In this document: positions 1-64,000 of the stretch, one piece after another | Position numbering within the stretch: the stretch's first letter is position 1 | Layout of the letters: the number at the start of each line of letters is the position of its first letter | DNA from: a virus | Length of the DNA: 64,000 nucleotides | Virus record (IMG/VR): IMGVR_UViG_3300028840_005153 | Location: 1 to 64,000 of that record | Reading direction: 5' to 3' (one strand) | Notes under the pieces: model-generated | What the model saw: only the letters and a program-made list of their open reading frames with translations | What the model was told of the DNA's origin: nothing | Databases searched by the model: none | Made by a program: the position numbers and the translations under genes

Positions 1-27
1 CCACTTCACTGATGAGATAGCCATCAG
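1..27 (+). ncRNA. Hammerhead ribozyme cassette, copy 1 (3' part only, truncated by window edge)
   Basis: CTGATGA at 9-15 followed by GATAGCCATCAG, then AAAAGGAGG and ATG at 54, the same 3' layout as the four complete copies. Confidence 0.7.
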
Positions 28-53
28 AAACATTTTTCAAAAGGAGGAGAATT

Positions 54-260
54 ATGTCACACGCTCAAACTTTTGCGGAACAGCTAATTGAAATTCTCGG
101 TTTTGCTGCGGAAGAGGAGCCGGATTGTTATCAGACTTTCGATCCGGTAGACTTTGGAACCCTTCGTGAAAAGTATTTGACAAATGACGAAGGAGTTTGG
201 GTCAGCTTTGGCAATGGGGATGAATATACTATTGTCGTTAAAAAAGTAAAAGGAGAATAA
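54..260 (+). CDS. hypothetical protein
   Basis: ORF with strong AAGGAGG RBS. Confidence 0.8.
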   Translation: MSHAQTFAEQLIEILGFAAEEEPDCYQTFDPVDFGTLREKYLTNDEGVWVSFGNGDEYTIVVKKVKGE

Positions 261-261
261 A

Positions 262-480
262 ATGCTACCGATAATAAAAAATAGCGTTCCGGAAAAAAAG
301 AAAAGCAAAGTCTTCCGTTCCCTTCGCTTTCGTATTCTTTATAAAATAAAGAATATTGAAAGTAAAGTATTGACGGCGGGATTTGCAGTTTATGGCGATG
401 CCCTCCTTTACGCTTCCGCATTGCGTTCCTTGGAGGTAGCAAAACATTCGTGGGAAGAAATTTACATCGAGTTTAAATAA
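262..480 (+). CDS. hypothetical protein
   Basis: ORF with AAGGAG RBS, abuts previous gene. Confidence 0.7.
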   Translation: MLPIIKNSVPEKKKSKVFRSLRFRILYKIKNIESKVLTAGFAVYGDALLYASALRSLEVAKHSWEEIYIEFK

Positions 481-553
481 TTCGAAACCGGGAAGACTTT
501 ACTTCCCGGTCGTATCAGGGTGGTGCCTGATGCCTGAAGATGATAGCCTTCAG
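481..553 (+). ncRNA. Type II hammerhead ribozyme, copy 2
   Basis: GAAAC 484-488; stem III CGGGAAG/CTTCCCG; GTC 509-511; stem I GTATCAGG/CCTGATGC with loop GTGGTG; CTGAAGA 534-540. Confidence 0.85.
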
Positions 554-584
554 AAACATTTATTTTTTTAAAAGGAGGAGTAAA

Positions 585-1685
585 ATGGCGAAAGAATCGA
601 AAGTTGGATTTGCGAAACCTGCTAATGGGAAAGTGGTCCACATTGTTGTCGACGGCCTTCAGGCTTGCGATAAGAAAACCACTTTGACTGCTGATCCTGA
701 ATTGCAAATTACTTCGGTAACTTGTAAGAAATGTCAGCGCTTTGCTTTTTATAAGGAAATCCTTGTTAAAGGGCAAAAGCAGGAAGAGAAATCCACAAAG
801 GGCGATTCGAAGAAAAAATCTTCCAAGCCGAAGAAAAAGGTTGTGGATGCGCCTAAAAAAACGCCGGAAGAAATTGCCGATAAAAAAGCGGCAAAGGAAA
901 AAGATGAAGTAAAATCTCCCGGTCCTGTTAAACATACGAAAGTAAATGTTAACAGGAAAGAAAAGCGCAATCATGCAAAACTTGTCGCCGCTACTCAAGA
1001 GTCGCTTCTTGAGGTTCTTCTTCCCTTCCAAAAAGAAAAAATCCATGAAATTTCAATCATGCGCATATTTGAGGAAGCTCAAACTCATTTGCGCCAAATG
1101 CTTATGGATGCTTGTGAAGGGCAGGAAGAAAAAGATTATTTGAAAAGCCATTGGACGCTTGATTGGCGTATATTTACTCAGGCGTTTGAGAAAATTGGCT
1201 TCGCTAAATTGCGCGGCAAAGATCCTGACAAGGGACGCGTGGTTCTTTTCTATAGCGAAAAAGCAGAAAAGTCAAAGACTAAAATTAGGCGTCGCAATAA
1301 TAGCGGTTCAAAGAAAACGGCTCGCGTTATTAAACGCCGCTCCAAACCTAAAGATAAGGCGGAAGAAGAAAAGAAAACGGGTCGCGTTATTAAACGCCGT
1401 TCAAAGAGTAAAGATAAAGAAAAGACGGTCACCAAAAAGCTCAAAGATAAAAATGCTTACGGTCATCGCGAAGGCTCAATGGCGGCGAAAATTGATGAAA
1501 TGCTTTCGGAAGGTTTTATCCTTAAGGATGCCGTCGGAATTATTTCTAAAGAATTTAATCGATCAGATATAAAAGCGCGAAGAAAAATTTTGGCAGCTAT
1601 TAAATACCTTTCGCGTGAGTTGGGTATTAAAATCGAAGTAATAATGCAGGGAAGTCAAGAAGATGATTTTTATAAAATAGTTTAA
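585..1685 (+). CDS. Lys/Arg-rich hypothetical protein (N-terminal H/C motif, possible C-terminal HTH)
   Basis: AAAGGAGG RBS places start at 585; internal 60-bp duplication encoding RVIKRRSK twice. Confidence 0.75.
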   Translation: MAKESKVGFAKPANGKVVHIVVDGLQACDKKTTLTADPELQITSVTCKKCQRFAFYKEILVKGQKQEEKSTKGDSKKKSSKPKKKVVDAPKKTPEEIADKKAAKEKDEVKSPGPVKHTKVNVNRKEKRNHAKLVAATQESLLEVLLPFQKEKIHEISIMRIFEEAQTHLRQMLMDACEGQEEKDYLKSHWTLDWRIFTQAFEKIGFAKLRGKDPDKGRVVLFYSEKAEKSKTKIRRRNNSGSKKTARVIKRRSKPKDKAEEEKKTGRVIKRRSKSKDKEKTVTKKLKDKNAYGHREGSMAAKIDEMLSEGFILKDAVGIISKEFNRSDIKARRKILAAIKYLSRELGIKIEVIMQGSQEDDFYKIV

Positions 1686-1716
1686 TTATACGGGGGAATT
1701 TACTTCCCCCGTATAA
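1686..1716 (+). other. Strong hairpin without U-tract preceding hammerhead
   Basis: TTATACGGGGGAA / TTCCCCCGTATAA 13-bp stem. Confidence 0.75.
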
Positions 1717-1717
1717 A

Positions 1718-1786
1718 CCCGAAACGCGGCTTCGGCCGCGTCGTCGCGAGGTGGTGCTCGTGGCCTGACGATGGGAGCCATCGCAG
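1718..1786 (+). ncRNA. Type II hammerhead ribozyme, copy 3
   Basis: CCC-GAAAC (GAAAC 1721-1725); stem III GCGGC-TTCG-GCCGC; GTC 1740-1742; stem I GTCGCGAG/CTCGTGGC loop GTGGTG; CTGACGA 1765-1771 then T-GGG pairing with the 5' CCC. Confidence 0.88.
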
Positions 1787-1814
1787 AAAAACATCTTTCA
1801 AAAGGAGGAGAATT

Positions 1815-3248
1815 ATGGGCATCGAAGCAAAAAGAATCGTTGATTTTCTTCGGGCAGGCTATGGAGCGTTCTGGATTAAAACGCAGGAGCCTGACAGGGT
1901 TCAGTCGGTATTGATGCCAATGGTCAAAGACTTCCAAAGAAAAGACGGTGGAAAGTACAATCTTTCAAGCTGGGATTGTTCTACTTCGTCTAATCCTTTG
2001 GAACCACTTAATCAATTGAGTGCGGAAGAGGAATTGACAGTTAAATTTCTTTTCAATTTCCATTGGTTCATAGACAAGCCTCAAGTTATCCAGAAGATTC
2101 AAAACGATCTTCCTCTTTGGGCTTCAGAAGGCAAAGCAATCGTGATCGTTGCGCCGGTAGTAAAAGTTCCGGTTGAATTGCAAAATGATTTCACGATTTT
2201 GAATTTTAGCTTGCCTGACGAAAAAGAAATTCTTCACACAATTTCTTATCATATTCCTGAAGGGAAGAGAGGTCCAAGCGAAAACGAAATGGCGCGGCTA
2301 ATTGGTGCGGCCAAAGGGTTAACGCAAAAGGAACTCAATAATGTTTTGAGTCTCTCAATGGTAGTAAAAGGCAAATACGATACCGCGCTAATTAACGAGC
2401 ATAAAGCTACGGTCATTGAGAAGACGGGATTTGTAGAAGTTATCCCACCGAAGATAAACTTCTCAAACGTAGTTGGTTATGAAGTAGTCAAAGATCATGC
2501 TCGTGCTACCATGCACAATCCTAAGGCGAAAGGGTTCATGGTAATTGGCCCTCCAGGTTGTGGTAAAACTACCCTAATGAACGCAATCGTTGGCGAGTCT
2601 GGGAAGATCGGGCTGAAGATCACGCTTGGAAAACTCTTTTCTAAGTTTCAAGGGGAAACGGATGCCAATGTAGATTTCGTAATTAACCTTATTAAATCCA
2701 TTGGTGATTGCGTTGTTTTGATAGATGAGTTTGAAAAGCAATTTGCTGGATCTTCTGGAGATGGAACACTCGATAGCGGAACCACTCGGCGCGCGACTGG
2801 TCGGTGGTTGGAATTTCTTCAAGATCGGCCATCGGGCGTTTTCATTGTAGCTACGGCGAACAGTTTTAATGGTATCCCGCCGGAATATCTTCGGCCAGGA
2901 AGATGGGATACTTCGCCATTTTTTATTGATCTGCCAAATAAGAAAACTCAAGATTCGATCTTCAAATACTATGCTGAAAAATATAGTATTGAAGAAAAGA
3001 AAATCCCTAAAATGGAAGGCTGGTCAGGGGCTGAGATCGAAGCATGTTGCCAAATTGCTGATATGCACGGAATACCGTTTACTTCGGCAATGCGCTTAAT
3101 CAAACCTCAATCGGTAACAATGAAAGAACAAATTGACGCCCTGAGGTCGTGGGCAAAGGACCGCACCATAAATGCGGAAGAAGTCAAAGACATTCCAGTC
3201 AAGGCTGGAGTGGTGGCATTAAACGGTAAACGCAAAATTGATACTTGA
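1815..3248 (+). CDS. AAA+ ATPase, Ycf46-like (degenerate N-terminal AAA domain plus active C-terminal AAA domain)
   Basis: Walker A GPPGCGKT, Walker B VLIDEFEK, ATAN, PPEYLRPGRWD, GWSGAEIE, C-terminal EQIDALRSWA. Confidence 0.88.
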   Translation: MGIEAKRIVDFLRAGYGAFWIKTQEPDRVQSVLMPMVKDFQRKDGGKYNLSSWDCSTSSNPLEPLNQLSAEEELTVKFLFNFHWFIDKPQVIQKIQNDLPLWASEGKAIVIVAPVVKVPVELQNDFTILNFSLPDEKEILHTISYHIPEGKRGPSENEMARLIGAAKGLTQKELNNVLSLSMVVKGKYDTALINEHKATVIEKTGFVEVIPPKINFSNVVGYEVVKDHARATMHNPKAKGFMVIGPPGCGKTTLMNAIVGESGKIGLKITLGKLFSKFQGETDANVDFVINLIKSIGDCVVLIDEFEKQFAGSSGDGTLDSGTTRRATGRWLEFLQDRPSGVFIVATANSFNGIPPEYLRPGRWDTSPFFIDLPNKKTQDSIFKYYAEKYSIEEKKIPKMEGWSGAEIEACCQIADMHGIPFTSAMRLIKPQSVTMKEQIDALRSWAKDRTINAEEVKDIPVKAGVVALNGKRKIDT

Positions 3249-3255
3249 TGAAATC

Positions 3256-3275
3256 GGGGGAGCATTTGCTCCCCC
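3256..3275 (+). other. Hairpin without U-tract preceding hammerhead
   Basis: GGGGGAGCA / TGCTCCCCC. Confidence 0.7.
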
Positions 3276-3282
3276 AAATAAA

Positions 3283-3357
3283 TTCGAAACGGCCGAAGTA
3301 ATTACTTCGGCTGTCGCTGGCGAGTGGTGTCGCCAGCCTGATGATGATAGCCATCAG
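3283..3357 (+). ncRNA. Type II hammerhead ribozyme, copy 4
   Basis: GAAAC 3286-3290; stem III GGCCGAAG/CTTCGGCT; GTC 3313-3315; stem I GCTGGCGA/TCGCCAGC loop GTGGTG; CTGATGA 3338-3344. Confidence 0.88.
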
Positions 3358-3388
3358 AAACATTTATTTTTTTAAAAGGAGGAGTAAA

Positions 3389-3595
3389 ATGGCGAAACAG
3401 GTAAGGATTACTCTCGGCAAGGACGGAAGTGTTAAAGCTGAGGCCCTTGGCTTTAAGGGCGGAGCCTGTGAAGACGCGACAGCTTTCCTTGACAATCTCT
3501 TTGATGGTCCAAAGAAAAGAGATTTGAAAGCAAGCTATCACGAAACCGAAGACATCCAAGTATGCAATGGACTTCCTTCGGGGTGGTGCGGCTAA
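3389..3595 (+). CDS. DUF2997-like small protein
   Basis: I.I..DG.V..E..GFKG.AC...T..L pattern; typical neighbour of Ycf46-like ATPases. Confidence 0.75.
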   Translation: MAKQVRITLGKDGSVKAEALGFKGGACEDATAFLDNLFDGPKKRDLKASYHETEDIQVCNGLPSGWCG

Positions 3596-3644
3596 TTTCG
3601 AAGAGGAAAGTAAACAGTAAAAAAATAAACGAAAGGAAAAAGTC

Positions 3645-4016
3645 ATGTCTCACATTTCTACTTACGCTCAAAAAGTCAAAGACATTTCCAGCTTTAAAGT
3701 TACTCTTCAAAACCTTGGCATTACTTACCGTGAAAATTGCGATGTCCAGCAATTTGGCCGGAATATTGTAGAAAATGCCGCCATCGGATTTCAAATTCCT
3801 GGTTGGAAATATGAAATCGCAGTCAAAGATGATGGCAGCATCCTCTACGACCATTGGGGTAGTGAGCCTAATACAATGGAACGTCTCGGCCTTGTTTTGC
3901 AAAAATACAACGAAGACGTCATTCTTTCCGCAGCTTATGGACAAGAAAATGTCTCCAATGTATGGACAGAAAAAAAGGTCGCAAATGGTGATACGGTAAT
4001 TGTTTTGGAATACTAA
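3645..4016 (+). CDS. DUF1257/Ycf35-like protein
   Basis: N-terminal MSHIST...KD...L..LG and YDHWG motif; context with Ycf46-like ATPase and DUF2997. Confidence 0.75.
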   Translation: MSHISTYAQKVKDISSFKVTLQNLGITYRENCDVQQFGRNIVENAAIGFQIPGWKYEIAVKDDGSILYDHWGSEPNTMERLGLVLQKYNEDVILSAAYGQENVSNVWTEKKVANGDTVIVLEY

Positions 4017-4038
4017 AATCCTTGCAAGGAGTAAAAAG

Positions 4039-4398
4039 ATGGAAAAACAAAAAGTGACTGTAGGAACGCTTTTCAATCTTAATACCTACCATTTCGGTTC
4101 GGGCACAAAAAGTGAATGGAAGATAAAAGAGAAAAAGCCTGGACAACATTACAAGCTGACGCGGGGCGAAGATATTATGGTTTTTAAAACTATGCTCGAC
4201 GCTTATCTTCGTGTTATCGTAGAAGTTAGTTTCAATGGTTTGATTGTCCATCATTGTCCAATTGATGCTTATAACCTGGAAGAAAAACACCGGAACTTTT
4301 TTATTGGCTTGCAAGAAAAATGCTTTGAGTTGAGAGCCAATAAAAACGTGAAGAAAAAAGAACACTTTGAAAAGGTTTTTAACATTGTGAAAATTTAA
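4039..4398 (+). CDS. hypothetical protein
   Basis: AAGGAG RBS, ATG at 4039. Confidence 0.7.
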   Translation: MEKQKVTVGTLFNLNTYHFGSGTKSEWKIKEKKPGQHYKLTRGEDIMVFKTMLDAYLRVIVEVSFNGLIVHHCPIDAYNLEEKHRNFFIGLQEKCFELRANKNVKKKEHFEKVFNIVKI

Positions 4399-4404
4399 CT
4401 GTGA

Positions 4405-4424
4405 GGGGTCCCTACGGGGACCCC
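4405..4424 (+). other. Hairpin without U-tract preceding hammerhead
   Basis: GGGGTCCC-TACG-GGGACCCC. Confidence 0.75.
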
Positions 4425-4425
4425 A

Positions 4426-4502
4426 TTCGAAACGGCGGAAAGACTTTTCTTTCCGCTGTCGTGCTGAGGTGGTGCTCAGTGCCTGAAGATGATAGCCTTC
4501 AG
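4426..4502 (+). ncRNA. Type II hammerhead ribozyme, copy 5
   Basis: GAAAC 4429-4433; stem III GGCGGAAAGA/TCTTTCCGCT; GTC 4458-4460; stem I GTGCTGAG/CTCAGTGC loop GTGGTG; CTGAAGA 4483-4489. Confidence 0.88.
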
Positions 4503-4533
4503 TTAAATAATCTTTTTTAAAAGGAGGAGTAAA

Positions 4534-5445
4534 ATGGCTAAATCCAGAGAAATCCGCAGACGAGTCAAAGAAACCACGACAGTCAATGTTTTCCGTGAGG
4601 GTGTTCTTGTCCATCTCAAAGTGGGTCGCTGGGGAGCAAGGGCGAAGATGAAAGAAGAACATTTGCCGGATGACTTCCCTCGGGAAGTTGCTCGCGCTGT
4701 TCAAGACCTAATCGAAGACAAAACACTTCTTCAAGACATTTCGTCAATTCGAAGAGAATGTAAGCGGTATCTCATCAACCGAAGTCTTCCTTTCCCGGTT
4801 GACGGCCTTTTCTTTGTTCCAAAGAAATTCATCCTTGATATTGATAATTTCTTTGAAAACAAAAAAGAAGAATATAATGAAAAGGTCAATGAATTTTTCT
4901 CTCAATACGGAAGGCTTAAAAGGGATTTCCGTAGAAGGTATCCGGAAATTTATCGGGATGAAAAATATCCGCGTGAAAGTATTCTTCGGAGAAAATTCTA
5001 TTTTCATTGGTCATTCCGGCAATTCGTTGTTCCGGATAAGGAAATGGAAATACTTTCACCTGATGTTTACCGTAAGGAAATGGCGAAGTTCAAGCAAGAC
5101 ATTGAAGAAATGAAAAACATGACAGTCGCGGTTATTGGAAATGCTTTTGTGAAAAAGATCAATACCTTGGCGCGTCAATGCAACAATGAGAAGATCAATG
5201 CTGGAACAATCAAAGGTATCAACCAATTGCTGGAAAAGTTTGATACCCTTTGGGGAGACTTCGTTGGGCAAAAGCAATTGAAGTCAACCATCGAAGAAGT
5301 TCGTCGCCATATGAAAACGGTCAGTGCGGATCGTTTGCGGGAAAACGAAGACTTTCGAGAAAAGATCGGCAGCCAAATGGAAAAGATAGTAGGCAAACTC
5401 GAAAAACTTCCAGATGTTAGATTAAAAAGGAAACTGGATGTTTAG
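4534..5445 (+). CDS. DUF3150-like helical protein
   Basis: W.A..K start, SLPF..DG.FFVP, YP....LR.KF.F.W pattern; strong RBS. Confidence 0.55.
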   Translation: MAKSREIRRRVKETTTVNVFREGVLVHLKVGRWGARAKMKEEHLPDDFPREVARAVQDLIEDKTLLQDISSIRRECKRYLINRSLPFPVDGLFFVPKKFILDIDNFFENKKEEYNEKVNEFFSQYGRLKRDFRRRYPEIYRDEKYPRESILRRKFYFHWSFRQFVVPDKEMEILSPDVYRKEMAKFKQDIEEMKNMTVAVIGNAFVKKINTLARQCNNEKINAGTIKGINQLLEKFDTLWGDFVGQKQLKSTIEEVRRHMKTVSADRLRENEDFREKIGSQMEKIVGKLEKLPDVRLKRKLDV

Positions 5446-5460
5446 TCGGTAGATCACGCA

Positions 5461-5497
5461 AGTGGCGGAGTCCGGTAGAAATACCGGCTCCGCCATT
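5461..5497 (+). terminator. Long GAAA-tetraloop hairpin closing the early region (terminator or 3' stabiliser)
   Basis: AGTGGCGGAG-T-CCGGTA-GAAA-TACCGG-CTCCGCCATT; weak U-tract. Confidence 0.55.
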
Positions 5498-5610
5498 GGT
5501 GATGGTAGTAAAGAGTAATCAATGGAGTGTAGAAGAAAACGCTTTACAATAAAAAGTATTTATGTTAGACGATACAGGTTCCCCCACAACCTACCAAAGA
5601 AAGGAAAGTC

Positions 5611-6054
5611 ATGATCATCTGTCGATATTGCGAGATATTCTACCGAAGTCCAGTAATAAATGAAAAGGGTAATGTTCAAAGACATTGCGAAATTATCGAA
5701 GATAATGTATCGACAAATTCCAAGGCTTGTAGAAAATTTAAACCTTCAAGTGGATATTGGTGCGTCGAATTAAATTTTCGCACCTGTCTCGAAATATGTT
5801 TGAATCGAAGAAGAAATAAAAAAAGTTATGATGCGTGGAATTACTGTTGTAAATGTAGGCAATTTGCGAAAGAGATTCAGCCAATTGTAGATCGCTATAT
5901 GGAACGTAAAATTAAAAGAAAAGATTCTGATAATCCTTTTGGGTGGAAAAGGCGTGAAAGAGTTATTACGCGACGTGACTTGAAAAGTATTGCGCAGGAA
6001 GAAGTTAGAAAAATTCGTAGAAGAAATAAAAAAAGAAAAATAAGGAGGCGTTAA
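5611..6054 (+). CDS. Cys-rich hypothetical protein with basic tail
   Basis: Multiple CxxC-like motifs; ends RKIRRR. Confidence 0.7.
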   Translation: MIICRYCEIFYRSPVINEKGNVQRHCEIIEDNVSTNSKACRKFKPSSGYWCVELNFRTCLEICLNRRRNKKSYDAWNYCCKCRQFAKEIQPIVDRYMERKIKRKDSDNPFGWKRRERVITRRDLKSIAQEEVRKIRRRNKKRKIRRR

Positions 6055-6251
6055 TGAAAAAGCAATGGAGAAATTTTATTACAACTGTTGAAGATTATTT
6101 CGGTCCAAAAGTTGTAATAAAAAAGAAGATCATTATCAATGGTGTAGACATTGATCCTCTTTCAGATGAAGGGAAAAGAATTAATACCGAATTAAATAAA
6201 TTGTTTGAAGAATTAGATGTCAAGATAAAAAAAATATTCAAAGTAATTTAA
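6054..6251 (+). CDS. hypothetical protein
   Basis: Translationally coupled, AAGGAGG RBS. Confidence 0.65.
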   Translation: MKKQWRNFITTVEDYFGPKVVIKKKIIINGVDIDPLSDEGKRINTELNKLFEELDVKIKKIFKVI

Positions 6252-6263
6252 CTGGAGGCACTG

Positions 6264-6731
6264 ATGCAGACTTTTCTTCCGTATGTATCCTTTTGGGATA
6301 CCGCTTGTGTTCTTGATAACAAACGGCTCGGGAAGCAAAGGGTCGAAGGGAAACAAATTTTAAATTGTCTTCGCGGCAAATATTCATCGTGGCGATTTCA
6401 TCCTGCTGTAAAAATGTGGGAAGGGTATGAAAACGCTTTGCGATCCTATACCAACATTATGATTTTGGAATGGCAAAAAAGACAATTTAAAAACACGATG
6501 CCGCTATATCCTATTCGTGGTGAAATAATTTATCCTCCGTGGCTTGGAGAACCACGCTTCCATAAATCACATCGAAGTAATTTGCTGCGAAAAGATCCTG
6601 TATGGTATGGACAATTTGGATGGATTGAGCCAAATGATCTTCCATATTTTTGGCCGTATAACCGCAGGAATAAGAAATGGGTTGAGAATGTTTGTTATCG
6701 TTCACTTGTGAAAGAAATTTTGGAGGCGTGA
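6264..6731 (+). CDS. Pyrimidine-dimer DNA glycosylase/endonuclease V-like (MSMEG_6728 family)
   Basis: MQTFLPY, LD.KRLGKQRVE, HPAVKMW.GYE, PPWLG, HRSNLLRKDP..Y. Confidence 0.85.
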   Translation: MQTFLPYVSFWDTACVLDNKRLGKQRVEGKQILNCLRGKYSSWRFHPAVKMWEGYENALRSYTNIMILEWQKRQFKNTMPLYPIRGEIIYPPWLGEPRFHKSHRSNLLRKDPVWYGQFGWIEPNDLPYFWPYNRRNKKWVENVCYRSLVKEILEA

Positions 6732-7100
6732 ATGAAAAGCACAAACGAATTTGATTATCTATCTGCGATAGGTGTAGCTAATGCCAACAATTATTTCCCT
6801 GTTAGTCCTACTGATGAAACGGATAAGGATAGCCCTGAAGTAGTTTTACAATCGAAGATCACAATCAGTCCAGAAAATGCAGCTATTAAAAATGATGGGT
6901 TTGAAAAATTATCTGAAGAAGCAAAACAAATAATCATGTTGATAGTATGGGGTCCAATTGATTTTTTTGAACAGATTGAGACAAGGCATTTTCGCAAAAT
7001 TACTCTCCGCAAAATACGTTCATATTTTGGAAAGCAATATGGGCGAAGAAAAACTTCTTTAGCCATTAAAGAAATTCAGAAATGGATAAAAGAGATATGA
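6732..7100 (+). CDS. hypothetical protein (possible C-terminal HTH)
   Basis: ORF with GGAGG RBS. Confidence 0.65.
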   Translation: MKSTNEFDYLSAIGVANANNYFPVSPTDETDKDSPEVVLQSKITISPENAAIKNDGFEKLSEEAKQIIMLIVWGPIDFFEQIETRHFRKITLRKIRSYFGKQYGRRKTSLAIKEIQKWIKEI

Positions 7101-8488
7101 TAATTAAAATAGAAGATCCTATATGGAGTAAAGCAGATAAGGAAGCGATTCCCCTCATAGCTCCATGCCTCCAATATAAAGATATCCATTGGAGGAGATT
7201 CAAAAAAAGGAGAGTAGCTAAAACAGTTATCAGATACAGGATAGATCGTAGAAGTGGATTATTCCTTACAGGATTAATCCCAAGGGTAAAACAATATCTT
7301 CGCAGGAAAGGTATTAAAATAAAGGTTATAGGAAGAGCCGAAAAGCTTCAGGTAAGTAGTAATTGGCAAATTAAAGGCATTACCTATAGAACCGACCAGG
7401 AGAGAATTTTAAAGGCGATAGCCCGTAAGCAGAGGGGATTTATAAAATCCCCTACCGGAAGTGGAAAGACAGTAATTGCGATGGGCGTGAGTGCTATGTT
7501 TAAAAATACTCGAAGACTTTTCCTATGTCATACGAAAGATTTAATGCGTCAAACGTATGAAGAGTTTTTGGAAAAAGGTTTTGATAAAGGGCAAATTTTA
7601 ATTCATGGAGGCGGCAGTAAAACAACCTTTGAAAAGGTGAAGCAAATAGCAAAGAAGAAAAATGGAGTTATCCTAATCGCCTTAATTCAAAGTTATGTAA
7701 AATTTAATCCAGAAGATTATATTGATTTTTGGGATGTTGTATTAATAGATGAATGTCACCATTGCGTTGAAATAAAGTCTTCTTATAGTACGGTCATGCA
7801 TTATATGCTGACTCCGGTCAGGCTTGGTTTTACTGCTACTCCTCCGCCTGAAATTGAAAAGAGAATGTTGATGGAAGGTTTACTTGGACAGCAAATTGGT
7901 GAATTGACAGTTAGGGAAGGTATTGACCTTGGAATACTTGCAAAGCCGAAATTAAAATTAATTTCAGTTCCCCACAATTCAAAGATCGCACAAATTCATA
8001 AAACTTATCGTTCATTATATCAAGCGGCAGTTGTAGAATCCAGAAGTCGTAATGGTTTAATAGCAGAGCAAATATCCAATTTTATTTCAAATGGCGATAG
8101 TGTCCTTGTTATGATAAGAGAAATCGATCATGGGAAAGAAATTAAAAAGATTTTGGATATGCTTCATATTAAATGCCGTTTTGTGCATGGTAGTTCAGAA
8201 AGGGAAGAGAGAATAAAAGTCGCAAAAAGACTTGAGAAGAAAAAAATCCTTTGTGTTATCTGTTCTACTATTTGGAAAGAAGGAATCAATATCAAAACAC
8301 TAAATGCTATCATTAATGCTGGAGGTGGCAAAGATGAAAAAGGAGTTATTCAAGTAATGGGGCGAGGTTTAAGGATAGCAGAAGGGAAAGAGAATGTGAC
8401 AGTCATAGATTTTCTTGACCCCTATAAATTCCTTGCTGAGCATACCGTCGCTCGAATAAACACATATGTTAGGGAAAACTTGCTATAA
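7097..8488 (+). CDS. Superfamily 2 DNA helicase (UvsW-like)
   Basis: PTGSGKT, DECH, TATP, EGINI, QVMGRGLR motifs. Confidence 0.92.
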   Translation: MIIKIEDPIWSKADKEAIPLIAPCLQYKDIHWRRFKKRRVAKTVIRYRIDRRSGLFLTGLIPRVKQYLRRKGIKIKVIGRAEKLQVSSNWQIKGITYRTDQERILKAIARKQRGFIKSPTGSGKTVIAMGVSAMFKNTRRLFLCHTKDLMRQTYEEFLEKGFDKGQILIHGGGSKTTFEKVKQIAKKKNGVILIALIQSYVKFNPEDYIDFWDVVLIDECHHCVEIKSSYSTVMHYMLTPVRLGFTATPPPEIEKRMLMEGLLGQQIGELTVREGIDLGILAKPKLKLISVPHNSKIAQIHKTYRSLYQAAVVESRSRNGLIAEQISNFISNGDSVLVMIREIDHGKEIKKILDMLHIKCRFVHGSSEREERIKVAKRLEKKKILCVICSTIWKEGINIKTLNAIINAGGGKDEKGVIQVMGRGLRIAEGKENVTVIDFLDPYKFLAEHTVARINTYVRENLL

Positions 8489-8523
8489 TAGTCAATAACC
8501 ATATACAGCAAAGGAGAAAAAAG

Positions 8524-8673
8524 ATGAAAAGGGAAAATTTTTTGTGGGCTTCAATTCTTATGATCTTCATTTGTGTTTTGCTTATCTTGTCTATCCTTAC
8601 GACTTATCATGTTATTGACAGCCAAAAAAAATATCAATACGAAAGAAATATCAAATATGGATTAATTAATTAA
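8524..8673 (+). CDS. small membrane protein (49 aa, not in ORF track)
   Basis: AAAGGAG RBS; MKRENFLWASILMIFICVLLILSILTTY hydrophobic helix. Confidence 0.6.
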   Translation: MKRENFLWASILMIFICVLLILSILTTYHVIDSQKKYQYERNIKYGLIN

Positions 8674-8712
8674 AGCAGTATCCCCCACGAAGTAAAAAAG
8701 AAAGGAGAAATC

Positions 8713-8958
8713 ATGAAAGTAAAACAGGGTAAAATCCACATCCCGAGACCAGGAACAGAATACAAGGCACAACCTGAAACGTATTGCGGATTAATTATTG
8801 AACCGCAAGATGAGCTTGGAAGACTTGGTGAAAATAGAATGACCGTTTATTATGGGCGAAGTAAAAGAGAAGTTCCAAGTGATTTGATATGCTTGGCTTG
8901 TCTTCGAATTGCCAAACCTTGCCTTTATGAAATTGTAAGGGATGGCGATTATGAATAA
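8713..8958 (+). CDS. hypothetical protein (H/C zinc-finger-like)
   Basis: AAAGGAG RBS; H...TYCG...CLAC. Confidence 0.65.
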   Translation: MKVKQGKIHIPRPGTEYKAQPETYCGLIIEPQDELGRLGENRMTVYYGRSKREVPSDLICLACLRIAKPCLYEIVRDGDYE

Positions 8959-9316
8959 AAAAATCGGCATAGTTGGCACCCGAAGAAGAAATACTTACAA
9001 TGATTATTTAAAAGTCTTTGAAGCTTTTGAAAAGATTTTTAAAGAGGGTGATATTATTGTTTCAGGTGGTTGTCGAAAGGGTGGTGATAACTTTGCAGAA
9101 AAAATAGCCCATGATAATGGACTTACTATCATTATTCATTATCCAAACTGGAGAAGATATAGGGCACGAGCAGGAATGGTAAGGAATACTTTGATAGCTC
9201 GCGATAGCGATTTTTTAATTGCTTGTGTAGCAAAAGACCGCAAAGGTGGAACGGAAGATACAATCAAAAAATTCAAAGACAAAAAATTACTTCGCAGAAG
9301 ATTGATTATTGTATGA
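8951..9316 (+). CDS. SLOG-family protein (DprA/YspA/DUF2493-like)
   Basis: IGIVGTR, IVSGGC.KGGD.FAE, AGMVRN.LIA, GGTEDT. Confidence 0.8.
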   Translation: MNKKIGIVGTRRRNTYNDYLKVFEAFEKIFKEGDIIVSGGCRKGGDNFAEKIAHDNGLTIIIHYPNWRRYRARAGMVRNTLIARDSDFLIACVAKDRKGGTEDTIKKFKDKKLLRRRLIIV

Positions 9317-9651
9317 GGGGGAAGATGAGAAAAATCCGTAGAAGAAAAGTGAAACCTTCAGGTAAAAGATTTATCAGAAGGCGTGAATCGTGGTGTAGGT
9401 TTGAAAAGGAAAGGCCCGATGCAATAGCTTGCGAATACCGTTGCGCCAATGGGAAATTGCCATGTTGCACAACTTGTCGAAAGAGGACAGTTCGTTTAAT
9501 GTGGGGCCATCCAAAACCATTTAAATGGGGCGAAGCATTTGAATACTATACTGGCGAAGGAAGTTTTTGTTATAAAAAAAGATTTATTCAATGGCGGAAA
9601 AAGCAAATAAAAAGAAGAAAACCCATAAGAGTCATAAGGAGAAGAAGTTAA
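9313..9651 (+). CDS. Cys-rich basic hypothetical protein
   Basis: ATGA overlap with upstream stop; RKIRRRK near start, RVIRRRS at end. Confidence 0.65.
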   Translation: MRGKMRKIRRRKVKPSGKRFIRRRESWCRFEKERPDAIACEYRCANGKLPCCTTCRKRTVRLMWGHPKPFKWGEAFEYYTGEGSFCYKKRFIQWRKKQIKRRKPIRVIRRRS

Positions 9652-9652
9652 A

Positions 9653-10588
9653 ATGTCTTTCCGTGAATTGATAGAATCTTTTGATGTAAAGTCTTTCCTT
9701 GATGAACGTGGGATAGACTTTACAGAATATGGAAAAAATGTAACTCGAGGTTGGATAAATATTAGGTGCATCTTTTGCTCTGACCATTCAAATCATCTTG
9801 GAATAAATTTAAAGACGAAGCAAATTCATTGTTGGAAATGTGGAAGTCATAAATTAATTAATCTCATTCAGGAATTAGATGATTGCAGTTATGGCGCGGC
9901 AAAAGATACACTTTCAAAGTTTGGGGGGATCCTTGTCTCTGACGTCGAAGACAATTCTCCTCGGTCTGAGACGGCACCACCACTGAGGCGTAGGATCCTC
10001 CCTCCAGAATGTTCAAGAGAATTTCCACGGATGCATTTAAAATATCTTCGCAGTCGTGGCTTTAATCCTCGTAGAATTATTAGTCGTTTCAATTTACGGG
10101 CGACTCATAATATTGGAAAATATAAATTTAGAATAATCGCTCCGTTTTATTATCGTGATAAAATTGTTTCCTTTACCGGCCTGGATGTAACTCGTAAACA
10201 GGAAGTTCCTTATAAAAATTCTCCAATTGCAAATTCTATTATTGATCCAAAAAAGATCATCTATAATCTGCAAAATATTGGATATGGTGGTTCATTAGGT
10301 GTCGTTGAAGGTATCACCGATGCTTGGAGGATCGAAGAAAATGTAACAGCAACGATGGGAATAAAATGGACAAAGGAACAATTTTATCTCTTGACAAGAC
10401 TTAATAAAAAAAGACTTTTCATTATCTTTGATGGAGAGCCGCAAGCACTTACGGAAGCAAAAAAATTAGCTCGCGATGCGAGCGGTTTTATATCTAAAGT
10501 AGAAGTAATTGAACTACCCTATGGTAAGGACCCATGTGATCTACCGGAGAAGGATATAAGCAAAATCAGACGATGGCTTAGAGAGTAA
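9653..10588 (+). CDS. DNA primase (Zn finger plus TOPRIM)
   Basis: CIFC..H / HCWKC zinc finger; VVEGITDA, IFDGE, KDPCD. Confidence 0.9.
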   Translation: MSFRELIESFDVKSFLDERGIDFTEYGKNVTRGWINIRCIFCSDHSNHLGINLKTKQIHCWKCGSHKLINLIQELDDCSYGAAKDTLSKFGGILVSDVEDNSPRSETAPPLRRRILPPECSREFPRMHLKYLRSRGFNPRRIISRFNLRATHNIGKYKFRIIAPFYYRDKIVSFTGLDVTRKQEVPYKNSPIANSIIDPKKIIYNLQNIGYGGSLGVVEGITDAWRIEENVTATMGIKWTKEQFYLLTRLNKKRLFIIFDGEPQALTEAKKLARDASGFISKVEVIELPYGKDPCDLPEKDISKIRRWLRE

Positions 10589-10595
10589 ATACCGC

Positions 10596-10624
10596 TTTAC
10601 AAATAAAGTGGCATGGTGTATAAT
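10596..10624 (+). promoter_or_regulatory. sigma70-type promoter
   Basis: TTTACA (10596-10601), 17-bp spacer, TATAAT (10619-10624). Confidence 0.7.
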
Positions 10625-10687
10625 ACTTTTTAGGTTTGCTTAAAGAAGTAAAAGAAAAAAGAAGTAAAAATTACTTCAGAAGTAAAT

Positions 10688-10856
10688 GGCATCCCCCAAA
10701 AAATAAAAATAAAAGAATAGTCTTTCAGCCTGATTAATTCAGGTGGGAAGTGGAACCCTGTCATCTGTGGGGGATGCCTTTGGCCGTTACTCCTTTCGCG
10801 GCCCTTTAGTTCCACTTCCCATCTAAGTTAATCAGGTTTTTTTTGAGGGGCTGAAA
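10688..10856 (+). promoter_or_regulatory. Structured leader / attenuator RNA upstream of initiator-like gene
   Basis: Long stem 10728-10756 / 10809-10837 followed by T8; internal TGGGGGATGCC complementary to upstream GGCATCCCCCA. Confidence 0.6.
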
Positions 10857-12152
10857 ATGATATTCTTTATTGAACCTAATTTTGAAAAGAAAACTTTTGC
10901 GGAAGATATTAATTTGTCTATCAAATCAAAGTATATAATGTTTTCCTTATTGCATCATAAATTCAGTAATGGTTATAAACTTTATGATGTAGCAGAAAAA
11001 CTTGGAATGAGTAGAAGTCTTCTGAGAAAAGGACTTAATGAATTAGAAGGAAATGAATATCTTTTTAAAATTGAAATTAAAACTAATGCCGAAGTAAATC
11101 CTCCAAGGCTTTATTTAGTTTCAGTCAATAAGGGTAAATTAACTTCAGGCGATATGGCTTCCTTAATTCCAAAAGAAGAAGAATTTTCAAAGCATGGAAT
11201 TAATCGTGTCGCTTTTTATGTAAGGAAGAAAGTCTTTCGAATTTGGTTTGACTTTCGTTCTCGCGCGCGCTCGCGCGACAAATTATATAATAATATATTA
11301 TTCTTTTTCTCTCACTCGTTCAATAATAACCTTCGGTTATTATCTCACTCGTTCAAGAAAAAAGGGAAAACCGCTGCGCGAATTTCCGAGTCTCCTTCTT
11401 TGAATTTTGCTAAGGTTAGAAAATCTGCGAAAGTTAAAGTGGTTTGGGATTGCTGGATAGAATTTGCTTCGAAGAAAAATTCACCATTACCTAATCATAG
11501 GGTCGGCACCAAAAAAGAAAAGCAAATAGTTTCAGCCGTAAGAAATGCCTTAGGAAATTATAGCGAATTAGAAATTTGTGAAGCAATCGAAGTATTTTAT
11601 ATTTTCCTAAATGAGAAATGTCCTCCCACCTATAAAAAACTTCCTGGCTTTAAAAAGGTTCCCTTAAATGAATTTATAAGATTCTCTCCTTATTACCTTG
11701 AACGTATCAGTTCAAATAAAATATCTTCGAAGATAATAAATCATCAATCGTGGTTACGCCTTTGTATGGGTGGATTGGATATTGTCGAAGATAAATTTAT
11801 AGCGAAGAGGAAAGCTGATGGTATCGACCCGAAGATAATAAAGCAATTTGAAAAATCATGGGTTAAATTTTCTGGAAACACTTGCACTCAAAGGGATAAA
11901 AATAATTTTACAACTGCGGCCGAATTGTTGCTACAATATGTTAAGCAAAACAAACGCCATTTAAACCACAAGGAAGAGGATAGATTTTGGATTTATGATT
12001 TTGTTCGAGGTATAGTTTTCGGTTGCCTTAACAAAATGCGTGAAGAGAAAATTGGAAGAAAAAAAATTCATTCAGGTTTTTTAACGCAGGATTTCTTTTT
12101 CAACGACGAATTAACTGAATACATTAAATTCATTGGGGCCTGGAAGAGATGA
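10857..12152 (+). CDS. Putative replication initiator / helicase loader (N-terminal winged HTH)
   Basis: VAEKLGMSRSLLRKGLNELEGNEYL wHTH; lies between primase and DnaB helicase; contains origin-like DNA. Confidence 0.55.
   Translation: MIFFIEPNFEKKTFAEDINLSIKSKYIMFSLLHHKFSNGYKLYDVAEKLGMSRSLLRKGLNELEGNEYLFKIEIKTNAEVNPPRLYLVSVNKGKLTSGDMASLIPKEEEFSKHGINRVAFYVRKKVFRIWFDFRSRARSRDKLYNNILFFFSHSFNNNLRLLSHSFKKKGKTAARISESPSLNFAKVRKSAKVKVVWDCWIEFASKKNSPLPNHRVGTKKEKQIVSAVRNALGNYSELEICEAIEVFYIFLNEKCPPTYKKLPGFKKVPLNEFIRFSPYYLERISSNKISSKIINHQSWLRLCMGGLDIVEDKFIAKRKADGIDPKIIKQFEKSWVKFSGNTCTQRDKNNFTTAAELLLQYVKQNKRHLNHKEEDRFWIYDFVRGIVFGCLNKMREEKIGRKKIHSGFLTQDFFFNDELTEYIKFIGAWKR
11261..11356. repeat. Candidate replication origin inside initiator gene
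   Basis: CG-alternating run, AT-only stretch, 14-bp direct repeat TCTCACTCGTTCAA (11310-11323, 11343-11356) flanking palindrome ATAATAACC-TTC-GGTTATTAT. Confidence 0.5.
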
Positions 12153-13717
12153 TTCGAAGACGCAAGGTTGATACTGATATTGAAAGAAAATTAATAATCG
12201 GATTAATTACTTCGACTGCTTTTTGTCAAGAGATAATTCCAAAGTTAAAAATTCTTGGAATGGATACTTTTCAAATTTCTTTTGCTCGTAAGGTAGCTCA
12301 ATGGGTTATTGATTACTACGAAGATATTGGTGAGGCACCTCAAAAACATATTCAAGATATTTTTAATACTGAAAAAGAAAAACTATCTGAAGAAGAAAAA
12401 GAACTCGTTTCTGATTTTTTAGATTTACTTTCTAAAGAGTATGAAAATGAAAGTCAATTTAATGTAGCTTATCTACGAAAGAAAACGCTTGAATATTTGA
12501 AAACAAGAACATTTGAAATTTTCTTTGAACGTGGATTGTCCTACGTTGAACAGGGAAAACTAAAACACGCCGAAAGACTTTATTTAGATTTCACAAAGGT
12601 TCCAGAAGAAACAATTGAAACCTTTGACCCATTTAGTGAAAAGGAAGTAAGGCTGTATGAGTTGGATGGTGAAGTCAATAGGCTTGTAGAAATGCCCGGA
12701 GATTTAGGAAAAGTAATTGGCGGACCACTTGAACGTAGTTGGCTTGTAAGTTTGGCAGGTCCAGAAAAAAGAGGAAAGAGTTTTTTCTTGGAAGAGTTTG
12801 TTTTTCAGTGTTTGTTTGATGGGCTGAAAGTATTTTGGGTTTCGCTTGAAATGAATAAGTATGTTTTAAAAGGAAGAATTTATACTCGAATTACTGCTGC
12901 CATTAAGGAACCTGGAAATATAATAATTCCAATTCCAGATTGTAAGAATAATCAGCAGGGAATATGTAATAAAAAGAAAAGAATTAATAACATTAAACTC
13001 GTAGATGAATTTGGTGCATTGCCAGAATTTGATCCGCGATCGAAGTATTCTCCTTGTACTGTTTGTCGCACTATCCCTCGCCGCAAAGGGATTCCACCAA
13101 ATAGGACATTTACTCCAGACTATTGGTTTGAAGAAATAAGAGTCGAAGAAATCACAACGAAGATAATAGAAAAAAGAACAAAGCAGTTTCGTCAAATGTT
13201 TGGTAGTAATTTGCGCTGCCGAGCATATCCAGCTTTCAGTGCTAATTTTGATGATATTCAACATGAATTGGATCTTCTGGAAATGGAAGGTTTTGTGCCT
13301 GATATTATTGCGATAGATTACTTTGATATTTTAGCAGAAGAAAAAGGAGTCAGATCAGATCGTGGCAGTATAGATAAAACTTGGAAGCGTGGAAAGAATT
13401 TGGCAGCCGAACGTGATTGCCTTGTGATAACTCCTGATCAGACAAATAAGACATCAAGAGAGCGCGAGACAATTCGTTCTACCGATACAACCGAAGACAA
13501 AAGAAAGGATGCTCATGTAGATTTGAAACTCGCTATAAATCAAACCATGCAGGAAAACGACGATGGTGTCGCCAGGATTGGAGTTCTTTTTCATAGACAT
13601 AGGAAAACTACTTCCAAACAGGCGATGGTTTTTCAATCACTGGAATTGGCTAATCCATTTATGGATTCAGTAATGTTGCTAAATCCGGGCGCTTTAAAGC
13701 GTGAAAAGATGGATTAA
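12149..13717 (+). CDS. Replicative DNA helicase, DnaB/gp41-like
   Basis: GPEKRGKS Walker A, VSLEM, IAIDYFD, DQTN motifs. Confidence 0.85.
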   Translation: MIRRRKVDTDIERKLIIGLITSTAFCQEIIPKLKILGMDTFQISFARKVAQWVIDYYEDIGEAPQKHIQDIFNTEKEKLSEEEKELVSDFLDLLSKEYENESQFNVAYLRKKTLEYLKTRTFEIFFERGLSYVEQGKLKHAERLYLDFTKVPEETIETFDPFSEKEVRLYELDGEVNRLVEMPGDLGKVIGGPLERSWLVSLAGPEKRGKSFFLEEFVFQCLFDGLKVFWVSLEMNKYVLKGRIYTRITAAIKEPGNIIIPIPDCKNNQQGICNKKKRINNIKLVDEFGALPEFDPRSKYSPCTVCRTIPRRKGIPPNRTFTPDYWFEEIRVEEITTKIIEKRTKQFRQMFGSNLRCRAYPAFSANFDDIQHELDLLEMEGFVPDIIAIDYFDILAEEKGVRSDRGSIDKTWKRGKNLAAERDCLVITPDQTNKTSRERETIRSTDTTEDKRKDAHVDLKLAINQTMQENDDGVARIGVLFHRHRKTTSKQAMVFQSLELANPFMDSVMLLNPGALKREKMD

Positions 13718-13744
13718 AAAAAATCACATTTGCTTTTAAAAAAT

Positions 13745-13753
13745 TGGTATAAT
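13745..13753 (+). promoter_or_regulatory. extended -10 promoter
   Basis: TGGTATAAT in intergenic gap before strong-RBS gene. Confidence 0.5.
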
Positions 13754-13805
13754 TAGTTAGTTTAAGGCCACTCATTATTAACTAAATCCAAAAGGAGGAA
13801 TCAAA

Positions 13806-14558
13806 ATGGCCGATCTTAAAACTTTGAAGAAAATGGTTAAGGCGCTCAACAAACTGGATCTTCTCGAAGACGAAATTGAAATTCGTAAAGTCGAAGAAGA
13901 TGAACTTCGAGAATCTTTCATTCAGGCCATCGAAGAAATTGATGACAATGGTCAGACTAAAGAAGTAGATGATGAAATTCTCGATTTTTACGAAGACCTC
14001 CTCGATGAAGAAGAATCCGGCAAGAAGGAAGAGGAAGAGCCTAAAAAGGGCAAGAAAGGAAAGAAGGGAAAGAAAGCCAAAAAAGGAAAGAAAGGAAAGA
14101 AGGAAAAGAAGGAACCTGATTTTGACGAAGACGCTTTACGCGAAGAGCTCGAAGATATGGATATGGATGAGCTTGAAGAATATATCGAAGACAATGACAT
14201 CAAAGTTAAGGTAAAGAAAAAAGATGAAGAGGATGATGTCATTGAAAAAATTATCGAGGCTTGCCGTCCTGCTGAAGAAGAGGAAGAAGAGGAAGAAGAG
14301 GAAAAGCCTAAAACCAAAAAGGGAAAGAAAGCCAAAAAGGAAAAGAAAGCCAAAAAAGGCAAAAAGGGCAAGAAAGGAAAGAAGAAAAAGAAATCGGCAA
14401 GTATTGATGAAGCTATTGAAAGCCTTGTCGAAGATGGGATCGCTATTAGCGAATTGGTTTCCGGTGTTGCCGAAGAACTCAATATTGATGAGAAAAAAGC
14501 ACAACGGCAAGTGTTGAAAGCAATTGTTGAAATGGATGTTACTGTAACAGTTGATTAA
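13806..14558 (+). CDS. Highly charged protein with alternating acidic and KKGKK blocks
   Basis: AAAAGGAGG RBS, own promoter and terminator; low-complexity composition. Confidence 0.8.
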   Translation: MADLKTLKKMVKALNKLDLLEDEIEIRKVEEDELRESFIQAIEEIDDNGQTKEVDDEILDFYEDLLDEEESGKKEEEEPKKGKKGKKGKKAKKGKKGKKEKKEPDFDEDALREELEDMDMDELEEYIEDNDIKVKVKKKDEEDDVIEKIIEACRPAEEEEEEEEEEKPKTKKGKKAKKEKKAKKGKKGKKGKKKKKSASIDEAIESLVEDGIAISELVSGVAEELNIDEKKAQRQVLKAIVEMDVTVTVD

Positions 14559-14607
14559 ATTGTAAAACTTCGGCCGAAAGTAATATATGAATTATTAATT
14601 CAACAAG

Positions 14608-14638
14608 AGGGAGTGGTTTCGGCCACTCCCTTTTTTTT
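14608..14638 (+). terminator. Rho-independent terminator
   Basis: AGGGAGTGGT-TTCG-GCCACTCCCT with T-tract. Confidence 0.88.
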
Positions 14639-14658
14639 GAATTGAGGGGAGAATAATA

Positions 14659-15441
14659 ATGGCTAAAAAAGAAAAAGGTTTTTCGGTAGAAACTGAGTCT
14701 TTGAAAGATTTTCTTAGGAGAGTTTTCCTTAATGGTGCGGTTGATTCTTGCGTTTTAGAAATTGATGATGAAGGGTTTGCCGAAGTTTATGCAGTAGATG
14801 TTTCAAATGTTCTTTTCCTCTATGTTAGCGAAGACCTTGGTATCGAAGATGAAATGGAAATTGGCCTTGGCAATCTTGATCTTTTGAATAAATTTGTTTC
14901 TACAATAAAGGAAGATAAAGTTTCAGTTAGTATAGATAAGAATCGCCTTGTAATTGCGAGAGATAAATTTGGCCGTTTGGATTATCTTCTTACTTCTGCT
15001 GAGCTTGTGCCTACAGCATTGGAAGAGAAAGAAGACACGATAGAAAAGTTAATGGACGCTTGTACTATTGAGGTTATATTGAATGCTGATTTTGCTGCTA
15101 CACTCGCCAGTTATTACAGCATGGTGAAAGCGAAAGAAATAACTTTAAAATATATTGATGGGAATTTTTATGTTGTTGGAGGAACAGATACGGGTCACAA
15201 ATATGAAATACCAATTGATGGAGAAGTAAATGCCGTTGAGGGTGAAAACGAAGAGGATGATTTTACTGTTAGTGTTTATGGTGATTTCTTCCTGTCTATT
15301 CTTGGAGTTCTTGATTTTGATGAAGAGCCGAAACTTATGCTTGCACCAAATTCCCCGGCAGTAATTGTGCAAGGAGAAGATAATGAAAATGTATGGGGGA
15401 TAGCGCCAATTTCTATTGAAGGGGGAGGCGATGAAGATTAG
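14659..15441 (+). CDS. Sliding clamp (PCNA/gp45-like)
   Basis: Acidic 260-aa protein with AVDVSNV (cf. PCNA AMD.S.V) and C-terminal IAP; directly upstream of clamp loader. Confidence 0.65.
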   Translation: MAKKEKGFSVETESLKDFLRRVFLNGAVDSCVLEIDDEGFAEVYAVDVSNVLFLYVSEDLGIEDEMEIGLGNLDLLNKFVSTIKEDKVSVSIDKNRLVIARDKFGRLDYLLTSAELVPTALEEKEDTIEKLMDACTIEVILNADFAATLASYYSMVKAKEITLKYIDGNFYVVGGTDTGHKYEIPIDGEVNAVEGENEEDDFTVSVYGDFFLSILGVLDFDEEPKLMLAPNSPAVIVQGEDNENVWGIAPISIEGGGDED

Positions 15442-16357
15442 GAATTATATATGGTATGAAAAGTATCGGCCAACTTCATTAGCTAATCTGTCGCTTCCGG
15501 TAAAGGTAAAAAAGCAATTTAAAAAATATATCAAAGATAAACAAATTCCACACCTACTTTTCCATGGACCTCCTGGTTCTGGAAAGACAACTATTGCAAA
15601 TATCCTTATTAAAAATATTCCTTGCCGTTCATTGGTTTTAAATGCTTCTTCAGTGGATCGTGGCATTAGCACCATCAAGGGCAAGGTGAAAGAGTTTGCT
15701 TCCAGTCAGGCTTTGAAAGATGAAATAAAAATTGTTTTCTTTGATGAAGCCGATGGTTTAACACCTGATGCACAAATGGGTTTGAAGAATACGATAGAAA
15801 CTTATTCTGGAAATTGCCGTTTTATTTTTACTGCGAACAGATTGCATAAAGTTATTGATGCCATCCGTAGCCGTCCAATAATCTTTGAATTTAATCAGGT
15901 TGATAGAAAAGATTTACTCAAACAAATGACGCATATATTAGAGGAAGAAGATGTTGAATTTGAAGTAGAAGATATTGAAGAAATTATAGATCGTTTTTTT
16001 CCTGATGTAAGAACAATCGTAAATAATTTGCAAGCTGCTTCGTATTCTGGTAGTTTGGATATAGAAAATTTATCTTCCTTTGGTATTGAACCACATGAAA
16101 TAACTCAGCTTATTACCGAAGGTAATCTCAAAGAGATAAGGGTGAAAGTAAATGGCTTGAGTGATTTTTCTTTTATCTATCGTTATTTGTTTGATGAGTA
16201 TTTGCCTGAGCTTGATACGGAAAGTGGAATTGAATTTTCCTCTTCGATAGTTAAACATTTAAGCCAGGATACTTTTGTTGCAGATCGTACTTTGAATTTC
16301 CTTGGCTTTTGTGTAGATGTTATGGATATCCTGGAAGTTTCGGAGATAAAATTTTAA
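15431..16357 (+). CDS. Clamp loader ATPase subunit (RFC small / T4 gp44-like)
   Basis: WYEKYRP, PHLLFHGPPGSGKTT, LNAS..RGI, DEADGLT.DAQ, AIRSR. Confidence 0.93.
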   Translation: MKIRNYIWYEKYRPTSLANLSLPVKVKKQFKKYIKDKQIPHLLFHGPPGSGKTTIANILIKNIPCRSLVLNASSVDRGISTIKGKVKEFASSQALKDEIKIVFFDEADGLTPDAQMGLKNTIETYSGNCRFIFTANRLHKVIDAIRSRPIIFEFNQVDRKDLLKQMTHILEEEDVEFEVEDIEEIIDRFFPDVRTIVNNLQAASYSGSLDIENLSSFGIEPHEITQLITEGNLKEIRVKVNGLSDFSFIYRYLFDEYLPELDTESGIEFSSSIVKHLSQDTFVADRTLNFLGFCVDVMDILEVSEIKF

Positions 16358-16809
16358 TGGAATTTTTTGATTATATAAAAAACCTTTTCACCAAAGGAGA
16401 GGAGATTACTTCCACTTCAGAGTATCCAAATATGTGGATGGTAAATCGTTTTATTAGTGGAAGCCCTATCTCTTTTGAAATCGCACAGGAACTTAATCTT
16501 TATCTTTCACGCTTGCCTGATTGGGCTGCCGCGATGTTCTTATACCGTACCATACCGAAGACTGAGAGGGCTCCTTGGCTTGTTTATAGTAAAAAGCAGG
16601 TGTTACCATACCCTGAAGAATTAATAGCTAAAATAAGCGGATGCCTTAATTGTAGCACCATTTCGGCAATTCAATATATTTCTCTTTTGGAAAATAGCGG
16701 CGTTGATACGTATCAACTTTTTGGATTAAAGAGGAAACCAAATGGGAAGAAAACTTCGAAGAAGAAAAACACCTCAAAGAGTAAGCGTAAAAAGAAAAAA
16801 AATGAGTGA
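16357..16809 (+). CDS. Clamp loader small subunit (T4 gp62-like)
   Basis: FDYIK...Y..WMVNRFIS pattern; follows gp44-like gene. Confidence 0.6.
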   Translation: MEFFDYIKNLFTKGEEITSTSEYPNMWMVNRFISGSPISFEIAQELNLYLSRLPDWAAAMFLYRTIPKTERAPWLVYSKKQVLPYPEELIAKISGCLNCSTISAIQYISLLENSGVDTYQLFGLKRKPNGKKTSKKKNTSKSKRKKKKNE

Positions 16810-17185
16810 ATTTCTCGGCATGAAAAACCGAGAAGGAAATCTTATAAAAAAATATGAGAATATAATTGAAGGTAGGACTAACGAAGAGAGGAGAGAGATT
16901 GAACGTAAATTAATGAAGCCTGATGTTCTGCCGCCCTATGTTGGGCCGAAAGTAAATCGTGGCCCTTTAGCAAAAAGGACTGTTAAATTTTTCTTTCCTT
17001 CTTCAGATGATGTTGAAATACTTTCGCATCATGTTAAAATTAATAATTATGTTGAACTTAATTCTTATGATGTAGACTTAATCATGCGCTTTGTGGAATT
17101 GTTGGAAGAAGGAACTCTTCGTTATGATAAAGATTCTAAGAGAATTATTTTCGTCAGCGACCGTGGAGAAGAGTATCCGCTCTGA
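16742..17185 (+). CDS. hypothetical protein
   Basis: ORF, start 16742 (RKLRRRK) or 16802. Confidence 0.65.
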   Translation: MGRKLRRRKTPQRVSVKRKKMSEFLGMKNREGNLIKKYENIIEGRTNEERREIERKLMKPDVLPPYVGPKVNRGPLAKRTVKFFFPSSDDVEILSHHVKINNYVELNSYDVDLIMRFVELLEEGTLRYDKDSKRIIFVSDRGEEYPL

Positions 17186-17201
17186 TGGTGTCAATATTTA
17201 T

Positions 17202-17672
17202 ATGATTAAAAATAGATTTATAAAGCGAAGAGTTTTTTGTTTTTGGTGCGGGAATGCTAATGTAATTGATGGTACTGAAGCAAATTTTCTTCATAATTTT
17301 AACACATATTATCAGAAGATGAACAGCGGTCATGCGACAATTTGTAAGCATTGCGGGAAAATTATTTATACCGCTTTATATAAAAATAAAATCATAAGTG
17401 GAAGAAGTGTTAAACATTTAAGGAGAAGAAAAATGATCCTTGAATCGAAGCAAAGTCATGAAGTTATTGATGCACAAAAATTCGTAGAATTTATTGTTTT
17501 GAAAAAAGCTGAATTGGAATTGCCTTTAAAAAAGACTTTTACTGATACGGATACTTGTCCGTTGTGCGGAGGGCTTTTAGTTATTCATTTTGTGCCTATC
17601 AATTCTGAAGGAAATAAAGTAATTACGATGGGCGGATGTCAAAGTAAAGAATGTTTTTCCTGGAGGGAATAA
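17202..17672 (+). CDS. Zn-finger hypothetical protein
   Basis: CFWC, CKHC, CPLC motifs; start uncertain. Confidence 0.6.
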   Translation: MIKNRFIKRRVFCFWCGNANVIDGTEANFLHNFNTYYQKMNSGHATICKHCGKIIYTALYKNKIISGRSVKHLRRRKMILESKQSHEVIDAQKFVEFIVLKKAELELPLKKTFTDTDTCPLCGGLLVIHFVPINSEGNKVITMGGCQSKECFSWRE

Positions 17673-17674
17673 TC

Positions 17675-19099
17675 ATGAAAAAGAAATCAACAAGGGAAGA
17701 GATTATCCATGAATCGAAGAAGTTTGTGGAAAGCAATAAAGGCTTGAAACTCGATATGAATGCGAAAGTAAAACAGTATATTTCTCCTCGTATCAGTAGT
17801 GAATATATGGATTGCAGTATGCCAATGACTTTCGATAGTTATTCCCATTGTAGCTTAGGATGCCTTTATTGTTTCGCTTATTTTTTCAAAAGTAATAATA
17901 CTTCATTTAATGAAAATCTTCATGTTTCCGCAATGGAAAAAATGATTCCAGCAATTGAAGGTAAACCAAAATCATATAGAGAAAAGATTTTTCATAGACA
18001 TTTTTATTCGAAGAAATTTCTTCTTCATTGGGGCGGCATGGCTGATCCTTTTTGTAACTTTGAAAGATCAAACAGGAGAGCATTTAATTTCCTGGAAGCT
18101 CTTGGAGCAAATAATTATCCAACTCTTTTTTCTTTCAAGGGTGCAACAATTTTTCATCCAAGATATCGTAGACTTTTTGAAAAGTATTCGTCTCAACAAA
18201 ATTTTGCTTTTCAAGTTTCTATTGTTACTGGCGATGATAAACTTTCAAGGGAAGTAGAAATAGGTGTTCCTTCTCCCACAAGAAGATTAGAAGCAATCAA
18301 AATGTTAAGTGAGATGGGATATTATACTATACTTCGTCTTCGCCCTTTTATTATTGGCGTCACAGATCGTAGTCTTGATGAATTACTTGGAAAGGCTTTG
18401 GAAGCTGGAATCAAAGGCGTCAGTATGGAATTTTTTGCGGTAGATGTTAGATGTAGTTCGGGAATGAGGACTCGCTATAAATGGCTTGCACAAGTAATGG
18501 GAGTCAAAGATTTACTTTCATATTTCAAAGATTTATCTCCATCAGAACGTGGTGGATATATGCGATTAAATCGTTTAGTGAAAGAAATTTATGTCCGTAA
18601 AGTCTTTGAATTTTGCATGACACATGGATTAACTTTTGGTGTAAGCGATCCGGATTTCAAAGAATTAAATTCTTCGGGTAGTTGTTGCGGTATGCCTGAT
18701 GATTTTCCCGATAACCGTTTGCTTGAAAATTGGACACGTGGTCAATTAACATATGCTTTGAAAGAAGCAAGAAGAAAATATCATTTGGAAAATAAGGATC
18801 AATATCTTCGGTTTAATGATGTCTTTCATAAGGAAGACACTTACCTTGACGATATAGAATTAACAAATGATCACGTTGCTTGTGCTGAACTTACTGCCGC
18901 TGAAAGGAAGAGTTATACTTATCGAAGTTTAGCACAAAAGACTTGGAATAATTTGCGCAGTCCTGGGAATCCAAGAAATTACTTTCATGGTAAAATACTT
19001 CCTGTCGGAATAGATCAAGATGGAAATCTCGAATTTAAATATGTTGAACATGACTACGAAAAAAGATGGGCAAAAGACGGTCTTGATCTTTCGTATTGA
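17675..19099 (+). CDS. Radical SAM protein (spore-photoproduct-lyase-like clade)
   Basis: CSLGCLYC CxxxCxxC; GGMADPF, EIGVPSP.RRL, LRLRPFI, late CCG. Confidence 0.85.
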   Translation: MKKKSTREEIIHESKKFVESNKGLKLDMNAKVKQYISPRISSEYMDCSMPMTFDSYSHCSLGCLYCFAYFFKSNNTSFNENLHVSAMEKMIPAIEGKPKSYREKIFHRHFYSKKFLLHWGGMADPFCNFERSNRRAFNFLEALGANNYPTLFSFKGATIFHPRYRRLFEKYSSQQNFAFQVSIVTGDDKLSREVEIGVPSPTRRLEAIKMLSEMGYYTILRLRPFIIGVTDRSLDELLGKALEAGIKGVSMEFFAVDVRCSSGMRTRYKWLAQVMGVKDLLSYFKDLSPSERGGYMRLNRLVKEIYVRKVFEFCMTHGLTFGVSDPDFKELNSSGSCCGMPDDFPDNRLLENWTRGQLTYALKEARRKYHLENKDQYLRFNDVFHKEDTYLDDIELTNDHVACAELTAAERKSYTYRSLAQKTWNNLRSPGNPRNYFHGKILPVGIDQDGNLEFKYVEHDYEKRWAKDGLDLSY

Positions 19100-19110
19100 A
19101 AGTTAAAAAC

Positions 19111-19818
19111 ATGCGAAGAAGAAAAACGGTTTTAATAACTGGCCCTGCCGATATGAGGACTTGGCGAAAGGGTTGGATATGCCAATCAGGTCCAACTTGT
19201 TATGTTGGGAATCCACCGGAATATTGTATTCCGGAAAAGTATCGATGTTCTTTGAAAGAAGTATGGGCCATTATTCGTTGGGTAAAAGAGAGAATTGGAA
19301 AATTTAAAATCGAGAGGGGAAGAATAGTGCCTGAACAAAGAAGGATTCGCCGACGAAAGAAAAGCAAAACAAATTATCTTCCTAAGGATAATTGGAGTGC
19401 TATTTTTATTGAACCTTATGGGAGAAGATTTTATGATGGCTATATTGCTTTATTAGTTGGAGCAGAATATGTGGGTGATTATCCAAATGGGAATTACAAT
19501 ATCTTGGAAGAGCCGAGAATAAAACTTGATGATTTAAATGTTGTTTTGAATTATGTTAACAAGCAATTCCCTGATGGGTGGCGCGTCAATGGAAAAGAAG
19601 TCATTGCAGGTAAACCCGATCCTATTCGATTGCCTGAGAGGAAAATACCTGAGTGGGAAAGGAAAGCAAAAGAGAGAAAGAAGGAAGAGGAAAGTAAAAA
19701 TTATCAGAAACCTTTTTCAAAACCAAAAGGGATACGTGAAGCTTTAATAGTAAAGGAAGAAAAGCCACGTCAAATTAAAAGAAGAAAGTCATTCAGAAAA
19801 ATACGGAGAAGAAAATGA
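19111..19818 (+). CDS. hypothetical protein with several IRRR motifs
   Basis: ORF; ends RKIRRRK. Confidence 0.65.
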   Translation: MRRRKTVLITGPADMRTWRKGWICQSGPTCYVGNPPEYCIPEKYRCSLKEVWAIIRWVKERIGKFKIERGRIVPEQRRIRRRKKSKTNYLPKDNWSAIFIEPYGRRFYDGYIALLVGAEYVGDYPNGNYNILEEPRIKLDDLNVVLNYVNKQFPDGWRVNGKEVIAGKPDPIRLPERKIPEWERKAKERKKEEESKNYQKPFSKPKGIREALIVKEEKPRQIKRRKSFRKIRRRK

Positions 19819-21215
19819 AAATCGCAGTTACTATTTACCCTCTTGATGGTATGGGTGGCATTATTCCCAATGTGGAAAATCAATTGTGGGGATTGAAAGA
19901 ACTTGGACACGAAGTGGATTTTTATCTTCTCGGTTGGCAGAATAAATTTATGAAAGGAAAGTATTCAGATAATGAATTACTTTCGACAAAAAATAATGGA
20001 TGGCGTAAAGGCTGTTTATATCCTGTTCATGGAACTAAGGGTTGGAATTTTCCTCTGGAAAGAAAAATTCCATATAAGGGAAAAGAAAATATCAAAAGGG
20101 CAAAGCGAATACTTTCAAAGTATGATTTTATCATTTGGCAAATTCCTGTCCCCACAAGGCAAAAAGCAAACAGGGGAAATGTTGATTGGATAGAATTATA
20201 TAAGGCAAACGAAGTAAATGTTCTTTATTGCCATGACTGTCATCTTATTGAGAGATATCCTTATATCTACGAAATCAAAGATAATATTGTCGGTGTTGCG
20301 ACTACTCATACTGCCGGATATGGTGTTATGAAACTTGGAGGGATTCAAAAAGCATTGATATTTAGTAGCCATAATATAAATAGCACTCAAAGATCGTACT
20401 CATATTATAGGAGAGAAAAAGGATTTCTTTCGTTACAGAATTTTAAAAATACTAAAAATACTGATTTGCTTTTACGTTCAATACCATATATTTCAAAAGA
20501 TATTTCAAAACATATGGCGGGAGGTGGCCGGGAACAGTTATATATGACAAGCGAAGAAAAGTGCAAGCCTGAGTATTACTGCTCTCGAATTTATGATCCC
20601 GACCTTCCATTAAAAATACAGAAGAAGAAAATGAAAATATGGGATTATGCGATAGAAAATAATTTGATTTGGCATGGGTGGGTTTCACCTGCCGAAAGAG
20701 ATAAATTGCTGAGAAGTATTAGGACACTTGTTGATTTGAGTTGGGGAAAATATATCGAAGAGTATGGTGGAACTTTTAATCGTGTCTTTGTGGATGCTTG
20801 TATAAATGGAGCTATTCCAATCAGAGTAAAATATAATACCAATAAGGAAAGAAGTATAAATTCAATACTCAAAGAGAATGAACATTATATACCATTTCCT
20901 ATCCCACCTAATGCTACTCCAAAAGAAATTGCTGAAGTTATAAATGAGGCTAACAATCTTGAAAGAAAAAAGTGGAAAGAGATATTGAGCAGTAATTATA
21001 AACTATTACTTAATTTTGATAGGAAGCATTGTGCTCAACAATTTATTAATCTCGCAAAGAATAAACCGGCAGGATTTTTTAATGATGTAAAAATACTTTC
21101 ACAAACTGATCCGAAGATAATTATAAAATCTAATAAGATGATGAAAGAGTTTTTTGGTCAGGAAAAAGTAACGATAAAAAAGAATAGCGGTATGAGGAAA
21201 ATTTTGAGGAGCTGA
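19815..21215 (+). CDS. Putative GT-B glycosyltransferase (possibly DNA-modifying)
   Basis: N-terminal MKI.....GG....L..GLKELGHEV; K..DLLL, F.RV.VDA..NGAIPI C-terminal motif. Confidence 0.65.
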   Translation: MKIAVTIYPLDGMGGIIPNVENQLWGLKELGHEVDFYLLGWQNKFMKGKYSDNELLSTKNNGWRKGCLYPVHGTKGWNFPLERKIPYKGKENIKRAKRILSKYDFIIWQIPVPTRQKANRGNVDWIELYKANEVNVLYCHDCHLIERYPYIYEIKDNIVGVATTHTAGYGVMKLGGIQKALIFSSHNINSTQRSYSYYRREKGFLSLQNFKNTKNTDLLLRSIPYISKDISKHMAGGGREQLYMTSEEKCKPEYYCSRIYDPDLPLKIQKKKMKIWDYAIENNLIWHGWVSPAERDKLLRSIRTLVDLSWGKYIEEYGGTFNRVFVDACINGAIPIRVKYNTNKERSINSILKENEHYIPFPIPPNATPKEIAEVINEANNLERKKWKEILSSNYKLLLNFDRKHCAQQFINLAKNKPAGFFNDVKILSQTDPKIIIKSNKMMKEFFGQEKVTIKKNSGMRKILRS

Positions 21216-21216
21216 A

Positions 21217-22215
21217 ATGTCTTTGAATAGTTTATACTGTTTAAAAATTTGTCCAGTTGAAGGATGTAATCGTTTTTGTAAATTCTGTGGAGGTTATTCT
21301 ATATGGAAAACAAAGGAAGACAGGAAGTATAAATTTATGGATTTGGAGTTAGCAGAAAAAATGGCGTTTTCTTTTGGTAATGAATACGAAAGTAAAAGGA
21401 TAAGTATTGGGCAATTTGGCGAGCCTTTACTTCACCCAAATATCTTTGATATAATTCAAGCCTTTAGAAGTTATGGCCCTTCGCATATGCAAACGATTTT
21501 CAGTAATGGTTTATGTTTGATAGAAAATGGAGCAGATTTTATCTGTGAAATTTTTGCGAAAGGTATAGATTTTCTTATCATAGATACCTATACGAAGGGT
21601 GAAGAGATTCGTAAGGTTGTTAAAAAATCAAAGATAAAGATGATAGATTTTTACAAGGATAAACCAAAAAGTTTTCCAGGATTTATGTATCAAAAGCCTG
21701 GAAAGGAAAAAGTAATAGTTATCGTAGATGATCTTGGAAGTAAAGCTGGAATAGATAGGCGGAGAGGGATAGTCAATTCTGCTGGAAATTCTAATCCTAA
21801 AATTTTAAAAAAGTATGGGATATTTCCTATTGTTAATCCTATCGAAAGTAAATGCGTTCGGCCTTTTAGGGAGATGATTGTTTGCCATGATGGGGCTGTT
21901 CCTATTTGCTGTATTGATTGGAAGAGGGATTGCCTATTGGGAGTTTTTACAAATTCTATCAGTAAAATTTGGAATTCAAAATCTTTTCAAGCCGTAAGAT
22001 ATTTGCTGTATAATAAAAAGAGAATTTTTAATCCTTGTTACAAGTGTGATTTTAGCGGAGGTAACCGAAGAGGATTTTTAAAATGCCCTGAAGAAGTTGA
22101 TTATGGTTATCTTGAAAGGATGCAAAAGCGTTCAAAGTATAAAAGCAAATATTCAGTTGATCCTTTTTGGTATGATAAAGGGCTAAATGGAATTACTTCT
22201 TTTCTTAGGAGATGA
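21217..22215 (+). CDS. Radical SAM / SPASM (twitch) domain protein
   Basis: CNRFCKFC, GEPLLHP, SNG; C-terminal C.RPF...DG.V.ICC.D...IWNS...C.KC. Confidence 0.88.
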   Translation: MSLNSLYCLKICPVEGCNRFCKFCGGYSIWKTKEDRKYKFMDLELAEKMAFSFGNEYESKRISIGQFGEPLLHPNIFDIIQAFRSYGPSHMQTIFSNGLCLIENGADFICEIFAKGIDFLIIDTYTKGEEIRKVVKKSKIKMIDFYKDKPKSFPGFMYQKPGKEKVIVIVDDLGSKAGIDRRRGIVNSAGNSNPKILKKYGIFPIVNPIESKCVRPFREMIVCHDGAVPICCIDWKRDCLLGVFTNSISKIWNSKSFQAVRYLLYNKKRIFNPCYKCDFSGGNRRGFLKCPEEVDYGYLERMQKRSKYKSKYSVDPFWYDKGLNGITSFLRR

Positions 22216-25200
22216 CAATGGTAGATTTTTGCCACTTGCACAACCATGATGAATATTCGGCATTGGATGGCTTTGGAACTGCGAAGCAATACTGTGAACA
22301 AGCGGAAAAAATTGGTTATGAATATCTTGGATCGACAAACCATGCAAACATTGATGGGCTGATAAAATTTCAAAAGGAATGCAGGGAAAGAGATATTATT
22401 CCAGTCCTTGGTTGCGAAGGCTATATTGTTCCAGACCCATCGAAGAAAAATAAAGGTGATCGTCGTGGTCACATTTGTTTTTGGGTGAAGAATCAAATAG
22501 GATTTAAAAATCTTTGCAAACTTTTAACTCATGCAAATATGGAAGGCTTTTATTACAGGCCCCGAATGGGTTTCGAAGAAGTGTTGGATTTATGTGAAGG
22601 GCTTGTGATTTCTACCGCTTGCTCTCAGTCTTTTCTGAATCTTGAAGGTGGTAATGACTTCTTTTTAGATTTATATGAAAGAATTGAAGACGATCTTTAT
22701 TTGGAAGTAATGCCACATGATTACAAAGGACAGTATAGGATTAATAAAATTTGCAGAAGACTTTCGAAGAAATATGAAATACCTTTGGTGGCAACAAATG
22801 ATTGTCACTATGTAAAGAAAAGTCAATGGAAAGGGCATGAAGTATTGTTAGCAATACAAAGGAGAGCAAAATGGGATGATCCTAACCGTTGGAAATTTGG
22901 TATAACAGGATTACACTTACGAACACCCGAAGAAATGTTTGACGCCTTTATAGAACAGGGGATTTTTACCAAAAGAGAAATTCGCAAGGCAATGGAATTC
23001 AGTTTGGAAATAGCAGAAAAATGTGAAGATTATACAATTCCAAAACTCGATATAAAACTTCCAAGAATTTCAGAAGCGGAGGGTAGAATTGAAAGCCGAA
23101 TGCTGCGTCAAATTTGCGAAAGCAATTTTGAAAATATGTTTGGTGAAGACATGCAAAATTATAAAGATGAAAGATATTGGAAAAGATACCGCGAAGAATT
23201 TAGAATTATCAGACATAAAAAATTCGTAAGATATTTTTTAATTGTATGGGAACTTGTTAATTGGTGCAAGATAAACGATGTCATGGTAGGGCCTGGACGC
23301 GGTAGTGTTGGTGGATCTTTGATAGCATATCTTATGGGTATAACAACTGTCGATCCTTTAAAATTTGGTCTCCTGTTTAGCCGTTTTATTAGCGAAGATA
23401 GAATTGATTATCCTGATATAGATTTAGACTTCGAGGATTCAAAAAGACATTTGGTCAGAGAACACATTGAAGATTTATATGGGGAGAAAAAAGTTGCAGG
23501 AATTTCTACTTTCATGCGTATGAAAAGCCGCGCCATCATTAAGGATGTTGGAAGAGTATTTGATGTACCAGATAAGGAAGCAAATGAATTAACTAAGCTA
23601 ATTGATCCAAGCGAAGAAAATGCCATTCAAGATGCAATGCGTGAAACGGAAGAGGGAAGAGCATTTAAGAAAAAATATCCACTCGTAGTAAAATATGCTT
23701 TACAACTTGAAGGCCAAATAAAGGGCGGCGGACAACATGCTGCCGGAGTAATTGTAAGTGATGATGAAATAGAAAATGCGGGAAGAGGAAATATCGCAAT
23801 AAGAAATAACGTTCCGGTTATAAATTGGGAAATGAGTGATACGGAATATATAGGCTTAATGAAACTTGATATACTTGGCCTGAATACTCTTTCAGTTTTA
23901 AATGAAGCGCGTCGGCTAATAAAAGAAAATCATGAAAAGGATATTTTCTTTCCATCTATATCTTTGAAAGATAAGAGAATTTTTAAAGAGATAAGGAATG
24001 GAAATGTTGTTGGAGTTTTTCAATTAGGAACGTGGGCTATGACGCGCCTGATAGAGGAATTACAACCTACATGCTTCGAAGATATTGTTGCTTCAGTTGC
24101 TTTAGTACGTCCAGGCCCTAATGATTCAGGAATGACTGCTGATTATATTAAAAGAAAAAATGGTTCAAAGTGGCACCATTTACATCCTGCATACGAAGAG
24201 ATCACAAAAGAAACCTATGGAATAATTGTTTATCAGGAACAGGTAATGAGAGTAATTAGTGAAGTTGCTGGACTGCCAATAACAACTGCCGATAAGATTA
24301 GAAAAATTATTGGGAAGAAAAGGGATGTCAAAGAGTTTGCACCTTTCAAAAAGATGTTCATAGAAGGATGCTTGAATGAGAAAACTTTATCAAAGACTGA
24401 AGCGGAAAACTTCTGGGAAGCCTTGCAAAACCACGCTCGTTATTCTTTTAATAAAAGCCACTCTGTAGAATATGCTATGATTTCTTATTGGTGTATGTGG
24501 GTGAAGACTTATTATCCAACTGAATTTATTTGTGCTGTTTTAACTTATGGCGCGGATTCAAAAAAGGAAGAAATTGTAGAGGAAGCATATCGTCTTGGAT
24601 TAAATCTTATTTTGCCCAAAGTAAACAGTGAAACGCATCCTGTTAGATGGAAAGCAAAAGGTAGGAAATTATATATACCATTTGTTGAAGTAAAAGGAAT
24701 TGGTGAAAAAACCTGTTGGCAAATTAACACCGGAAAGCGTAATGGGATGCTTCAGTTCTTTAATAAAAAGCAGTCAGCAAATAATACTGAACAACATAAG
24801 GGTTCGCTTGGTAAAGTATTGAAAGCAATTGGAGCCTATGGAAACAAGCCTGAAGATGATATTTCAAAATACTTTGATTTTAGAACTGAAGCAAACCCTC
24901 GCAAACAATATCCAAACCTTTACCGTTTATTTCGTGGGAATTTGGCAATCGAAGATTTAGATGATGCGCTATTGGCAAGGAAAGTAAAGAAGAATTTCAT
25001 TTTTAAATCAGAAGAAAAAAGTCGTGGTTATGTTCAATGTTCAAAGTGTGGATTAAGAAAAAATGGGACACCTTCGCCGATGATTGCCGGTCGCTATAAT
25101 ATTATGATTGTTGAATTATATAAACCCGAAAGTAAAAAAAATGTGAAGAAGAATATCAAAATATTGGAAGATGAATTTTCTAAAGTAGATTTAAAAATTG

Positions 25201-25541
25201 AAGACTTTTACAGAACTCATTTAATTAAATGTCCAATTGAAAAGAGTGAAGAGAAATATGTTGAAAAATGTTCACATCTTTTACTTGAAGAGATAAGAGA
25301 TATTCGCCCGAAAGTTATATTATCTTTCGGTAAAATAACTATGAAATATTTTCTTGGAAGGGATGATAGCATAACGAAGTTAAGCGGTAAAACAGAATGG
25401 AGTGAAGACTTCAATGCTTGGATTGTGCCATGTGTAGCGCCTTCGGCAGTAATACAAAATAAAGAAAATAAAATTCATTTCAAAAATGGGATAAGAAATT
25501 TTGCGAGAACACTTCGCATAATTGGTTCGAAATATTTTTGA
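22212..25541 (+). CDS. dnaE: DNA polymerase III alpha subunit (family C) with C-terminal UDG-like domain
   Basis: PHP HLHNHDEYS, TNDCHY, GPGRGSVGGS, PDIDLD, HAAG, KLDILG, YQEQ, YSFNKSH; UDG family-4-like tail from about 25030. Confidence 0.95.
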   Translation: MTMVDFCHLHNHDEYSALDGFGTAKQYCEQAEKIGYEYLGSTNHANIDGLIKFQKECRERDIIPVLGCEGYIVPDPSKKNKGDRRGHICFWVKNQIGFKNLCKLLTHANMEGFYYRPRMGFEEVLDLCEGLVISTACSQSFLNLEGGNDFFLDLYERIEDDLYLEVMPHDYKGQYRINKICRRLSKKYEIPLVATNDCHYVKKSQWKGHEVLLAIQRRAKWDDPNRWKFGITGLHLRTPEEMFDAFIEQGIFTKREIRKAMEFSLEIAEKCEDYTIPKLDIKLPRISEAEGRIESRMLRQICESNFENMFGEDMQNYKDERYWKRYREEFRIIRHKKFVRYFLIVWELVNWCKINDVMVGPGRGSVGGSLIAYLMGITTVDPLKFGLLFSRFISEDRIDYPDIDLDFEDSKRHLVREHIEDLYGEKKVAGISTFMRMKSRAIIKDVGRVFDVPDKEANELTKLIDPSEENAIQDAMRETEEGRAFKKKYPLVVKYALQLEGQIKGGGQHAAGVIVSDDEIENAGRGNIAIRNNVPVINWEMSDTEYIGLMKLDILGLNTLSVLNEARRLIKENHEKDIFFPSISLKDKRIFKEIRNGNVVGVFQLGTWAMTRLIEELQPTCFEDIVASVALVRPGPNDSGMTADYIKRKNGSKWHHLHPAYEEITKETYGIIVYQEQVMRVISEVAGLPITTADKIRKIIGKKRDVKEFAPFKKMFIEGCLNEKTLSKTEAENFWEALQNHARYSFNKSHSVEYAMISYWCMWVKTYYPTEFICAVLTYGADSKKEEIVEEAYRLGLNLILPKVNSETHPVRWKAKGRKLYIPFVEVKGIGEKTCWQINTGKRNGMLQFFNKKQSANNTEQHKGSLGKVLKAIGAYGNKPEDDISKYFDFRTEANPRKQYPNLYRLFRGNLAIEDLDDALLARKVKKNFIFKSEEKSRGYVQCSKCGLRKNGTPSPMIAGRYNIMIVELYKPESKKNVKKNIKILEDEFSKVDLKIEDFYRTHLIKCPIEKSEEKYVEKCSHLLLEEIRDIRPKVILSFGKITMKYFLGRDDSITKLSGKTEWSEDFNAWIVPCVAPSAVIQNKENKIHFKNGIRNFARTLRIIGSKYF

Positions 25542-25553
25542 TTAATTCTCTCC

Positions 25554-25570
25554 ATAAACTTGTTATAATA
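25554..25570 (+). promoter_or_regulatory. extended -10 promoter, copy A of identical 17-mer
   Basis: ATAAACTTGTTATAATA, identical at 30970-30986. Confidence 0.65.
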
Positions 25571-25591
25571 GAAGTAAAAGGAAGATGAAAG

Positions 25592-26080
25592 ATGAATAAA
25601 TATCGTCAAGATTTAAAAATTAACAAGCATGAATTGGATGAGGAGTTAATCGAGCAACCTCAGAGATATATGGAATACATCGAATTAGCTGCGGAAGCTG
25701 CTGCTGAAAAAGATGATGCGGCAGATGCACTTGAAATAACGAAAGCGATTGTAGAAGATTTAATTCGGACTGACCCTGAAAAATTTGGCTTAGAAGAAAA
25801 ACCAAAGGAAGGAGCAATTAAAGCGGCAATAATAAAACACCCTCGCGTTCAAAGAGCTAACAAGCGCTTAAGGAAAGCAAGGAAGACATTGAGAATACTT
25901 GAAGGCGCAAAGTCAAGTTTTGAACAGAGGAAGACAATGCTTTCCAAACTTGTTGATTATAGGATTGCAGGATTTTATTCCGAACCAAGGATAAAAAGAA
26001 CAACTCAGAATAAGATGGAAAAAGATACTGCAAAAGGCATAAGAGAAACAATGAAGAAAAGAAAAATCAGGAGAAGATAA
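25592..26080 (+). CDS. UvsY-like recombination mediator
   Basis: DLKIN...LD.EL..QP..Y helical pattern; next to SSB and RecA. Confidence 0.65.
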   Translation: MNKYRQDLKINKHELDEELIEQPQRYMEYIELAAEAAAEKDDAADALEITKAIVEDLIRTDPEKFGLEEKPKEGAIKAAIIKHPRVQRANKRLRKARKTLRILEGAKSSFEQRKTMLSKLVDYRIAGFYSEPRIKRTTQNKMEKDTAKGIRETMKKRKIRRR

Positions 26081-26268
26081 TGAACCTCATTATCCAATTA
26101 CTCCTATATGCTTTGGGAAGTGTAATTGGCTTTTTTCTCCTGTGCATATTGGGATATATTTTTACGAGAATAATTATGGTAGCAATTATCACATCCATTC
26201 ATGAACACCAAAACAAAAGGAGAGAAGAAAATGGCGCGAAGATTGAAGAGAGAAAAAGGAAAGGGTAA
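26080..26268 (+). CDS. small membrane protein
   Basis: Hydrophobic N-terminal helix; coupled start. Confidence 0.55.
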   Translation: MNLIIQLLLYALGSVIGFFLLCILGYIFTRIIMVAIITSIHEHQNKRREENGAKIEERKRKG

Positions 26269-27436
26269 AGCTTCAGACCGGAGAAGTAAATTCAAGAAGC
26301 TCCAAAACCGCGTCAAGAAAGGATATGACCGTAAAGATGGAGGTGGGAAGTCATATCTTAAAATGCCGGATAAAGTTAGTGAATGGCGTCCTGGCAATGG
26401 TTCTCATATTATAGATATTATTCCCTATGATGCCGGTAAGTTGGATAAACTTGTTAATGAAGGGGATCCAACTTATACTCTCGAAGTTCATATTCATAGA
26501 GGAGTAGGCCCTTCCGAGGAATGGTATGTTTGCCCACAAGAAATGACTGGAAAGCCTTGCCCTATTTGTGAGCATAGGAAAAAGTTGCGCGATCAGGGCG
26601 CTGATAAGGATAAATGGAAAGAGTTATTCCCGAAGAAAAGGAATCTATATAATATTGTTTGTTATGATAGCCGTGAAGAAATAAAGAAAGGAGTTCAAAT
26701 TTGGAACGTTCCTTATTTTTACTTTGAAAAAAGTCTTCTGGCAATTGCTAAAAAGCCACAGCGAGCAGGGTCGAAATCAAAGGTTGAACCGTTTGTTCCC
26801 TTTAGTGATCCTGATGAAGGGAAGTCAATTAATTTCACAATTGAAAAACCAAAAAGCAAAGATGATTTTCCTTCATATGTTGGTCATTCCTTTGAAGATA
26901 GAGATTACGAAATAGAAGATAAGATTTTGGATGCGGCAGTTTGCCTTGATGATCTTATCGTTATTGAAGATTACGATACTATTTCAGAAGCCTATTGGGG
27001 AAGTGAAGGGGAAAAGTCTTCGCGTCGTAGTAAACGTGGTAAAAAATCTGATGCTGCAAATGTTGATGAATTGCGGGATCTCCTGGATGAGGTAGAAGAT
27101 ATTGACGATTGGGATGACCTCGAAGAATTCATAGATGAAAATAATATTGAGGTTGGTGATGACGAAGATGAATTAGAAGATCAGTTTGATGACGAAGATG
27201 AATTGAAAGAAGCAATTATTGAAAGCCTTGAAGAAGCAATTGAAAATGCAGAAGAAGATGAAAAACCTACCCGTTCAAAAAAACGTTCAGGCAGTCGTAG
27301 TAAGGATAATGAATGCCCTGAAGGTGGTACGTTTGGGGAAGACATAAATGAGTTTGATGAATGCGAAGATTGCAAATTGTGGAACGCTTGTTTAAAGGCA
27401 AGCAAGAAGGGACGTTCGCGTCGGCCTCGTAGATAA
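26231..27436 (+). CDS. Single-stranded DNA-binding protein (gp32-like) with acidic domain and Cys-rich tail
   Basis: H...C......CPICE Zn site, RNLYNIV, PF.DPDEGK; acidic C-terminal half. Confidence 0.75.
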   Translation: MARRLKREKGKGKASDRRSKFKKLQNRVKKGYDRKDGGGKSYLKMPDKVSEWRPGNGSHIIDIIPYDAGKLDKLVNEGDPTYTLEVHIHRGVGPSEEWYVCPQEMTGKPCPICEHRKKLRDQGADKDKWKELFPKKRNLYNIVCYDSREEIKKGVQIWNVPYFYFEKSLLAIAKKPQRAGSKSKVEPFVPFSDPDEGKSINFTIEKPKSKDDFPSYVGHSFEDRDYEIEDKILDAAVCLDDLIVIEDYDTISEAYWGSEGEKSSRRSKRGKKSDAANVDELRDLLDEVEDIDDWDDLEEFIDENNIEVGDDEDELEDQFDDEDELKEAIIESLEEAIENAEEDEKPTRSKKRSGSRSKDNECPEGGTFGEDINEFDECEDCKLWNACLKASKKGRSRRPRR

Positions 27437-27451
27437 TCTTTGAAGAGGAAA

Positions 27452-27485
27452 GGGGGAGTAAAAACTCCCCCCTGATTTTTTATTT
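27452..27485 (+). terminator. Rho-independent terminator
   Basis: GGGGGAGT-AAAA-ACTCCCCC plus T-rich tail. Confidence 0.7.
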
Positions 27486-27502
27486 CTACAAGAGGAATAA
27501 TA

Positions 27503-28624
27503 ATGGCGAGAGTAATAAAGAGAAGGAAAAGAGTAATAAAGAGAAGGAAACTCGATTCTGTAAGTCGTGATATTTCAGGTAGAAAAATTAGCAGAAGAAA
27601 AGAACGAGTGGATTTTATTTCTTCGGGTTGTGCAACTTTAAACTTAGCTTTATCTGGCCGTATCGATGGTGGATGGGCGAGAGCGCGAGTTGTTAATGTT
27701 GTTGGTGATGGCAGTAGTGGGAAGACATTACTTGCGCTTGAGGCAGCTTTTTGGTTTTTCAATAATATGATTGGAAGAAAAACAAAAGTATTTCCAAAGC
27801 CTGTTAAGAAGATCCATATCGTTTTTGATAATATTGAAGGCGTTATGGATTTTCCTATCGAAGAAATGTATGGCGAAGATTTTGTTAAGGCTGTTGAATG
27901 GAAGCGCTCCAGAACGATAGAAGCAATGGGTTCAAACACAAAAAAATATTTGAAGTTAAGTCGCAAAAAAGGCGTTGCTGTTCTTTATATTGTAGATAGT
28001 TGGGATGCCTTAGAAGCAAGGGCAGGACTTGAACGTATAGAAGATGCAATGGAAAAGGAAGATGGAGCAGTGAAAGGCTCTATGAATACTGAAAAGCAAA
28101 GATATGCTTCGCAGTATTTTGGACATATGTCAGGAGAAATGGAAGGTTGTGATTTTACTCTTTTCATTGTAAGTCAAGTTCGAACCAAAATAGGTGTCAC
28201 CTTTGGAAAGAAAACATACCGAGCCGGCGGAAAGGCTTTGGATTTTTATACTCATCAAGTGGCATGGCTGCGTGAGGTAGAAAAATTAAGCAAGGTGCGA
28301 AAGGGAAGAAAAATTGTTTTTGGAATCCGCAGTGAAGCTAAGGTTGAACGAAGTAAAGTTGCTAAACCATTTAGGGATGCAGAATTTACTATCCTCTACG
28401 ATTATGGCTTAGATGATATCGGTGCTTGTTTGAGATTCCTTTATGGTCCAAAAGAAAAAACAATCAAGTGGGACGGGGAGAAGTTTAAAACTCGAAAGCA
28501 GCTTATTAAATATATCGAAGATAATGATAAAGAAGATATACTGCGACAAGAAGTTCAGAATGAATGGGATAGCGTTGAAGATCATTTTATTGCAGAAATA
28601 AGGAAGAGAAAACCGAGGTATTAA
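27503..28624 (+). CDS. recA: RecA/UvsX recombinase
   Basis: ISSG...LNLAL, GDGSSGKT, IVDS, SQVR.KIGV.FG, GGKALDFY. Confidence 0.92.
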   Translation: MARVIKRRKRVIKRRKLDSVSRDISGRKISRRKERVDFISSGCATLNLALSGRIDGGWARARVVNVVGDGSSGKTLLALEAAFWFFNNMIGRKTKVFPKPVKKIHIVFDNIEGVMDFPIEEMYGEDFVKAVEWKRSRTIEAMGSNTKKYLKLSRKKGVAVLYIVDSWDALEARAGLERIEDAMEKEDGAVKGSMNTEKQRYASQYFGHMSGEMEGCDFTLFIVSQVRTKIGVTFGKKTYRAGGKALDFYTHQVAWLREVEKLSKVRKGRKIVFGIRSEAKVERSKVAKPFRDAEFTILYDYGLDDIGACLRFLYGPKEKTIKWDGEKFKTRKQLIKYIEDNDKEDILRQEVQNEWDSVEDHFIAEIRKRKPRY

Positions 28625-28625
28625 A

Positions 28626-28841
28626 ATGGAAAGAAAATCCATTGAAATAAAAGCCGGAAAGAAATATAGGATTTTCTGGAGAGAAAAACACCATGAAAAT
28701 AAAATAATTCATATTCTTGGGATCTTCGACAATGATTGGGTGGCTTTTAAATATTATTACGGTTCGAATTGGCGTTACGAATTTAATAACAAAAGTTATT
28801 TAAAATTGCTTTTTGAAGATGGGATTTTAAAAAAGATATGA
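28626..28841 (+). CDS. hypothetical protein
   Basis: ORF in operon. Confidence 0.6.
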   Translation: MERKSIEIKAGKKYRIFWREKHHENKIIHILGIFDNDWVAFKYYYGSNWRYEFNNKSYLKLLFEDGILKKI

Positions 28842-29794
28842 GAAAAATACGCCGAAGAAAAAAGAATATTGAAAGTGAGACACGCCTTATTTTTGATGGG
28901 AATGCTTTGGGCTATGCTGCGTTTCACGCTTATGGTGATCTCGAAGATGATCTTGGAAATCCAACTGCTGTCATCTTCGGCTTTATACGTTTAATACTTG
29001 CCATACAAGAAAAATTAAATGGAGATGAGTGGATTTTTTGCTGGGATTCTCGAAAGAGTTTCCGTAAAGATATTTATCCACAATACAAGGCAAGCCGTGA
29101 AGAAAATAAAACTGAAGATGAATTGGCAAAAAGAAGATCGGCACATGAACAATTTACAAAACTTCGAAAGGAAGTAATTCCTGCTCTCGGTTTTGCGAAT
29201 AATTTTATTTCCCCTGGATACGAAGGGGATGATCTTATGGCGGCAATTCTTGACGATGTTGATCCATATAAAAATATTCTTTGCACTTCTGATAATGATA
29301 TGTTTCAATGCTTAGATGATTGTGATATTTATCATTTAGCAACGAAGAAAATGTTTACAAGAAATGATTTTATGAAGAAGTTTAAAATTTGGCCTGAGCA
29401 ATGGGCTGAAGCGAAAGCAATTGGTGGATGCAATGGTGATGGCGTATTTGGGATAGAAGGAGTTGCTGATCCCAAAAAGAATACAAGCAAAGCATTGAAG
29501 TATTTGAATGACGACCTTAACAAAGGCATCATTTTAAACCGTATAGAAAGCACTGAGGGGCAAGAAATTATCAGAAGAAATTTAAGACTCGTAAAGTTAC
29601 CCTTTGAAGGTAAAACACCTATAAAATTTAAATTAGGGCCAAATGAACTTTCAAAAGAAAAGTTCGAAGAAGTTTTTGAAAAGTATAGATTCATATCGTT
29701 ATTAGAAAAAAAGATGTTTCAGCGTTATATCAAAGCCTTTAAAATTAAGGATGGAGGAGAAAATGGCAGGACTATACGAAGAAGGAAGAAGTGA
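28838..29794 (+). CDS. 5'-3' exonuclease / flap endonuclease (T4 RNase H-like)
   Basis: FDGN, WD...SFRK.IYPQYKA.R, GYEGDD, SDND..Q. Confidence 0.92.
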   Translation: MRKIRRRKKNIESETRLIFDGNALGYAAFHAYGDLEDDLGNPTAVIFGFIRLILAIQEKLNGDEWIFCWDSRKSFRKDIYPQYKASREENKTEDELAKRRSAHEQFTKLRKEVIPALGFANNFISPGYEGDDLMAAILDDVDPYKNILCTSDNDMFQCLDDCDIYHLATKKMFTRNDFMKKFKIWPEQWAEAKAIGGCNGDGVFGIEGVADPKKNTSKALKYLNDDLNKGIILNRIESTEGQEIIRRNLRLVKLPFEGKTPIKFKLGPNELSKEKFEEVFEKYRFISLLEKKMFQRYIKAFKIKDGGENGRTIRRRKK

Positions 29795-29984
29795 GCCGGT
29801 AGAAATTGATTTGAAAATTGTTCACCTAACTGATTCTGCTGTTTTACTTTCAGATGATTCATTAGAGGAATGGTGTCCATTATCTCTCATAGAAGATGGA
29901 GATCAAATAACAAGGAAAGATATTGGCAGAACGAAATCTTTGACTATTGAATCGTGGGTGCTTATAGATAAAGGATGGATATAA
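29763..29984 (+). CDS. hypothetical protein
   Basis: GGAGG RBS; T..AVL...W.PLS motif typical of small phage proteins. Confidence 0.65.
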   Translation: MAGLYEEGRSEPVEIDLKIVHLTDSAVLLSDDSLEEWCPLSLIEDGDQITRKDIGRTKSLTIESWVLIDKGWI

Positions 29985-30163
29985 TGAAATCGCAATTTGA
30001 ATCTGAATTTTTTCTTGATGATTATTTTAGCATTCGAAGACAAATTGCTCCGGCAGTTCATTGGGAAAGAATAAAATCCGAGTTAAATTATCTACGAAAT
30101 GAATTGGAAGACTTAAAGGAAATTTATTGTATTAATAGTGACTGCGAAGATGAGGAGCAATAA
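29984..30163 (+). CDS. hypothetical protein
   Basis: Coupled ORF. Confidence 0.55.
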   Translation: MKSQFESEFFLDDYFSIRRQIAPAVHWERIKSELNYLRNELEDLKEIYCINSDCEDEEQ

Positions 30164-30951
30164 TGGCAAAGGGTTCAGGATTTGAAAGGGATCAGTGTAA
30201 GGAATGGAGTAGGTGGTTTTCTTCTGGTGAATCTGCTGATATTTTTTGGCGTACTGAAGGGTCAGGTGGTCGTGCTAAAAACAGATCAAAGTCATTAAAG
30301 AAAAAAGATCCAGAACGAGCCAAGGCATTGTTGAAATATAGTTATGGAGACATGACTTTTATTTTACCCGAAGGTGAAGACTTGATTGCTTCAATACTCT
30401 TCGAATTTAAGCGTGGTTATTCTGCCGGAAGAAAACTCAGCAATGAAATTTTGGATCAGCTTGTCTATCAGATTGCGAAAGATTCTCGTAAGTCATCATT
30501 GACTTCTGAATGGCGTAAAAAATATGCGAATAAAATTCGGGCGATTTTTAAAAAGACAAGGGTGACAAGTAATCTCATAAGCATACTTGATTTTGTTGAT
30601 GGGAAAGAAAAGAAAAGACCGCCGAAACTTTTGGAATGGTGGATAAATGCCGAAGAAGAAAAGAAGGAAGCTCAAAGAAATCAGGTTGTCCTTGTTTTAC
30701 GAAGGGATGGAAAACAGCCTGTAATTTTCGTAGATGAAGTATTTGGAAAAAATCTTTTCAATTATTGTGATGGCTTCAATAAATTCTGCTATGGAATTAT
30801 CAAATGTGGTCCATACAATTTGATGTATTTTAGGCAAGAAGATTTTTTTAAATCCATACCTCCAAAAGTATTTTTAAAGGTCGCAGAAAAACGAGCCATG
30901 TTCGAAAGATTAAATAATCCAAGAAAAATCAAAAGAAGAAAATCTTCATAA
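30163..30951 (+). CDS. Holliday junction resolvase-like PD-(D/E)XK nuclease (Hjc-type)
   Basis: KGSGFER, RT.GSGG, GD...EFK. Confidence 0.75.
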   Translation: MAKGSGFERDQCKEWSRWFSSGESADIFWRTEGSGGRAKNRSKSLKKKDPERAKALLKYSYGDMTFILPEGEDLIASILFEFKRGYSAGRKLSNEILDQLVYQIAKDSRKSSLTSEWRKKYANKIRAIFKKTRVTSNLISILDFVDGKEKKRPPKLLEWWINAEEEKKEAQRNQVVLVLRRDGKQPVIFVDEVFGKNLFNYCDGFNKFCYGIIKCGPYNLMYFRQEDFFKSIPPKVFLKVAEKRAMFERLNNPRKIKRRKSS

Positions 30952-30969
30952 AATTACTTTGATTTTGAA

Positions 30970-30986
30970 ATAAACTTGTTATAATA
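30970..30986 (+). promoter_or_regulatory. extended -10 promoter, copy B of identical 17-mer
   Basis: ATAAACTTGTTATAATA. Confidence 0.65.
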
Positions 30987-31018
30987 TTAAAAACAAACGC
31001 CAATAAAAGGTTTTAAAA

Positions 31019-31663
31019 ATGTTTAATGATTTTCAGAAAATCCTTATTATCGCACCTCATGCTGATGATTGTGAAATCGGTTGTGGTGGAACAATTGCAA
31101 AACTCGTATCAGAGGGGAAAGACGTTTTATGTGGAGTTTTTTGTACTGTTCCAAAAGTGCTTCCTAATAGTGAATTAAATCAAACGTCCTGGTATCAAGA
31201 GCAAATAAAGGCTTCAGAAATTCTTGGAACTAAAGTTTACTTTTTTCAAAAAGCAATTTACGAAATGCGAATGTTGCCAAGTTATAGGCAAATAATTCTG
31301 GAAGACCTTGTTTTATTGAGAAAAAGATTTGAACCTGATGTTGTTATTATACCTTCAACGTTTGATCTTCATCAGGACCATCAGACAGTTTGCCATGAAA
31401 GTATTAGAGCATTTAAAAAATATAGTATCCTTGGCTATGAAATGGATTGGAATCAAATAGGTTTACATCAATCTCAATTGTATGTAGAATTATCAGAAGA
31501 AAATATTCAGAAGAAAAAGGAAGCAATAGCAATCTTTGAGTCACAGACTTGGAGAACATTTTGCGATCCAGAAATAGTGGAAGCAAATGCGCGATGCGCT
31601 GGATTACATATTGGCTCTAAATATGCAGAAAAATATGAGGTGATCAGATGGATAAGTCGATAG
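31019..31663 (+). CDS. PIG-L/LmbE-family de-N-acetylase
   Basis: IAPHADD.EIGCGGTI, D.HQDH, FESQ. Confidence 0.92.
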   Translation: MFNDFQKILIIAPHADDCEIGCGGTIAKLVSEGKDVLCGVFCTVPKVLPNSELNQTSWYQEQIKASEILGTKVYFFQKAIYEMRMLPSYRQIILEDLVLLRKRFEPDVVIIPSTFDLHQDHQTVCHESIRAFKKYSILGYEMDWNQIGLHQSQLYVELSEENIQKKKEAIAIFESQTWRTFCDPEIVEANARCAGLHIGSKYAEKYEVIRWISR

Positions 31664-32304
31664 CAATTTGGCAAAAGTATCCGAAAGAAATTATGGATCA
31701 AAGACTGGAATTTACGAAGCAAAGACTTCGCCCTTTGAAGGAAGGAATTGGAAGGAATTGTACTATTGGACCTGAAGTAAAGATAGGTAAAGGGTGTGAA
31801 ATTCGTAATAATGTTGTCATCCTTGGTCGAGTTACTATTGGTGATCATTGCTTAATAAGAACAGGAGCGGTAATTGGTGAAGATGGATTTTCTGTAGAAC
31901 GTGATGGCGAAAGAATTTTAAGGGTCGTGCATACAGGGGAAGTAGTAATTGGAAACCATGTTGATATTGGATGTTATACTGTTATCAATAGAGCTACCGT
32001 AAATCGAACAACCATAGGTGATTATACGAAGATAAGTCATCGGGTAACAATAGGACACAATAATCATATAGGAAAAAGAGTAATAATAAATTTAGGAACA
32101 TTACTTGCCGGAAGTGTTATTGTGAAAGATGATGTTTTTATTGGCTATCAAGCTACTGTTAAAGGTAAGTTGACAATCCATGAAGGCGCATTAGTCGGAA
32201 TGTGTTCATGGGTTACGAAAGATGTTCCACCTGAAGTAATTGTAGTCGGGCGTCCAGCTAAATTTTTAAGGAGAGTAGAAGACGGATACCATGAAAGGAG
32301 GTAG
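31648..32304 (+). CDS. Hexapeptide-repeat acyltransferase (LpxD-like)
   Basis: IG hexapeptide repeats, IGEDGF, H.G.V.IG..V.IG, I.H...IGHN. Confidence 0.85.
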   Translation: MDKSIAIWQKYPKEIMDQRLEFTKQRLRPLKEGIGRNCTIGPEVKIGKGCEIRNNVVILGRVTIGDHCLIRTGAVIGEDGFSVERDGERILRVVHTGEVVIGNHVDIGCYTVINRATVNRTTIGDYTKISHRVTIGHNNHIGKRVIINLGTLLAGSVIVKDDVFIGYQATVKGKLTIHEGALVGMCSWVTKDVPPEVIVVGRPAKFLRRVEDGYHERR

Positions 32305-32363
32305 TTAACGGTATTTAATGGGCGAATTTTGTTTACTCACTAACACTAAAGGAGAAAAAGAAA

Positions 32364-32723
32364 ATGGCAAAAGCTACCACCAAGGCGAAAGCTACCAAAG
32401 GAAAGAAGACTAAGGAAAAGAAAGAAAAGAAAGTTGAACCTGTTTTTGAAAATGCTTCTACCGCAGAAGAAATGCTCGAAGAAATGCAGGATGTCATTGA
32501 TGAGATGGAAGAAGCAATTGAGGAATGGGATGAACATGAAGGGACTAAAAAGCGTTCATCTGAAATTCGGAAGTATGCTCAGCATGTTACCAAAATGGCG
32601 AAGGGCATTCGCGTTCATGTTCAAAGTGTGAAGAACGCAGCGAAAGCTGATAAGATGAAGAAAGCCACGAAAGATAAAGGCAAGAAAGGAAAGAAAAGTA
32701 GCAAGGGCAAAAAGAAGAAGTAG
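32364..32723 (+). CDS. Small Lys-rich histone-H1-like / nucleoid protein
   Basis: Basic termini, helical core KKRSSEIRK...AK.IR. Confidence 0.5.
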   Translation: MAKATTKAKATKGKKTKEKKEKKVEPVFENASTAEEMLEEMQDVIDEMEEAIEEWDEHEGTKKRSSEIRKYAQHVTKMAKGIRVHVQSVKNAAKADKMKKATKDKGKKGKKSSKGKKKK

Positions 32724-32752
32724 GGGGATAACTTCACGCTTGCTCTAAGACG

Positions 32753-32807
32753 AGCCTGTGAGTCATCCCTGTAAGGGAAGAGATACTTTAGACTCACAGG
32801 CTTTTTT
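32753..32807 (+). terminator. Terminator with large structured loop
   Basis: AGCCTGTGAGTC / GACTCACAGGCT plus T-tract. Confidence 0.65.
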
Positions 32808-32839
32808 ATTTTCCCCACCCACTCAAGGCTTTCCATGTC

Positions 32840-33793
32840 ATGTTTAAAAGACTCACTATAAAATTCTTCCAATCCCATCGTAATTCTATTTTAAATTTTT
32901 CTCCTTTTTTCAATTGTATTTATGGAGAGAATTGTCATGGGAAAACTGCTATCTTTCGCGCAATCATTTGGCTTAAAGAGAATAAACCTATTGGATTAAA
33001 AAATTCATGGTTTTCAAAAGGCGAACCTACCGAAATTAGTATTCTAACTGGCGAAGATATTCTTATTGAATTTCATAAACAGAAGAAAACAACCTATAAT
33101 ATCACTGGTTATCCTACACCTTTTAATCCTGGTCGTGGTTCGCTGAAAGAAGTCGAAGAGATTTTAAATCTTGGAGAGATGAATATTCAGCGCCAATTAC
33201 AACCAACTTTCGTAATAACAGAAACGCCTGGAAAGATAGCTCAACGTTTAAATAAAGTTATCCAAGCAGAAGATGTTGATTCATGGGTTTCGGAAATTTC
33301 AAAGCAAATAAGGGACAATGATAAAAAGATAAAATTTTTAAAAAACGATAGGGCTGAATTGAGAGAACAATTACGTTCGATACCTGATTTGAAATTGGTG
33401 AAAGATAAGATAGAGAAAATCCATAGGTTGGAAGATTTACTTAACAAGAAGGAAGAAAAACTTGGCTCCCTAAAGAAAGCTCGCAAGGAATACAAAGGCA
33501 TTATAAAAGATATAGGCCAAATGCCTTTGGCAAAAATAAAACGCAAATATGAGGCAATGGTAAAGGATGCAGCTATACTTGAAAGATATGAAGAGTTATC
33601 AAATTGCCTTGCAGAATATAAAAAAATAGGAAATCAGTTAATTAGTCTTGAAGAAGAAAAATCTATGACAAGGAGGGATTATAATAAATTTTATCGAATG
33701 CTTGATGTCTGTCCTACTTGCGGAAGTAAGCTCGATGAAAAGAAAAGAAAACATTTAATCAAGGAGAGAGGAAATGGAAAGGACGAGAAGTAA
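32840..33793 (+). CDS. SbcC/Rad50-like ATPase, N-terminal half (Walker A to Zn hook)
   Basis: FQSH, GENCHGKTAIFRAI.W, Q-loop, coiled coil, CPTCG hook. Confidence 0.85.
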   Translation: MFKRLTIKFFQSHRNSILNFSPFFNCIYGENCHGKTAIFRAIIWLKENKPIGLKNSWFSKGEPTEISILTGEDILIEFHKQKKTTYNITGYPTPFNPGRGSLKEVEEILNLGEMNIQRQLQPTFVITETPGKIAQRLNKVIQAEDVDSWVSEISKQIRDNDKKIKFLKNDRAELREQLRSIPDLKLVKDKIEKIHRLEDLLNKKEEKLGSLKKARKEYKGIIKDIGQMPLAKIKRKYEAMVKDAAILERYEELSNCLAEYKKIGNQLISLEEEKSMTRRDYNKFYRMLDVCPTCGSKLDEKKRKHLIKERGNGKDEK

Positions 33794-34793
33794 AGTCAAT
33801 TGGATTGCTCCTTCAACCCCTCATTATAAACATTTGGAAAGATGTGGGAGGGCCTGTTACCAGACACATGATACGACTACGGAATATAGTCATCTACGTT
33901 TTGTTCGTAACATTGTTTCCAGGAAACATTGGAGCGTTTTAGAGCATGGAGTTTTTGTTTTTAAAATTTCTCCTGTCTTTTTTTGTTACCTTAAAGATAT
34001 CGAAGATCGACGTTTTATCAATATTACTTCGAATGATAAAAAAACTCGTTTTCTTGCTTCTGGTTCTTTTCGTGCTTGGATGGAATTGGCAGATCGAACG
34101 GGCAATATGGCAGATCGAACGGGCAATATTGCTGCACTCAAGGCTTGTCAAGTCATTAGTCGTTATGCTCCAGATATTTTTGGTCGTTTTGCTACGATTG
34201 AAAATAAATTTTCAAAAGATGATTGCGATATTAATATTCCATTTTTAAAAACAGGTATTAGTTTTCATGAATATGTAACTCATAAACATTATACGGTTTC
34301 AGTGAATACAAACCGTGGCGTCACACATGAGTTCGTAAGGCATCGGCCATGTGCTTTTTCTCAGGAAAGCACTCGTTATGTTCGGTGTGATGAAAATAGC
34401 GAAAATTTTATTGAACCTGTTTTTTGGAAAAAATGGGATGGCAAAACTCGAGAAGTTTGGGAAGACCATATGCTTGAAACACAGGAAAGATATCGATTCC
34501 TGAATGGTGAACTTGGCTTGCCATATCAAGAAGCGAGAGAGATTTTACCAAATGCTTTGAAAGCGGAATTGGTAATTACAGCAAGCCTTGCGGAGTGGCT
34601 TCATATTCTTATTTTGCGATCTGGAAATACTGCTCATCCTGAATTTAGAAAACTCGCAACTGAAATCTGGGAACTTTTTCTTGAAGAAGAGGATAACATT
34701 TTTAATGAGTGTTTTTGGAAAATGAGAAAAAAATATGATAATGTATTTTATTCTAATCAATATGAATGGGAAGATGTAATAGAGCCAATTTAA
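33774..34793 (+). CDS. thyX: FAD-dependent thymidylate synthase
   Basis: H.SVLEH, RGVTHEFVRHR...SQESTRY, AREILP, AHPE.R. Confidence 0.95.
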   Translation: MERTRSKVNWIAPSTPHYKHLERCGRACYQTHDTTTEYSHLRFVRNIVSRKHWSVLEHGVFVFKISPVFFCYLKDIEDRRFINITSNDKKTRFLASGSFRAWMELADRTGNMADRTGNIAALKACQVISRYAPDIFGRFATIENKFSKDDCDINIPFLKTGISFHEYVTHKHYTVSVNTNRGVTHEFVRHRPCAFSQESTRYVRCDENSENFIEPVFWKKWDGKTREVWEDHMLETQERYRFLNGELGLPYQEAREILPNALKAELVITASLAEWLHILILRSGNTAHPEFRKLATEIWELFLEEEDNIFNECFWKMRKKYDNVFYSNQYEWEDVIEPI

Positions 34794-34805
34794 CAAATTT
34801 AAATT

Positions 34806-34897
34806 TCGGGGATAGATTTACTTTGATCCTCAATGCCTATGGTGCCGCCTCAAAGTAAATTGAAAAGGGATAGTCCTGCTTCTATCCTCTTCCCCGA
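34806..34897 (+). other. Intergenic three-way-junction RNA structure
   Basis: TCGGGGA/TCCCCGA closing ATTTACTTTGA/TCAAAGTAAAT and GGATAG/CTATCC. Confidence 0.5.
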
Positions 34898-34931
34898 TCC
34901 CCATTTTGAAAAATAAATAAGAAAGTAAAAA

Positions 34932-35840
34932 ATGGATTTGATAATTCTTGGCGATATTCATCTTCTTGAGAAAAACCCAATTGCTCGTAAAGATGATTTG
35001 ACTTCAACACAATGGGTAAAATTAAAACAAGTCTTTGAACGAGCGTGGCTTCAACATCAAAGTAATGGTGCAATCGTTTGTATTCCAGGTGATTTTACAG
35101 ATAAGCCACGATCTTGGAATTTACTTCGAGAGATAATACGCTTTTTGAAATTCTACCAATTGCCAGTCCTTGCCGTATTTGGACAGCATGATACTTATAT
35201 GAACAGTAGTAAATTGAGGCCTTATACAAACTTAGGAATGTTAGCTGAATTTGATTTGGTAAAAATTCTTGGAAGTAAACCTTTATCATTAGGTGAATAT
35301 GATTTTTATGGTGCTTCATGGGGAGAAGATATTCCAGAAATAGAAAATCCAAATAAAGTAAATGTATTATTGACACATCGTTCTATAGCAGAAAATCCAT
35401 TATATCCCGGCCACAACTATATCGATGCAGAAGACTTTTCAGAAGAACATGACTTTGACATTATTATTTGTGGAGATATTCATCGCGAATTTATTATACA
35501 AAATTGTTGGAGTAATTGGATAGTAAATGCTGGACCATTATTAAGAAAAGAAGCAACGAAATATAATTTCTCTCATCTTCCTTGTTTCTATATTTATTCA
35601 AAAAATAAATTTTTCAGGACGAGTGTATCCTCTCAAAGAGGATTGAAAGTTTTAAGTCGAAAGCATATGGTTAAAGAAAATGAGATGCTTGTAGAACATT
35701 TTGATATTGAAATAAATGAAGATGAAGAATTAACTTTCAAACAGGAATTGCTTTTGGTTATGCAAGAGTTCGAAGATGAATTTGAAACGGAATTTGTCAT
35801 AGATATATTGGGCAATATAATGGAGGTGAAGGATGGTTGA
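34932..35840 (+). CDS. SbcD/Mre11-like metallophosphoesterase nuclease
   Basis: GDIH, GDF.D, GQHD, TH, GDIH motifs. Confidence 0.9.
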   Translation: MDLIILGDIHLLEKNPIARKDDLTSTQWVKLKQVFERAWLQHQSNGAIVCIPGDFTDKPRSWNLLREIIRFLKFYQLPVLAVFGQHDTYMNSSKLRPYTNLGMLAEFDLVKILGSKPLSLGEYDFYGASWGEDIPEIENPNKVNVLLTHRSIAENPLYPGHNYIDAEDFSEEHDFDIIICGDIHREFIIQNCWSNWIVNAGPLLRKEATKYNFSHLPCFYIYSKNKFFRTSVSSQRGLKVLSRKHMVKENEMLVEHFDIEINEDEELTFKQELLLVMQEFEDEFETEFVIDILGNIMEVKDG

Positions 35841-36090
35841 TATATTAAGGAAGATAAAAAGAATAAAAAATGAATTGGAAGATATTTCTGCTGAACATAA
35901 ATCGGCAGAAAAAGAAAAAGAGAAAATTGAAAGAATACTTATTTCACTTGGAGTAGATAATCCGGATTTGGATTCGATAGATGAAGAGATTGAAAGGGTT
36001 GAGAGAAAAATTAAAAGTATAATTTCCAAGATTGAAAATACCATTGAAGATGTTGAAAAAATCTTGAGGGGTAGAAATGTTACAGATTGA
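35833..36090 (+). CDS. Coiled-coil protein (probable middle piece of split SbcC)
   Basis: Heptad pattern; sits between SbcD and SbcC C-terminal half. Confidence 0.6.
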   Translation: MVDILRKIKRIKNELEDISAEHKSAEKEKEKIERILISLGVDNPDLDSIDEEIERVERKIKSIISKIENTIEDVEKILRGRNVTD

Positions 36091-36703
36091 AAAAGATTAT
36101 GAACGCTTAATTGGTAGGCGTGATAGAATCTTTGAAGATATGAAAAAGGTTAGTCTTCAAATTCATCAAGCAAAAAAGAAAAGTGTTCATTTATTTTGGG
36201 CGAAAAAGTTTTTACTCCTCACAGTAGAAAGACGCCAAAAAAGGATCAGCAATGCCGTTGAAAATTTAATAACTGAAACTTTAAGGAAGATATTTCCTGA
36301 TAGGAATTTTACTTTCAAACTTATCTTTGAACAGAAACGCGGGAAGATTGAATGCCGTCCTGTAATTATGGATGGCAGGAAAGAACATAATCCCGAAGAT
36401 GATTTGGGCGGTTCAATTCTTGATATTATAAGTATGGCCTTTCGAATTATTTTATGGAAGATGGATAGACCAAAAAAGAGAAATGTCATAATCCTCGATG
36501 AACCATTCAAATGGCTCGGCAAAGGAGAGAAAAGAGAAATGGCAGGTCGAATGCTTTATGAATTGAGTCATACTTTGAATGTTCAAATAATTCTTATAAC
36601 GCATGAACCTGAGCTTATGCGTTTCGCAGATAAGAGTTTTCAAGTTGTGCATAATGGGATAGAGTCTCAAGTTTTCTCTGAAAGAAAAATCAAAAGAAGA
36701 TAA
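36077..36703 (+). CDS. SbcC/Rad50-like ATPase, C-terminal half
   Basis: GG signature, ILDEPF Walker B, IILITH switch. Confidence 0.88.
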   Translation: MLQIEKDYERLIGRRDRIFEDMKKVSLQIHQAKKKSVHLFWAKKFLLLTVERRQKRISNAVENLITETLRKIFPDRNFTFKLIFEQKRGKIECRPVIMDGRKEHNPEDDLGGSILDIISMAFRIILWKMDRPKKRNVIILDEPFKWLGKGEKREMAGRMLYELSHTLNVQIILITHEPELMRFADKSFQVVHNGIESQVFSERKIKRR

Positions 36704-36723
36704 CATATAATTTTTAATTTCAA

Positions 36724-36984
36724 ATGGTGGAGAAGATAATGAATGTTGCTGAAGAATTATGCAAAATGGGGAAAGATGGATGGCGATGGAAAGCAAACAA
36801 TGATCCTCATACGCCTGGATGTGAATTTTGTATTCTTGCTTATATTCCGCATATTCATAGGGTTTATGGGTACGGCTCAACACCGGAAGCGGCATTTACT
36901 ATGTTGAAAGAGCAAATAGGAAAAAGAGAAAAAGTAATTCAACAGGTCAAAGATGAAAACGAAGCACATGAAAGAGGAGGGTGA
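36724..36984 (+). CDS. hypothetical protein
   Basis: ORF with G.G.TPE.A motif. Confidence 0.55.
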   Translation: MVEKIMNVAEELCKMGKDGWRWKANNDPHTPGCEFCILAYIPHIHRVYGYGSTPEAAFTMLKEQIGKREKVIQQVKDENEAHERGG

Positions 36985-36985
36985 A

Positions 36986-37837
36986 ATGTTGAATTTTGTT
37001 ATGCTTGGAGTTGCCGGATTTGTTGCTCCAAGACATTTAAAGGCAATCAAAGCAGTTGGTGGAAATCTATTGGCAGCAATGGATCCACATGATTCGGTTG
37101 GAGTTCTTGATAGTTATTTTCCTAATTGCGCTTTTTTTACCGAGTTTGAACGCTTTGATAGATATTGCGATAAACTAATAAGAGAGGGTATTCCTATTGA
37201 CTTCGTTACAATATGCTCTCCAAATTATCTACACGATGCCCATTGTCGTTTTGCTTTGAGAAATAACGCTGAAGCAATTTGTGAAAAACCTTTGGTAATT
37301 AATACCCGAAATATTGATAGCCTTATTGATTTGGAAAAAGAATTTGATAGGAGAATAAATTGCATAATGCAATTGAGACTTCATCCTGATTCTCTTCGGG
37401 TAAAAACGAAGTATCGAAATCGCTCATCTGTTTTTGTGAATGTAGAATATAACGCTCCGCGAGGATTATGGTATAACTATTCATGGAAAGGTATCGAAGA
37501 AAAATCGGGTGGCCTTGCTACTAATATAGGAATTCATATCTTTGATTTACTTGCATGGTTTTTTGGTAAGTGTGAAAAAGTTTCAGTTCTCGTAAAGCAG
37601 GAAAATACTTTGATGTGCAATCTTCGTTTTGAAAGATCAAATTGTGAAATTCTGCTTTCTACTGAAGGGGATAAACCTGTAAGAATTTTTCAAGTTGGAG
37701 AGGATCTTCTGGATTTCACTCAGGCAATTACGAATTTACATACTCTTTCGTATGAAGAGATATTGAATGGAAATTCTTTTAGACCACAGGATGCAAGGGA
37801 GGGTATAAGGATAACAGAATTAATTAGGGAGTTTTAA
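36986..37837 (+). CDS. Gfo/Idh/MocA oxidoreductase, WbpB/WlbA-like UDP-GlcNAcA 3-dehydrogenase
   Basis: [64 protein letters not shown]. Confidence 0.9.
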
Positions 37838-37838
37838 A

Positions 37839-38282
37839 ATGTGGAATCCAAGTATTTGCGGCAAAGATGTTAAATATTATGAACCTTTAAATGTTTATGG
37901 AGGAGAAATTGGAAATAGATGTATGATTGGTGCTTTCGTAGAAATTGGACCCGAGGTAGTAATTGGAGATGATTGTAGGATTCAATCAGGTGCTTTTATT
38001 CCACAAGGTGTAGTAATTGGTGATTCCGTCTTCATTGGTCCAAATGTGGTTTTCACCAATGTTAAAAAGCCAAAAGCAAAAGTAAAACAATTCTTTCAGA
38101 AGACAATTGTTGGAAATGGAACTGTGATTGGTGCTAATGCTACGATATTGCCAGGAATTATTATTGGAAATTTTTCTACCATAGGCGCTGGAGCAATTGT
38201 TACAAAAAACGTTCCACCTCATTCTATAGTTATTTCACCTGAGGCGAAGATAATCAAAAGTGCTTTACAGAATAAATCATGA
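37839..38282 (+). CDS. Hexapeptide N-acetyltransferase, WbpD/WlbB-like
   Basis: [29 protein letters not shown]. Confidence 0.85.
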
Positions 38283-38298
38283 AAGGAGAATTAAAAAA

Positions 38299-38967
38299 AT
38301 GGAAAGAACAAATAACTTTGATCGAATGGGGGATTGGTGCAAATTTTCTGCTCATATGGTTGATAATTATTTAGCTCCGGTAGTGAAGAAATATGGGGCT
38401 GGAGGTATGTTTAATGATTTACTTCATTATACCGGCCTTCGTGTTATATGTTGGAATATTCTCAAATATGCTCTTCGGTTGTGGACTGGAACAGGTAAAC
38501 CGAAAGACTTTGAAAAAATTGCGCACTATTCCCAAATGGGATGGACACTTAAAAATGAATTGGATTTGCAAGCTCCATTTTTTAAATCAGAAGATCCAGA
38601 TCATGAATTTTTTATTTTGCGTGGATCCGAAAAAGATGAAGAAAAAGATGAAGCAGAAAAAGCCATTATGGAATTGATGAATGAATTTCTTAAAAAGGAA
38701 GAAATGATAAATGAAATTAATGAAGCTCTCAAACTTCCGGTTAAGATTAAAAAGGAAGTAAAAGGACCAAAAGATGAAGCATGGTATCGAAGATCATCTA
38801 TGAATAAAATTCATAAGATAAATTCTATTTCTATGAGAAACCATCAGAAGGAAGTAAATCGCTTTTGGGAATATTATTGTAATTTCATCTTTAATGAAAG
38901 ACGTTCTACTGAATTTAAAAATTTGCGTGGTTATTTTTTTGAAAAATTTCTTTCAAAGATGGAGTAA
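38299..38967 (+). CDS. Protein with DUF3310-like N-terminal domain
   Basis: NILKYALR....GK..D.EK..HY. Confidence 0.5.
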   Translation: MERTNNFDRMGDWCKFSAHMVDNYLAPVVKKYGAGGMFNDLLHYTGLRVICWNILKYALRLWTGTGKPKDFEKIAHYSQMGWTLKNELDLQAPFFKSEDPDHEFFILRGSEKDEEKDEAEKAIMELMNEFLKKEEMINEINEALKLPVKIKKEVKGPKDEAWYRRSSMNKIHKINSISMRNHQKEVNRFWEYYCNFIFNERRSTEFKNLRGYFFEKFLSKME

Positions 38968-38973
38968 TTTTTT

Positions 38974-39420
38974 ATGTCTTTCCAGGAGAGAGTTTGTCGG
39001 GCAGCAAAGATTGAAGGCTTCAAAGATGATTATGATTTCTTTCGCTTTTATATTTTGCAAGGTTATCGTCTTGATACGATCTTAAAACATCTTCAATGGG
39101 TTCATTCTATCTATCTTTCATATGCAGGAGCTTATAAAGCATATGGACACGTTTATTCTGCTTTCATAGCGGAAAGAAAAAAGATGGAGAAGAAAATAAA
39201 AAAACCCACTTCAAGTTATCGTAAAAAATATGATAGTAAAAGAAATAGGATAACAAATTGTAAATGTCCTTTAGGGTATAGTAGCGTATCCAATGCCATT
39301 AGGTATTTACGCGGTCATGGACTTACGGAAGAAGAAATAGCAAGGACTTTCGGAGTATCTGTTAAGACGTTTTCCAGATTAAAGCGGCAGTATAATATTT
39401 CCCCACCTGTTAAGAATTAA
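38974..39420 (+). CDS. HTH DNA-binding protein
   Basis: GLTEEEIARTFGVSVKTFSR. Confidence 0.7.
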   Translation: MSFQERVCRAAKIEGFKDDYDFFRFYILQGYRLDTILKHLQWVHSIYLSYAGAYKAYGHVYSAFIAERKKMEKKIKKPTSSYRKKYDSKRNRITNCKCPLGYSSVSNAIRYLRGHGLTEEEIARTFGVSVKTFSRLKRQYNISPPVKN

Positions 39421-39608
39421 CAAAAAGTATTTTCTTATTTAAAAGCAGTAATTTACAGGTAAAGTGATAGTCAAATTTACTTTTACTTTTTTTGCATCTG
39501 GATGCTATCCCTTTATCAATTTAATTTAATAATGTAAGAAAAGATAAAAATCACCTGTATTTACAAATTGTTAATTGCTTCTTTTGTTTGGGCGGAAACG
39601 GAGCAGTA

Positions 39609-40160
39609 ATGAAAAAGATCATCTCGGTTATTCCACAACTCAAGCGCTCAAAACATTTTGCGGGAAGAAAAAGTTGGGTCGATTATTTTATGGCTCAAGC
39701 GTTTTTGGCAGCAGAACAATCCACTTGTCTTCGTAGAAAAGTCGGTGCTGTAGCGGTAAAAGAAAAAAGAATTATCGCAACGGGATTCAATGGTCAAGTA
39801 AGTGGAACTGTTCATTGTAAAAAATGTTTACGCGAAGAATTAGGAATCCCTTCAGGTCAGCGGCAAGAAATATGTCGCGCCCTCCATGCCGAACAAAATG
39901 TTCTTATCCAATGCGCAAAGTATGGCCCTCCTATCAAAGGCGCAATTATCTATCAAACAACTAAACCTTGCATCACCTGTTTTAAAATGCTTTTAAACGC
40001 TGGAGTTGAAAGCATTATTTATGAACATGATTACCCTGATGAATTTACAAATATTGAAATGTCAACCTGTGGATGGATGAAGATAAAAAGGGAAGATAAT
40101 TTTTTCTGTTTACAACCGAGACCTGAATTTAAATTTACGGTGATGTGTGATGCTCAGTAA
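39609..40160 (+). CDS. dCMP deaminase
   Basis: STCLRRKVGA, HAEQN, PCITC. Confidence 0.93.
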   Translation: MKKIISVIPQLKRSKHFAGRKSWVDYFMAQAFLAAEQSTCLRRKVGAVAVKEKRIIATGFNGQVSGTVHCKKCLREELGIPSGQRQEICRALHAEQNVLIQCAKYGPPIKGAIIYQTTKPCITCFKMLLNAGVESIIYEHDYPDEFTNIEMSTCGWMKIKREDNFFCLQPRPEFKFTVMCDAQ

Positions 40161-40572
40161 GAAAAAAGTATTAATAGGTGGAAGTCGTTCTATTTATGAT
40201 CCGCGTGAATTGATTATAGCATTCAAAATAGTTTATCATGATGGGACATTTTTAAAAGATAGAAAAGAAATTGGAACAGTTATTTCGGGCGGAGCAAGGG
40301 GAGTCGATAAGATGGGAGAGACTTTTGCTTCGCGTAATGCGATTAGTCTTATTATATGTCCTGCAAATTGGCAGCGAGAATCCAGTAGAAATTCGGTCAG
40401 TGAGGCGGATTGCGGTGTTTTACTTTGGGACGGTATTAGTCATGGAACACTAATGTTGATCGAAGAATTTACTTTGCAGAATAAACCATTTTACGTTCAT
40501 TACGCGGTTCCAACGGCTTCATATAAAAATAAAGACATTGAAGATTTTTTGAAGGAGAATAAAAATGCCTGA
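40147..40572 (+). CDS. Second SLOG-family (DUF2493-like) protein
   Basis: IGGSR, VISGGARGVD, WDG.SHGT. Confidence 0.75.
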   Translation: MMLSKKKVLIGGSRSIYDPRELIIAFKIVYHDGTFLKDRKEIGTVISGGARGVDKMGETFASRNAISLIICPANWQRESSRNSVSEADCGVLLWDGISHGTLMLIEEFTLQNKPFYVHYAVPTASYKNKDIEDFLKENKNA

Positions 40573-40870
40573 GGAGAAAGTGAAGCCGCAGAATTGTGAA
40601 ACGTGTCACTTTGATAAAGATGATTGTGGAATGCCCGTACCATGTTGTGAGGTTGAAGATTACTTCGGAAAAACGGTTGACAGTTTAAGGGCTGTTGCGA
40701 AAACTTTTCTTGTAGCACAAACTCAGCTTATGAGAACGATAGAAAAATCAAATAATGATCTTGAAAGGGCGATGCGTACAATTACTTTGAAAGAGGAAGC
40801 GTTCAAAGATTCAGTTGGGCAACTGAAAGACGCTTGCAATAATTGCATAGGAAAGAAAGAAAAGGAATAG
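40565..40870 (+). CDS. hypothetical protein (Cys motifs, coiled coil)
   Basis: AAGGAG RBS. Confidence 0.6.
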   Translation: MPEEKVKPQNCETCHFDKDDCGMPVPCCEVEDYFGKTVDSLRAVAKTFLVAQTQLMRTIEKSNNDLERAMRTITLKEEAFKDSVGQLKDACNNCIGKKEKE

Positions 40871-40895
40871 CGATAAAATTTTAATTATAAGGAGG

Positions 40896-41114
40896 ATGAA
40901 AATGTTTCGCCGCAAATTAGATATTCCAGGTCAACTAAAAACAGAAAAAAAGAAAAACCCAATTGAAGAGGAAAAAGAAATCGTAAGGGAGGCTTACCAA
41001 TTTCAGAGAGAATTAGCACGAGAACAAATAGAAAGTCTTTCAGTTAATTCTTTCACATCGCTCACAACGGCATCAATTGGTTATATTCCAACGGGCAATA
41101 TTGGTACGAGATAA
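40896..41114 (+). CDS. hypothetical protein
   Basis: AAGGAGG RBS. Confidence 0.6.
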   Translation: MKMFRRKLDIPGQLKTEKKKNPIEEEKEIVREAYQFQRELAREQIESLSVNSFTSLTTASIGYIPTGNIGTR

Positions 41115-41188
41115 AAGTATTAAATAATTTCGGGAAGTATATTTCGGGCATATGTAATGTATAGAAATTCCAGTTGAAGGCTTTCAAA

Positions 41189-42061
41189 ATGAGTATTCGT
41201 AGAGAAAAGAAAATAGCTAAGGAGAGAGTGAAAAAGGGTATAGGAGAAAAGAAAACCCCTGCCCATGCACCACTCGGCTCGGGAAGGATCAAAAGAAGAA
41301 ATAAAGCAGAACGAAAGAAGGGAATCAAATTCCTAAAGGAAAGAAGAAAGCAAAAGAGATTTGAGCGCAATATGGAAGCATATGAAATGCGTTTGAAAGG
41401 ATATAAGTATAAAGATATCGCTGAACGCTTTGGGAAGACTTTGCCGCAGGAGGCTTATCAATGGGTTCAGCAAGCGATGGTAACTATACAGCAGGATACA
41501 AAGGAAGACGAAGAAAAAGTAAAGCAATTGGAAATTGATCGTATGGATTGTCTTCTACATGGAATGTGGGATAGCGCAATACATGGACATGTCGGGTATG
41601 ATAAAAAAGGCAACCGAGTAAAATTTCCTCCAAACCCAAAAGCAGCTGATGCAGTATTAAAGATAATGAAACGCCGAAGCGATCTTCTCGGTCTTGATAA
41701 ACCGAAAACTACTTTCCTTGGAAACGATGAAAATCACCCACTGATAGAAAACACTGAAGCGAAATTAATTTCTACTTTAACTAATCTTGCGAAGACTTGT
41801 CAAAAGGGAAAAGATGAACAGTTGCCTGAAAGTGAAATTACGGCAATGGAAGAAATGGTTCCAATTAAATCTACCAACATTAAAAAGGCAAGCTATAACG
41901 AAGAAACGGAAGTACTCACGGTCCAATTTAAAACAGGGAAGAGATATGAATATCTCGATGTTCCACCTAACTTATGGGACAAGTTTATGGCAGCTAAATC
42001 CCAAGGAAGTTTCTTCCATAAAGAGATAAGAAGAAAATTTGAATATATCAAAGTAGATTAA
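41189..42061 (+). CDS. Terminase small subunit-like HTH protein fused to C-terminal KTSC domain
   Basis: A.EMRL.GY.Y.DIAERFG HTH, LEIDRMD, LKIM.RR..LLGLD.P; C-terminal SS/TNI...Y...L.V.F..G..Y.Y..VP......AKSQGSFF. Confidence 0.78.
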   Translation: MSIRREKKIAKERVKKGIGEKKTPAHAPLGSGRIKRRNKAERKKGIKFLKERRKQKRFERNMEAYEMRLKGYKYKDIAERFGKTLPQEAYQWVQQAMVTIQQDTKEDEEKVKQLEIDRMDCLLHGMWDSAIHGHVGYDKKGNRVKFPPNPKAADAVLKIMKRRSDLLGLDKPKTTFLGNDENHPLIENTEAKLISTLTNLAKTCQKGKDEQLPESEITAMEEMVPIKSTNIKKASYNEETEVLTVQFKTGKRYEYLDVPPNLWDKFMAAKSQGSFFHKEIRRKFEYIKVD

Positions 42062-42266
42062 GTTTCATCTATTATATAAGGGCCAAACTAAATGAAGAAA
42101 AGTATTTTGAAGAATCAAAATGGTTGTTTCAATTTTGATTTCGCAATTATCTTTTGGCTTGGAGCAGCGCTTGGAGCGGCAGTTTCAATTTTCATTTGGG
42201 AAATTCTTTGTTGGCTTTTTGAAAGTATGGCAATCATTTTGAAGTAAATAAAAAAGAGGAGGGGAA

Positions 42267-42473
42267 ATGGAAGAGAAAAAGTATCATATCCTTTATGAAG
42301 AATTTAACACGATCGATTCACCACCCTTGAGATTAGTTGTTCGAGCGGAAAATAAAAATGAAGCAGAAATGAAAGCAAACAATTACGGCGTTCCAAGTAA
42401 ACTTATTCAAGAGATAATTCAGGTCTGGCCGGAACCTGAAAAGAAAACCCAAAAAGAAGAAGATGAGGTTTGA
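42267..42473 (+). CDS. hypothetical protein
   Basis: GAGGAGG RBS. Confidence 0.6.
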   Translation: MEEKKYHILYEEFNTIDSPPLRLVVRAENKNEAEMKANNYGVPSKLIQEIIQVWPEPEKKTQKEEDEV

Positions 42474-42476
42474 CAA

Positions 42477-42905
42477 ATGCGCAGTAATTTTTACAGCGTA
42501 GGAAGTGGAGCTCAATTTGATAAAACCTCTCAAAGTAAAGTATATGAAAGAAAAAAGATTGAAGATCATCTGGAGGAAAAATTCGGGCTGACAGAAAAAG
42601 AGAAAACCGAAATTCAAATAGGTAAACGGCTCGAAAAAATATATCAAGAAGAAAAGATTTTGATTTATTCAGATAACCCAAACGAGGCGCAATTGGGTCG
42701 AACAGTTTGTCTTCGCCGTATGCTTAAAGAAATGAGGGAGGGGAATAATGGGCAACGAAGAAAAGATAAATTTTCCTTTGGAGGGGAAAGCAATAATCGA
42801 AACGCAGAAAATCTTCGAGAAATTATTTCTTTCGAAATTGCTAAAGGAAGGCTTGATAAAAAACAAAAAAGGGGAAATACGGCAAAGTATAAAAACACCT
42901 TATAG
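42477..42905 (+). CDS. hypothetical protein (overlaps 42748-42981)
   Basis: GAGG RBS; 3' part overlaps next ORF. Confidence 0.45.
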   Translation: MRSNFYSVGSGAQFDKTSQSKVYERKKIEDHLEEKFGLTEKEKTEIQIGKRLEKIYQEEKILIYSDNPNEAQLGRTVCLRRMLKEMREGNNGQRRKDKFSFGGESNNRNAENLREIISFEIAKGRLDKKQKRGNTAKYKNTL

Positions 42906-42981
42906 AGATAATCTCGGAGATGAATTGGCTCCTTTCCCTCCCGTAGTTTTAGAAAGGAAAGAAAATGCCAATTCCAAATAA
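42748..42981 (+). CDS. hypothetical protein
   Basis: GGAGG RBS. Confidence 0.5.
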   Translation: MGNEEKINFPLEGKAIIETQKIFEKLFLSKLLKEGLIKNKKGEIRQSIKTPYRDNLGDELAPFPPVVLERKENANSK

Positions 42982-43315
42982 AACACCGAAGAAGATAAGA
43001 CATTTCAGCAAGGAGAAATTTAACAAAACTCAAATGGAAGTATTCAGCATTGCTTTTATGCTGCAAGGATTAGAAATAGAAACATTCAATGACTGTTTAA
43101 ATTTCCTAATTGAAAATGGAGAGAAATACACTCAGGGCAAGTTTGAAAAAAGAAAAGAATATTTGGAAATCCTAAAACAATTGGGAGAGAATTTCGCACA
43201 ACTAAAAAACGCATCAAAGCAATTTTATTCCGAAGCTGCTAAACTATACGCCAATGAAGATGAACGTAAGCAAGCATTTTTAAACCTACAGGAAGACCTC
43301 AGTGCTTTAAAATAA
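42965..43315 (+). CDS. hypothetical protein
   Basis: ORF with AAGGA RBS. Confidence 0.6.
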   Translation: MPIPNKTPKKIRHFSKEKFNKTQMEVFSIAFMLQGLEIETFNDCLNFLIENGEKYTQGKFEKRKEYLEILKQLGENFAQLKNASKQFYSEAAKLYANEDERKQAFLNLQEDLSALK

Positions 43316-43339
43316 AGAGTAAAAGAGGGAGAGCAGTAA

Positions 43340-43798
43340 ATGGCAGCAAAAAATAAAACATACAAAGGAACGCTTGTTACGCTCTCAGCAATGGTAGATA
43401 AAACAAAACTTTCATACAATGCAATATGTTCCATTTTGAAAACAGTAAATGGAAAACCAATTTATGATCAAAGCCTTGAAAGAGTAATTGGCTTCATAAA
43501 AAATGCTACTTTAAAAATCAAAGAAAAAAGAATCGATGCGGAGTTTATTTTAAACGAAGAAGGAATGGAAGAAATAGAAAACAGCCTTCACTATAATTAT
43601 GTTTCCGCCGGTTATTTGGTAAAAAAATCAGAGTATAATGTAAAAAGTAATTTAAGAATCATTCATGATTGCGAATTGGTTTTCTCTTCATTTCTTTCGT
43701 ATCCAATAACTTTTGACCAATTAGAAGTTTTACCAAAAGAAAAATTCAATTTAAAATACGAAGAAAAAGTAAATGACAAAAATTATAATCTTTCGTAA
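43340..43798 (+). CDS. hypothetical protein resembling a Mu-type prohead protease fold
   Basis: IG.I......A.F..NEEG.E.I....Y.YVS.GY...L......P pattern. Confidence 0.35.
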   Translation: MAAKNKTYKGTLVTLSAMVDKTKLSYNAICSILKTVNGKPIYDQSLERVIGFIKNATLKIKEKRIDAEFILNEEGMEEIENSLHYNYVSAGYLVKKSEYNVKSNLRIIHDCELVFSSFLSYPITFDQLEVLPKEKFNLKYEEKVNDKNYNLS

Positions 43799-44048
43799 TA
43801 AACAAAGGCAAAGGCAAGCTGAAGCTATAACAGAACACAAACAGAAAAACGAAATGATTATTTCTACAATAGAAAAGCGTTTGACTGGTATGGTTTCAGC
43901 TTTAACATTTGAAAGCGAAGATGAACTCAAAAGGTATAAGGAGGCCAAAAGAGAAAAACCTAATGAAGTGCATATAGTAAAGAAGAATATTGAGAGGGGG
44001 AAAATAATCAAATATGGATACCGGGAGGATAAGAAAATATTTAAGTGA
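43773..44048 (+). CDS. hypothetical protein
   Basis: ORF in operon. Confidence 0.5.
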   Translation: MTKIIIFRNKQRQRQAEAITEHKQKNEMIISTIEKRLTGMVSALTFESEDELKRYKEAKREKPNEVHIVKKNIERGKIIKYGYREDKKIFK

Positions 44049-44382
44049 CAGCGGATACTCTTCCTATCAAATAAATAAATATCTCTTCACTCAGGAAAGT
44101 GAAAATGCTCTTCGTACGGTAGCAAAAGCGGCATACAGGGATGGCGCAAAACACATGATAGCTTTTATGTTGCGTAAAATTTTTGGTTTCAGTGAGAAGA
44201 TAATGCATCCAAAAGAAAAACCAACAAACAATCCAGAAGAACAACCTGAAAGAAAAGATTTTAAACAACCATGCGATAAACCTGAAGAACAACCAAAGGG
44301 AGAAATTCCTTGCACCTGTGAAGAACATGATATCGTTCATTGGTACACCTCAAAGATAATGCAGGAAGCAAAAATTAAATGA
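44014..44382 (+). CDS. hypothetical protein
   Basis: ORF coupled to TerL. Confidence 0.55.
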   Translation: MDTGRIRKYLSDSGYSSYQINKYLFTQESENALRTVAKAAYRDGAKHMIAFMLRKIFGFSEKIMHPKEKPTNNPEEQPERKDFKQPCDKPEEQPKGEIPCTCEEHDIVHWYTSKIMQEAKIK

Positions 44383-45761
44383 CAGCTATACCCAAAAATA
44401 CGGCTCCAGATTATCAGAAGTATTACAAGGGAAATCCGTTCACCAAAAAGAGTGTGATGCAAATTCTTGTAGAAGAATATGGAGTCGAACAAATTTTAAA
44501 AATGTTAACCGAAGAGGAAAGACAACTCCTCTTTTATTGTTGGCGAGTATGGGGTCGCCCGGAGCAATTGTCTCCAACTTGGGAATGGATTGTCTGGATT
44601 TACCTTGCCGGACGTGGTAGTGGCAAAACAAGAAGTGGAGCTGAATGGGTCAGAGAACAAGTAAAACGCGGTCATAAAAGAATTGCTTTCGTTGCTGCTA
44701 CTGCCGCTGATTACCGTGATACTATGGTGGAAGGTGATAGTGGAATACTTGCTATTTCTCCACCGTGGGACATGCCTGATTGGGAGCCTTCAAAGAGGAA
44801 AGTCACTTTTAAAAATGGTGCCAAATGTTATTGCTTTTCGGCAGAAAAACCTGATCGTCTTCGAGGTCCTCAGTTTGAAAAAGCATGGTGTGATGAATTG
44901 GCCGCATGGGGTCGTTTGCAGGAGACATGGGATAACCTCATGTTTGGCCTGCGTTTAGGAAGTAATCCACAAGCTATGGTGACAACGACCCCTCGGCCTC
45001 TTTCATTAATCAAAGAACTCGTAAATGATAGTCGCAATGCAGTTTCACGCGGTAGCACTTACGATAACATCGCAAACTTGGCAGAGAATTTCTTTCGCTA
45101 TATTATAAAGAAGTATCAAGGAACACGCCTTGGAAGACAAGAAATTGAAGCGGTTATTTTAGAAGATAATCCAAATGCACTTTTCAAAAGAGAACTCATA
45201 GATCAGCATAGAATTACTTCAGATCAATTACCTGATCTCGAAGATGTTGTCATTCCTTTGGACCCTGCTGTAACGGACGGAGATAAAAGTGATGATACTG
45301 GAATCATACCTTGTGGAATGGCAACAATAGATGATATGGAACATTACTACATTTTAGGAGACTATACTATCCACGGTAAACCTCATGAATGGGGTGAAAT
45401 GGCTTTGAAGTGTTATAGTCTTTTTCATGCGAATAAAATTGTGGGCGAAGTAAATAATGGCGGAGACATGATAGAGCATGTTATCCGCACTATTAAAAAG
45501 AATAAGAAAAAAGGTATTCATGTTTCCGGTTATAACGTACCATATGAAAGTGTTCGGGCAACGAGGGGCAAATGGTTACGAGCCGAACCAATTTCTGCTT
45601 TAAGCGAACAAGGAAGATTACATATTGTGGGAAGTCTTCCTAAGCTCGAAGATGAAATGTGTGAATGGCAGCCAGGAGAGAAAAGTCCTGATCGCTTGGA
45701 TAGTATGGTTTGGGGAATTACTGCTTTGAGCGAAGGCGGAGATAAAATTTTCGTAGCATAA
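44379..45761 (+). CDS. Terminase large subunit
   Basis: AGRGSGKTR, LRGPQF..AWCDE, TTTP, GRQE, LDPA, E.NNGG, SPDRLD. Confidence 0.95.
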   Translation: MTAIPKNTAPDYQKYYKGNPFTKKSVMQILVEEYGVEQILKMLTEEERQLLFYCWRVWGRPEQLSPTWEWIVWIYLAGRGSGKTRSGAEWVREQVKRGHKRIAFVAATAADYRDTMVEGDSGILAISPPWDMPDWEPSKRKVTFKNGAKCYCFSAEKPDRLRGPQFEKAWCDELAAWGRLQETWDNLMFGLRLGSNPQAMVTTTPRPLSLIKELVNDSRNAVSRGSTYDNIANLAENFFRYIIKKYQGTRLGRQEIEAVILEDNPNALFKRELIDQHRITSDQLPDLEDVVIPLDPAVTDGDKSDDTGIIPCGMATIDDMEHYYILGDYTIHGKPHEWGEMALKCYSLFHANKIVGEVNNGGDMIEHVIRTIKKNKKKGIHVSGYNVPYESVRATRGKWLRAEPISALSEQGRLHIVGSLPKLEDEMCEWQPGEKSPDRLDSMVWGITALSEGGDKIFVA

Positions 45762-45767
45762 AAAAAA

Positions 45768-45950
45768 TAGCGCCGGATAGGTAATAGCGACATTGGGTTT
45801 GACTTCTTTCTGCGGCTGTCAAATCCTGGCTTGCGGTGTCGCAACCTCCTCTAAAAAATCCTGATTCGAAGCATTCCGCCCAAATGTCTTTGACAGGTGA
45901 TCCGCCTATTCCGGAGGGTGGGATGGCGCGCAGTTCGTAACTGCCGCTGG
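45768..45950 (+). ncRNA. Candidate structured (pseudoknotted) non-coding RNA
   Basis: GC-rich intergenic island with six or more complementary segments (see findings). Confidence 0.55.
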
Positions 45951-45986
45951 GAACTAATTTTAAACGGGTCATTTAGGAAAGAAAAA

Positions 45987-46313
45987 ATGTGGAAGAAAAT
46001 AGTTACAGGAATAGGAACAATAATTCTCATGGGAAGTATTGTTTCTGGATGGGTTTGGGTTGATAGTTATTTTGCCAAAGCAAATATCGTAGAAATCATA
46101 GAAGCAAACGCTATCGATATTCGTATCAATACTTTGAAAGACGGCATCCGGTGGTATCAAGATCAAATGGCATATATAATGTCTCGATGCGGAAAAAGAA
46201 ATCCAGAAGAATTACCGGAACATGCTTATAAAACCTACAAGGATTACGAAGAAAAGAAAAAAGAAATGGAGAGGGAATTAGAAGTTTTAATGCGAAAGAG
46301 GAATGGTATTTAA
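45987..46313 (+). CDS. Membrane protein with coiled coil (holin/spanin-like, uncertain)
   Basis: Single N-terminal transmembrane helix. Confidence 0.5.
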   Translation: MWKKIVTGIGTIILMGSIVSGWVWVDSYFAKANIVEIIEANAIDIRINTLKDGIRWYQDQMAYIMSRCGKRNPEELPEHAYKTYKDYEEKKKEMERELEVLMRKRNGI

Positions 46314-46328
46314 AAAGGAAGGGGAAAG

Positions 46329-46643
46329 ATGAAAATTGAAATTGAGATACCAGATTGGGCAGCTGAAAGGCAATTAACACTTTTGGCAGGAGTAGAATTG
46401 GTAGCGCGAAAAAGTCCAAGGGAAGATTACTGGGAAATCAAAGATCAAAGATGTAATTTTTGCGGCATGTGCTGTCATGATTTTCCAACCTCACCATACG
46501 GAAATGATGACGAAGGAAGATGTAAAAAAGTTTTCAATGATAATGGCAAATGGAAATGTATGGCTGGAACAAAAAGACCTTATAACTGCTTAATGGACCC
46601 ATCAGAAGAAGACTTTTGTTGTATCACTTATATCAAAGGGTAA
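46329..46643 (+). CDS. CxxCxxCC cysteine-cluster protein (YkgJ-like)
   Basis: CNFCGMCC ... C ... C....RP..C. Confidence 0.7.
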   Translation: MKIEIEIPDWAAERQLTLLAGVELVARKSPREDYWEIKDQRCNFCGMCCHDFPTSPYGNDDEGRCKKVFNDNGKWKCMAGTKRPYNCLMDPSEEDFCCITYIKG

Positions 46644-46654
46644 AGTGAAAAAGT

Positions 46655-49600
46655 ATGGGCACATATAACATAGAGTATTTTGAAAATTCCCGGATATTAG
46701 ATGCCAATGAAGGCGATCTTGGAGCTGGAAATGATAATGAAACTATTGGTTATGTGGATCCCGGAACGCAGTTAATCCTTGCCGTAGCTGTAAGGGAGGG
46801 AGCTTGCCGCAAGGCAACAGGAAGCCAACAACTTCGATTGTATTTTGATTGTGATCATACTGGTGATTGGGTAGCAGTCGCTACAGGTCAACATATTATT
46901 CCGGGAAGTAATACTTCGCTTGTAGATGGCGCTTCAGTTTCTCAGCATGTAAATACAGGTCCCACAGGGGATTGTACTTCCGGCTTTGAAGCTACAGGAA
47001 AAGAAGTTGAAGGCGTAAATACTTCGGATGCTTTCGCAATATCTGCGGATTATTATACAGAAGTTCATTTCGCAATCGACACTACAAATTGCCCACTCAG
47101 TGATGATATTACTTTCTGCATTTATAATGTTGATTCCGGTGTAACACTCACCAATTCAGCTGAAACCAGTCTTACTCTCGGAGCAAGCATTTCAATTCGC
47201 AATGCCCTAAGTGGTGTTCACATAAATGCTCCAACTGGAAACATAGAGAAAATTCCCACTGACACTTTCAGCTTTACTATTCAAGCCGAAGAAGATGGTG
47301 GAACTGCTCCGGCTAATTATATGCTGATCTGGGAATGGGATCAAGGGACTGGTAATTGGCAACAGATTCCAACAAGTGGTTCCGCTTTAACTGCAAACGA
47401 TACTTGGGAACAGGTCACTGTTACAGGACTACCTGAGAAGACAAGAACAATCACTTGTAATACTCTCGGCACTTATCAAATACGCGGAAGAGTTTCGTAT
47501 GGTGGTTTAACAAATGGTTTCGTTTCATCTGCTTTAACTGTTTCCGTTGTGGAATCCACTGGAACCACATATCAGGGCGCTTGCGCGGATGGCGTAGATA
47601 TGTCAGATGTTTCATCTTTACTTCTTACGCTTGGTGCTTTATCTTCTGATGGTATTGATCTTTCTGATATTCCATCTTCCCTTATGAAACTTTATGGAAC
47701 GGCAGAGGATGGGTTTGATCTTTCTGAATTAATATCCGGTTCCATCCTTCTTCTTGCTTCCTCTTCTGATGGGGTTGTGCTATCAGAAGAAAGATCAATA
47801 TCCCTTATGTTAAATGTTGATGCCGCAGATGGGATAAGTTTTTCGGAAGCAATCGATGTTATAAAAACTCTTGGCGGCTTTGCGGAAGATGGCGTGGATG
47901 TTTCGGATGCAAATTCCGTGATTGCTGCTATCATTGCTTCTGCCGAAGATGGGTTGAGTCTGTCTGAAGATTTGGCAAGGGCATTAATCACCGCCGCAAT
48001 ATCTGAAGATATTGTAGATATTTCAGATATACCATCAAGCATCGCTTCTCTCTTTGCTTCGGTAGAAGATGGAGCGGATCTCAGTGAAGATGTTTCTGGA
48101 TTTTTAAATCTTTTATCTTCAGTTCAAGATGGGGTATCATTCAGTGAATTAATAGGAAGAGTAGCGACGTATCGTGGTGTTTCTTCTGACGGGATAAGTA
48201 CGGCTGATGGGGATTCCAATATTGCAAATTTTGTATCGAATGTATTGGACGGTGCAAATATTGGTGAGATTGTATCTTCAATAGCGAAGTTTTTCGTTCA
48301 GTCAAACGATGGGGTAAATCTTTCGGATGATTCCAACATTACTCTCAGTCTTCAGGTCGATGCGGCTGATGGAATTACTTTGATTGAGAGCGTTGATCCA
48401 ATTCAACATTTCGGGGGGATTGCAGAAGATACGATGCGATTTTCTGAAACCCTTCAGGGCCTTGGTTCTTTCTTTGGATCTTCTTCCGAATCCATGAATA
48501 TATCTGACTATCCCCAAGCGATAGCGGATCTGCTCGTTCAGACGCAAGACGGTTTTACTTCTTCTGATGTTGCTTCTGCGGTTTTGAATTTGGCGGCATT
48601 GATAGAAGATGGAGTTGTGATATCTGAAACAATAACTGCTGCAATTATCTTGGGGACAATATCAGCAGCTATTTCTGATGGGATTGATTTTTCTGATCAA
48701 CCAATAGTGGATGCCTTTTATAGAAGATTAGTTCAAGATGGAACGAAGATATCAGACATCGACAGCATCCTTAAAACATTAAATGGATTGGCAGAAGATG
48801 AATCGATTTTTTCAGAAATATCAAGCGCTATTCAAAATATTCTGGCATCATTAGGGGAACAGATTGTTCTTTCAGAAATATCAAATGCTATTCAAAGTAT
48901 TTTGGTGGCGTCGGAGGAACAGATTGTTCTTTCAGAAATATCAAGTACTATTCAAAATATTTTGGGATCTTCAGAAGAAGAAATTGTCCTTTCAGAAATA
49001 TCAAGCGCCATTCAAAATATTTTAGGATCTTCAGAAGATCATGCAATTCTTTCAGACATAACGAGTGCTATTCAAAATATTTTGGGATTGGCAGAAGATC
49101 ACACAATCCTTTCAGACATATCAAACGCAATTATAAGCATCCTTGGTTTGTCGGAAGATGGAACAATAATATCTGATTCCGGATTAATTCATGTTATACG
49201 GCATGGAATTTCTTCTGATTCTGCTGATCTTTCCGATGTTTCCTTGGTCCTTGCGGCATTTTCTTCGCTGATATCAAACGGGATTTCTGTTGGAGATATT
49301 CCTTCAGCCTTGGCGAAAATCTATGCTTCTTTGGCGGATCAAGTAGCACTTTCAGAGACAATAATATCTGATGTACTCGCTGGAGGAATAATATATGGGT
49401 GGTTAGTGGATTCTATCCGAATCTCAGATCAATCAACAAATTGGGCTTCCTTTATTGCGCAGTCAGAAGAAAATGCCGTTATTTCTGAAACGATAAATGG
49501 AATTGCTTCTCTGATATCGGAAACTATTGATGGGATTGAATTATCAGAAGCAAATTCTATTATCAAGATGATACTGGCGGAAGCTGAAGATGGTTCTTCG

Positions 49601-50155
49601 ATCTCTGAAGTCATTCAAGGATTGGTGAAAAAGTTCGGTTCTTTGGATGATGGACTTTTGCTTTCGGATATATCTTCCAGATTTGCTTCTCTGATTGTGC
49701 AAGCAAATGATTATGCTTTGGTTTCGGATATATCTTCTTCCATTGCTTCATTGATATCCAGCTTGGCTGATGGGGCTTCCTTTTCGGATATCACAGATGG
49801 GGTTCGAAGGTATCTTGTCGGGGTTCTGGATGGTGTAGAAATTTCTGAATCTATTATTGGGAGCTTAATTCTTCCTGTCATTTATGGAGTGGTGGCAGAT
49901 GCTCTCGATCTTGGAGATTCATCTATTCCGACAATTAACTTTCAAGTTCAGTGTTCTGATTCAGCGAGTGTTTCTGATACAACGGCATCAATTATTCAGA
50001 AGATTGGAACGGTTTCGGAGATATTCAAGTTAAGTGATATTGTAGTTCATTATCTTCCAAATGGAATCGTGAAGGTATCTGTTAGTTCAAAAAGAGCAAA
50101 CATAATCATCACGGTCAGTAGGCCGGATGTAAATATAACGGCCAGAACGGAATAA
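46655..50155 (+). CDS. Large virion fibre-like protein with about 20-aa Ser/Asp/Ile repeats
   Basis: N-terminal beta-rich domain, then dozens of DG..(L/I/F)S(D/E) repeats. Confidence 0.7.
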   Translation: MGTYNIEYFENSRILDANEGDLGAGNDNETIGYVDPGTQLILAVAVREGACRKATGSQQLRLYFDCDHTGDWVAVATGQHIIPGSNTSLVDGASVSQHVNTGPTGDCTSGFEATGKEVEGVNTSDAFAISADYYTEVHFAIDTTNCPLSDDITFCIYNVDSGVTLTNSAETSLTLGASISIRNALSGVHINAPTGNIEKIPTDTFSFTIQAEEDGGTAPANYMLIWEWDQGTGNWQQIPTSGSALTANDTWEQVTVTGLPEKTRTITCNTLGTYQIRGRVSYGGLTNGFVSSALTVSVVESTGTTYQGACADGVDMSDVSSLLLTLGALSSDGIDLSDIPSSLMKLYGTAEDGFDLSELISGSILLLASSSDGVVLSEERSISLMLNVDAADGISFSEAIDVIKTLGGFAEDGVDVSDANSVIAAIIASAEDGLSLSEDLARALITAAISEDIVDISDIPSSIASLFASVEDGADLSEDVSGFLNLLSSVQDGVSFSELIGRVATYRGVSSDGISTADGDSNIANFVSNVLDGANIGEIVSSIAKFFVQSNDGVNLSDDSNITLSLQVDAADGITLIESVDPIQHFGGIAEDTMRFSETLQGLGSFFGSSSESMNISDYPQAIADLLVQTQDGFTSSDVASAVLNLAALIEDGVVISETITAAIILGTISAAISDGIDFSDQPIVDAFYRRLVQDGTKISDIDSILKTLNGLAEDESIFSEISSAIQNILASLGEQIVLSEISNAIQSILVASEEQIVLSEISSTIQNILGSSEEEIVLSEISSAIQNILGSSEDHAILSDITSAIQNILGLAEDHTILSDISNAIISILGLSEDGTIISDSGLIHVIRHGISSDSADLSDVSLVLAAFSSLISNGISVGDIPSALAKIYASLADQVALSETIISDVLAGGIIYGWLVDSIRISDQSTNWASFIAQSEENAVISETINGIASLISETIDGIELSEANSIIKMILAEAEDGSSISEVIQGLVKKFGSLDDGLLLSDISSRFASLIVQANDYALVSDISSSIASLISSLADGASFSDITDGVRRYLVGVLDGVEISESIIGSLILPVIYGVVADALDLGDSSIPTINFQVQCSDSASVSDTTASIIQKIGTVSEIFKLSDIVVHYLPNGIVKVSVSSKRANIIITVSRPDVNITARTE
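48811..49170 (+). repeat. Six tandem 60-bp repeats within fibre gene
   Basis: TTCAGA(A/C)ATA recurs every 60 bp (48811, 48871, 48931, 48991, 49051, 49111). Confidence 0.9.
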
Positions 50156-50218
50156 CAAAAAGTTGATTCCGGCATGTGTATTAAACCAATGAAGTAAATA
50201 AGAAAAAGGAGAAGAAGA

Positions 50219-50722
50219 ATGAAACAAGGAATGAGAGTCGGCGGTGTTTTTACGGTTAAATGTTTTGGCCCGGATGGGAAATTGAAGTGGGAAGATATTG
50301 CGAAGAATTTGATCACTAACGAAGGCTTGGATCACATTCTTGATGTTCTTCTCACTGGATCCGGGGAAAGCCAAGTTGATCCGTGGTATGTCGGTTTGAA
50401 AAATACCGGCACTCCGGCGGCTGGAGATACATTGGCTGCCCATGCAACGTGGACGGAAAATGCCAACTACACCGGTGACCGGAAAGAATATGTTGATGTT
50501 GCTTCTTCCGGTCAAAGTATTACCAACGCGGCCAGCAAAGCTTCATTTTCTATCGACACCAACTCCCAGACGATTGCTGGAGCTTTTCTTTGCTCCGCCC
50601 AGACCGGCACATCAGGTATTCTTCTTTGCGTGGCAGATTTCACCGGCGGTGATAAATCGGCGGATAGCGGAGATACTCTGGAAGTGACCTATGTTATCTC
50701 AGCTGCGGATGATGGATCCTAA
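50219..50722 (+). CDS. Virion structural protein (fibre-associated type)
   Basis: N.ITNEG, WYVGL, TI.GAFL, K....GDTL.VTY pattern common in phage structural proteins. Confidence 0.65.
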   Translation: MKQGMRVGGVFTVKCFGPDGKLKWEDIAKNLITNEGLDHILDVLLTGSGESQVDPWYVGLKNTGTPAAGDTLAAHATWTENANYTGDRKEYVDVASSGQSITNAASKASFSIDTNSQTIAGAFLCSAQTGTSGILLCVADFTGGDKSADSGDTLEVTYVISAADDGS

Positions 50723-50776
50723 TTAACTTCAGAAGAAAATTCTTTCGTTAATTGATAAAAATAAGGAGCAGGGGAA

Positions 50777-51106
50777 ATGGCAATAAAACTTGAAACGTCT
50801 GCACGAGAAGAGGGAACTTACGTCATCACTTGTTCTTTTACAGATGAAGAAGGACAGGATGTCGTTCCAAATAATAATCTTGTTTGGACTTTGAAAAATC
50901 GTGCAGGAGAAGTAATCAATGAAAGAGAAAATATATCCATTTCCCCTGCTACTTCTATCACAGTAGTATTGTATGGAAACGACCTTTTACTTCCAGATGA
51001 AAAAGATTTCTTTCGTATATTTTTAATAGAAGGAACTTATAATTCTTCACTTGGAAATGACTTGCCAATTAGGGAAGCAGCAGAATTTCCAATATCCAAT
51101 ATTTAA
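50777..51106 (+). CDS. Small beta-sandwich structural protein (BppU-like, uncertain)
   Basis: Beta-rich composition; AAGGAG RBS. Confidence 0.45.
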   Translation: MAIKLETSAREEGTYVITCSFTDEEGQDVVPNNNLVWTLKNRAGEVINERENISISPATSITVVLYGNDLLLPDEKDFFRIFLIEGTYNSSLGNDLPIREAAEFPISNI

Positions 51107-51202
51107 ATTGACTTCCATTGTTTCCACTTAAATTTTGGAATGGGAACAAATAACTTTTAAAGAAAATAAAAGAACGAGTGGGAACATTAAAGGAGAGAAA
51201 CA

Positions 51203-53290
51203 ATGGGAATCATTTCTACCGTTCGTGATTTATTTACACGAAATATGGCATTCAGTGATGCTTATGTTGCAAAAATGGGACAGCCTAAATTTAAAAGCTG
51301 GAGCGTTCAAAAAGCAGTCAAAGACGGCTATATCGCTTCAGGATGGGTTTATCGTGCTGTCCGCCTTATTACTGATGCTGCCAGTTCCGTTCCATGGAAA
51401 GTAATGGGCGAAGATGGAGAGTATATCTCTGACCATCCTCTTCGAAGACTTTTTAAATATCCTAATCCGCATATGTCTTCGCGCCAATTGATGCGGTTAA
51501 TAATTTCATGGCTTGAACTGAGCGGGAATTCTTATCTTTATAAAAACAAAATAGGAATGTCTACGAAAGAGCTTTGGCCTATTTCTCCCGACCGGATTGC
51601 TCCAATGCCTTCAAAGACAATAGATGAATGGCTCAAAGGCTATGCCTTGGATGGGAAAAATGCTATCGCATATGAGCCAGAACAAATTATTCATCTAAAA
51701 TTTATGGATCCTGGAGATCCTCTTCTTGGAATCTCTCCTCTGGAAGCGGCACGTCGCGCGGTAGATGTTGATGTGGATCAACAAGGATGGACGAAATCTG
51801 CGATGCAAAATCGCGGTGTTATGGATGGCATTTTTTCTTTTGAGAAAACTTTCAAGAATATGAAAGAAGCGGATGAGGTAAGTGAACGATTAAATGAACG
51901 TTATGCAGGAAAGAAAAACGCAAGGAAGATCGGAGTAATTGGCGGAAAAGCAAGTTATAACAGGATAGGCATGACGGCTATTGAAATGGATTATATGAAT
52001 AGTCGTAAATTTAACAGGGAAGAAATTCTTATCATCTTCGGCGTTCCGCCTATTTACGCTGGAGCAATGGAAAGATCAACATATAATAACTACACAACAA
52101 GTGAACTCGTTTTTTGGTTTTCTACTGTCATTCCTCTTCTGGATGACATATCAGACATGCTTAGTTTTTCTCTTCAAGATGAATTGGCAGATGGAGAGAA
52201 AATAGCGGCAGATATTTCCCAGGTTCCTGCTATCCGTATGGCTATGGAAAAGAAAGCACAAACGGCAAAAGTCCTACATGATATGGGTGTTCCTTTCGAA
52301 CAAATAAATCGCGTTTTCGAATTTGGTTTCGAAGAATTTGAAGGTTGGGATAAATCTCTTATTAATACTTCGACTAAAAATAAAAAGGAAGAAGTTAAAG
52401 AACTCATAGATACAAAGGAAGGTCGTGCAGCATTAGTGCAAATTATAAATGCGGATGGTAATTTTATCAAAGCAAGTGAAAATGGAGTGCGCTCATTGCC
52501 GCTTGATTTAACTAATTCAATGCGTTCAATAAAAAAAATTAATAAGTTTACTCTCGTAGAAAAAAGAAATTTCGAAGATGAAACAATTGAAAGAGAAAGA
52601 ATTATCAAAGAGGAGATAGCTCCTAAAATTATTAATATCTTCGAAGACACTCGTGATGAAATTGCAGAAAGCATGGCAAGGACGGGGACAGATAAAGTAA
52701 AAACGGCTCAAGCTATTATCTTCGACCATTCAAAAGATTTCGAAGATGTTTTGCGCGAAATCTATATGGATTTTGGTTTGAAATTTGGGAAAGATATTGT
52801 AGTTCAAAGACAAGAAATTTCGGATGAACTTGAAGCAATGCTTAATCAATATTTAGATGAAGAAGCGGTTTTGTTCGAAGAAGTTTCTGCAATCAATAAA
52901 ACTTCTTCGAGCCTCATTACGGATTTAATAGAAGATAGCCTTGAAAATGGAATGTCCACAACGCAATTACAGCAAGCCATTATGGACGTTGGAGTTTTCT
53001 CTCCCGGTCGAGCTTTAACTATCGGTAGAACCTCACTTGGAACTGCTCAATCAATTGGGCAATGGCATTCCGCTTATCTTACTGGAGCAACTCATAAAAC
53101 ATGGATAACGGCAGTATTTGATGTCCGAGAAGAACATACCGAAAGAAGTGGAGAGAAAGTTAGGATCAGTGATACATTTTCTCCGAAATTTGGTATGTCT
53201 ATCGGCCCTCGCTGGCCTTTAGATAATCGCTTGGTCGCGGCGGACAGGGTTAATTGCCGCTGTTCGATGAGCTTTAGCATAGAGGATTAA
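51203..53290 (+). CDS. Portal protein (HK97-type) fused to MuF/minor head domain
   Basis: WVYRAV..I....SSVPW, PNP, L.LSGN.Y, IIHLK..P....GISPL, FGVPP; C-terminal RA.TI.RT, K.W, R..H, NCRC. Confidence 0.92.
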   Translation: MGIISTVRDLFTRNMAFSDAYVAKMGQPKFKSWSVQKAVKDGYIASGWVYRAVRLITDAASSVPWKVMGEDGEYISDHPLRRLFKYPNPHMSSRQLMRLIISWLELSGNSYLYKNKIGMSTKELWPISPDRIAPMPSKTIDEWLKGYALDGKNAIAYEPEQIIHLKFMDPGDPLLGISPLEAARRAVDVDVDQQGWTKSAMQNRGVMDGIFSFEKTFKNMKEADEVSERLNERYAGKKNARKIGVIGGKASYNRIGMTAIEMDYMNSRKFNREEILIIFGVPPIYAGAMERSTYNNYTTSELVFWFSTVIPLLDDISDMLSFSLQDELADGEKIAADISQVPAIRMAMEKKAQTAKVLHDMGVPFEQINRVFEFGFEEFEGWDKSLINTSTKNKKEEVKELIDTKEGRAALVQIINADGNFIKASENGVRSLPLDLTNSMRSIKKINKFTLVEKRNFEDETIERERIIKEEIAPKIINIFEDTRDEIAESMARTGTDKVKTAQAIIFDHSKDFEDVLREIYMDFGLKFGKDIVVQRQEISDELEAMLNQYLDEEAVLFEEVSAINKTSSSLITDLIEDSLENGMSTTQLQQAIMDVGVFSPGRALTIGRTSLGTAQSIGQWHSAYLTGATHKTWITAVFDVREEHTERSGEKVRISDTFSPKFGMSIGPRWPLDNRLVAADRVNCRCSMSFSIED

Positions 53291-53320
53291 AAAAATCTTT
53301 TTAAAAGGAGAAGAAAAAAA

Positions 53321-54529
53321 ATGAAAAACAAAAAAGTATTGAATCGAAGTAAAGTTGTTGGAATTCGCGGTATGGAATTCCGCCCTATTGGGGAAGTGCG
53401 TTCAGTTATTGAAGAGGAAGGCATTGTTGAAGCTTACCTTACGAAATGGAATACTGTCGATTCATATAATTCTACTTTCAAGCGTGGTGCTTTCAAAAAG
53501 ACTTTTAAGGAACGGCAAGGAAAGATCCGTCTTCTTTTTAATCATCAAACACTTTGCGGGAAAGTCCTCGAAGCAAAAGAAGATTCAGTTGGTCCTTTTG
53601 TTCGTTGTCAATTCAATATGGATACTACTGCCGGGAAAGATGCTTTTGCTCATGTTCGCGCCGGAGATGTTGATGCTTTTTCTTTCGGTTTTAATGTTAC
53701 CAAATCAGGAAAGCGTGAAGGTATAAGAGAAATTCAAGAAGTAATTTGTATGGAATGCGGTCCTGTTATCTTTCCGGCAAATGAAGAGGCTTCCATCGTT
53801 GCTTTCCGCACTTCACTGGAAGAAGCTGGACGCATTGTTATTGACCCTGATGAAGAGGAGGGAGGTGAAGAAGAAAGAGCAGAAGACTTTGATGATACAC
53901 TCGAAGATAATCTTCTTATGGGAATGGGATGGCGTTTGATTACTGCGCTTGATGAAACGCTTGATTCGTGTTGGTGGAATAGCTCTGATTCTGATGAAGT
54001 AATTTCAAAGTTGGATGAAGCAATTGCAAAGTTTCAATCTTCTTATCTTCAGTGGGCGAGAGATTTTACTTCTCGTTTCTGGGATGGTGAATCGCGCAGT
54101 TTTCCTTCGACAAACATGCTTATCAGCATGATGAGTAAATATGGCGGCGATCTGGAAGATATTGCCAAACGTACAAGTTTTAAAATCGAAGAACTCGAAG
54201 AATTGCGTCATGGCAATATTCTACCCATTGAAAGCCGAAGTAAACTGGCAGAATTGCCTCAACCTGTATCCGACGCGCACCATCAGCGTCGCTGTGAAAA
54301 GATCGAAGAATTGTGCACTGAATTTCGTGCACGAGGTTTCAGCAAAGTAGAAAAAATGCGATTCGGCGCTTTGCTTGGCTTAACCACAATCGAAGATGTT
54401 CGTTCTAACCCGGAAGAGATCGATGATGAAGCTGCTTCAGAATTGCGCAATCTTTGCGAAACCCTGGAAAACTTTTCTTTTACCACTCACAAAAAAGAAA
54501 AAGAAAACACTCCTGATCCGGAGAAGTAA
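53321..54529 (+). CDS. HK97-family prohead protease with C-terminal extension
   Basis: DSY...F.RGAF.KT, LLFNH, FSFGF, E...V.FPAN..A. Confidence 0.9.
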   Translation: MKNKKVLNRSKVVGIRGMEFRPIGEVRSVIEEEGIVEAYLTKWNTVDSYNSTFKRGAFKKTFKERQGKIRLLFNHQTLCGKVLEAKEDSVGPFVRCQFNMDTTAGKDAFAHVRAGDVDAFSFGFNVTKSGKREGIREIQEVICMECGPVIFPANEEASIVAFRTSLEEAGRIVIDPDEEEGGEEERAEDFDDTLEDNLLMGMGWRLITALDETLDSCWWNSSDSDEVISKLDEAIAKFQSSYLQWARDFTSRFWDGESRSFPSTNMLISMMSKYGGDLEDIAKRTSFKIEELEELRHGNILPIESRSKLAELPQPVSDAHHQRRCEKIEELCTEFRARGFSKVEKMRFGALLGLTTIEDVRSNPEEIDDEAASELRNLCETLENFSFTTHKKEKENTPDPEK

Positions 54530-54640
54530 TTACTTCCACCAATCGGAGCCGTTTCATTTTCAATTTTGCTGAGCCGGCAGGAAAGTTTTTACAACAACCA
54601 AACCAAACTAAATCATTTTTTTTAAAAGGAGAAGTAAAAC

Positions 54641-55843
54641 ATGAAAGAAGAAATTCGCAAACTTACCGATTCCATCAATAAGCAGTTCACCGAGTACCGT
54701 GAAGTAAACGATCAGCGGCTCGAAGAACTCGAAACCCGAACTCAGGCAACTGCCGAAACCACCGAAAAATTGACAAAGATTGAATCTGATCTTACCGAGA
54801 CGCGTGAGCAGCTTACTGAGGCTCTGAAGAAAATGAATCGGCCGAAAGTTGAAACGCGTGAAGGCAAGGTAGAAGAAGTTACCGAAGAGGAATTGGAGCG
54901 TCGTAGTGCTTTCATTTCTTATCTTCGTCATGGTCTCGAAGACATGCAGGTCGAAGAAAAACGCGCTTTGTCTTCGGCTTCCGATGCGGATGGTGGCTTC
55001 CTGGTGCCTCCTTCTTTCGAATCCGGCATCATCATGAACGCTTACGATCTGGCGGAATTCCGGCCCCTCGCGCAAGTTGGCACCACCGGAAGGGATATGG
55101 TTTACCTTGGTGCTTTGAGTAAACCTTCCGTTGCATGGGGTCGCGCAAATTTGGCCGTTTCGGCAGGGGATCTTACTGCCGGAGCGCGTCGCTTGGCGAT
55201 TCATGATCTTCGAGCGCTCGTTCTTATTCATAATAATACTCTGGATGATTCCGATGCAAATATTATCGGAGAAATTCAAGACGCTTTCGGTCGTGCATGT
55301 GCGGAAGCAGAAGATGATGCGTTCCTGGTTGGAGCAGGTGATGACAACCCGATGGGTGTCATGCAGAATACTACCGTTCAGGCCAACTATGCCGCTTCCG
55401 GTGTTGCTGCTGCCCTTTACGATTCCAGCAATAATGGCATTGATGCTTTGATTACTTGCTATTACAAAATCAAGAAGACTTACCGAAAAAATGGTACTTT
55501 CTTCTTCAATAGCAATACGGAAGCAGTTATTCGAAAGCTGAAAGATAGCGATGGTCGTTATCTGTGGCAGCCTCCTGTCCTTGCAGGTGATCCGCCTACT
55601 CTCCTTGGAAAACCTGTTATTAATCCAGAAGGCATGGCTGATATTGCTGCTGGAGCTTTCCCCATTGGTTTCGGAGATATTCGTGCAGGATACAAAATCC
55701 GTGACCGGCAAGGCCTCGTGGTTACTCGTCTTCCGGAGCGTTATGCGGAATACGATCAGACAGGCTTCATTGTGAAGAAACGTGTCGGTGGCATGGTTAC
55801 TTTGGCCGAAGCCTTTGCTTGTGTGAAGATCGCCGCGAGCTAA
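54641..55843 (+). CDS. Major capsid protein (HK97 fold)
   Basis: N-terminal coiled-coil delta domain, DGGFLVP, AF..G.G...P.G, KLKD.DGRYLWQP, LLGKPV, FGD, RVGG. Confidence 0.96.
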   Translation: MKEEIRKLTDSINKQFTEYREVNDQRLEELETRTQATAETTEKLTKIESDLTETREQLTEALKKMNRPKVETREGKVEEVTEEELERRSAFISYLRHGLEDMQVEEKRALSSASDADGGFLVPPSFESGIIMNAYDLAEFRPLAQVGTTGRDMVYLGALSKPSVAWGRANLAVSAGDLTAGARRLAIHDLRALVLIHNNTLDDSDANIIGEIQDAFGRACAEAEDDAFLVGAGDDNPMGVMQNTTVQANYAASGVAAALYDSSNNGIDALITCYYKIKKTYRKNGTFFFNSNTEAVIRKLKDSDGRYLWQPPVLAGDPPTLLGKPVINPEGMADIAAGAFPIGFGDIRAGYKIRDRQGLVVTRLPERYAEYDQTGFIVKKRVGGMVTLAEAFACVKIAAS

Positions 55844-55959
55844 ATCCAGTATTGGTAATGGTTAACGGGAAGACTTTGGTTTTACTTTCCTCTTCCCGTT
55901 GTTTAAAATAATCTTTCAAATAATCTTCTATCAAACATTTTAAAAAGGAGAAGTAAATC

Positions 55960-56331
55960 ATGAAAATGGATCTTGCGAATTATACTTTCGCCGAAGCGAT
56001 CGCTGCTGCTTCCAAAACTGCTGCTGCTTATAATGGTACGACCGTTGATCATAAAAATGGTCCGGCGGCAGCTTTTATTCTCAACGTTGGAACGTTTGCT
56101 ACTTCCTGCGTTATGAAATTGCAATACTCTGAAAACGACAGTGATTGGACTGATGAACCGGACACTACTGCCGGGAATACTGTCAGCGTTACTTTGACAA
56201 CTGCCGGAACGGGCATTGTCTACGTTCCAAATCCGCGCGCTCGTTATTCCCGCGTGGTTCTTACTCTTGGAGGCACTTCGGTTGTTTCGGTTGTTTCTGC
56301 TGTTGGACCGAAACCTTCGGTTGGCCCGTAA
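55960..56331 (+). CDS. Capsid decoration / minor head protein
   Basis: Follows capsid; LQ.S....WTD, RY.RV motif. Confidence 0.65.
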   Translation: MKMDLANYTFAEAIAAASKTAAAYNGTTVDHKNGPAAAFILNVGTFATSCVMKLQYSENDSDWTDEPDTTAGNTVSVTLTTAGTGIVYVPNPRARYSRVVLTLGGTSVVSVVSAVGPKPSVGP

Positions 56332-56346
56332 GAAGTAAATTGAGTT

Positions 56347-56426
56347 TCCCGTGTCCAAGTGTTTAACCCTTCCTCCTTGGGAACACGGGACGGCGTCCGA
56401 GCGTTTGCCTCGGCGCTCGGACGCCA
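56347..56426 (+). other. Tandem GC-rich hairpins after capsid genes
   Basis: TCCCGTGT/ACACGGGA then GGCGTCCGAGCG/CGCTCGGACGCC. Confidence 0.6.
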
Positions 56427-56460
56427 TTTACTTCTTCAGAGGTAGATAAGGGAGAAAATC

Positions 56461-56889
56461 ATGCCAGAAGATTTCGGGCCTCAAAAGATTAGTGTTAAGA
56501 TGTTGAAAACTATGCCTGGAAGTGAAGACGGTTGCGAAGTAAAAATCTATGAAGAGGGACAGTATTACTTCATGGATAGAAGTTTGGCAAATGTCTTTAT
56601 TGAAAATGAATGGGCTCAACGTCGAGTGCGTAAACTTGAAAGGGTTGAAAAGGAAAAAGCAGAAGCAATAATCGAAGTAAAAGAAGAAAAGCCGAAAGAA
56701 GAAAACCTTTCAAAACCACCTTCAATTCAGGATTCAAAACCTCGCGAATGGATTGGACGCACTTTGAGAGCCGTTGAAACAGGCGAATTAAAAATGGTTG
56801 AATCGGCAAGGGGAAACCAAATTTTCTTCGAAGGCGAAGATGAAGGGGTTGACTATCGAACGGTTCGGAAAACAATGGAGGCAATTTAA
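56461..56889 (+). CDS. hypothetical head-associated protein
   Basis: Position between capsid and connector genes. Confidence 0.6.
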   Translation: MPEDFGPQKISVKMLKTMPGSEDGCEVKIYEEGQYYFMDRSLANVFIENEWAQRRVRKLERVEKEKAEAIIEVKEEKPKEENLSKPPSIQDSKPREWIGRTLRAVETGELKMVESARGNQIFFEGEDEGVDYRTVRKTMEAI

Positions 56890-56892
56890 AAA

Positions 56893-57453
56893 ATGACTCT
56901 CGAACTCGTTACTTTCAATAAAGTTAAAGATTTCCTTCAACTTGAGAGAGAGGAGAGTAGTTATCCAGAATTAGCTATCATTGCGCCTTCGGTTGTTTCA
57001 GCGATAGAAAATTTTATTGGAAGATTTTTAGAACAAAAGGAAAGAACCGAAGAGTTTTTAATTGGAAGTATTGCTACCCGTTTCATTGATTTAAAAGGCA
57101 TTCCAATTGTTTCCGTTTCTTCTGCTTCAGTTACTGAATTGGGAGATAGTGATACGCTTACTGAAAATGAAGACTTTATAATTTCAAACGGTGGCATTGA
57201 ATTACTTTATACTTCCTTTAAAAGATGCAAAGTTTCCGTTACTTATACTGGAGGTTATGCTGCCGATAATGTTCCAGAAGATATTCAAAGGGCGGCATTA
57301 CTTCAGACAGTTTATGAGTATCAATCAAAAGATTATGTTGGGGCAAGTTCAGTTACAACTGAAGGTGGTTCAATTCAACGCCCTCCAATTGGTTTGTTGA
57401 AAGAGGTTCGAAGACTTTTGGATAACTACAAGCATCCGGCGCAAATAGTATGA
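56893..57453 (+). CDS. Head-tail connector (gp6-like)
   Basis: LVT...VK.FL, V.YTGGY....VP.DI..A, V..LL..Y. Confidence 0.85.
   Translation: MTLELVTFNKVKDFLQLEREESSYPELAIIAPSVVSAIENFIGRFLEQKERTEEFLIGSIATRFIDLKGIPIVSVSSASVTELGDSDTLTENEDFIISNGGIELLYTSFKRCKVSVTYTGGYAADNVPEDIQRAALLQTVYEYQSKDYVGASSVTTEGGSIQRPPIGLLKEVRRLLDNYKHPAQIV

Positions 57454-64000: not shown

What the first reader, a model, noticed from the sequence alone, without database searches (positions are those of the whole stretch)
1..4533. Array of five type II hammerhead ribozymes used as gene-by-gene mRNA processing cassettes
Seen: four complete copies (481, 1718, 3283, 4426) and one partial copy (1-27) share YC-GAAAC, a stem III hairpin, GTC, an 8-bp stem I with invariant loop GTGGTG, then CTGANGA-T-G(A/G)..AGCC. 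Stem I and III sequences differ completely between copies yet always pair, which is strong covariation. Stem II also covaries (TC-GAAA...T-GA versus CCC-GAAA...T-GGG). Each copy ends 26-31 nt before an ATG with an AAAAGGAGG RBS, and three are preceded by a strong hairpin without a U-tract right after the upstream stop codon. Established: GAAA / NUH / CUGANGA is the hammerhead catalytic core, and this permutation is type II. Inference: self-cleavage after C511, C1742, C3315 and C4460 cuts one early polycistron into units with a hairpin-protected 3' end and a 5'-OH hairpin-capped 5' end. This would be a protein-free analogue of RNase III processing of T7 early mRNA.
Basis: partly seen in the sequence, partly recalled or inferred. 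Interest (0 to 1): 0.93.

Follow-up and report, generated by a model that had tools for sequence, protein, structure and literature searches.

The report
Hammerhead ribozyme before each early phage gene
An uncultured 76-kb marine phage places a self-cutting hammerhead RNA directly in front of the ribosome-binding site of at least twelve consecutive gene units; this arrangement was described for prophages in 2011, but here it is unusually dense, it is conserved across a phage clade, and it carries an extra hairpin that has not been described.

Summary
The four complete copies and the partial copy are type II hammerheads (Rfam RF02276). Two pass the gathering score, one scores 33.3 bits, and one is missed by Rfam although its core and stems are intact. 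The window is part of a 76,048-bp virus contig, and seven more copies lie at its far end. That makes at least 12 copies, all on the + strand, in one block that spans the contig ends.

Each copy sits in a 98-140-nt intergenic cassette: stop codon, optional GC hairpin, hammerhead, spacer, AAAAGGAGG, ATG.

Seven of nine related phages (ATPase 45-55% identical) carry the same arrays, with up to 15 copies, at orthologous gene junctions. Covariation is strong: 98% of cells paired against 63% when shuffled.

The proposed function, protein-free cutting of a polycistronic transcript into hairpin-capped mRNAs, is the best reading. It is untested here, and Perreault et al. proposed it in 2011.

Two things appear new:
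- All 12 copies have a hairpin that pairs the CUGANGA core with a downstream anti-core and co-varies at N7. It is absent from 37 distinct hammerheads in relatives.
- The two relatives without hammerheads carry other cassettes at the same junctions: a pistol-like motif with its P1 apparently moved 3', and a ~25-bp hairpin.

Other first-stage notes on this same genome described the far-end copies and the anti-core.

The parts
1..27 (+). 3' part of hammerhead HH8: stem I 3' strand 1-8, core CUGAUGA 9-15, stem II strand and GCC tail 16-22, anti-core 22-27. Its 5' half is lost at the contig break.
   Evidence: Truncated match to model R1, positions 50-88; sequence.
39..56 (+). AAAAGGAGGAG Shine-Dalgarno sequence and ATG (54) of the unit holding the 68-aa and 72-aa genes (54-260, 262-480).
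481..553 (+). Hammerhead HH9; cleavage after C511; core 534-540; anti-core hairpin 534-553. The upstream stop codon ends at 480, 2 nt before C-GAAA.
   Evidence: Not detected by Rfam; 93 bits with R1.
570..1685 (+). Shine-Dalgarno sequence (570-580) and 366-aa gene (585-1685); no family match.
1686..1716 (+). 13-bp GC-rich hairpin without a U-tract, between the stop codon and HH10 (-20.6 kcal/mol).
1718..1786 (+). Hammerhead HH10; cleavage after C1742; core 1765-1771; 9-bp anti-core hairpin 1765-1786.
   Evidence: Rfam 52.6 bits.
1800..3248 (+). Shine-Dalgarno sequence (1800-1810) and AAA+ ATPase gene (1815-3248, 477 aa). Hammerheads flank the orthologous gene in related phages.
   Evidence: Pfam PF00004.
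3256..3275 (+). 8-bp GC hairpin without a U-tract, after the ATPase stop codon.
3283..3357 (+). Hammerhead HH11; cleavage after C3315; core 3338-3344; anti-core hairpin 3338-3357.
   Evidence: Rfam 43.8 bits.
3374..4398 (+). Shine-Dalgarno sequence and a three-gene unit with no internal hammerhead: 3389-3595 (DUF2997), 3645-4016, 4039-4398.
4405..4424 (+). 8-bp GC hairpin without a U-tract.
4426..4502 (+). Hammerhead HH12, the last of the array; cleavage after C4460; core 4483-4489; anti-core hairpin 4483-4502.
   Evidence: Rfam 33.3 bits, below the gathering score; R1 81.8 bits.
4519..5445 (+). Shine-Dalgarno sequence and DUF3150 gene (4534-5445), the first gene of the last unit. There are no further hammerheads downstream.

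Best explanation
These are genuine type II hammerhead ribozymes of the pseudoknot kind. They are arranged as at least 12 intergenic cassettes in one co-oriented block of small genes, upstream of the replication genes of a tailed phage. The most likely mechanism (inferred) starts with one long transcript made from the ~900-nt non-coding region that precedes the first copy. Each hammerhead then cuts itself after the C of GUC. The upstream RNA ends in the long stem III hairpin (7-12 bp) plus C with a 2',3'-cyclic phosphate, and in 5 of the 11 complete copies there is a second GC hairpin before it. The downstream RNA starts with a 5'-OH that is already paired in the 8-bp stem I hairpin. Because stem II is only 2-4 bp, the two products should fall apart. 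The freed CUGANGA core then pairs with its anti-core, so each mRNA carries two adjacent 5' hairpins, an A/U-rich spacer, a strong Shine-Dalgarno sequence and its gene or genes. The result is gene-sized mRNAs whose ends resist exonucleases and whose translation start regions are insulated from upstream context, made without any host or phage nuclease. Shown here: identity, covariation, cassette geometry, conservation at orthologous junctions, and the anti-core pairing. Inferred: transcription as one unit, cleavage in vivo, and the effects on stability and translation.
For: Identity: 9 of the 11 complete copies pass the Rfam RF02276 gathering score, and all 11 have intact core residues and stems. 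Covariation: on 59 distinct sequences from this phage and its relatives, 98.4% of cells are paired, against 63.2% when shuffled and 34-42% when the partner is slid; 14 of 15 pairs show changes on both sides. Geometry: every hammerhead, here and in relatives, is followed by a Shine-Dalgarno sequence and a start codon 36-64 nt after the start of the core. The intergenic regions are 98-140 nt and are filled by the cassette; 6 of 10 upstream stop codons end 2-4 nt before C-GAAA. Conservation: a hammerhead lies directly upstream of the AAA ATPase gene in all 7 hammerhead-bearing relatives, and directly downstream in 5 of them. Class-independent use: the two relatives without hammerheads have a pistol-like motif (27.1 bits) or a long hairpin of -30 to -38 kcal/mol at the same junctions. 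No excess of promoter-like or terminator-like sites lies inside the array. Literature: the same arrangement and hypothesis, with in vitro cleavage of ~2-kb native polycistronic fragments, are in PMC3088659; three type II hammerheads cleave in vivo in Desulfovibrio vulgaris (PMC8782182); a hammerhead plus hairpin placed before an RBS raises mRNA and protein levels (RiboJ, PMC6206723).
Against: There is no RNA evidence. No RNA run holds this sequence, and the DNA was found only in sediment and seawater metagenomes. Nearest-neighbour folding of the uncut element favours the anti-core conformer by 2.5-8.2 kcal/mol over any fold that leaves the core free; the pseudoknot and tertiary contacts are not counted in that figure, so cleavage may be slow or conditional. 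Three copies (HH5, HH9, HH12) keep only a 3-bp pseudoknot. Nine of the 12 copies have an extra U or A between A9 and G10.1; this is tolerated or beneficial in a viroid hammerhead (PMC3705267) but is untested here. One copy is below the Rfam gathering score and one is undetected. The promoter is only a 9-of-12 consensus match. In most 3' products the Shine-Dalgarno sequence is predicted to pair weakly with the upstream U-tract.
Confidence: 0.7

Rival explanations
1. Conditional or timed ribozymes. The anti-core hairpin holds most transcripts in an inactive fold, so cleavage is slow or depends on a signal such as Mg2+, temperature, ribosomes finishing the upstream gene, or a helicase. The array would then set the timing or the relative amounts of the early proteins rather than simply cutting everything.
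For: All 12 copies form the CUGANG/CNUCAG hairpin (-2.7 to -10.8 kcal/mol), and N7 is always paired (U-A five times, U-G once, C-G three times, A-U three times). The hairpin is absent from 37 distinct hammerheads of relatives (mean -1.2 kcal/mol, z 0.2). The hairpin is the minimum-energy state in all 11 complete copies. In the three N7=A copies, the tail base that would extend the pseudoknot has changed to U, which keeps the hairpin at the pseudoknot's expense. Copies with the stronger stem II (CCC/GGG) also have the stronger anti-core hairpin.
Against: The hairpin is equally well explained as refolding after cleavage, which would lock the product and cap the mRNA. The copies are paralogues in one genome, so there are only about 2-3 independent compensatory events. 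Relatives do without the hairpin. Energies ignore the pseudoknot and tertiary contacts.
Confidence: 0.2
2. Recombination modules. The repeated ~100-nt cassettes mainly serve as homology patches that let early genes be swapped, duplicated or lost, as proposed for repeated promoter and stem-loop cassettes of T4-type phages (from my own knowledge). Cleavage would be secondary.
For: Cassettes are mosaics. Stem I is identical in HH4 and HH5, and in HH6 and HH10. The stretch from the core to the ATG, including the first codons (Met-Ala-Lys), is shared by HH9, HH11 and HH12. Assemblies break inside the array in this contig, in L017's record and in L036. The genes between the hammerheads are mostly orphans. 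Perreault et al. note that the identities of the flanked genes are not constant.
Against: This does not explain the strict conservation of catalytic residues, the compensatory changes in all three stems, or the replacement by a different ribozyme-like motif in a relative. It can coexist with processing.
Confidence: 0.07
3. Cleavage followed by ligation yields circular or spliced RNAs. This could be self-ligation or host RtcB acting on the 5'-OH and 2',3'-cyclic-phosphate ends.
For: In a type II hammerhead the two halves touch only through stem II, so the halves at the two ends of one excised unit could in principle reassemble. The ends have the right chemistry. Perreault et al. raised this possibility.
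Against: Across the 9 excised units whose two ends can both be read, only 2 have matching stem II strands (from the sequences). The anti-core hairpin would remove the core after cleavage. Perreault et al. looked for such products and found none.
Confidence: 0.03

Closest known systems
Clustered type II hammerhead ribozymes flanking genes in prophages (Perreault et al. 2011, PMC3088659; Rfam RF02276)
   Same: Same ribozyme class and permutation. Same pseudoknot between loop I and the 3' tail. Same arrangement of several co-oriented copies flanking single genes or short gene blocks in phage DNA. Same proposed role in cutting long phage transcripts.
   Different: There are at least 12 copies in one block (up to 15 in a relative), whereas the arrays tested in that paper were triples. 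Each copy is coupled at a fixed distance to a strong Shine-Dalgarno sequence. Stem III is long. Extra GC hairpins occur upstream. A core-sequestering anti-core hairpin is present that is not part of the published consensus. The genome is an uncultured marine or sediment phage, not a prophage.
RNase III processing of the phage T7 early polycistronic mRNA (from my own knowledge: Dunn and Studier)
   Same: A single early transcript is cut between genes into individual mRNAs whose 3' ends keep a protective hairpin. A related phage (L018) has ~25-bp hairpins at the same junctions where this phage has hammerheads.
   Different: In T7 the cut is made by a host protein acting on a long duplex. Here the RNA cuts itself, leaving 5'-OH and 2',3'-cyclic-phosphate ends. 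This phage's cassettes contain no RNase III-length duplex.
RiboJ and related synthetic ribozyme insulators (PMC6206723)
   Same: A hammerhead is followed by a hairpin and then the ribosome-binding site. After cleavage the mRNA starts with a terminal hairpin and a standardised leader. In E. coli this raises mRNA about 2-fold and protein 2-10-fold.
   Different: RiboJ is engineered from the tobacco ringspot satellite-RNA hammerhead, and its extra hairpin does not pair with the catalytic core. Here the parts are natural, type II, and repeated 12 times.
Alternative inactive folds of viroid hammerheads and engineered switchable hammerheads (from my own knowledge)
   Same: Core nucleotides are sequestered in a competing helix, so catalysis depends on which fold forms.
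   Different: In viroids the alternative fold protects a circular genome. Here the competing strand is a dedicated 5-9-nt anti-core placed just 3' of each ribozyme in an mRNA leader. I found no description of this for bacterial or phage type II hammerheads in the papers searched.

Membership tests
Hammerhead ribozyme, type II (Rfam RF02276) | Conserved core: C3 U4 G5 A6 N7 G8 A9; G12 A13 A14; A15.1-U16.1; cleavage triplet NUH | tested here: met
   CUGANGA is present in 12 of 12 copies. C-GAAA, the A-U closing pair of stem III and GUC are present in all 11 complete copies.
Hammerhead ribozyme, type II (Rfam RF02276) | Three helices around the core, supported by covariation; stems I and III closed by loops and stem II open (the type II permutation) | tested here: met
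   98.4% of cells paired; 14 of 15 pairs have changes on both sides; shuffled and slid controls are far lower. The order stem II 5' strand, GAAA, stem III hairpin, GUC, stem I hairpin, CUGANGA, stem II 3' strand was read directly. The alignment was fitted to the model, which inflates pairing somewhat.
Hammerhead ribozyme, type II (Rfam RF02276) | Pseudoknot of 4 or more bp between loop I and the tail 3' of stem II (Perreault 2011) | tested here: met
   GUGGU pairs with (G/A)CCAU (5 bp) in 8 copies (7 complete plus the partial one) and 4 bp form in HH1; only GGU/GCC (3 bp) remains in HH5, HH9 and HH12. Across relatives, loop and tail change together (for example UUUAGC/GCUAAA, UUGAUU/AAUCAA, UGAC/GUCA). 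78% have 4 or more bp, against 49% for swapped loop-tail pairs.
Hammerhead ribozyme, type II (Rfam RF02276) | Score at or above the curated gathering threshold (37 bits) | tested here: met
   Nine of the 11 complete copies score 41.4-52.6 bits. HH12 scores 33.3 bits. HH9 is not reported. So the feature is met for the array as a whole but not for every copy.
Hammerhead ribozyme, type II (Rfam RF02276) | Mg2+-dependent self-cleavage 3' of position 17, giving 2',3'-cyclic-phosphate and 5'-OH ends | not testable with these tools
   No RNA run holds the sequence; a bench assay is needed.
Clustered phage hammerheads that flank genes (Perreault 2011) | Several co-oriented hammerheads in intergenic regions flanking single genes or short gene blocks in phage DNA | tested here: met
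   Twelve copies delimit units of 1-3 genes. The contig encodes terminase, portal, prohead protease, a DnaE-type polymerase and helicases.
RNase III processing sites of the T7 early-mRNA type | An irregular duplex of about two helical turns between genes, as substrate for a host enzyme | tested here: not met
   The longest helices in this phage's cassettes are 7-13 bp. The relative L018 does have ~25-bp hairpins at the same junctions. So this phage works like the T7 system but is not a member of it.
Pistol ribozyme (RF02679), for the cassette in relative L019 only | P1, P2 and P3; a pseudoknot between the P1 loop and the left P2-P3 junction; a GU cleavage junction on the right; 10 conserved nucleotides (PMC4604425) | tested here: inconclusive
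   The hits are below threshold (27.1 and 21.5 bits against 34.5). They cover the AUAAAU linker, P2, the junction, P3 and GU, but there is no upstream P1. A downstream hairpin, with 5 of 6 pairs changed on both sides, has the invariant loop GCAAGA, which is complementary to UCUUGU in the junction. The pseudoknot never varies among the 6 copies, so there is no covariation for or against it.

The most novel reading that the evidence does not exclude
In this uncultured phage clade every gene unit of the block (one to three genes) is preceded by an interchangeable RNA-processing cassette. In most genomes the cassette is a type II hammerhead. In the window's phage it is a two-state hammerhead, whose catalytic core has a dedicated, co-varying anti-core that tunes cleavage or locks the product. 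In L019 it is a pistol-like ribozyme whose P1 hairpin has moved to the 3' side, which would be an undescribed permutation. In L018 it is a long conserved hairpin, either an RNase III-type site or an unknown ribozyme. If so, the clade is a natural experiment showing that RNA scission itself is what is selected at these junctions, and it would contribute a new hammerhead switch and a new pistol permutation.
Probability: 0.35. Interest if true: 0.75.

Novelty: new variant of a known kind. Interest (0 to 1): 0.55.

Why it matters
The biological role of bacterial and phage self-cleaving ribozymes is still described as largely elusive (PMC6765202). This locus and its relatives give an unusually clean case:
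- 12-15 ribozymes per genome.
- Each is at a fixed distance from a ribosome-binding site.
- They are conserved at orthologous junctions while protein identity has dropped to about 50%.
- They are replaced in sister genomes by a different ribozyme-like motif or by a long hairpin.

This supports the view that cleavage between genes is the selected function, and it gives concrete constructs for testing effects on mRNA stability and translation. The core/anti-core hairpin is a compact natural design for a refolding or self-limiting hammerhead. It resembles the synthetic RiboJ insulator and could be useful as a part. The value is limited because the phages are uncultured, no RNA data exist, and the basic phenomenon was published in 2011.

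Tried and rejected
- RNA evidence: no RNA holder is listed for window 1-5000. The runs that hold it are DNA contigs from sediment and seawater, and both may be the source of this DNA.
- Closing the contig ends: exact searches for the first and last bases in viral and metagenome contigs found nothing. Laying Logan contigs showed only short pieces that stop at the repeated cassette sequences. The 5' half of HH8, and any copies in the gap, remain unknown.
- Cultured relatives: no GenBank phage matches a cassette by blastn. The ATPase and the polymerase have at most about 36% identity to isolates.
- More examples of the L019 motif: the pattern scan gave only spurious hits outside L019's own contig, and a protein-based search returned the same nine contigs.
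- T7-like RNA polymerase (PF00940): no match, but the control genomes did not ring either, so this is uninformative.
- Other weak Rfam hits in the window (MS2 operator-like at 44925-44956, snoRNA and miRNA models) are far below threshold and were treated as chance.
- Reading the anti-core hairpin as an intrinsic terminator: rejected. The scan flagged 9-27, but the U-run starts 5 or more nt after the stem and a ribosome-binding site follows directly.
- The MAFFT alignment A1 misplaced stem III and one tail, so the covariation counts were made on the model-fitted alignment A2.

Full report
**What is there.** Window 1-4533 contains four complete units and one 5'-truncated unit with the full type II hammerhead anatomy: a short stem II 5' strand, C-GAAA, a stem III hairpin, GUC, an 8-bp stem I with loop GUGGUG, CUGANGA, the stem II 3' strand, then (A/G)GCC. 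Rfam's Hammerhead_II model (RF02276, gathering score 37 bits) gives 52.6 bits for 1717-1783, 43.8 for 3282-3356 and 33.3 for 4425-4501. It does not report the copy at 481-553 even in a 700-nt search at E<=10, although every core residue and stem of that copy is intact.

**The array is larger than reported.** The window is bases 1-64000 of a 76,048-bp IMG/VR virus record (linear, about 95% complete). Seven more copies above the gathering score (41.4-49.8 bits) lie at 73000-75507. A pattern scan and a clade-specific covariance model (R1) find 11 complete copies plus the truncated one at window 1-38. All are on the + strand, and there are no credible copies elsewhere in the genome. The contig ends inside an open reading frame at 76048 and begins inside a hammerhead, so the block spans the contig ends. 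The assembly evidently broke in the repeated cassettes, and the gap could not be closed. The contig is a tailed phage with terminase, portal, prohead protease, a DnaE-type polymerase and helicases, with its ORFs of 200 aa or more almost all on one strand. It has no close cultured relative. Its DNA occurs in sediment and seawater metagenomes.

**Structure and covariation.** R1 found 65 credible hammerheads in this genome and in 7 of 9 related phage contigs. On the model-fitted alignment, 98.4% of cells form standard pairs. The figure is 63.2% when the 3' partners are shuffled (0 of 500 shuffles reach the observed value) and 34-42% when the partners are slid by 1-3 columns. Fourteen of 15 pairs show changes on both sides. 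The fit to the model inflates pairing somewhat, but the margin is large. Here GUGGU pairs with (G/A)CCAU. Across relatives, loop and tail change together (UUUAGC/GCUAAA, UUGAUU/AAUCAA, UGAC/GUCA). Nine of the 12 copies have one extra base (U eight times, A once) between A9 and G10.1. In a viroid hammerhead an extra U at this place raised the cleavage rate 3-4-fold and an extra A lowered it moderately (PMC3705267), so this is not a reason to doubt activity.

**Cassette anatomy.** Each intergenic region is 98-140 nt and is filled by the cassette. In 6 of 10 internal junctions the upstream stop codon ends 2-4 nt before C-GAAA. Stem III is long (7-12 bp). The start codon lies 43-55 nt after the start of the core and is preceded by AAAAGGAGG. 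The hammerheads delimit eight single-gene units and at least three units of 2-3 genes. Gene products include an HNH endonuclease, an AAA+ ATPase, DUF2997 and DUF3150 proteins, and many orphans. Promoter-like and terminator-like matches inside the array are no more frequent than in shuffled sequence. That is compatible with one long transcript but does not prove it.

**An undescribed extra element.** In all 12 copies the core nucleotides C3-G8 pair with a sequence 8-14 nt downstream: CUGAUG/CAUCAG, CUGAAG/CUUCAG, or CUG-A-CGAUGG/CCAUCGCAG. The local hairpins are -2.7 to -10.8 kcal/mol, and 9 of 12 are stronger than at least 97% of tail shuffles. N7, which is free to vary for catalysis, is always paired: U-A five times, U-G once, C-G three times, A-U three times. 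In the three N7=A copies the partner has become U, which removes a base pair from the pseudoknot, so the hairpin is maintained at the pseudoknot's expense. The 37 distinct hammerheads of relatives lack any such hairpin (mean -1.2 kcal/mol, z 0.2). It is therefore a lineage-specific addition, not a by-product of the core sequence. In the uncut element this conformer is the predicted minimum, 2.5-8.2 kcal/mol below the best fold with a free core; the pseudoknot and tertiary contacts are not counted. Two readings fit:
- A hairpin that forms after cleavage and product release. It would lock the product and give the mRNA two adjacent 5' hairpins.
- A competing fold that slows or gates cleavage.

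The copies are paralogues, so the covariation rests on only about 2-3 independent events. Another first-stage note on this genome made the same suggestion. I saw the hairpin before reading that note, and searches are my own tests of it.

**Relatives.** The AAA ATPase (window 1815-3248) retrieved nine IMG/VR contigs at 45-55% identity. It also retrieved an 83-kb scaffold binned with a Desulfobacteraceae MAG, which is only a weak host hint. Copy numbers within the fetched loci were 15, 10, 9, 7, 6-7, 6 and 4; the record behind L017 has two more across its contig end. A hammerhead lies directly upstream of the ATPase gene in all seven hammerhead-bearing relatives and directly downstream in five. 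The positions have therefore been kept while the proteins diverged to about 50% identity.

**The two relatives without hammerheads are informative.**
- L019's genome (complete, 65.6 kb) has six copies of a different ~110-nt cassette at the same junctions. The cassette gives sub-threshold Pistol hits (27.1 and 21.5 bits against 34.5). The hits cover the AUAAAU linker, P2, the left junction, P3 and the GU junction, but there is no upstream P1. A downstream hairpin, with 5 of 6 pairs changed on both sides, carries the invariant loop GCAAGA. That loop is complementary to UCUUGU in the junction, which is where the pistol pseudoknot forms (PMC4604425). This may be a pistol with P1 moved to the 3' side. 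I found no report of such a permutation, but the evidence is six paralogues and an invariant pseudoknot.
- L018's genome (complete, 82.8 kb) has seven copies of a ~61-nt hairpin (8 bp, internal loop, 12-16 bp; -30 to -38 kcal/mol; z -4.8 to -9.1). The lower stem shows two compensatory changes, and there is no ribozyme match. It looks like an RNase III-type site.

Three kinds of cassette at one set of junctions favour RNA scission between genes as the selected function.

**Mechanism and rivals.** The best reading (confidence about 0.7) is protein-free processing of a polycistronic transcript. The resulting mRNAs would end in the stem III hairpin with a cyclic phosphate and begin with a paired 5'-OH stem I hairpin, followed by the refolded core hairpin, a spacer and a strong Shine-Dalgarno sequence. 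Rivals:
- Conditional or timed cleavage through the anti-core (0.2; an elaboration rather than an exclusion).
- Cassettes acting mainly as recombination modules (0.07). Mosaic identity between copies, reaching into the first three codons, is real, but this reading does not explain the catalytic conservation.
- Circular or spliced RNAs (0.03). The stem II strands at the two ends match in only 2 of the 9 units where both ends can be read, and Perreault et al. found no such products.

**Comparison with what is known.** The ribozyme class, its pseudoknot, the clustering around single phage genes, the processing hypothesis and in vitro cleavage of native triple arrays were all published in 2011. 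Later reviews still call the function unproven. The principle that different ribozyme classes occupy the same phage-associated positions is also published. The analogy to T7 RNase III processing is apt as a statement of how the system works, but it is not membership. The closest engineered counterpart is RiboJ, a hammerhead plus hairpin placed before an RBS, which raises mRNA and protein levels. What is new here:
- The density, and the strict coupling of each copy to a ribosome-binding site.
- Conservation at orthologous junctions across a clade.
- The co-varying anti-core.
- The alternative cassettes in sister genomes.

**Limits.** There are no RNA data, and the phages are uncultured. 'Early' and 'single transcript' are inferred. 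Thermodynamic comparisons omit the pseudoknot. The L019 and L018 readings are leads outside the window.

Noticed in passing
L019:8491-13570 (IMGVR_UViG_3300014204_000018; copies start at 8503, 8823, 9899, 11440, 12520, 13455): Six copies of a pistol-like cassette lie at the junctions where other clade members have hammerheads. They give sub-threshold Rfam Pistol hits without P1. A downstream hairpin has a conserved loop, GCAAGA, complementary to the P2-P3 junction sequence UCUUGU, so this may be a 3'-permuted pistol ribozyme.
   Followed up: partly
L018:6792-11800 (IMGVR_UViG_3300033148_005588; seven copies, for example 9878-9950): A repeated ~61-nt imperfect hairpin (8-bp lower stem with two compensatory changes, conserved internal loop, 12-16-bp upper stem; -30 to -38 kcal/mol) lies before the SD and ATG of successive genes. 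It is either an RNase III-type site or an unknown ribozyme.
   Followed up: partly
window 556-582, 3360-3386, 4505-4531 (and the other cassettes): In most predicted 3' cleavage products, the U-run upstream of the Shine-Dalgarno sequence pairs weakly with GGAGGAG (unpaired probability of the SD 0.01-0.2 in 9 of 11 products). This resembles a fourU-type thermometer. It could be meaningful or merely a composition effect.
   Followed up: no
window 585-593, 3389-3397, 4534-4542: Cassette homology runs into the coding sequence. The genes after HH9, HH11 and HH12 all start Met-Ala-Lys, and stem I is identical in HH4 and HH5 and in HH6 and HH10. This suggests duplication or gene conversion among cassettes.
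   Followed up: partly
G000 72100-73000 (L011:8100-9000), outside the window: A ~900-nt non-coding region with T-rich direct repeats and weak sigma-70-like matches lies upstream of the first hammerhead. It is the presumed promoter and leader region, and cleavage by HH1 would release it as a separate RNA.
   Followed up: no
L036 (JASFHE010000001.1, 83,343 bp, Desulfobacteraceae MAG): A phage-sized scaffold binned with a Desulfobacteraceae MAG encodes the ATPase at 50% identity and carries the same hammerhead array as L017. It is again cut by the scaffold end inside a hammerhead. This is a weak host hint.
   Followed up: partly
window 1815-5445: The gene set AAA+ ATPase, DUF2997, two unknown genes and DUF3150 is split by hammerheads into three units. 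The ATPase is the conserved anchor gene across the clade.
   Followed up: no
window 44925-44956 (- strand): A sub-threshold match to the MS2 operator hairpin model (26.1 bits against 40), near the start of the terminase gene on the opposite strand. It is probably chance.
   Followed up: no

What the first reader, a model, noticed from the sequence alone, without database searches (positions are those of the whole stretch)
509..4502. Built-in conformational switch: each hammerhead core has its own covarying anti-core sequence
Seen: directly downstream of every CTGANGA is its reverse complement, and it covaries with the variable N7 base. CTGATG pairs with CATCAG (copies 1 and 4), CTGAAG with CTTCAG (copies 2 and 5), and CTG-A-CGATG with CATCG-CAG (copy 3). 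N7 is catalytically unconstrained, so this covariation implies selection on an alternative hairpin that sequesters the core. The same segment (GCCAT or GCCTT) can instead pair with the stem I loop GTGGT, as in the pseudoknot known for type II hammerheads. Inference: two mutually exclusive folds exist. The anti-core hairpin may set a co-transcriptional time window for cleavage, allow regulation, or form after cleavage to block religation and keep the RBS open.
Basis: partly seen in the sequence, partly recalled or inferred. Interest (0 to 1): 0.8.

Follow-up and report, generated by a model that had tools for sequence, protein, structure and literature searches.

The report
Self-masking hairpin on phage hammerhead ribozymes
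Each of the twelve self-cutting hammerhead RNAs that separate the early genes of this uncultured phage has a short tail that can fold back and hide the ribozyme's catalytic bases. Matched mutations indicate the fold is kept by selection, so it is probably a built-in off state, but its purpose is untested.

Summary
The record (76 kb phage contig) holds 12 type II hammerheads: 5 in window 1-4502 and 7 at 73.0-75.5 kb. Eleven of the 12 carry a 3' complement of C3-G8 lying at or after the pseudoknot strand. RNAfold forms this 6-9 bp hairpin in every copy (-2.7 to -10.8 kcal/mol), and it beats tail shuffles at p<=0.025 in 10 of 12.

N7 always pairs with its partner (U-A, A-U, C-G, U-G). Copies 534 and 3338 are identical over 50 nt except at N7 and its partner. 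Other anti-core changes are transitions that keep G-U pairing, which argues for selection on RNA rather than DNA.

The active fold is also under selection: stems I and II covary and 9 copies exceed Rfam's cut-off. The hairpin excludes the core, stem II and the pseudoknot.

Formal covariation rests on one pair and 2-3 events. Homologous hammerhead arrays in related phages lack the tail, and about 240 other type II hammerheads show it at roughly chance level. Function is not shown. A transcription-order timer and an "RBS kept open" role look unlikely. A thermodynamic attenuator or lock is my best guess.

This scan noted similar masks on other DNA (e1-5963673, e1-3540307, e1-6048749).

The parts
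1..22 (+). Hammerhead copy 1, 3' part only (cut by the start of the record): end of stem I 1-8, core CUGAUGA 9-15, stem II strand and pseudoknot strand GAUAGCC 16-22
22..27 (+). Anti-core of copy 1 (CAUCAG). It pairs with C3-G8 (9-14). N7 is U13 and its partner is A23
480..548 (+). Hammerhead copy 2: GAAAC 484-488, stem III 487-510, cleavage after C511, stem I 512-533 (loop GUGGUG), core CUGAAGA 534-540, stem II/pseudoknot strand 541-548. The upstream stop codon at 478-480 abuts it
   Evidence: 37.0 bits RF02276
548..553 (+). Anti-core of copy 2 (CUUCAG). It pairs with 534-539. N7 is A538 and its partner is U549
1717..1779 (+). Hammerhead copy 3: GAAAC 1721-1725, stem III 1724-1741, cleavage after C1742, stem I 1743-1764, core CUGACGA 1765-1771, stem II strand UGGG and AGCC 1772-1779
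   Evidence: 52.6 bits
1778..1786 (+). Anti-core of copy 3 (CCAUCG-CAG), class B register: 9 bp with 1765-1774 and A1768 bulged. N7 is C1769 and its partner is G1783. It also takes up A9, the stem II strand and the CC of the pseudoknot strand
3282..3352 (+). Hammerhead copy 4: GAAAC 3286-3290, cleavage after C3315, stem I 3316-3337, core CUGAUGA 3338-3344, tail UGAUAGCC 3345-3352
   Evidence: 43.8 bits
3352..3357 (+). Anti-core of copy 4 (CAUCAG). N7 is U3342 and its partner is A3353. Copy 4 differs from copy 2 over 50 nt only at these two positions
4425..4497 (+). Hammerhead copy 5: GAAAC 4429-4433, cleavage after C4460, stem I 4461-4482, core CUGAAGA 4483-4489, tail 4490-4497
   Evidence: 33.3 bits, below the cut-off of 37
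4497..4502 (+). Anti-core of copy 5 (CUUCAG). N7 is A4487 and its partner is U4498

Best explanation
Each type II hammerhead of this phage's 12-member array has a lineage-specific 3' extension. It folds back on C3-G8 to form a 6-9 bp hairpin. In five copies it also covers A9, the stem II strand and the pseudoknot strand. This hairpin and the catalytic fold (2-4 bp open stem II plus a 3-5 bp loop I/tail pseudoknot) use the same nucleotides, so each ribozyme partitions between an ON and an OFF state of similar predicted stability.

I think the hairpin most likely acts as a built-in thermodynamic competitor. It lowers or gates self-cleavage of the polycistronic early transcript, with a different setting at each gene. 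It then captures the core once the weakly held 5' fragment leaves, which makes the cut final.

Shown here: the hairpin exists, is predicted to form, is mutually exclusive with the active fold, and has been kept through compensatory change. Inferred: that it affects the rate or extent of cleavage in vivo.
For: Hairpin prediction.
- The hairpin is in the MFE in 11 of 11 full copies and in the truncated copy.
- It beats shuffled post-pseudoknot tails at p<=0.025 in 10 of 12 copies.

Selection on pairing.
- N7 and its partner pair in 12 of 12 copies, with four pair types.
- c534 and c3338 are identical over 50 nt except at N7 and its partner.
- c1765 and c73556 differ within core-to-anti-core only at those two sites.
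- The other anti-core substitutions (CAG to UAG, UCAG to UUGG, A to G opposite U7) all keep pairing through G-U.
- The partner change A to U in the N7=A copies shortens the pseudoknot from 5 to 3 bp and is kept anyway.

The active fold is also selected.
- RF02276 hits are above the cut-off in 9 copies.
- Stem I is paired in 88 of 88 cells at only 40% pairwise identity.
- Stem II pair 10.2-11.2 covaries, A-U in 7 copies and G-C in 4.

Energetics and precedent.
- Relative to ON plus a crude pseudoknot term, OFF ranges from 1.6 kcal/mol less stable to 4.2 kcal/mol more stable.
- Adjacent competing helices exchange rapidly in vivo, and downstream competitors blocked a ribozyme as well as upstream ones did (PMC2817708).
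- Shortening a type II pseudoknot from 6 to 4 bp cut the rate about 20-fold (PMC3088659).
Against: No cleavage or expression data exist for this phage.

Covariation is limited to one pair and about 2-3 independent events. The shuffle controls are weak (56/500 and 201/500).

The copies are mosaic and partly homogenised, so '12 of 12' is not 12 independent observations.

Homologous arrays in related phages work without any such tail. In about 240 other type II hammerheads the feature sits at chance level when one copy is taken per locus (5.2% at p<=0.05).

The energy estimates ignore tertiary and Mg2+ stabilisation of the active fold. c73053 has only an atypical 5-bp mask that is not above chance.
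Confidence: 0.45

Rival explanations
1. The hairpin is selected but matters only after cleavage. Once the 5' fragment has left, the released mRNA begins with two adjacent hairpins (stem I, then core:anti-core). These shorten the single-stranded A/U-rich 5' leader, protect it from nucleases and prevent re-association or religation. The hairpin has little effect on the cleavage rate.
For: The MFE of every predicted 3' product has stem I followed directly by the anti-core hairpin. Stem II is only 2-4 bp, so the products should separate and leave the core free to refold. The anti-core is transcribed last, so the ribozyme can in principle fold first.
Against: Stem I already closes the exact 5' end. 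With so short a stem II, religation hardly needs blocking. Scrambling the anti-core does not change predicted SD accessibility. The OFF hairpin is predicted to be as stable as, or more stable than, stem II plus the pseudoknot before cleavage, so some pre-cleavage effect is hard to avoid. Relatives manage without it.
Confidence: 0.25
2. There is no function of its own. A founder hammerhead happened to carry ...GCCAUCAG, where GCCAU extends the pseudoknot and CAG came from the ancestral leader AGCCAGAAAC. The tail spread with the cassette by duplication and gene conversion. The few matched changes arose by linkage, chance or hairpin-templated (quasi-palindrome) correction at the DNA level.
For: The tail, leader and RBS modules are near-identical between some copies, and stems are shuffled among copies, so homogenisation is active. 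GCCAU is also explained by the 5-bp pseudoknot. A relative has AGCCAGAAAC tails, only 3 nt short of CAUCAG. The formal shuffle controls are not significant. The feature is absent in relatives.
Against: Two separate pairs of copies differ at exactly N7 and its partner and nowhere else in 22-50 nt. I estimate the chance at roughly 0.7% and 1.6% each. G-U variants persist, whereas templated DNA correction would give only Watson-Crick pairs. The partner change to U is retained although it weakens the pseudoknot. Stems I have diverged to 40% identity, yet the mask survives in every copy.
Confidence: 0.15
3. The hairpin is a recognition site for a trans factor, such as a phage RNA-binding protein or the 30S subunit/S1 loading on the A/U-rich leader 24-32 nt upstream of each AUG. 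That factor stabilises or melts the hairpin and so couples ribozyme activity to infection stage or to translation initiation.
For: All 12 early-gene leaders present the same hairpin at a fixed distance from a strong SD (core to AUG is 43-55 nt). Class B hairpins carry a conserved bulged A. The stop codon of the upstream gene abuts the 5' strand of stem II in six units, so ribosomes must interact with the fold.
Against: No candidate protein was identified. The hairpin sequence is dictated by the ribozyme core, so its conservation carries no extra information. Two different registers (6 bp, or 9 bp with a bulge) would have to be recognised.
Confidence: 0.08
4. It is a DNA-level inverted repeat, for example an operator for a dimeric DNA-binding protein in front of each gene.
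For: The geometry CTGATG-N7/8-CATCAG resembles operator half-sites. The scan found no more promoter-like or terminator-like sites than its shuffles, so some other control point would be welcome.
Against: Three copies keep pairing only through G-U, which breaks the DNA palindrome. Class B is asymmetric because of the bulge. An operator predicts conservation rather than compensatory change. One arm is the invariant ribozyme core.
Confidence: 0.02

Closest known systems
Type II hammerhead ribozymes with a loop I/3'-tail pseudoknot, clustered around prophage and phage genes (Perreault et al. 2011, PMC3088659; Rfam RF02276)
   Same: The core (CUGANGA, GAAA, GUC) is the same. [quoted passage not shown] There is a GCC(A) tail pairing with a GUGGU loop. 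Several copies flank single small genes.
   Different: The 3' tail here continues past the pseudoknot with a complement of the core that covaries with N7. I found no mention of this in that paper, in the two reviews or in the library searches.
Hammerhead of the satellite RNA of barley/cereal yellow dwarf virus (satRPV). Its alternative pairing attenuates self-cleavage (Miller and Silver 1991, cited as ref. 43 in PMC6155905; details from my own knowledge)
   Same: It is a natural hammerhead with a built-in alternative base-pairing that competes with the active fold and lowers self-cleavage.
   Different: That is a type III hammerhead in a circular plant satellite. The inhibitory pairing joins loops (L1-L2a) and does not pair with the catalytic core. 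It serves rolling-circle replication, not mRNA processing.
Alternative inactive folds of viroid hammerheads and HDV ribozyme attenuator pairings (established knowledge, not tested here)
   Same: Ribozyme sequences are sequestered in a competing secondary structure, so cleavage depends on the folding pathway.
   Different: Those involve long-range genome structures or upstream attenuators in replicating RNAs. Here the competitor is a local 6-9 bp hairpin immediately 3' of the core in a DNA phage mRNA.
Engineered hairpin-ribozyme constructs with competing downstream helices (Mahen et al. 2010, PMC2817708)
   Same: An adjacent complementary insert competes with ribozyme assembly. The outcome depends on a narrow stability threshold.
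   Different: Those constructs were artificial and were tested in yeast and in vitro.

Membership tests
Hammerhead ribozyme, type II (Rfam RF02276) | Conserved core: C3-U4-G5-A6-N7-G8-A9, G12-A13-A14, and cleavage triplet N-U-H (here GUC) | tested here: met
   All 11 full copies have CUGANGA, GAAAC and GUC in the right order. The truncated copy keeps the core.
Hammerhead ribozyme, type II (Rfam RF02276) | Score against the covariance model at or above the gathering cut-off (37 bits) | tested here: met
   Window copies score 52.6, 43.8 and 37.0 bits (the last in the local search). The copy at 4425-4501 scores 33.3 bits, below the cut-off. All seven far-end copies score 41-50 bits.
Hammerhead ribozyme, type II (Rfam RF02276) | Topology: stems I and III closed by loops and stem II open, with covariation supporting the stems | tested here: met
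   Stem I is paired in 88 of 88 cells with 2-5 pair types per position. Stem III hairpins appear in every MFE. Stem II is 2-4 bp, with A-U/G-C covariation at 10.2-11.2.
Hammerhead ribozyme, type II (Rfam RF02276) | Pseudoknot between loop I and the 3' tail | tested here: met
   GCCAU pairs with GUGGU over 5 bp in 7 copies. The pseudoknot is 4 bp in c73053 and only 3 bp in the three N7=A copies. AGCC to AACC in c75489 keeps pairing.
Hammerhead ribozyme, type II (Rfam RF02276) | Self-cleavage after C17 | not testable with these tools
   No RNA run holds this DNA.
Natural conformational ribozyme switch or attenuated hammerhead (satRPV-like) | An alternative structure that shares nucleotides with the active fold | tested here: met
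   The hairpin uses C3-G8. In class B it also uses A9, G10.1-10.2 and the CC of the pseudoknot strand. In class A it uses the last C and the A/U of the pseudoknot strand.
Natural conformational ribozyme switch or attenuated hammerhead (satRPV-like) | Comparative support (compensatory change) for the alternative structure | tested here: inconclusive
   One pair covaries (A-U, U-A, C-G, U-G), with two clean double substitutions. The shuffle controls are 56/500 and 201/500, and no homologous genomes with the tail were available.
Natural conformational ribozyme switch or attenuated hammerhead (satRPV-like) | The alternative structure measurably lowers or gates cleavage | not testable with these tools
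   There are only nearest-neighbour estimates. Relative to ON plus a crude pseudoknot term, OFF ranges from 1.6 kcal/mol less stable to 4.2 kcal/mol more stable.
Ligand- or factor-controlled allosteric ribozyme (glmS-like or riboswitch-like) | A conserved sensor domain or identified effector that shifts the equilibrium | tested here: not met
   No extra conserved domain lies between the hairpin and the RBS. Rfam finds nothing else there. No effector is identified.

The most novel reading that the evidence does not exclude
The twelve masks form one regulon-wide switch. A common trans-acting event opens the core:anti-core hairpin. Candidates are 30S/S1 loading on the adjacent A/U-rich leader, release of the ribosome terminating on the stop codon that abuts stem II, or a phage protein. 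Self-cleavage of each early mRNA would then be licensed by translation or by infection stage. That would make these the first natural factor-gated hammerheads in a DNA phage.
Probability: 0.1. Interest if true: 0.8.

Novelty: new variant of a known kind. Interest (0 to 1): 0.55.

Why it matters
The biological role of the many hammerheads in phages and bacteria is still an open question (PMC6155905, PMC6765202). No natural regulation of them has been described in the papers I could search.

A hammerhead array with both an active fold and a core-masking fold under selection would be a compact natural ON/OFF ribozyme. It offers a directly testable handle on whether phage hammerheads are constitutive 'scissors' or tuned, gene-specific processing sites. 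The naturally occurring N7/partner swaps are ready-made compensatory mutants. It is also a design template for synthetic ribozyme switches.

If the mask proves neutral, the case remains a useful warning about reading covariation from paralogous, partly homogenised repeats.

Tried and rejected
- **Expression evidence.** No RNA holder was listed for window 1-4600. Contigs of two DNA runs only break at the repeats and show cross-mapping between copies. Neither gives information on cleavage.
- **Homologues with the tail.**
  - Nine related phage loci found through the AAA ATPase, and scans of viral, metagenome and genome contigs with patterns that do not include the anti-core, gave hundreds of type II hammerheads.
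  - None was a close relative carrying the mask.
  - Scans that did include the anti-core returned almost only chance matches in coding DNA.
- **General enrichment of core masking among type II hammerheads.**
  - A loose null gave 14.7% at p<=0.05. A strict null gave 7.9%, or 5.2% with one copy per locus. I conclude there is no general enrichment.
  - The UCAG-partner test gave 15 of 15 compatible pairs, but the permutation was not significant.
  - An N7-swap test looked very significant, but I reject it. U7 pairs by chance with purine-rich RBS tails, and RNAfold does not reproduce those helices.
- **'Keeps the RBS open'.** Predicted SD accessibility is unchanged by scrambling the anti-core.
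- **Intrinsic terminator reading of the hairpin.** The U-run is not adjacent, and the scan flags only the truncated copy at chance level.
- **A second, type III-like hammerhead using the downstream GAAAC.** Its stem III would be only 3 bp, and the motif is present in only about half of the copies. Rejected.
- **Miller and Silver 1991 (PMC328893).** The paper is not held.


Full report
**What is there.** The window is bases 1-64000 of a 76,048-bp virus record that CheckV rates about 95% complete. The first 4.5 kb hold five intergenic type II hammerheads.
- Rfam RF02276 scores 52.6 bits at 1717-1783, 43.8 at 3282-3356 and 33.3 at 4425-4501.
- The copy at 480-552 scores 37.0 bits once searched locally.
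- A fifth copy is cut by the start of the record and keeps only bases 1-27.
- Seven more copies lie at 73.0-75.5 kb of the same record, all above the cut-off.

Together they form one array of twelve. Each sits between a stop codon and an A/U-rich leader with an AAAGGAGGAG ribosome site, 43-55 nt before the next AUG. Promoter-like and terminator-like matches in the first 5.6 kb are no more frequent than in shuffled sequence. This fits one polycistronic early transcript cut gene by gene, as described for prophage hammerhead clusters (PMC3088659).

**The observation.** There are two registers.
- Class A (cores at 9, 534, 3338, 4483, 74679, 75050): CUGANG pairs with CN'UCAG over 6 bp across a 7-8 nt loop.
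- Class B (1765, 73556, 73998, 74389, 75489): CUG, a bulged A6, then NGAUGG pair with CCAUCN'-CAG, giving up to 9 bp.
- The copy at 73053 is odd. Its 5-bp arm (AUCAG) is made of the stem II strand plus the AG of AGCC.

RNAfold puts this hairpin in the MFE of every copy, next to the stem III and stem I hairpins. Energies run from -2.7 to -10.8 kcal/mol. I then held the core, stem II strand and pseudoknot strand fixed and shuffled only the next 12 nt. The native tail is still better at p<=0.025 in 10 of 12 copies.

**Is the pairing selected?** The core is invariant, so only N7 can covary.
- Its pair is A-U (3 distinct rows) or U-A (2) in class A, and C-G (3), U-A (1) or U-G (1) in class B.
- 100% and 97.7% of cells are paired, against 10-51% when the partner strand is slid by 1-3 columns.
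- The shuffle controls are weak (56/500 and 201/500), because the sequences are few.

The stronger evidence is of another kind.
- Copies 534 and 3338 are identical over the 50 nt from the core through the RBS except at N7 (A/U) and its partner (U/A).
- Copies 1765 and 73556 differ between core and anti-core only at N7 (C/U) and its partner (G/A).
- Given a change at N7, the chance that the sole other change hits the partner with the complementary base is about 1/(49x3) and 1/(21x3). This is my arithmetic.
- Every other substitution in the anti-core is a transition that keeps pairing through G-U: UAG in 74389, UUUGG in 74679, and G opposite U7 in 75489. That favours selection on the + strand RNA and argues against a DNA palindrome.
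- The partner A is also the fourth pair of the pseudoknot. The three N7=A copies carry U there and drop from a 5-bp to a 3-bp pseudoknot. They give up active-fold pairs to keep the mask.

Meanwhile the copies are old or fast-diverging. Stem I sequences share only 40% identity, yet 88 of 88 positions pair.

One caveat is that the cassettes are mosaic. Stem I is identical in 1765 and 75050, and in 74389 and 74679, and some tail-leader modules are identical. Twelve copies are therefore not twelve independent trials, and I count only 2-3 compensatory events.

**Two exclusive folds.** The active fold is well supported by the Rfam scores, by covariation in stems I and III, and by a 2-4 bp stem II whose 10.2-11.2 pair covaries (A-U in 7 copies, G-C in 4). 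The hairpin uses C3-G8 and the end of the pseudoknot strand. In class B it also uses A9, G10.1-10.2 and both C's of GCC. Nearest-neighbour estimates put OFF anywhere from 1.6 kcal/mol less stable to 4.2 kcal/mol more stable than ON plus a crude pseudoknot duplex term. That gap is within the error of ignoring tertiary and Mg2+ stabilisation. A bistable or OFF-leaning ribozyme is therefore plausible, but this is an inference.

**What the mask does.** A timer set purely by transcription order is unlikely. The anti-core overlaps the last ribozyme nucleotides, so the head start is 0-6 nt. That is a fraction of a second at usual elongation rates (established knowledge). Even fast natural hammerheads need about a second or more: over 100 per min in PMC6155905 and over 1.2 per min for a type II construct in PMC3088659. 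Work with competing helices beside a hairpin ribozyme showed that downstream competitors block assembly in vivo as well as upstream ones do, with rapid exchange below a stability threshold (PMC2817708).

This points to thermodynamic partition. The mask would lower or gate cleavage by an amount that differs between genes, then hold the core once the weakly bound 5' fragment leaves. 'Keeps the RBS open' has no support: predicted SD accessibility is the same with scrambled anti-cores. In most copies the SD is instead predicted to sit in a weak hairpin with the upstream U/C tract. A role only after cleavage, a protein or ribosome recognition site, and a neutral inherited by-product all remain open. 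I give them 0.25, 0.08 and 0.15, against 0.45 for the attenuator/lock.

**Relatives.** Nine phage loci whose AAA ATPase is 45-55% identical to this phage's carry homologous type II hammerhead arrays in front of the same kind of RBS. Their tails read AGCCAAAA, AACCAAAA or AGCCAGAAC and do not fold on the core. The nearest subtype (UGAUAGCC or UGGUAGCC tails; L140 = L249 = L546) also lacks the mask.

In about 240-266 structurally verified type II hammerheads from other contigs, masking is at chance level with one copy per locus (5.2% at p<=0.05). A few unrelated lineages do have their own versions.
- L216 has seven copies with 9-10 bp masks.
- L182 has a class-B-like mask with U-A.
- L510 has a class-B-like mask with C-G.
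- L078 has a mask with C-G.
- L219 has a mask with U-A.

The mask is thus a derived, lineage-specific trait that seems to have arisen more than once. It is not part of the family consensus. A relative's tail AGCCAGAAAC suggests a 3-nt insertion could have created CAUCAG here (inference).

**Comparison with what is known.** These RNAs are members of the type II hammerhead family with the known pseudoknot and the known clustering around phage genes. The core-masking tail is not mentioned in Perreault et al. 2011, in two reviews, or in the library searches. The closest functional precedent is the satRPV hammerhead, whose alternative pairing attenuates self-cleavage (Miller and Silver 1991, cited in PMC6155905; I could not read that paper). 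Earlier notes of this scan report similar masks on other genomes. My own sample agrees with 'a minority of phage hammerheads', but I could not reproduce a claim of hundreds of covarying relatives.

**Verdict.** I class it as a new variant of a known kind, of moderate interest, and testable with simple cleavage assays.

Noticed in passing
window 1687-1715, 3256-3275, 4405-4424 (also at about 73010 and 73950 of the record): GC-rich hairpins of 8-12 bp lie between the upstream stop codon and the hammerhead in 5 of 12 units, with no U-tract after them. The one at 1687-1715 resembles the stem III of other copies. They could be 3'-end stabilisers of the released upstream mRNA or relics of older cassettes.
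   Followed up: no
window 557-587, 3361-3391 and the equivalent leaders of most copies: The U/C-rich tract of each leader is predicted to pair with the AAAGGAGGAG ribosome site, giving a weak hairpin with an AAAA loop and G-U pairs. Predicted SD accessibility is only 0.01-0.3 in 9 of 11 copies, regardless of the anti-core.
   Followed up: partly
window 534-593 against 3338-3397; 1743-1764 against record 75028-75049; record 74367-74388 against 74657-74678: The cassettes are mosaic. Two units share an identical tail, leader, RBS and first three codons (ATGGCGAAA). Two other pairs share an identical stem I but have different tail classes. Recombination or gene conversion among the twelve copies seems frequent.
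   Followed up: partly
window 22-31, 548-557, 3352-3361 (tails reading ...CAGAAAC): In about half of the copies the tail reads CUGAUGA-[UGAU AGCC AUCA]-GAAAC. This mimics a closed stem II followed by a second GAAAC, which is a type III-like layout. The matching stem III would be only 3 bp, and a related phage has AGCCAGAAAC, so this is probably an ancestral leader motif and not a second ribozyme.
   Followed up: partly
L216:5200-9600 (IMGVR_UViG contig, unrelated high-GC phage): This is an array of seven type II hammerheads. Each has a conserved GUCAG 12-20 nt downstream, plus an inner helix between the stem II strand and the pseudoknot strand. Together they give a 9-10 bp core-masking hairpin of up to -12.5 kcal/mol. 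It looks like a convergent version of the same idea.
   Followed up: partly
L546 (same phage as L140/L249): The nearest hammerhead subtype (UGAUAGCC/UGGUAGCC tails, no mask) sits on an 83-kb contig binned into a Desulfobacteraceae MAG. The window's own DNA occurs in sediment and seawater metagenomes. This is a weak hint that the host is a sulfate-reducing Deltaproteobacterium.
   Followed up: no
window 1-8 and record end 76048: The first hammerhead is cut by the start of the record, and the end of the record does not supply its 5' half. The record is therefore not closed at this junction and may lack part of the array.
   Followed up: partly
window 514-587: There is a weak, non-significant resemblance (17 bits, E=1.2) to the Rfam motif freshwater-2 (RF02980), which also ends in a U-run and an AAGGAG ribosome site.
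   Followed up: no

What the first reader, a model, noticed from the sequence alone, without database searches (positions are those of the whole stretch)
17675..22215. Radical SAM + GT-B + radical SAM/SPASM cluster coupled to the polymerase: candidate new DNA hypermodification pathway
Seen: two different radical SAM enzymes flank a divergent glycosyltransferase, tightly packed between the clamp loader and dnaE. No hydroxymethylase (ThyA-like), TET/JBP or queuosine-pathway genes are recognisable in this window. Established: phage base-modification genes cluster with polymerases. Inference: an oxygen-independent route in which a radical SAM enzyme activates a base, the GT glycosylates it and the second radical SAM enzyme tailors the sugar.
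Basis: inference. Interest (0 to 1): 0.72.

Follow-up and report, generated by a model that had tools for sequence, protein, structure and literature searches.

The report
Radical-SAM-led phage DNA glycosylation locus
An uncultured 76-kb phage from sediment and seawater samples keeps a photoproduct-lyase-like radical SAM enzyme next to a DNA-type sugar transferase and its DNA polymerase but has none of the known enzymes that prepare a base for glycosylation, so it may decorate its DNA by a new, oxygen-independent route.

Summary
Four translationally coupled genes sit between the clamp loader and a DnaE-UDG polymerase. They are an SPL-like radical SAM (rSAM1, 17675-19099), a basic orphan ORF, a divergent GT-B glycosyltransferase (fold confirmed, pLDDT 93.8) and a radical SAM/SPASM enzyme.

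It is not a fixed cassette. rSAM1 is a conserved core gene with relatives on 286 viral contigs, and it is better conserved than the polymerase. The genes behind it vary.

- In 27 of 51 dereplicated loci a TAGT or this GT-B family lies within four genes of rSAM1 (odds ratio 21, p 8e-12). Three more loci carry an amino-acid:DNA transferase there.
- The SPASM enzyme is always next to a glycosyltransferase where the contig allows a check.
- Elsewhere the same two glycosyltransferase families sit beside thymidylate-synthase-like hydroxymethylases and 5-hmdU DNA kinase.
- The rSAM1 phages lack ThyA-like genes (9 records scanned), 5-hmdU kinase (9), C5-methyltransferase (5) and TET/JBP (0 of 50).
- rSAM1 is specifically homologous to phage M6 gp53, the only radical SAM enzyme shown to modify DNA (hhalign 96.9%; controls 0.2% and 3.8%).

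The best reading is a DNA (thymidine) hypermodification pathway in which rSAM1 supplies or processes the handle, the GT adds sugar and the SPASM enzyme tailors it. All of this is inference; there is no chemistry. I found no publication describing it. This scan noted the same idea earlier on other genomes.

The parts
15416..16357 (+). Clamp loader large subunit (gp44/RFC-like AAA+). It marks the start of the conserved synteny block that leads to rSAM1.
   Evidence: PF00004 1.6e-14, PF13177, phrog_168 4.7e-73. Conserved upstream of rSAM1 in relatives.
16309..16809 (+). Clamp loader small subunit (gp62-like).
   Evidence: phrog_225 1.7e-14.
16742..17185 (+). Conserved ~130-aa protein of unknown function, found directly upstream of rSAM1 in 42 loci. 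It sits in the position of T4 regA; that is an analogy by position only.
   Evidence: phmmer finds 42 homologues, E down to 6e-23, always adjacent to rSAM1. No Pfam, PHROG or NCBIfam hit.
17091..17672 (+). Orphan Cys-rich ORF (193 aa). It may be zinc-finger-like. Whether it is a real gene is uncertain.
   Evidence: Only a weak YgiT zinc-finger hit, 1.5e-4. No homologue in related loci.
17675..19099 (+). rSAM1: an SPL/M6-gp53-like radical SAM enzyme and the conserved core of the locus. It carries the CxxxCxxC cluster motif (C67, C71, C74). Further invariant or near-invariant cysteines are C55, C135, C322, C345 and C346. It has a family-specific C-terminal domain.
   Evidence: 885 homologues, 55-81% identity. 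Alignments. Atlas clusters are mostly viral; hhalign to M6 gp53 96.9%, E 1.5e-10 over 241 columns; negative controls. RBS and start.
19096..19818 (+). ORF240: a very basic (pI 10.3) orphan ORF that fills the gap between rSAM1 and the GT. Function unknown.
   Evidence: No family hits. No homologue in related loci. Overlapping stop/start codons on both sides.
19815..21215 (+). Divergent GT-B (GT4-like) glycosyltransferase. It belongs to a viral family of about 205 clusters at 50% identity. The family is also found inside 5-HMUDK/ThyA-like thymidine-hypermodification clusters.
   Evidence: fold and family. (genomic contexts).
21217..22215 (+). rSAM2: a radical SAM enzyme with a full SPASM domain (7 Cys). 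It belongs to a virus-specific family that lies next to a glycosyltransferase wherever that can be assessed.
   Evidence: PF13186 34.6 bits, PF04055 34.7 bits. NCBIfam best hits are maturase and Twitch types. Atlas clusters are 97-100% viral. 12 of 15 distinct SPASM proteins have a GT within two genes. Of the other three, two lie at contig ends and L044 has its GT two genes away by tblastn.
22212..25541 (+). DnaE-type DNA polymerase III alpha with a C-terminal UDG-superfamily domain, translationally coupled to rSAM2.
   Evidence: PF07733 7e-77, PF17657, PF02811, PF03167 4e-10 at residues 986-1090. phrog_405.
31019..32304 (+). PIG-L family (GlcNAc-type) deacetylase at 31019-31663 and a hexapeptide acyltransferase at 31648-32304. 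These are candidate sugar-tailoring genes.
   Evidence: PF02585 9.5e-15, PF00132 3.2e-21.
33774..34793 (+). ThyX (flavin-dependent thymidylate synthase) with an insertion of about 97 aa. Its presence implies that the phage makes dTMP.
   Evidence: PF02511 7.6e-38 in two stretches.
36953..38282 (+). GFO/IDH/MocA sugar oxidoreductase at 36953-37837 and a second hexapeptide acyltransferase at 37839-38282. These are candidate nucleotide-sugar modification genes.
   Evidence: PF01408 2.3e-13, PF02894. PF00132 3.2e-23.
39588..40160 (+). dCMP deaminase, which feeds dUMP to ThyX.
   Evidence: PF00383 1e-20.

Best explanation
The locus is the phage's DNA base-hypermodification module, expressed together with the replisome.

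rSAM1 is a radical SAM enzyme of the spore-photoproduct-lyase / M6-gp53 branch. Both characterised members of that branch work on the C5-methylene of thymine in DNA. I propose that rSAM1 uses a 5'-deoxyadenosyl radical to activate the thymine methyl group in newly made phage DNA and turns it into a nucleophilic handle, most simply 5-hydroxymethyluracil with oxygen from water. The extra conserved cysteines may take up the electron. In this role rSAM1 stands in for the ThyA-like hydroxymethylase or the TET/JBP dioxygenase that other phages use.

The GT-B enzyme then transfers a sugar from a nucleotide-sugar onto that handle, giving a base-J-like product. The SPASM radical SAM enzyme travels with the glycosyltransferase and tailors the sugar or the glycosylated base. 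The phage's own deacetylase, acyltransferases and sugar oxidoreductase may shape the donor sugar.

What is shown: gene content, folds, homology, gene linkage, and absence of the known handle-making genes.

What is inferred: the substrate, the target base, the chemistry and the order of steps.

I put about 0.7 on involvement in DNA or nucleotide base hypermodification, and about 0.4 on rSAM1 being the handle-maker on thymine.
For: - rSAM1 family profile against M6 gp53 (the Nalpha-GlyT to Calpha-GlyT isomerase acting on DNA, PMC8989533): hhalign 96.9%, E 1.5e-10, 241 columns. The same profile against the SPASM and B12 radical SAMs gives 0.2% and 3.8%. NCBIfam places rSAM1 nearest the PA0069/Rv2578c 'DNA repair photolyase' group.
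- Linkage: 27 of 51 dereplicated rSAM1 loci have TAGT or the GT4-like GT within 4 genes, and 3 more have ADDT there. GT ORFs make up 29 of 425 near ORFs against 3 of 873 far ORFs (OR 21, p 7.6e-12). The pair recurs in different genome contexts and with either DnaE or PolA.
- TAGT (PF20691) and ADDT (PF18724) are DNA-specific families.
- Complementary distribution: in loci fetched with the GT as bait, 24 have ThyA-like (20 of them also 5-HMUDK), 2 have rSAM1, none has both and 2 have neither. The nearest GenBank TAGT relatives (PhiJL001, MW202897) sit beside dUMP/pyrimidine hydroxymethylases.
- Whole-record scans: no ThyA-like and no 5-HMUDK in 9 rSAM1 records, with a positive control in G007. 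No C5-MTase in 5 records. No Tet_JBP in 50 records.
- In the flanks fetched, rSAM1 is better conserved (55-62% identity) than DnaE (47-49%) and the clamp loader (39-53%). Inteins and introns have invaded it at the cluster motif and at the invariant CC.
- Nearly every polymerase beside rSAM1 that I scanned with Pfam carries a UDG domain (the window DnaE and four of five PolA ORFs; the exception, L007, has a separate UDG-exonuclease ORF just upstream), as in phages with T-modified DNA (PMC13697223).
- The phage encodes ThyX, dCMP deaminase and sugar-tailoring enzymes.
- Pyle et al. report that about 65% of contigs with phage DNA-GT-like genes lack 5mYOX or ThyS nearby (10.1101/2023.12.21.572611). 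That leaves room for another partner.
Against: - There is no chemical or expression data; everything rests on gene context.
- 21 of 51 dereplicated rSAM1 loci have no recognisable transferase within 4 genes (3 of them have one 5-7 genes away). A distant subgroup sits next to terminase and portal genes. rSAM1 may therefore have a function that does not need a GT.
- The window GT gives no Pfam hit on its own, and GT4-like enzymes elsewhere act on lipids, proteins and small molecules.
- The region between rSAM1 and the polymerase could simply be a hotspot for accessory genes.
- The Tet_JBP scan had no positive control. Divergent handle-makers could escape Pfam models.
- No radical SAM enzyme is known to hydroxylate thymine.
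Profile searches against PDB sequences did not reach SPL.
- rSAM1 fails the curated cut-offs of the PA0069 and Rv2578c models.
Confidence: 0.6

Rival explanations
1. The pathway is the same, but rSAM1 works before replication on a free nucleotide (dTMP or dUMP). It would take the exact slot of the ThyA-like dNMP hydroxymethylase. The modified nucleotide is then incorporated by the UDG-bearing polymerase and glycosylated on DNA.
For: - rSAM1 and ThyA-like hydroxymethylases, which act on mononucleotides, are mutually exclusive next to the same GT families.
- Some relatives have an AAA_18 kinase-like gene between rSAM1 and DnaE. It could be a dNMP kinase for a modified nucleotide.
- UDG-fused polymerases are typical of phages that replace dTTP before replication (PMC13697223).
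Against: - Both characterised relatives (SPL, M6 gp53) act on DNA polymers (PMC8989533).
- The phage keeps ThyX and dCMP deaminase, so it makes ordinary dTMP.
- I did not look for a dTTP-excluding enzyme (dTMPase or dUTPase).
Confidence: 0.15
2. rSAM1 is a gp53-like late tailoring enzyme, for example an isomerase or a C-C bond former. It rearranges a group that another enzyme installs. The handle would come from an unrecognised enzyme, from the SPASM or B12 radical SAM, or from the host.
For: - gp53, the closest characterised homologue, is an isomerase of an already installed adduct (PMC8989533).
- Some rSAM1 loci carry ADDT transferases, as M6 does.
Against: - The 5-HMUDK and ThyA-like genes that ADDT and gp53 need are absent from complete rSAM1 genomes, including the ADDT-bearing G005.
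- rSAM1 is the only constant member of the locus, whereas tailoring enzymes are normally the variable ones.
- Minimal rSAM1+TAGT pairs exist (L013, L057, L061, L086, L091).
Confidence: 0.1
3. rSAM1 is a DNA repair lyase, SPL-like, that reverses damage in densely packed phage DNA, or it is a replication accessory. The GT and the SPASM enzyme would then be unrelated cargo in a variable hotspot, for example modifying host glycans, virion proteins or a peptide.
For: - Sources annotate the family as 'DNA repair photolyase'.
- rSAM1 sits in the replisome block and occurs without transferases in 21 of 51 loci.
- SPASM enzymes classically mature peptides and proteins.
- GT4 enzymes mostly act on substrates other than DNA.
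Against: - The 21-fold local enrichment of DNA-type transferases, and the recurrence of the rSAM1-TAGT pair outside the replisome context, argue against coincidence.
- TAGT and ADDT are DNA-specific families.
- The samples that hold the phage are a sediment and a seawater metagenome; if the sediment is the habitat, UV photoproducts are not expected. They may be the source samples, so this is weak.
- No precursor peptide gene was noticed.
Confidence: 0.1

Closest known systems
Pseudomonas phage M6 gp53, radical SAM isomerase of thymidine hypermodification (Lee et al. 2021, PMC8989533)
   Same: It is an SPL-like radical SAM enzyme encoded in a phage DNA-hypermodification cluster, and it acts on the C5-methylene of a thymine derivative in DNA. 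Specific profile homology to rSAM1 over the radical SAM barrel: 96.9%, E 1.5e-10.
   Different: Only 20% identity. gp53 lacks the rSAM1 C-terminal domain and the conserved C55, C135, C322 and CC345-346. gp53 needs 5-hmdU made by a ThyA homologue, plus 5-HMUDK and an ADDT. None of these is in this genome. Here the partners are glycosyltransferases.
Spore photoproduct lyase (SplB) and the COG1533 PA0069/Rv2578c radical SAM group
   Same: CxxxCxxC with a Tyr between the second and third Cys. The best NCBIfam hits are to this group. SPL chemistry passes through a thymine allylic radical in DNA (established knowledge).
   Different: Scores are far below the curated cut-offs (65 against 360 bits). 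PDB profile searches did not reach SPL. The family is almost wholly viral.
Phage 5mYOX (TET/JBP) pathways with TAGT or GT-B DNA glycosyltransferases, and kinetoplastid base J (PMC8256090; 10.1101/2023.12.21.572611; PMC13229309)
   Same: The logic is post-replicative: make a hydroxymethyl handle on a 5-methylpyrimidine, then glycosylate it. Relatives of this phage carry TAGT genes. The variable tailoring genes cluster near replication genes.
   Different: No Tet_JBP domain in 50 rSAM1-bearing records and no C5-methyltransferase in the 5 records scanned for it. An oxygen-independent radical SAM enzyme stands in the oxygenase's place.
Pre-replicative ThyA-homologue pathways (SPO1, T4, PhiJL001, SP-15/YerA41-type, RB69 5hoC; PMC5889632, PMC13326640, PMC13697223)
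   Same: The same GT families lie next to the hydroxymethylase in those phages. The polymerases carry UDG domains. dCMP deaminase is present.
   Different: No ThyA-like gene here. A ThyX that makes normal dTMP is present instead.
BtrN-type Twitch/SPASM radical SAM dehydrogenases and anSME-type maturases
   Same: rSAM2 has the radical SAM core plus a 7-Cys SPASM domain. A carbohydrate-acting precedent (BtrN) exists (established knowledge).
   Different: All NCBIfam scores are far below the cut-offs. The family is virus-specific and GT-linked. The substrate is unknown.

Membership tests
Radical SAM superfamily (rSAM1) | CxxxCxxC motif binding the [4Fe-4S] cluster, and a match to PF04055 | tested here: met
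   CSLGCLYC, invariant in 31-32 sequences. The window protein scores 25.5 bits, below the 29.5 cut-off, at E 1.7e-5. 31 of 32 family members hit PF04055 at E<=0.01.
PA0069 / Rv2578c radical SAM families (COG1533 'DNA repair photolyase') | Score above NCBIfam's curated cut-off (360 and 430 bits) | tested here: not met
   65.5 and 51.1 bits. Related, but not a member of these equivalogs.
Spore photoproduct lyase proper | Match to an SPL model or structure, with the catalytic Cys and Tyr radical-relay residues | tested here: inconclusive
   TIGR00620 is not in the library. Profiles A3 and A4 did not reach SPL chains in the PDB.
M6 gp53-type DNA-modifying radical SAM | Specific homology beyond the generic radical SAM core | tested here: met
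   hhalign 96.9%, E 1.5e-10 over 241 columns. Controls against the SPASM and B12 radical SAMs gave 0.2% and 3.8%.
M6 gp53-type DNA-modifying radical SAM | Genomic partners 5-HMUDK, ADDT and a ThyA-like hydroxymethylase | tested here: not met
   No 5-HMUDK or ThyA-like hit in the genome, with a positive control in G007. My local ADDT HMM found no hit in the 64-kb window; the last 12 kb of the record were not scanned.
GT-B glycosyltransferase (GT4-like) | Two Rossmann-like domains and a GT4-type donor-binding C-terminal domain | tested here: met
   AF2 pLDDT 93.8, pTM 0.90. Foldseek hits to HepE, PimA and BshA at E 1e-13, prob 1.00. Profile against GlgA 3.8e-8. Invariant K214 and G236/G238.
Pfam Glycos_transf_1 (PF00534) | Pfam match for the window protein itself | tested here: not met
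   No hit for the window protein. 20 of 57 family members do hit.
TAGT (TET-associated glycosyltransferase, PF20691) | A Pfam match in this genome | tested here: not met
   No hit in G000. Hits above the cut-off occur in relatives G001, G004 and G010-G014.
Radical SAM / SPASM (rSAM2) | Radical SAM core plus a SPASM domain with the 7-Cys motif | tested here: met
   PF04055 34.7 bits (cut-off 29.5) and PF13186 34.6 bits (cut-off 21.5). CNRFCKFC and seven C-terminal cysteines are visible in the translation.
TET/JBP (5mYOX)-dependent hypermodification cluster | A Tet_JBP dioxygenase, with or without a C5-MTase | tested here: not met
   No PF12851 hit in 50 rSAM1 records and no PF00145 hit in 5. 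The Tet_JBP search had no positive control.
Phage DNA hypermodification pathway (functional class) | A non-canonical nucleoside in virion DNA | not testable with these tools
   Only Logan contigs of two metagenome runs hold the sequence. There are no raw long reads and no isolate.

The most novel reading that the evidence does not exclude
rSAM1 founds a third, oxygen-independent way of functionalising a base in DNA. It would be a radical SAM enzyme that activates the C-H bond of the thymine methyl group in the DNA polymer, or in a nucleotide, to create the handle for glycosyl, amino-acid and other hypermodifications. It would replace both ThyA-type hydroxymethylases and TET/JBP dioxygenases in a large clade of uncultured phages (relatives on 286 viral contigs; the window phage was found in sediment and seawater samples). 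The SPASM and B12 radical SAM enzymes would serve as a new toolkit for tailoring DNA-borne sugars.
Probability: 0.35. Interest if true: 0.9.

Novelty: new variant of a known kind. Interest (0 to 1): 0.78.

Why it matters
Every phage pyrimidine hypermodification pathway in the papers read here starts from a handle made by a thymidylate-synthase homologue or by an oxygen-dependent TET/JBP dioxygenase. A radical SAM entry enzyme would be new enzymology: anaerobic C-H functionalisation of a DNA base.

It would also offer a partner for some of the roughly 65% of phage DNA-GT-like gene clusters that lack a known handle-making enzyme nearby. It would explain how phages in anoxic habitats hypermodify their DNA. 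It could also yield new tools for DNA labelling and modified-base chemistry.

The family is large and highly conserved, and selfish inteins and introns have invaded it. That suggests it is important to these phages. The hypothesis is directly testable with existing E. coli pathway-reassembly platforms.

Tried and rejected
- Nucleotide and protein searches of the GenBank phage collection with the locus and with the GT found nothing. rSAM1 gave only two weak hits.
- The single-sequence AF2 model of the GT failed (pLDDT 33.7). It was redone with an alignment.
- Profiles of rSAM1 against PDB sequences did not reach SPL. TIGR00620 is not in the library.
- The word-based search for rSAM2 homologues found only 3 proteins.
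- The conserved C-terminal x-K-x-M-x-x-F-F-G motif of the GT family looks like a PIP box. AF2 models it confidently (pLDDT 92-97 over residues 431-450) as a helix (433-445) with the FF just after it, and I take this to be the canonical GT-B crossover helix from general knowledge of the fold. I do not count it as clamp-binding evidence.
- ThyX as the handle-maker is rejected as a general answer. It is absent from the near-complete relatives G001-G003, two of which (G001, G003) still carry a GT.
- The Iyer et al. 2013 paper that defined TAGT could not be read.
- Sequencing runs: no RNA holder is listed. The two DNA holders are contigs only and may be the source samples.
- Queuosine and 7-deazaguanine genes were not searched.

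Full report
**What is there**

The window belongs to a 76-kb IMG/VR virus record that is about 95% complete. It is a tailed phage with a T4-style replication module and Caudoviricetes terminase, portal and prohead protease genes.

From a strong terminator-like site at 14605-14634 to the end of the polymerase gene there is only one weak terminator-like match on the + strand, at 22456, and the genes abut or overlap. The order is:

- clamp loader large and small subunits (15416-16357, 16309-16809);
- a conserved ~130-aa protein (16742-17185);
- an orphan Cys-rich ORF (17091-17672);
- rSAM1 (ORF from 17651; the likely start is the ATG at 17675, behind GGAGG);
- ORF240 (19096-19818);
- the 466-aa protein (19815-21215);
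- rSAM2 (21217-22215);
- a DnaE polymerase with a C-terminal UDG-superfamily domain (22212-25541).

**The three enzymes**

rSAM1 has the motif CSLGCLYC. It matches PF04055 weakly and matches NCBIfam PA0069/Rv2578c best (4e-18 and 1e-13, far below the cut-offs). That is the COG1533 'DNA repair photolyase' group, and JGI uses that name for many homologues.

The 466-aa protein has no hit in Pfam, PHROGs or NCBIfam. An exhaustive search found 205 cluster representatives. With a 57-sequence alignment, AF2 gave pLDDT 93.8. Foldseek places the model among GT4-type GT-B enzymes (HepE, PimA, BshA; E about 1e-13), with T4 alpha-glucosyltransferase at rank 31. In the viral library, a glycosyltransferase of phage SP-15 is rank 2 and a cyanophage 'DNA alpha-GT' is rank 6. 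SP-15 has glycosylated thymidine derivatives in its DNA. The family profile hits GlgA at 3.8e-8, and 20 of 57 members hit PF00534.

rSAM2 is a radical SAM enzyme with a full SPASM domain. It belongs to virus-only clusters.

**The locus is not a fixed cassette**

rSAM1 has 885 homologues in the big protein collection and relatives on 286 viral contigs. In related loci it is 55-62% identical. DnaE is 47-49% and the clamp loader 39-53%. It follows the clamp loader and the 16742 homologue.

The stretch between rSAM1 and the polymerase varies. Pfam annotation of that stretch in relatives gave:

- TAGT (TET-associated glycosyltransferase, PF20691), once or twice;
- more SPASM radical SAMs;
- B12-binding radical SAMs;
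- the GT4-like family, detected by the family HMM in L014-L016, L063 and L074 as well;
- ADDT amino-acid:DNA transferases (PF18724), with an FkbM methyltransferase or a myo-inositol-1-phosphate synthase;
- AAA_18 kinase-like proteins;
- a PIG-L-like protein;
- an intein-bearing radical SAM.

The polymerase next door is either DnaE or PolA. The window DnaE and four of the five PolA ORFs I scanned with Pfam carry a UDG domain. The exception, the 473-aa PolA ORF of L007, has a separate UDG-exonuclease ORF just upstream.

**Linkage statistics**

I dereplicated rSAM1 at 90% identity. That left 51 loci with enough flank.

- 27 have TAGT or the GT4-like GT within four genes. Three more have ADDT there.
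- GT ORFs make up 29 of 425 ORFs near rSAM1, against 3 of 873 farther away in the same loci (odds ratio 21, Fisher p 7.6e-12).
- The rSAM1-TAGT pair also occurs in distant relatives (33-36% identity) outside the replisome context. All five such TAGTs pass Pfam's cut-off.
- Of 15 distinct SPASM proteins, 12 have a GT within two genes. Two of the other three lie at contig ends. The third (L044) has its GT two genes away by tblastn.

**Where the same transferases live otherwise**

In loci fetched with the GT4-like protein as bait, 24 distinct loci have a ThyA-like gene, and 20 of these also have 5-hmdU DNA kinase. Two have rSAM1, two have neither and none has both.

In L020 the order is 5-HMUDK (PF18723, 6e-51), FkbM methyltransferase, a small ORF, the GT, a ThyA-like gene, a PD-(D/E)XK nuclease, an HD phosphohydrolase and PolA. 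That is a classical thymidine-hypermodification neighbourhood (PMC5889632, PMC8989533).

The nearest GenBank relatives of the TAGTs (PhiJL001 and MW202897) lie beside genes annotated as SPO1-like dUMP hydroxymethylase or 'pyrimidine hmase'.

Whole-record scans of rSAM1-bearing phages found none of the following:

- a ThyA-like gene or 5-HMUDK, in 9 records, four of them estimated 100% complete and three of those four with terminal repeats, with a positive control in G007;
- a C5-methyltransferase, in 5 records;
- Tet_JBP, in 50 records, without a positive control.

ThyX is present in this phage and in G004, but it is absent from the near-complete G001-G003. It therefore cannot be the general handle-maker.

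**Homology to a DNA-modifying radical SAM**

I located phage M6 gp53 by the motif given in PMC8989533. It is the only radical SAM enzyme shown to install a DNA modification. It isomerises Nalpha-glycinylthymidine on DNA through a thymidyl radical and was itself modelled on SPL.

The rSAM1 family profile aligns to gp53 with 96.9% probability (E 1.5e-10, 241 columns). The same profile gives 0.2% against rSAM2 and 3.8% against the B12 radical SAM. The relation is therefore specific.

rSAM1 also has a family-specific C-terminal domain and invariant or near-invariant cysteines: C55, C135 (within ADPFC), C322 and the pair C345-C346.

In relatives the gene is split at the CxxxCxxC motif by inserted ORFs (L063, L064, L084). 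In L081 it carries a LAGLIDADG-type intein right after the CC pair. Selfish elements typically target essential, conserved sites (established knowledge).

**Interpretation**

The simplest model that fits all of this is a DNA hypermodification pathway in which rSAM1 replaces the hydroxymethylase or dioxygenase.

- rSAM1 activates the thymine methyl group and gives a hydroxymethyl-type handle. The extra cysteines may bind an auxiliary cluster that removes the second electron, as in radical SAM dehydrogenases (inference).
- The GT then glycosylates the handle, giving a base-J-like product.
- The SPASM enzyme is tied to the GT and tailors the sugar or the adduct. BtrN is a carbohydrate-acting precedent (established knowledge).

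Thymine is favoured as the target for three reasons. No C5-methyltransferase was found in the five records scanned, this genome among them, the phage makes dTMP (dCMP deaminase plus ThyX), and both characterised relatives handle a thymine C5-methylene radical.

The phage also encodes a PIG-L deacetylase, two hexapeptide acyltransferases and a GFO/IDH/MocA oxidoreductase. These could shape an unusual donor sugar.

Rivals:

- rSAM1 acts on a free nucleotide before replication.
- rSAM1 is a gp53-like late tailoring enzyme.
- rSAM1 is a repair enzyme and the linkage is a hotspot effect.

The main weakness is that 21 of 51 dereplicated rSAM1 loci show no transferase within four genes (three of these have one five to seven genes away), and nothing has been tested chemically.

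**Novelty**

Full-text searches found no paper that links a radical SAM enzyme with TAGT or with glycosylating DNA pathways.

Pyle et al. report that about 65% of phage contigs with DNA-GT-like genes have no 5mYOX or ThyS nearby. O'Toole et al. 2026 establish phage T-dioxygenases as the known post-replicative route.

Earlier notes from this scan reached the same idea on other genomes: e1-6050521, e1-6003496 and e1-6005235. They are AI notes, not independent evidence. I had reached this reading before I saw them. I tested the underlying claims on L003/L004 and on G005.

**Verdict**

- This is a new variant of a known kind of system (phage DNA hypermodification) with a potentially new entry enzyme.
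- Interest is high, pending chemistry.

Noticed in passing
L063:6895-9347, L064:8779-11227, L084:8490-11263: The rSAM1 genes of these relatives are split at the CxxxCxxC motif (residues ~67-76). An ORF lies between the halves in L064 (91 aa) and L084 (306 aa); in L063 the first ORF carries ~290 extra residues after the break. The arrangement looks like an intron or homing-endonuclease insertion at the most conserved site.
   Followed up: partly
L081:9986-12403: This rSAM1 is 805 aa long. An insert of about 360 aa with a LAGLIDADG-like motif (GWFLGDGCY) sits directly after the invariant CC pair. It is probably an intein and marks that site as functionally critical.
   Followed up: partly
L073:11281-13083: A second radical SAM gene directly after rSAM1 contains an intein splicing domain (PF14890, 7e-13).
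   Followed up: no
L020:6097-13461 (and L019, L021-L029): The GT4-like family sits inside clusters with 5-hmdU DNA kinase, an FkbM methyltransferase, a ThyA-like gene, a PD-(D/E)XK nuclease, an HD phosphohydrolase and PolA. No ADDT was detected there. How a GT-B cooperates with the kinase in these clusters is unexplained.
   Followed up: partly
L018:8001-11484: A GT4-like plus SPASM pair in an unrelated 115-kb phage contig lies directly next to a TnpB/Cas12f-like transposon nuclease gene.
   Followed up: no
L062:11983-14892 and L070:11327-13234: In L062, rSAM1 is followed by myo-inositol-1-phosphate synthase and an ADDT. In L070 it is followed by an FkbM methyltransferase and an ADDT. L070's complete 109-kb genome (G005) has no HMUDK_hel, ThyA-like or Tet_JBP hit.
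   Followed up: partly
window 33774-34793: ThyX is 339 aa long. Its Pfam match is broken into two stretches by an insertion of about 97 aa.
   Followed up: no
window 22212-25541; L007:14435-15670; L013:14063-16804; L014:3876-6251: Nearly every polymerase beside rSAM1 that was scanned, whether DnaE or PolA, carries a UDG-superfamily domain: C-terminal in this window's DnaE, N-terminal in the PolA ORFs checked. The 473-aa PolA ORF of L007 lacks one, but the separate L007 ORF listed here supplies it. UDG-PolA fusions were recently tied to T-modified genomes (PMC13697223).
   Followed up: partly
window 21100-21160 (GT residues 439-447) and family alignment A1: A PIP-box-like motif x-K-x-[ML]-x-x-F-F-G is conserved near the C-terminus of many GT family members. 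AF2 models it confidently (pLDDT 92-97) as a helix with the FF just after it. I take this to be the GT-B crossover helix, from general knowledge of the fold, so a clamp-docking role is doubtful.
   Followed up: partly
window 19096-19818 and 17091-17672: Two orphan basic ORFs flank rSAM1 (pI 10.3 and 9.5). ORF240 ends in an RRRK-type basic tail. Neither has a homologue in 110 related loci.
   Followed up: partly
L002, L009:7821-8471, L010:4594-5295, L049: In relatives without a GT, an AAA_18 P-loop kinase-like gene sits between rSAM1 and DnaE. It may be a nucleotide kinase or a kinase acting on the modified base.
   Followed up: no
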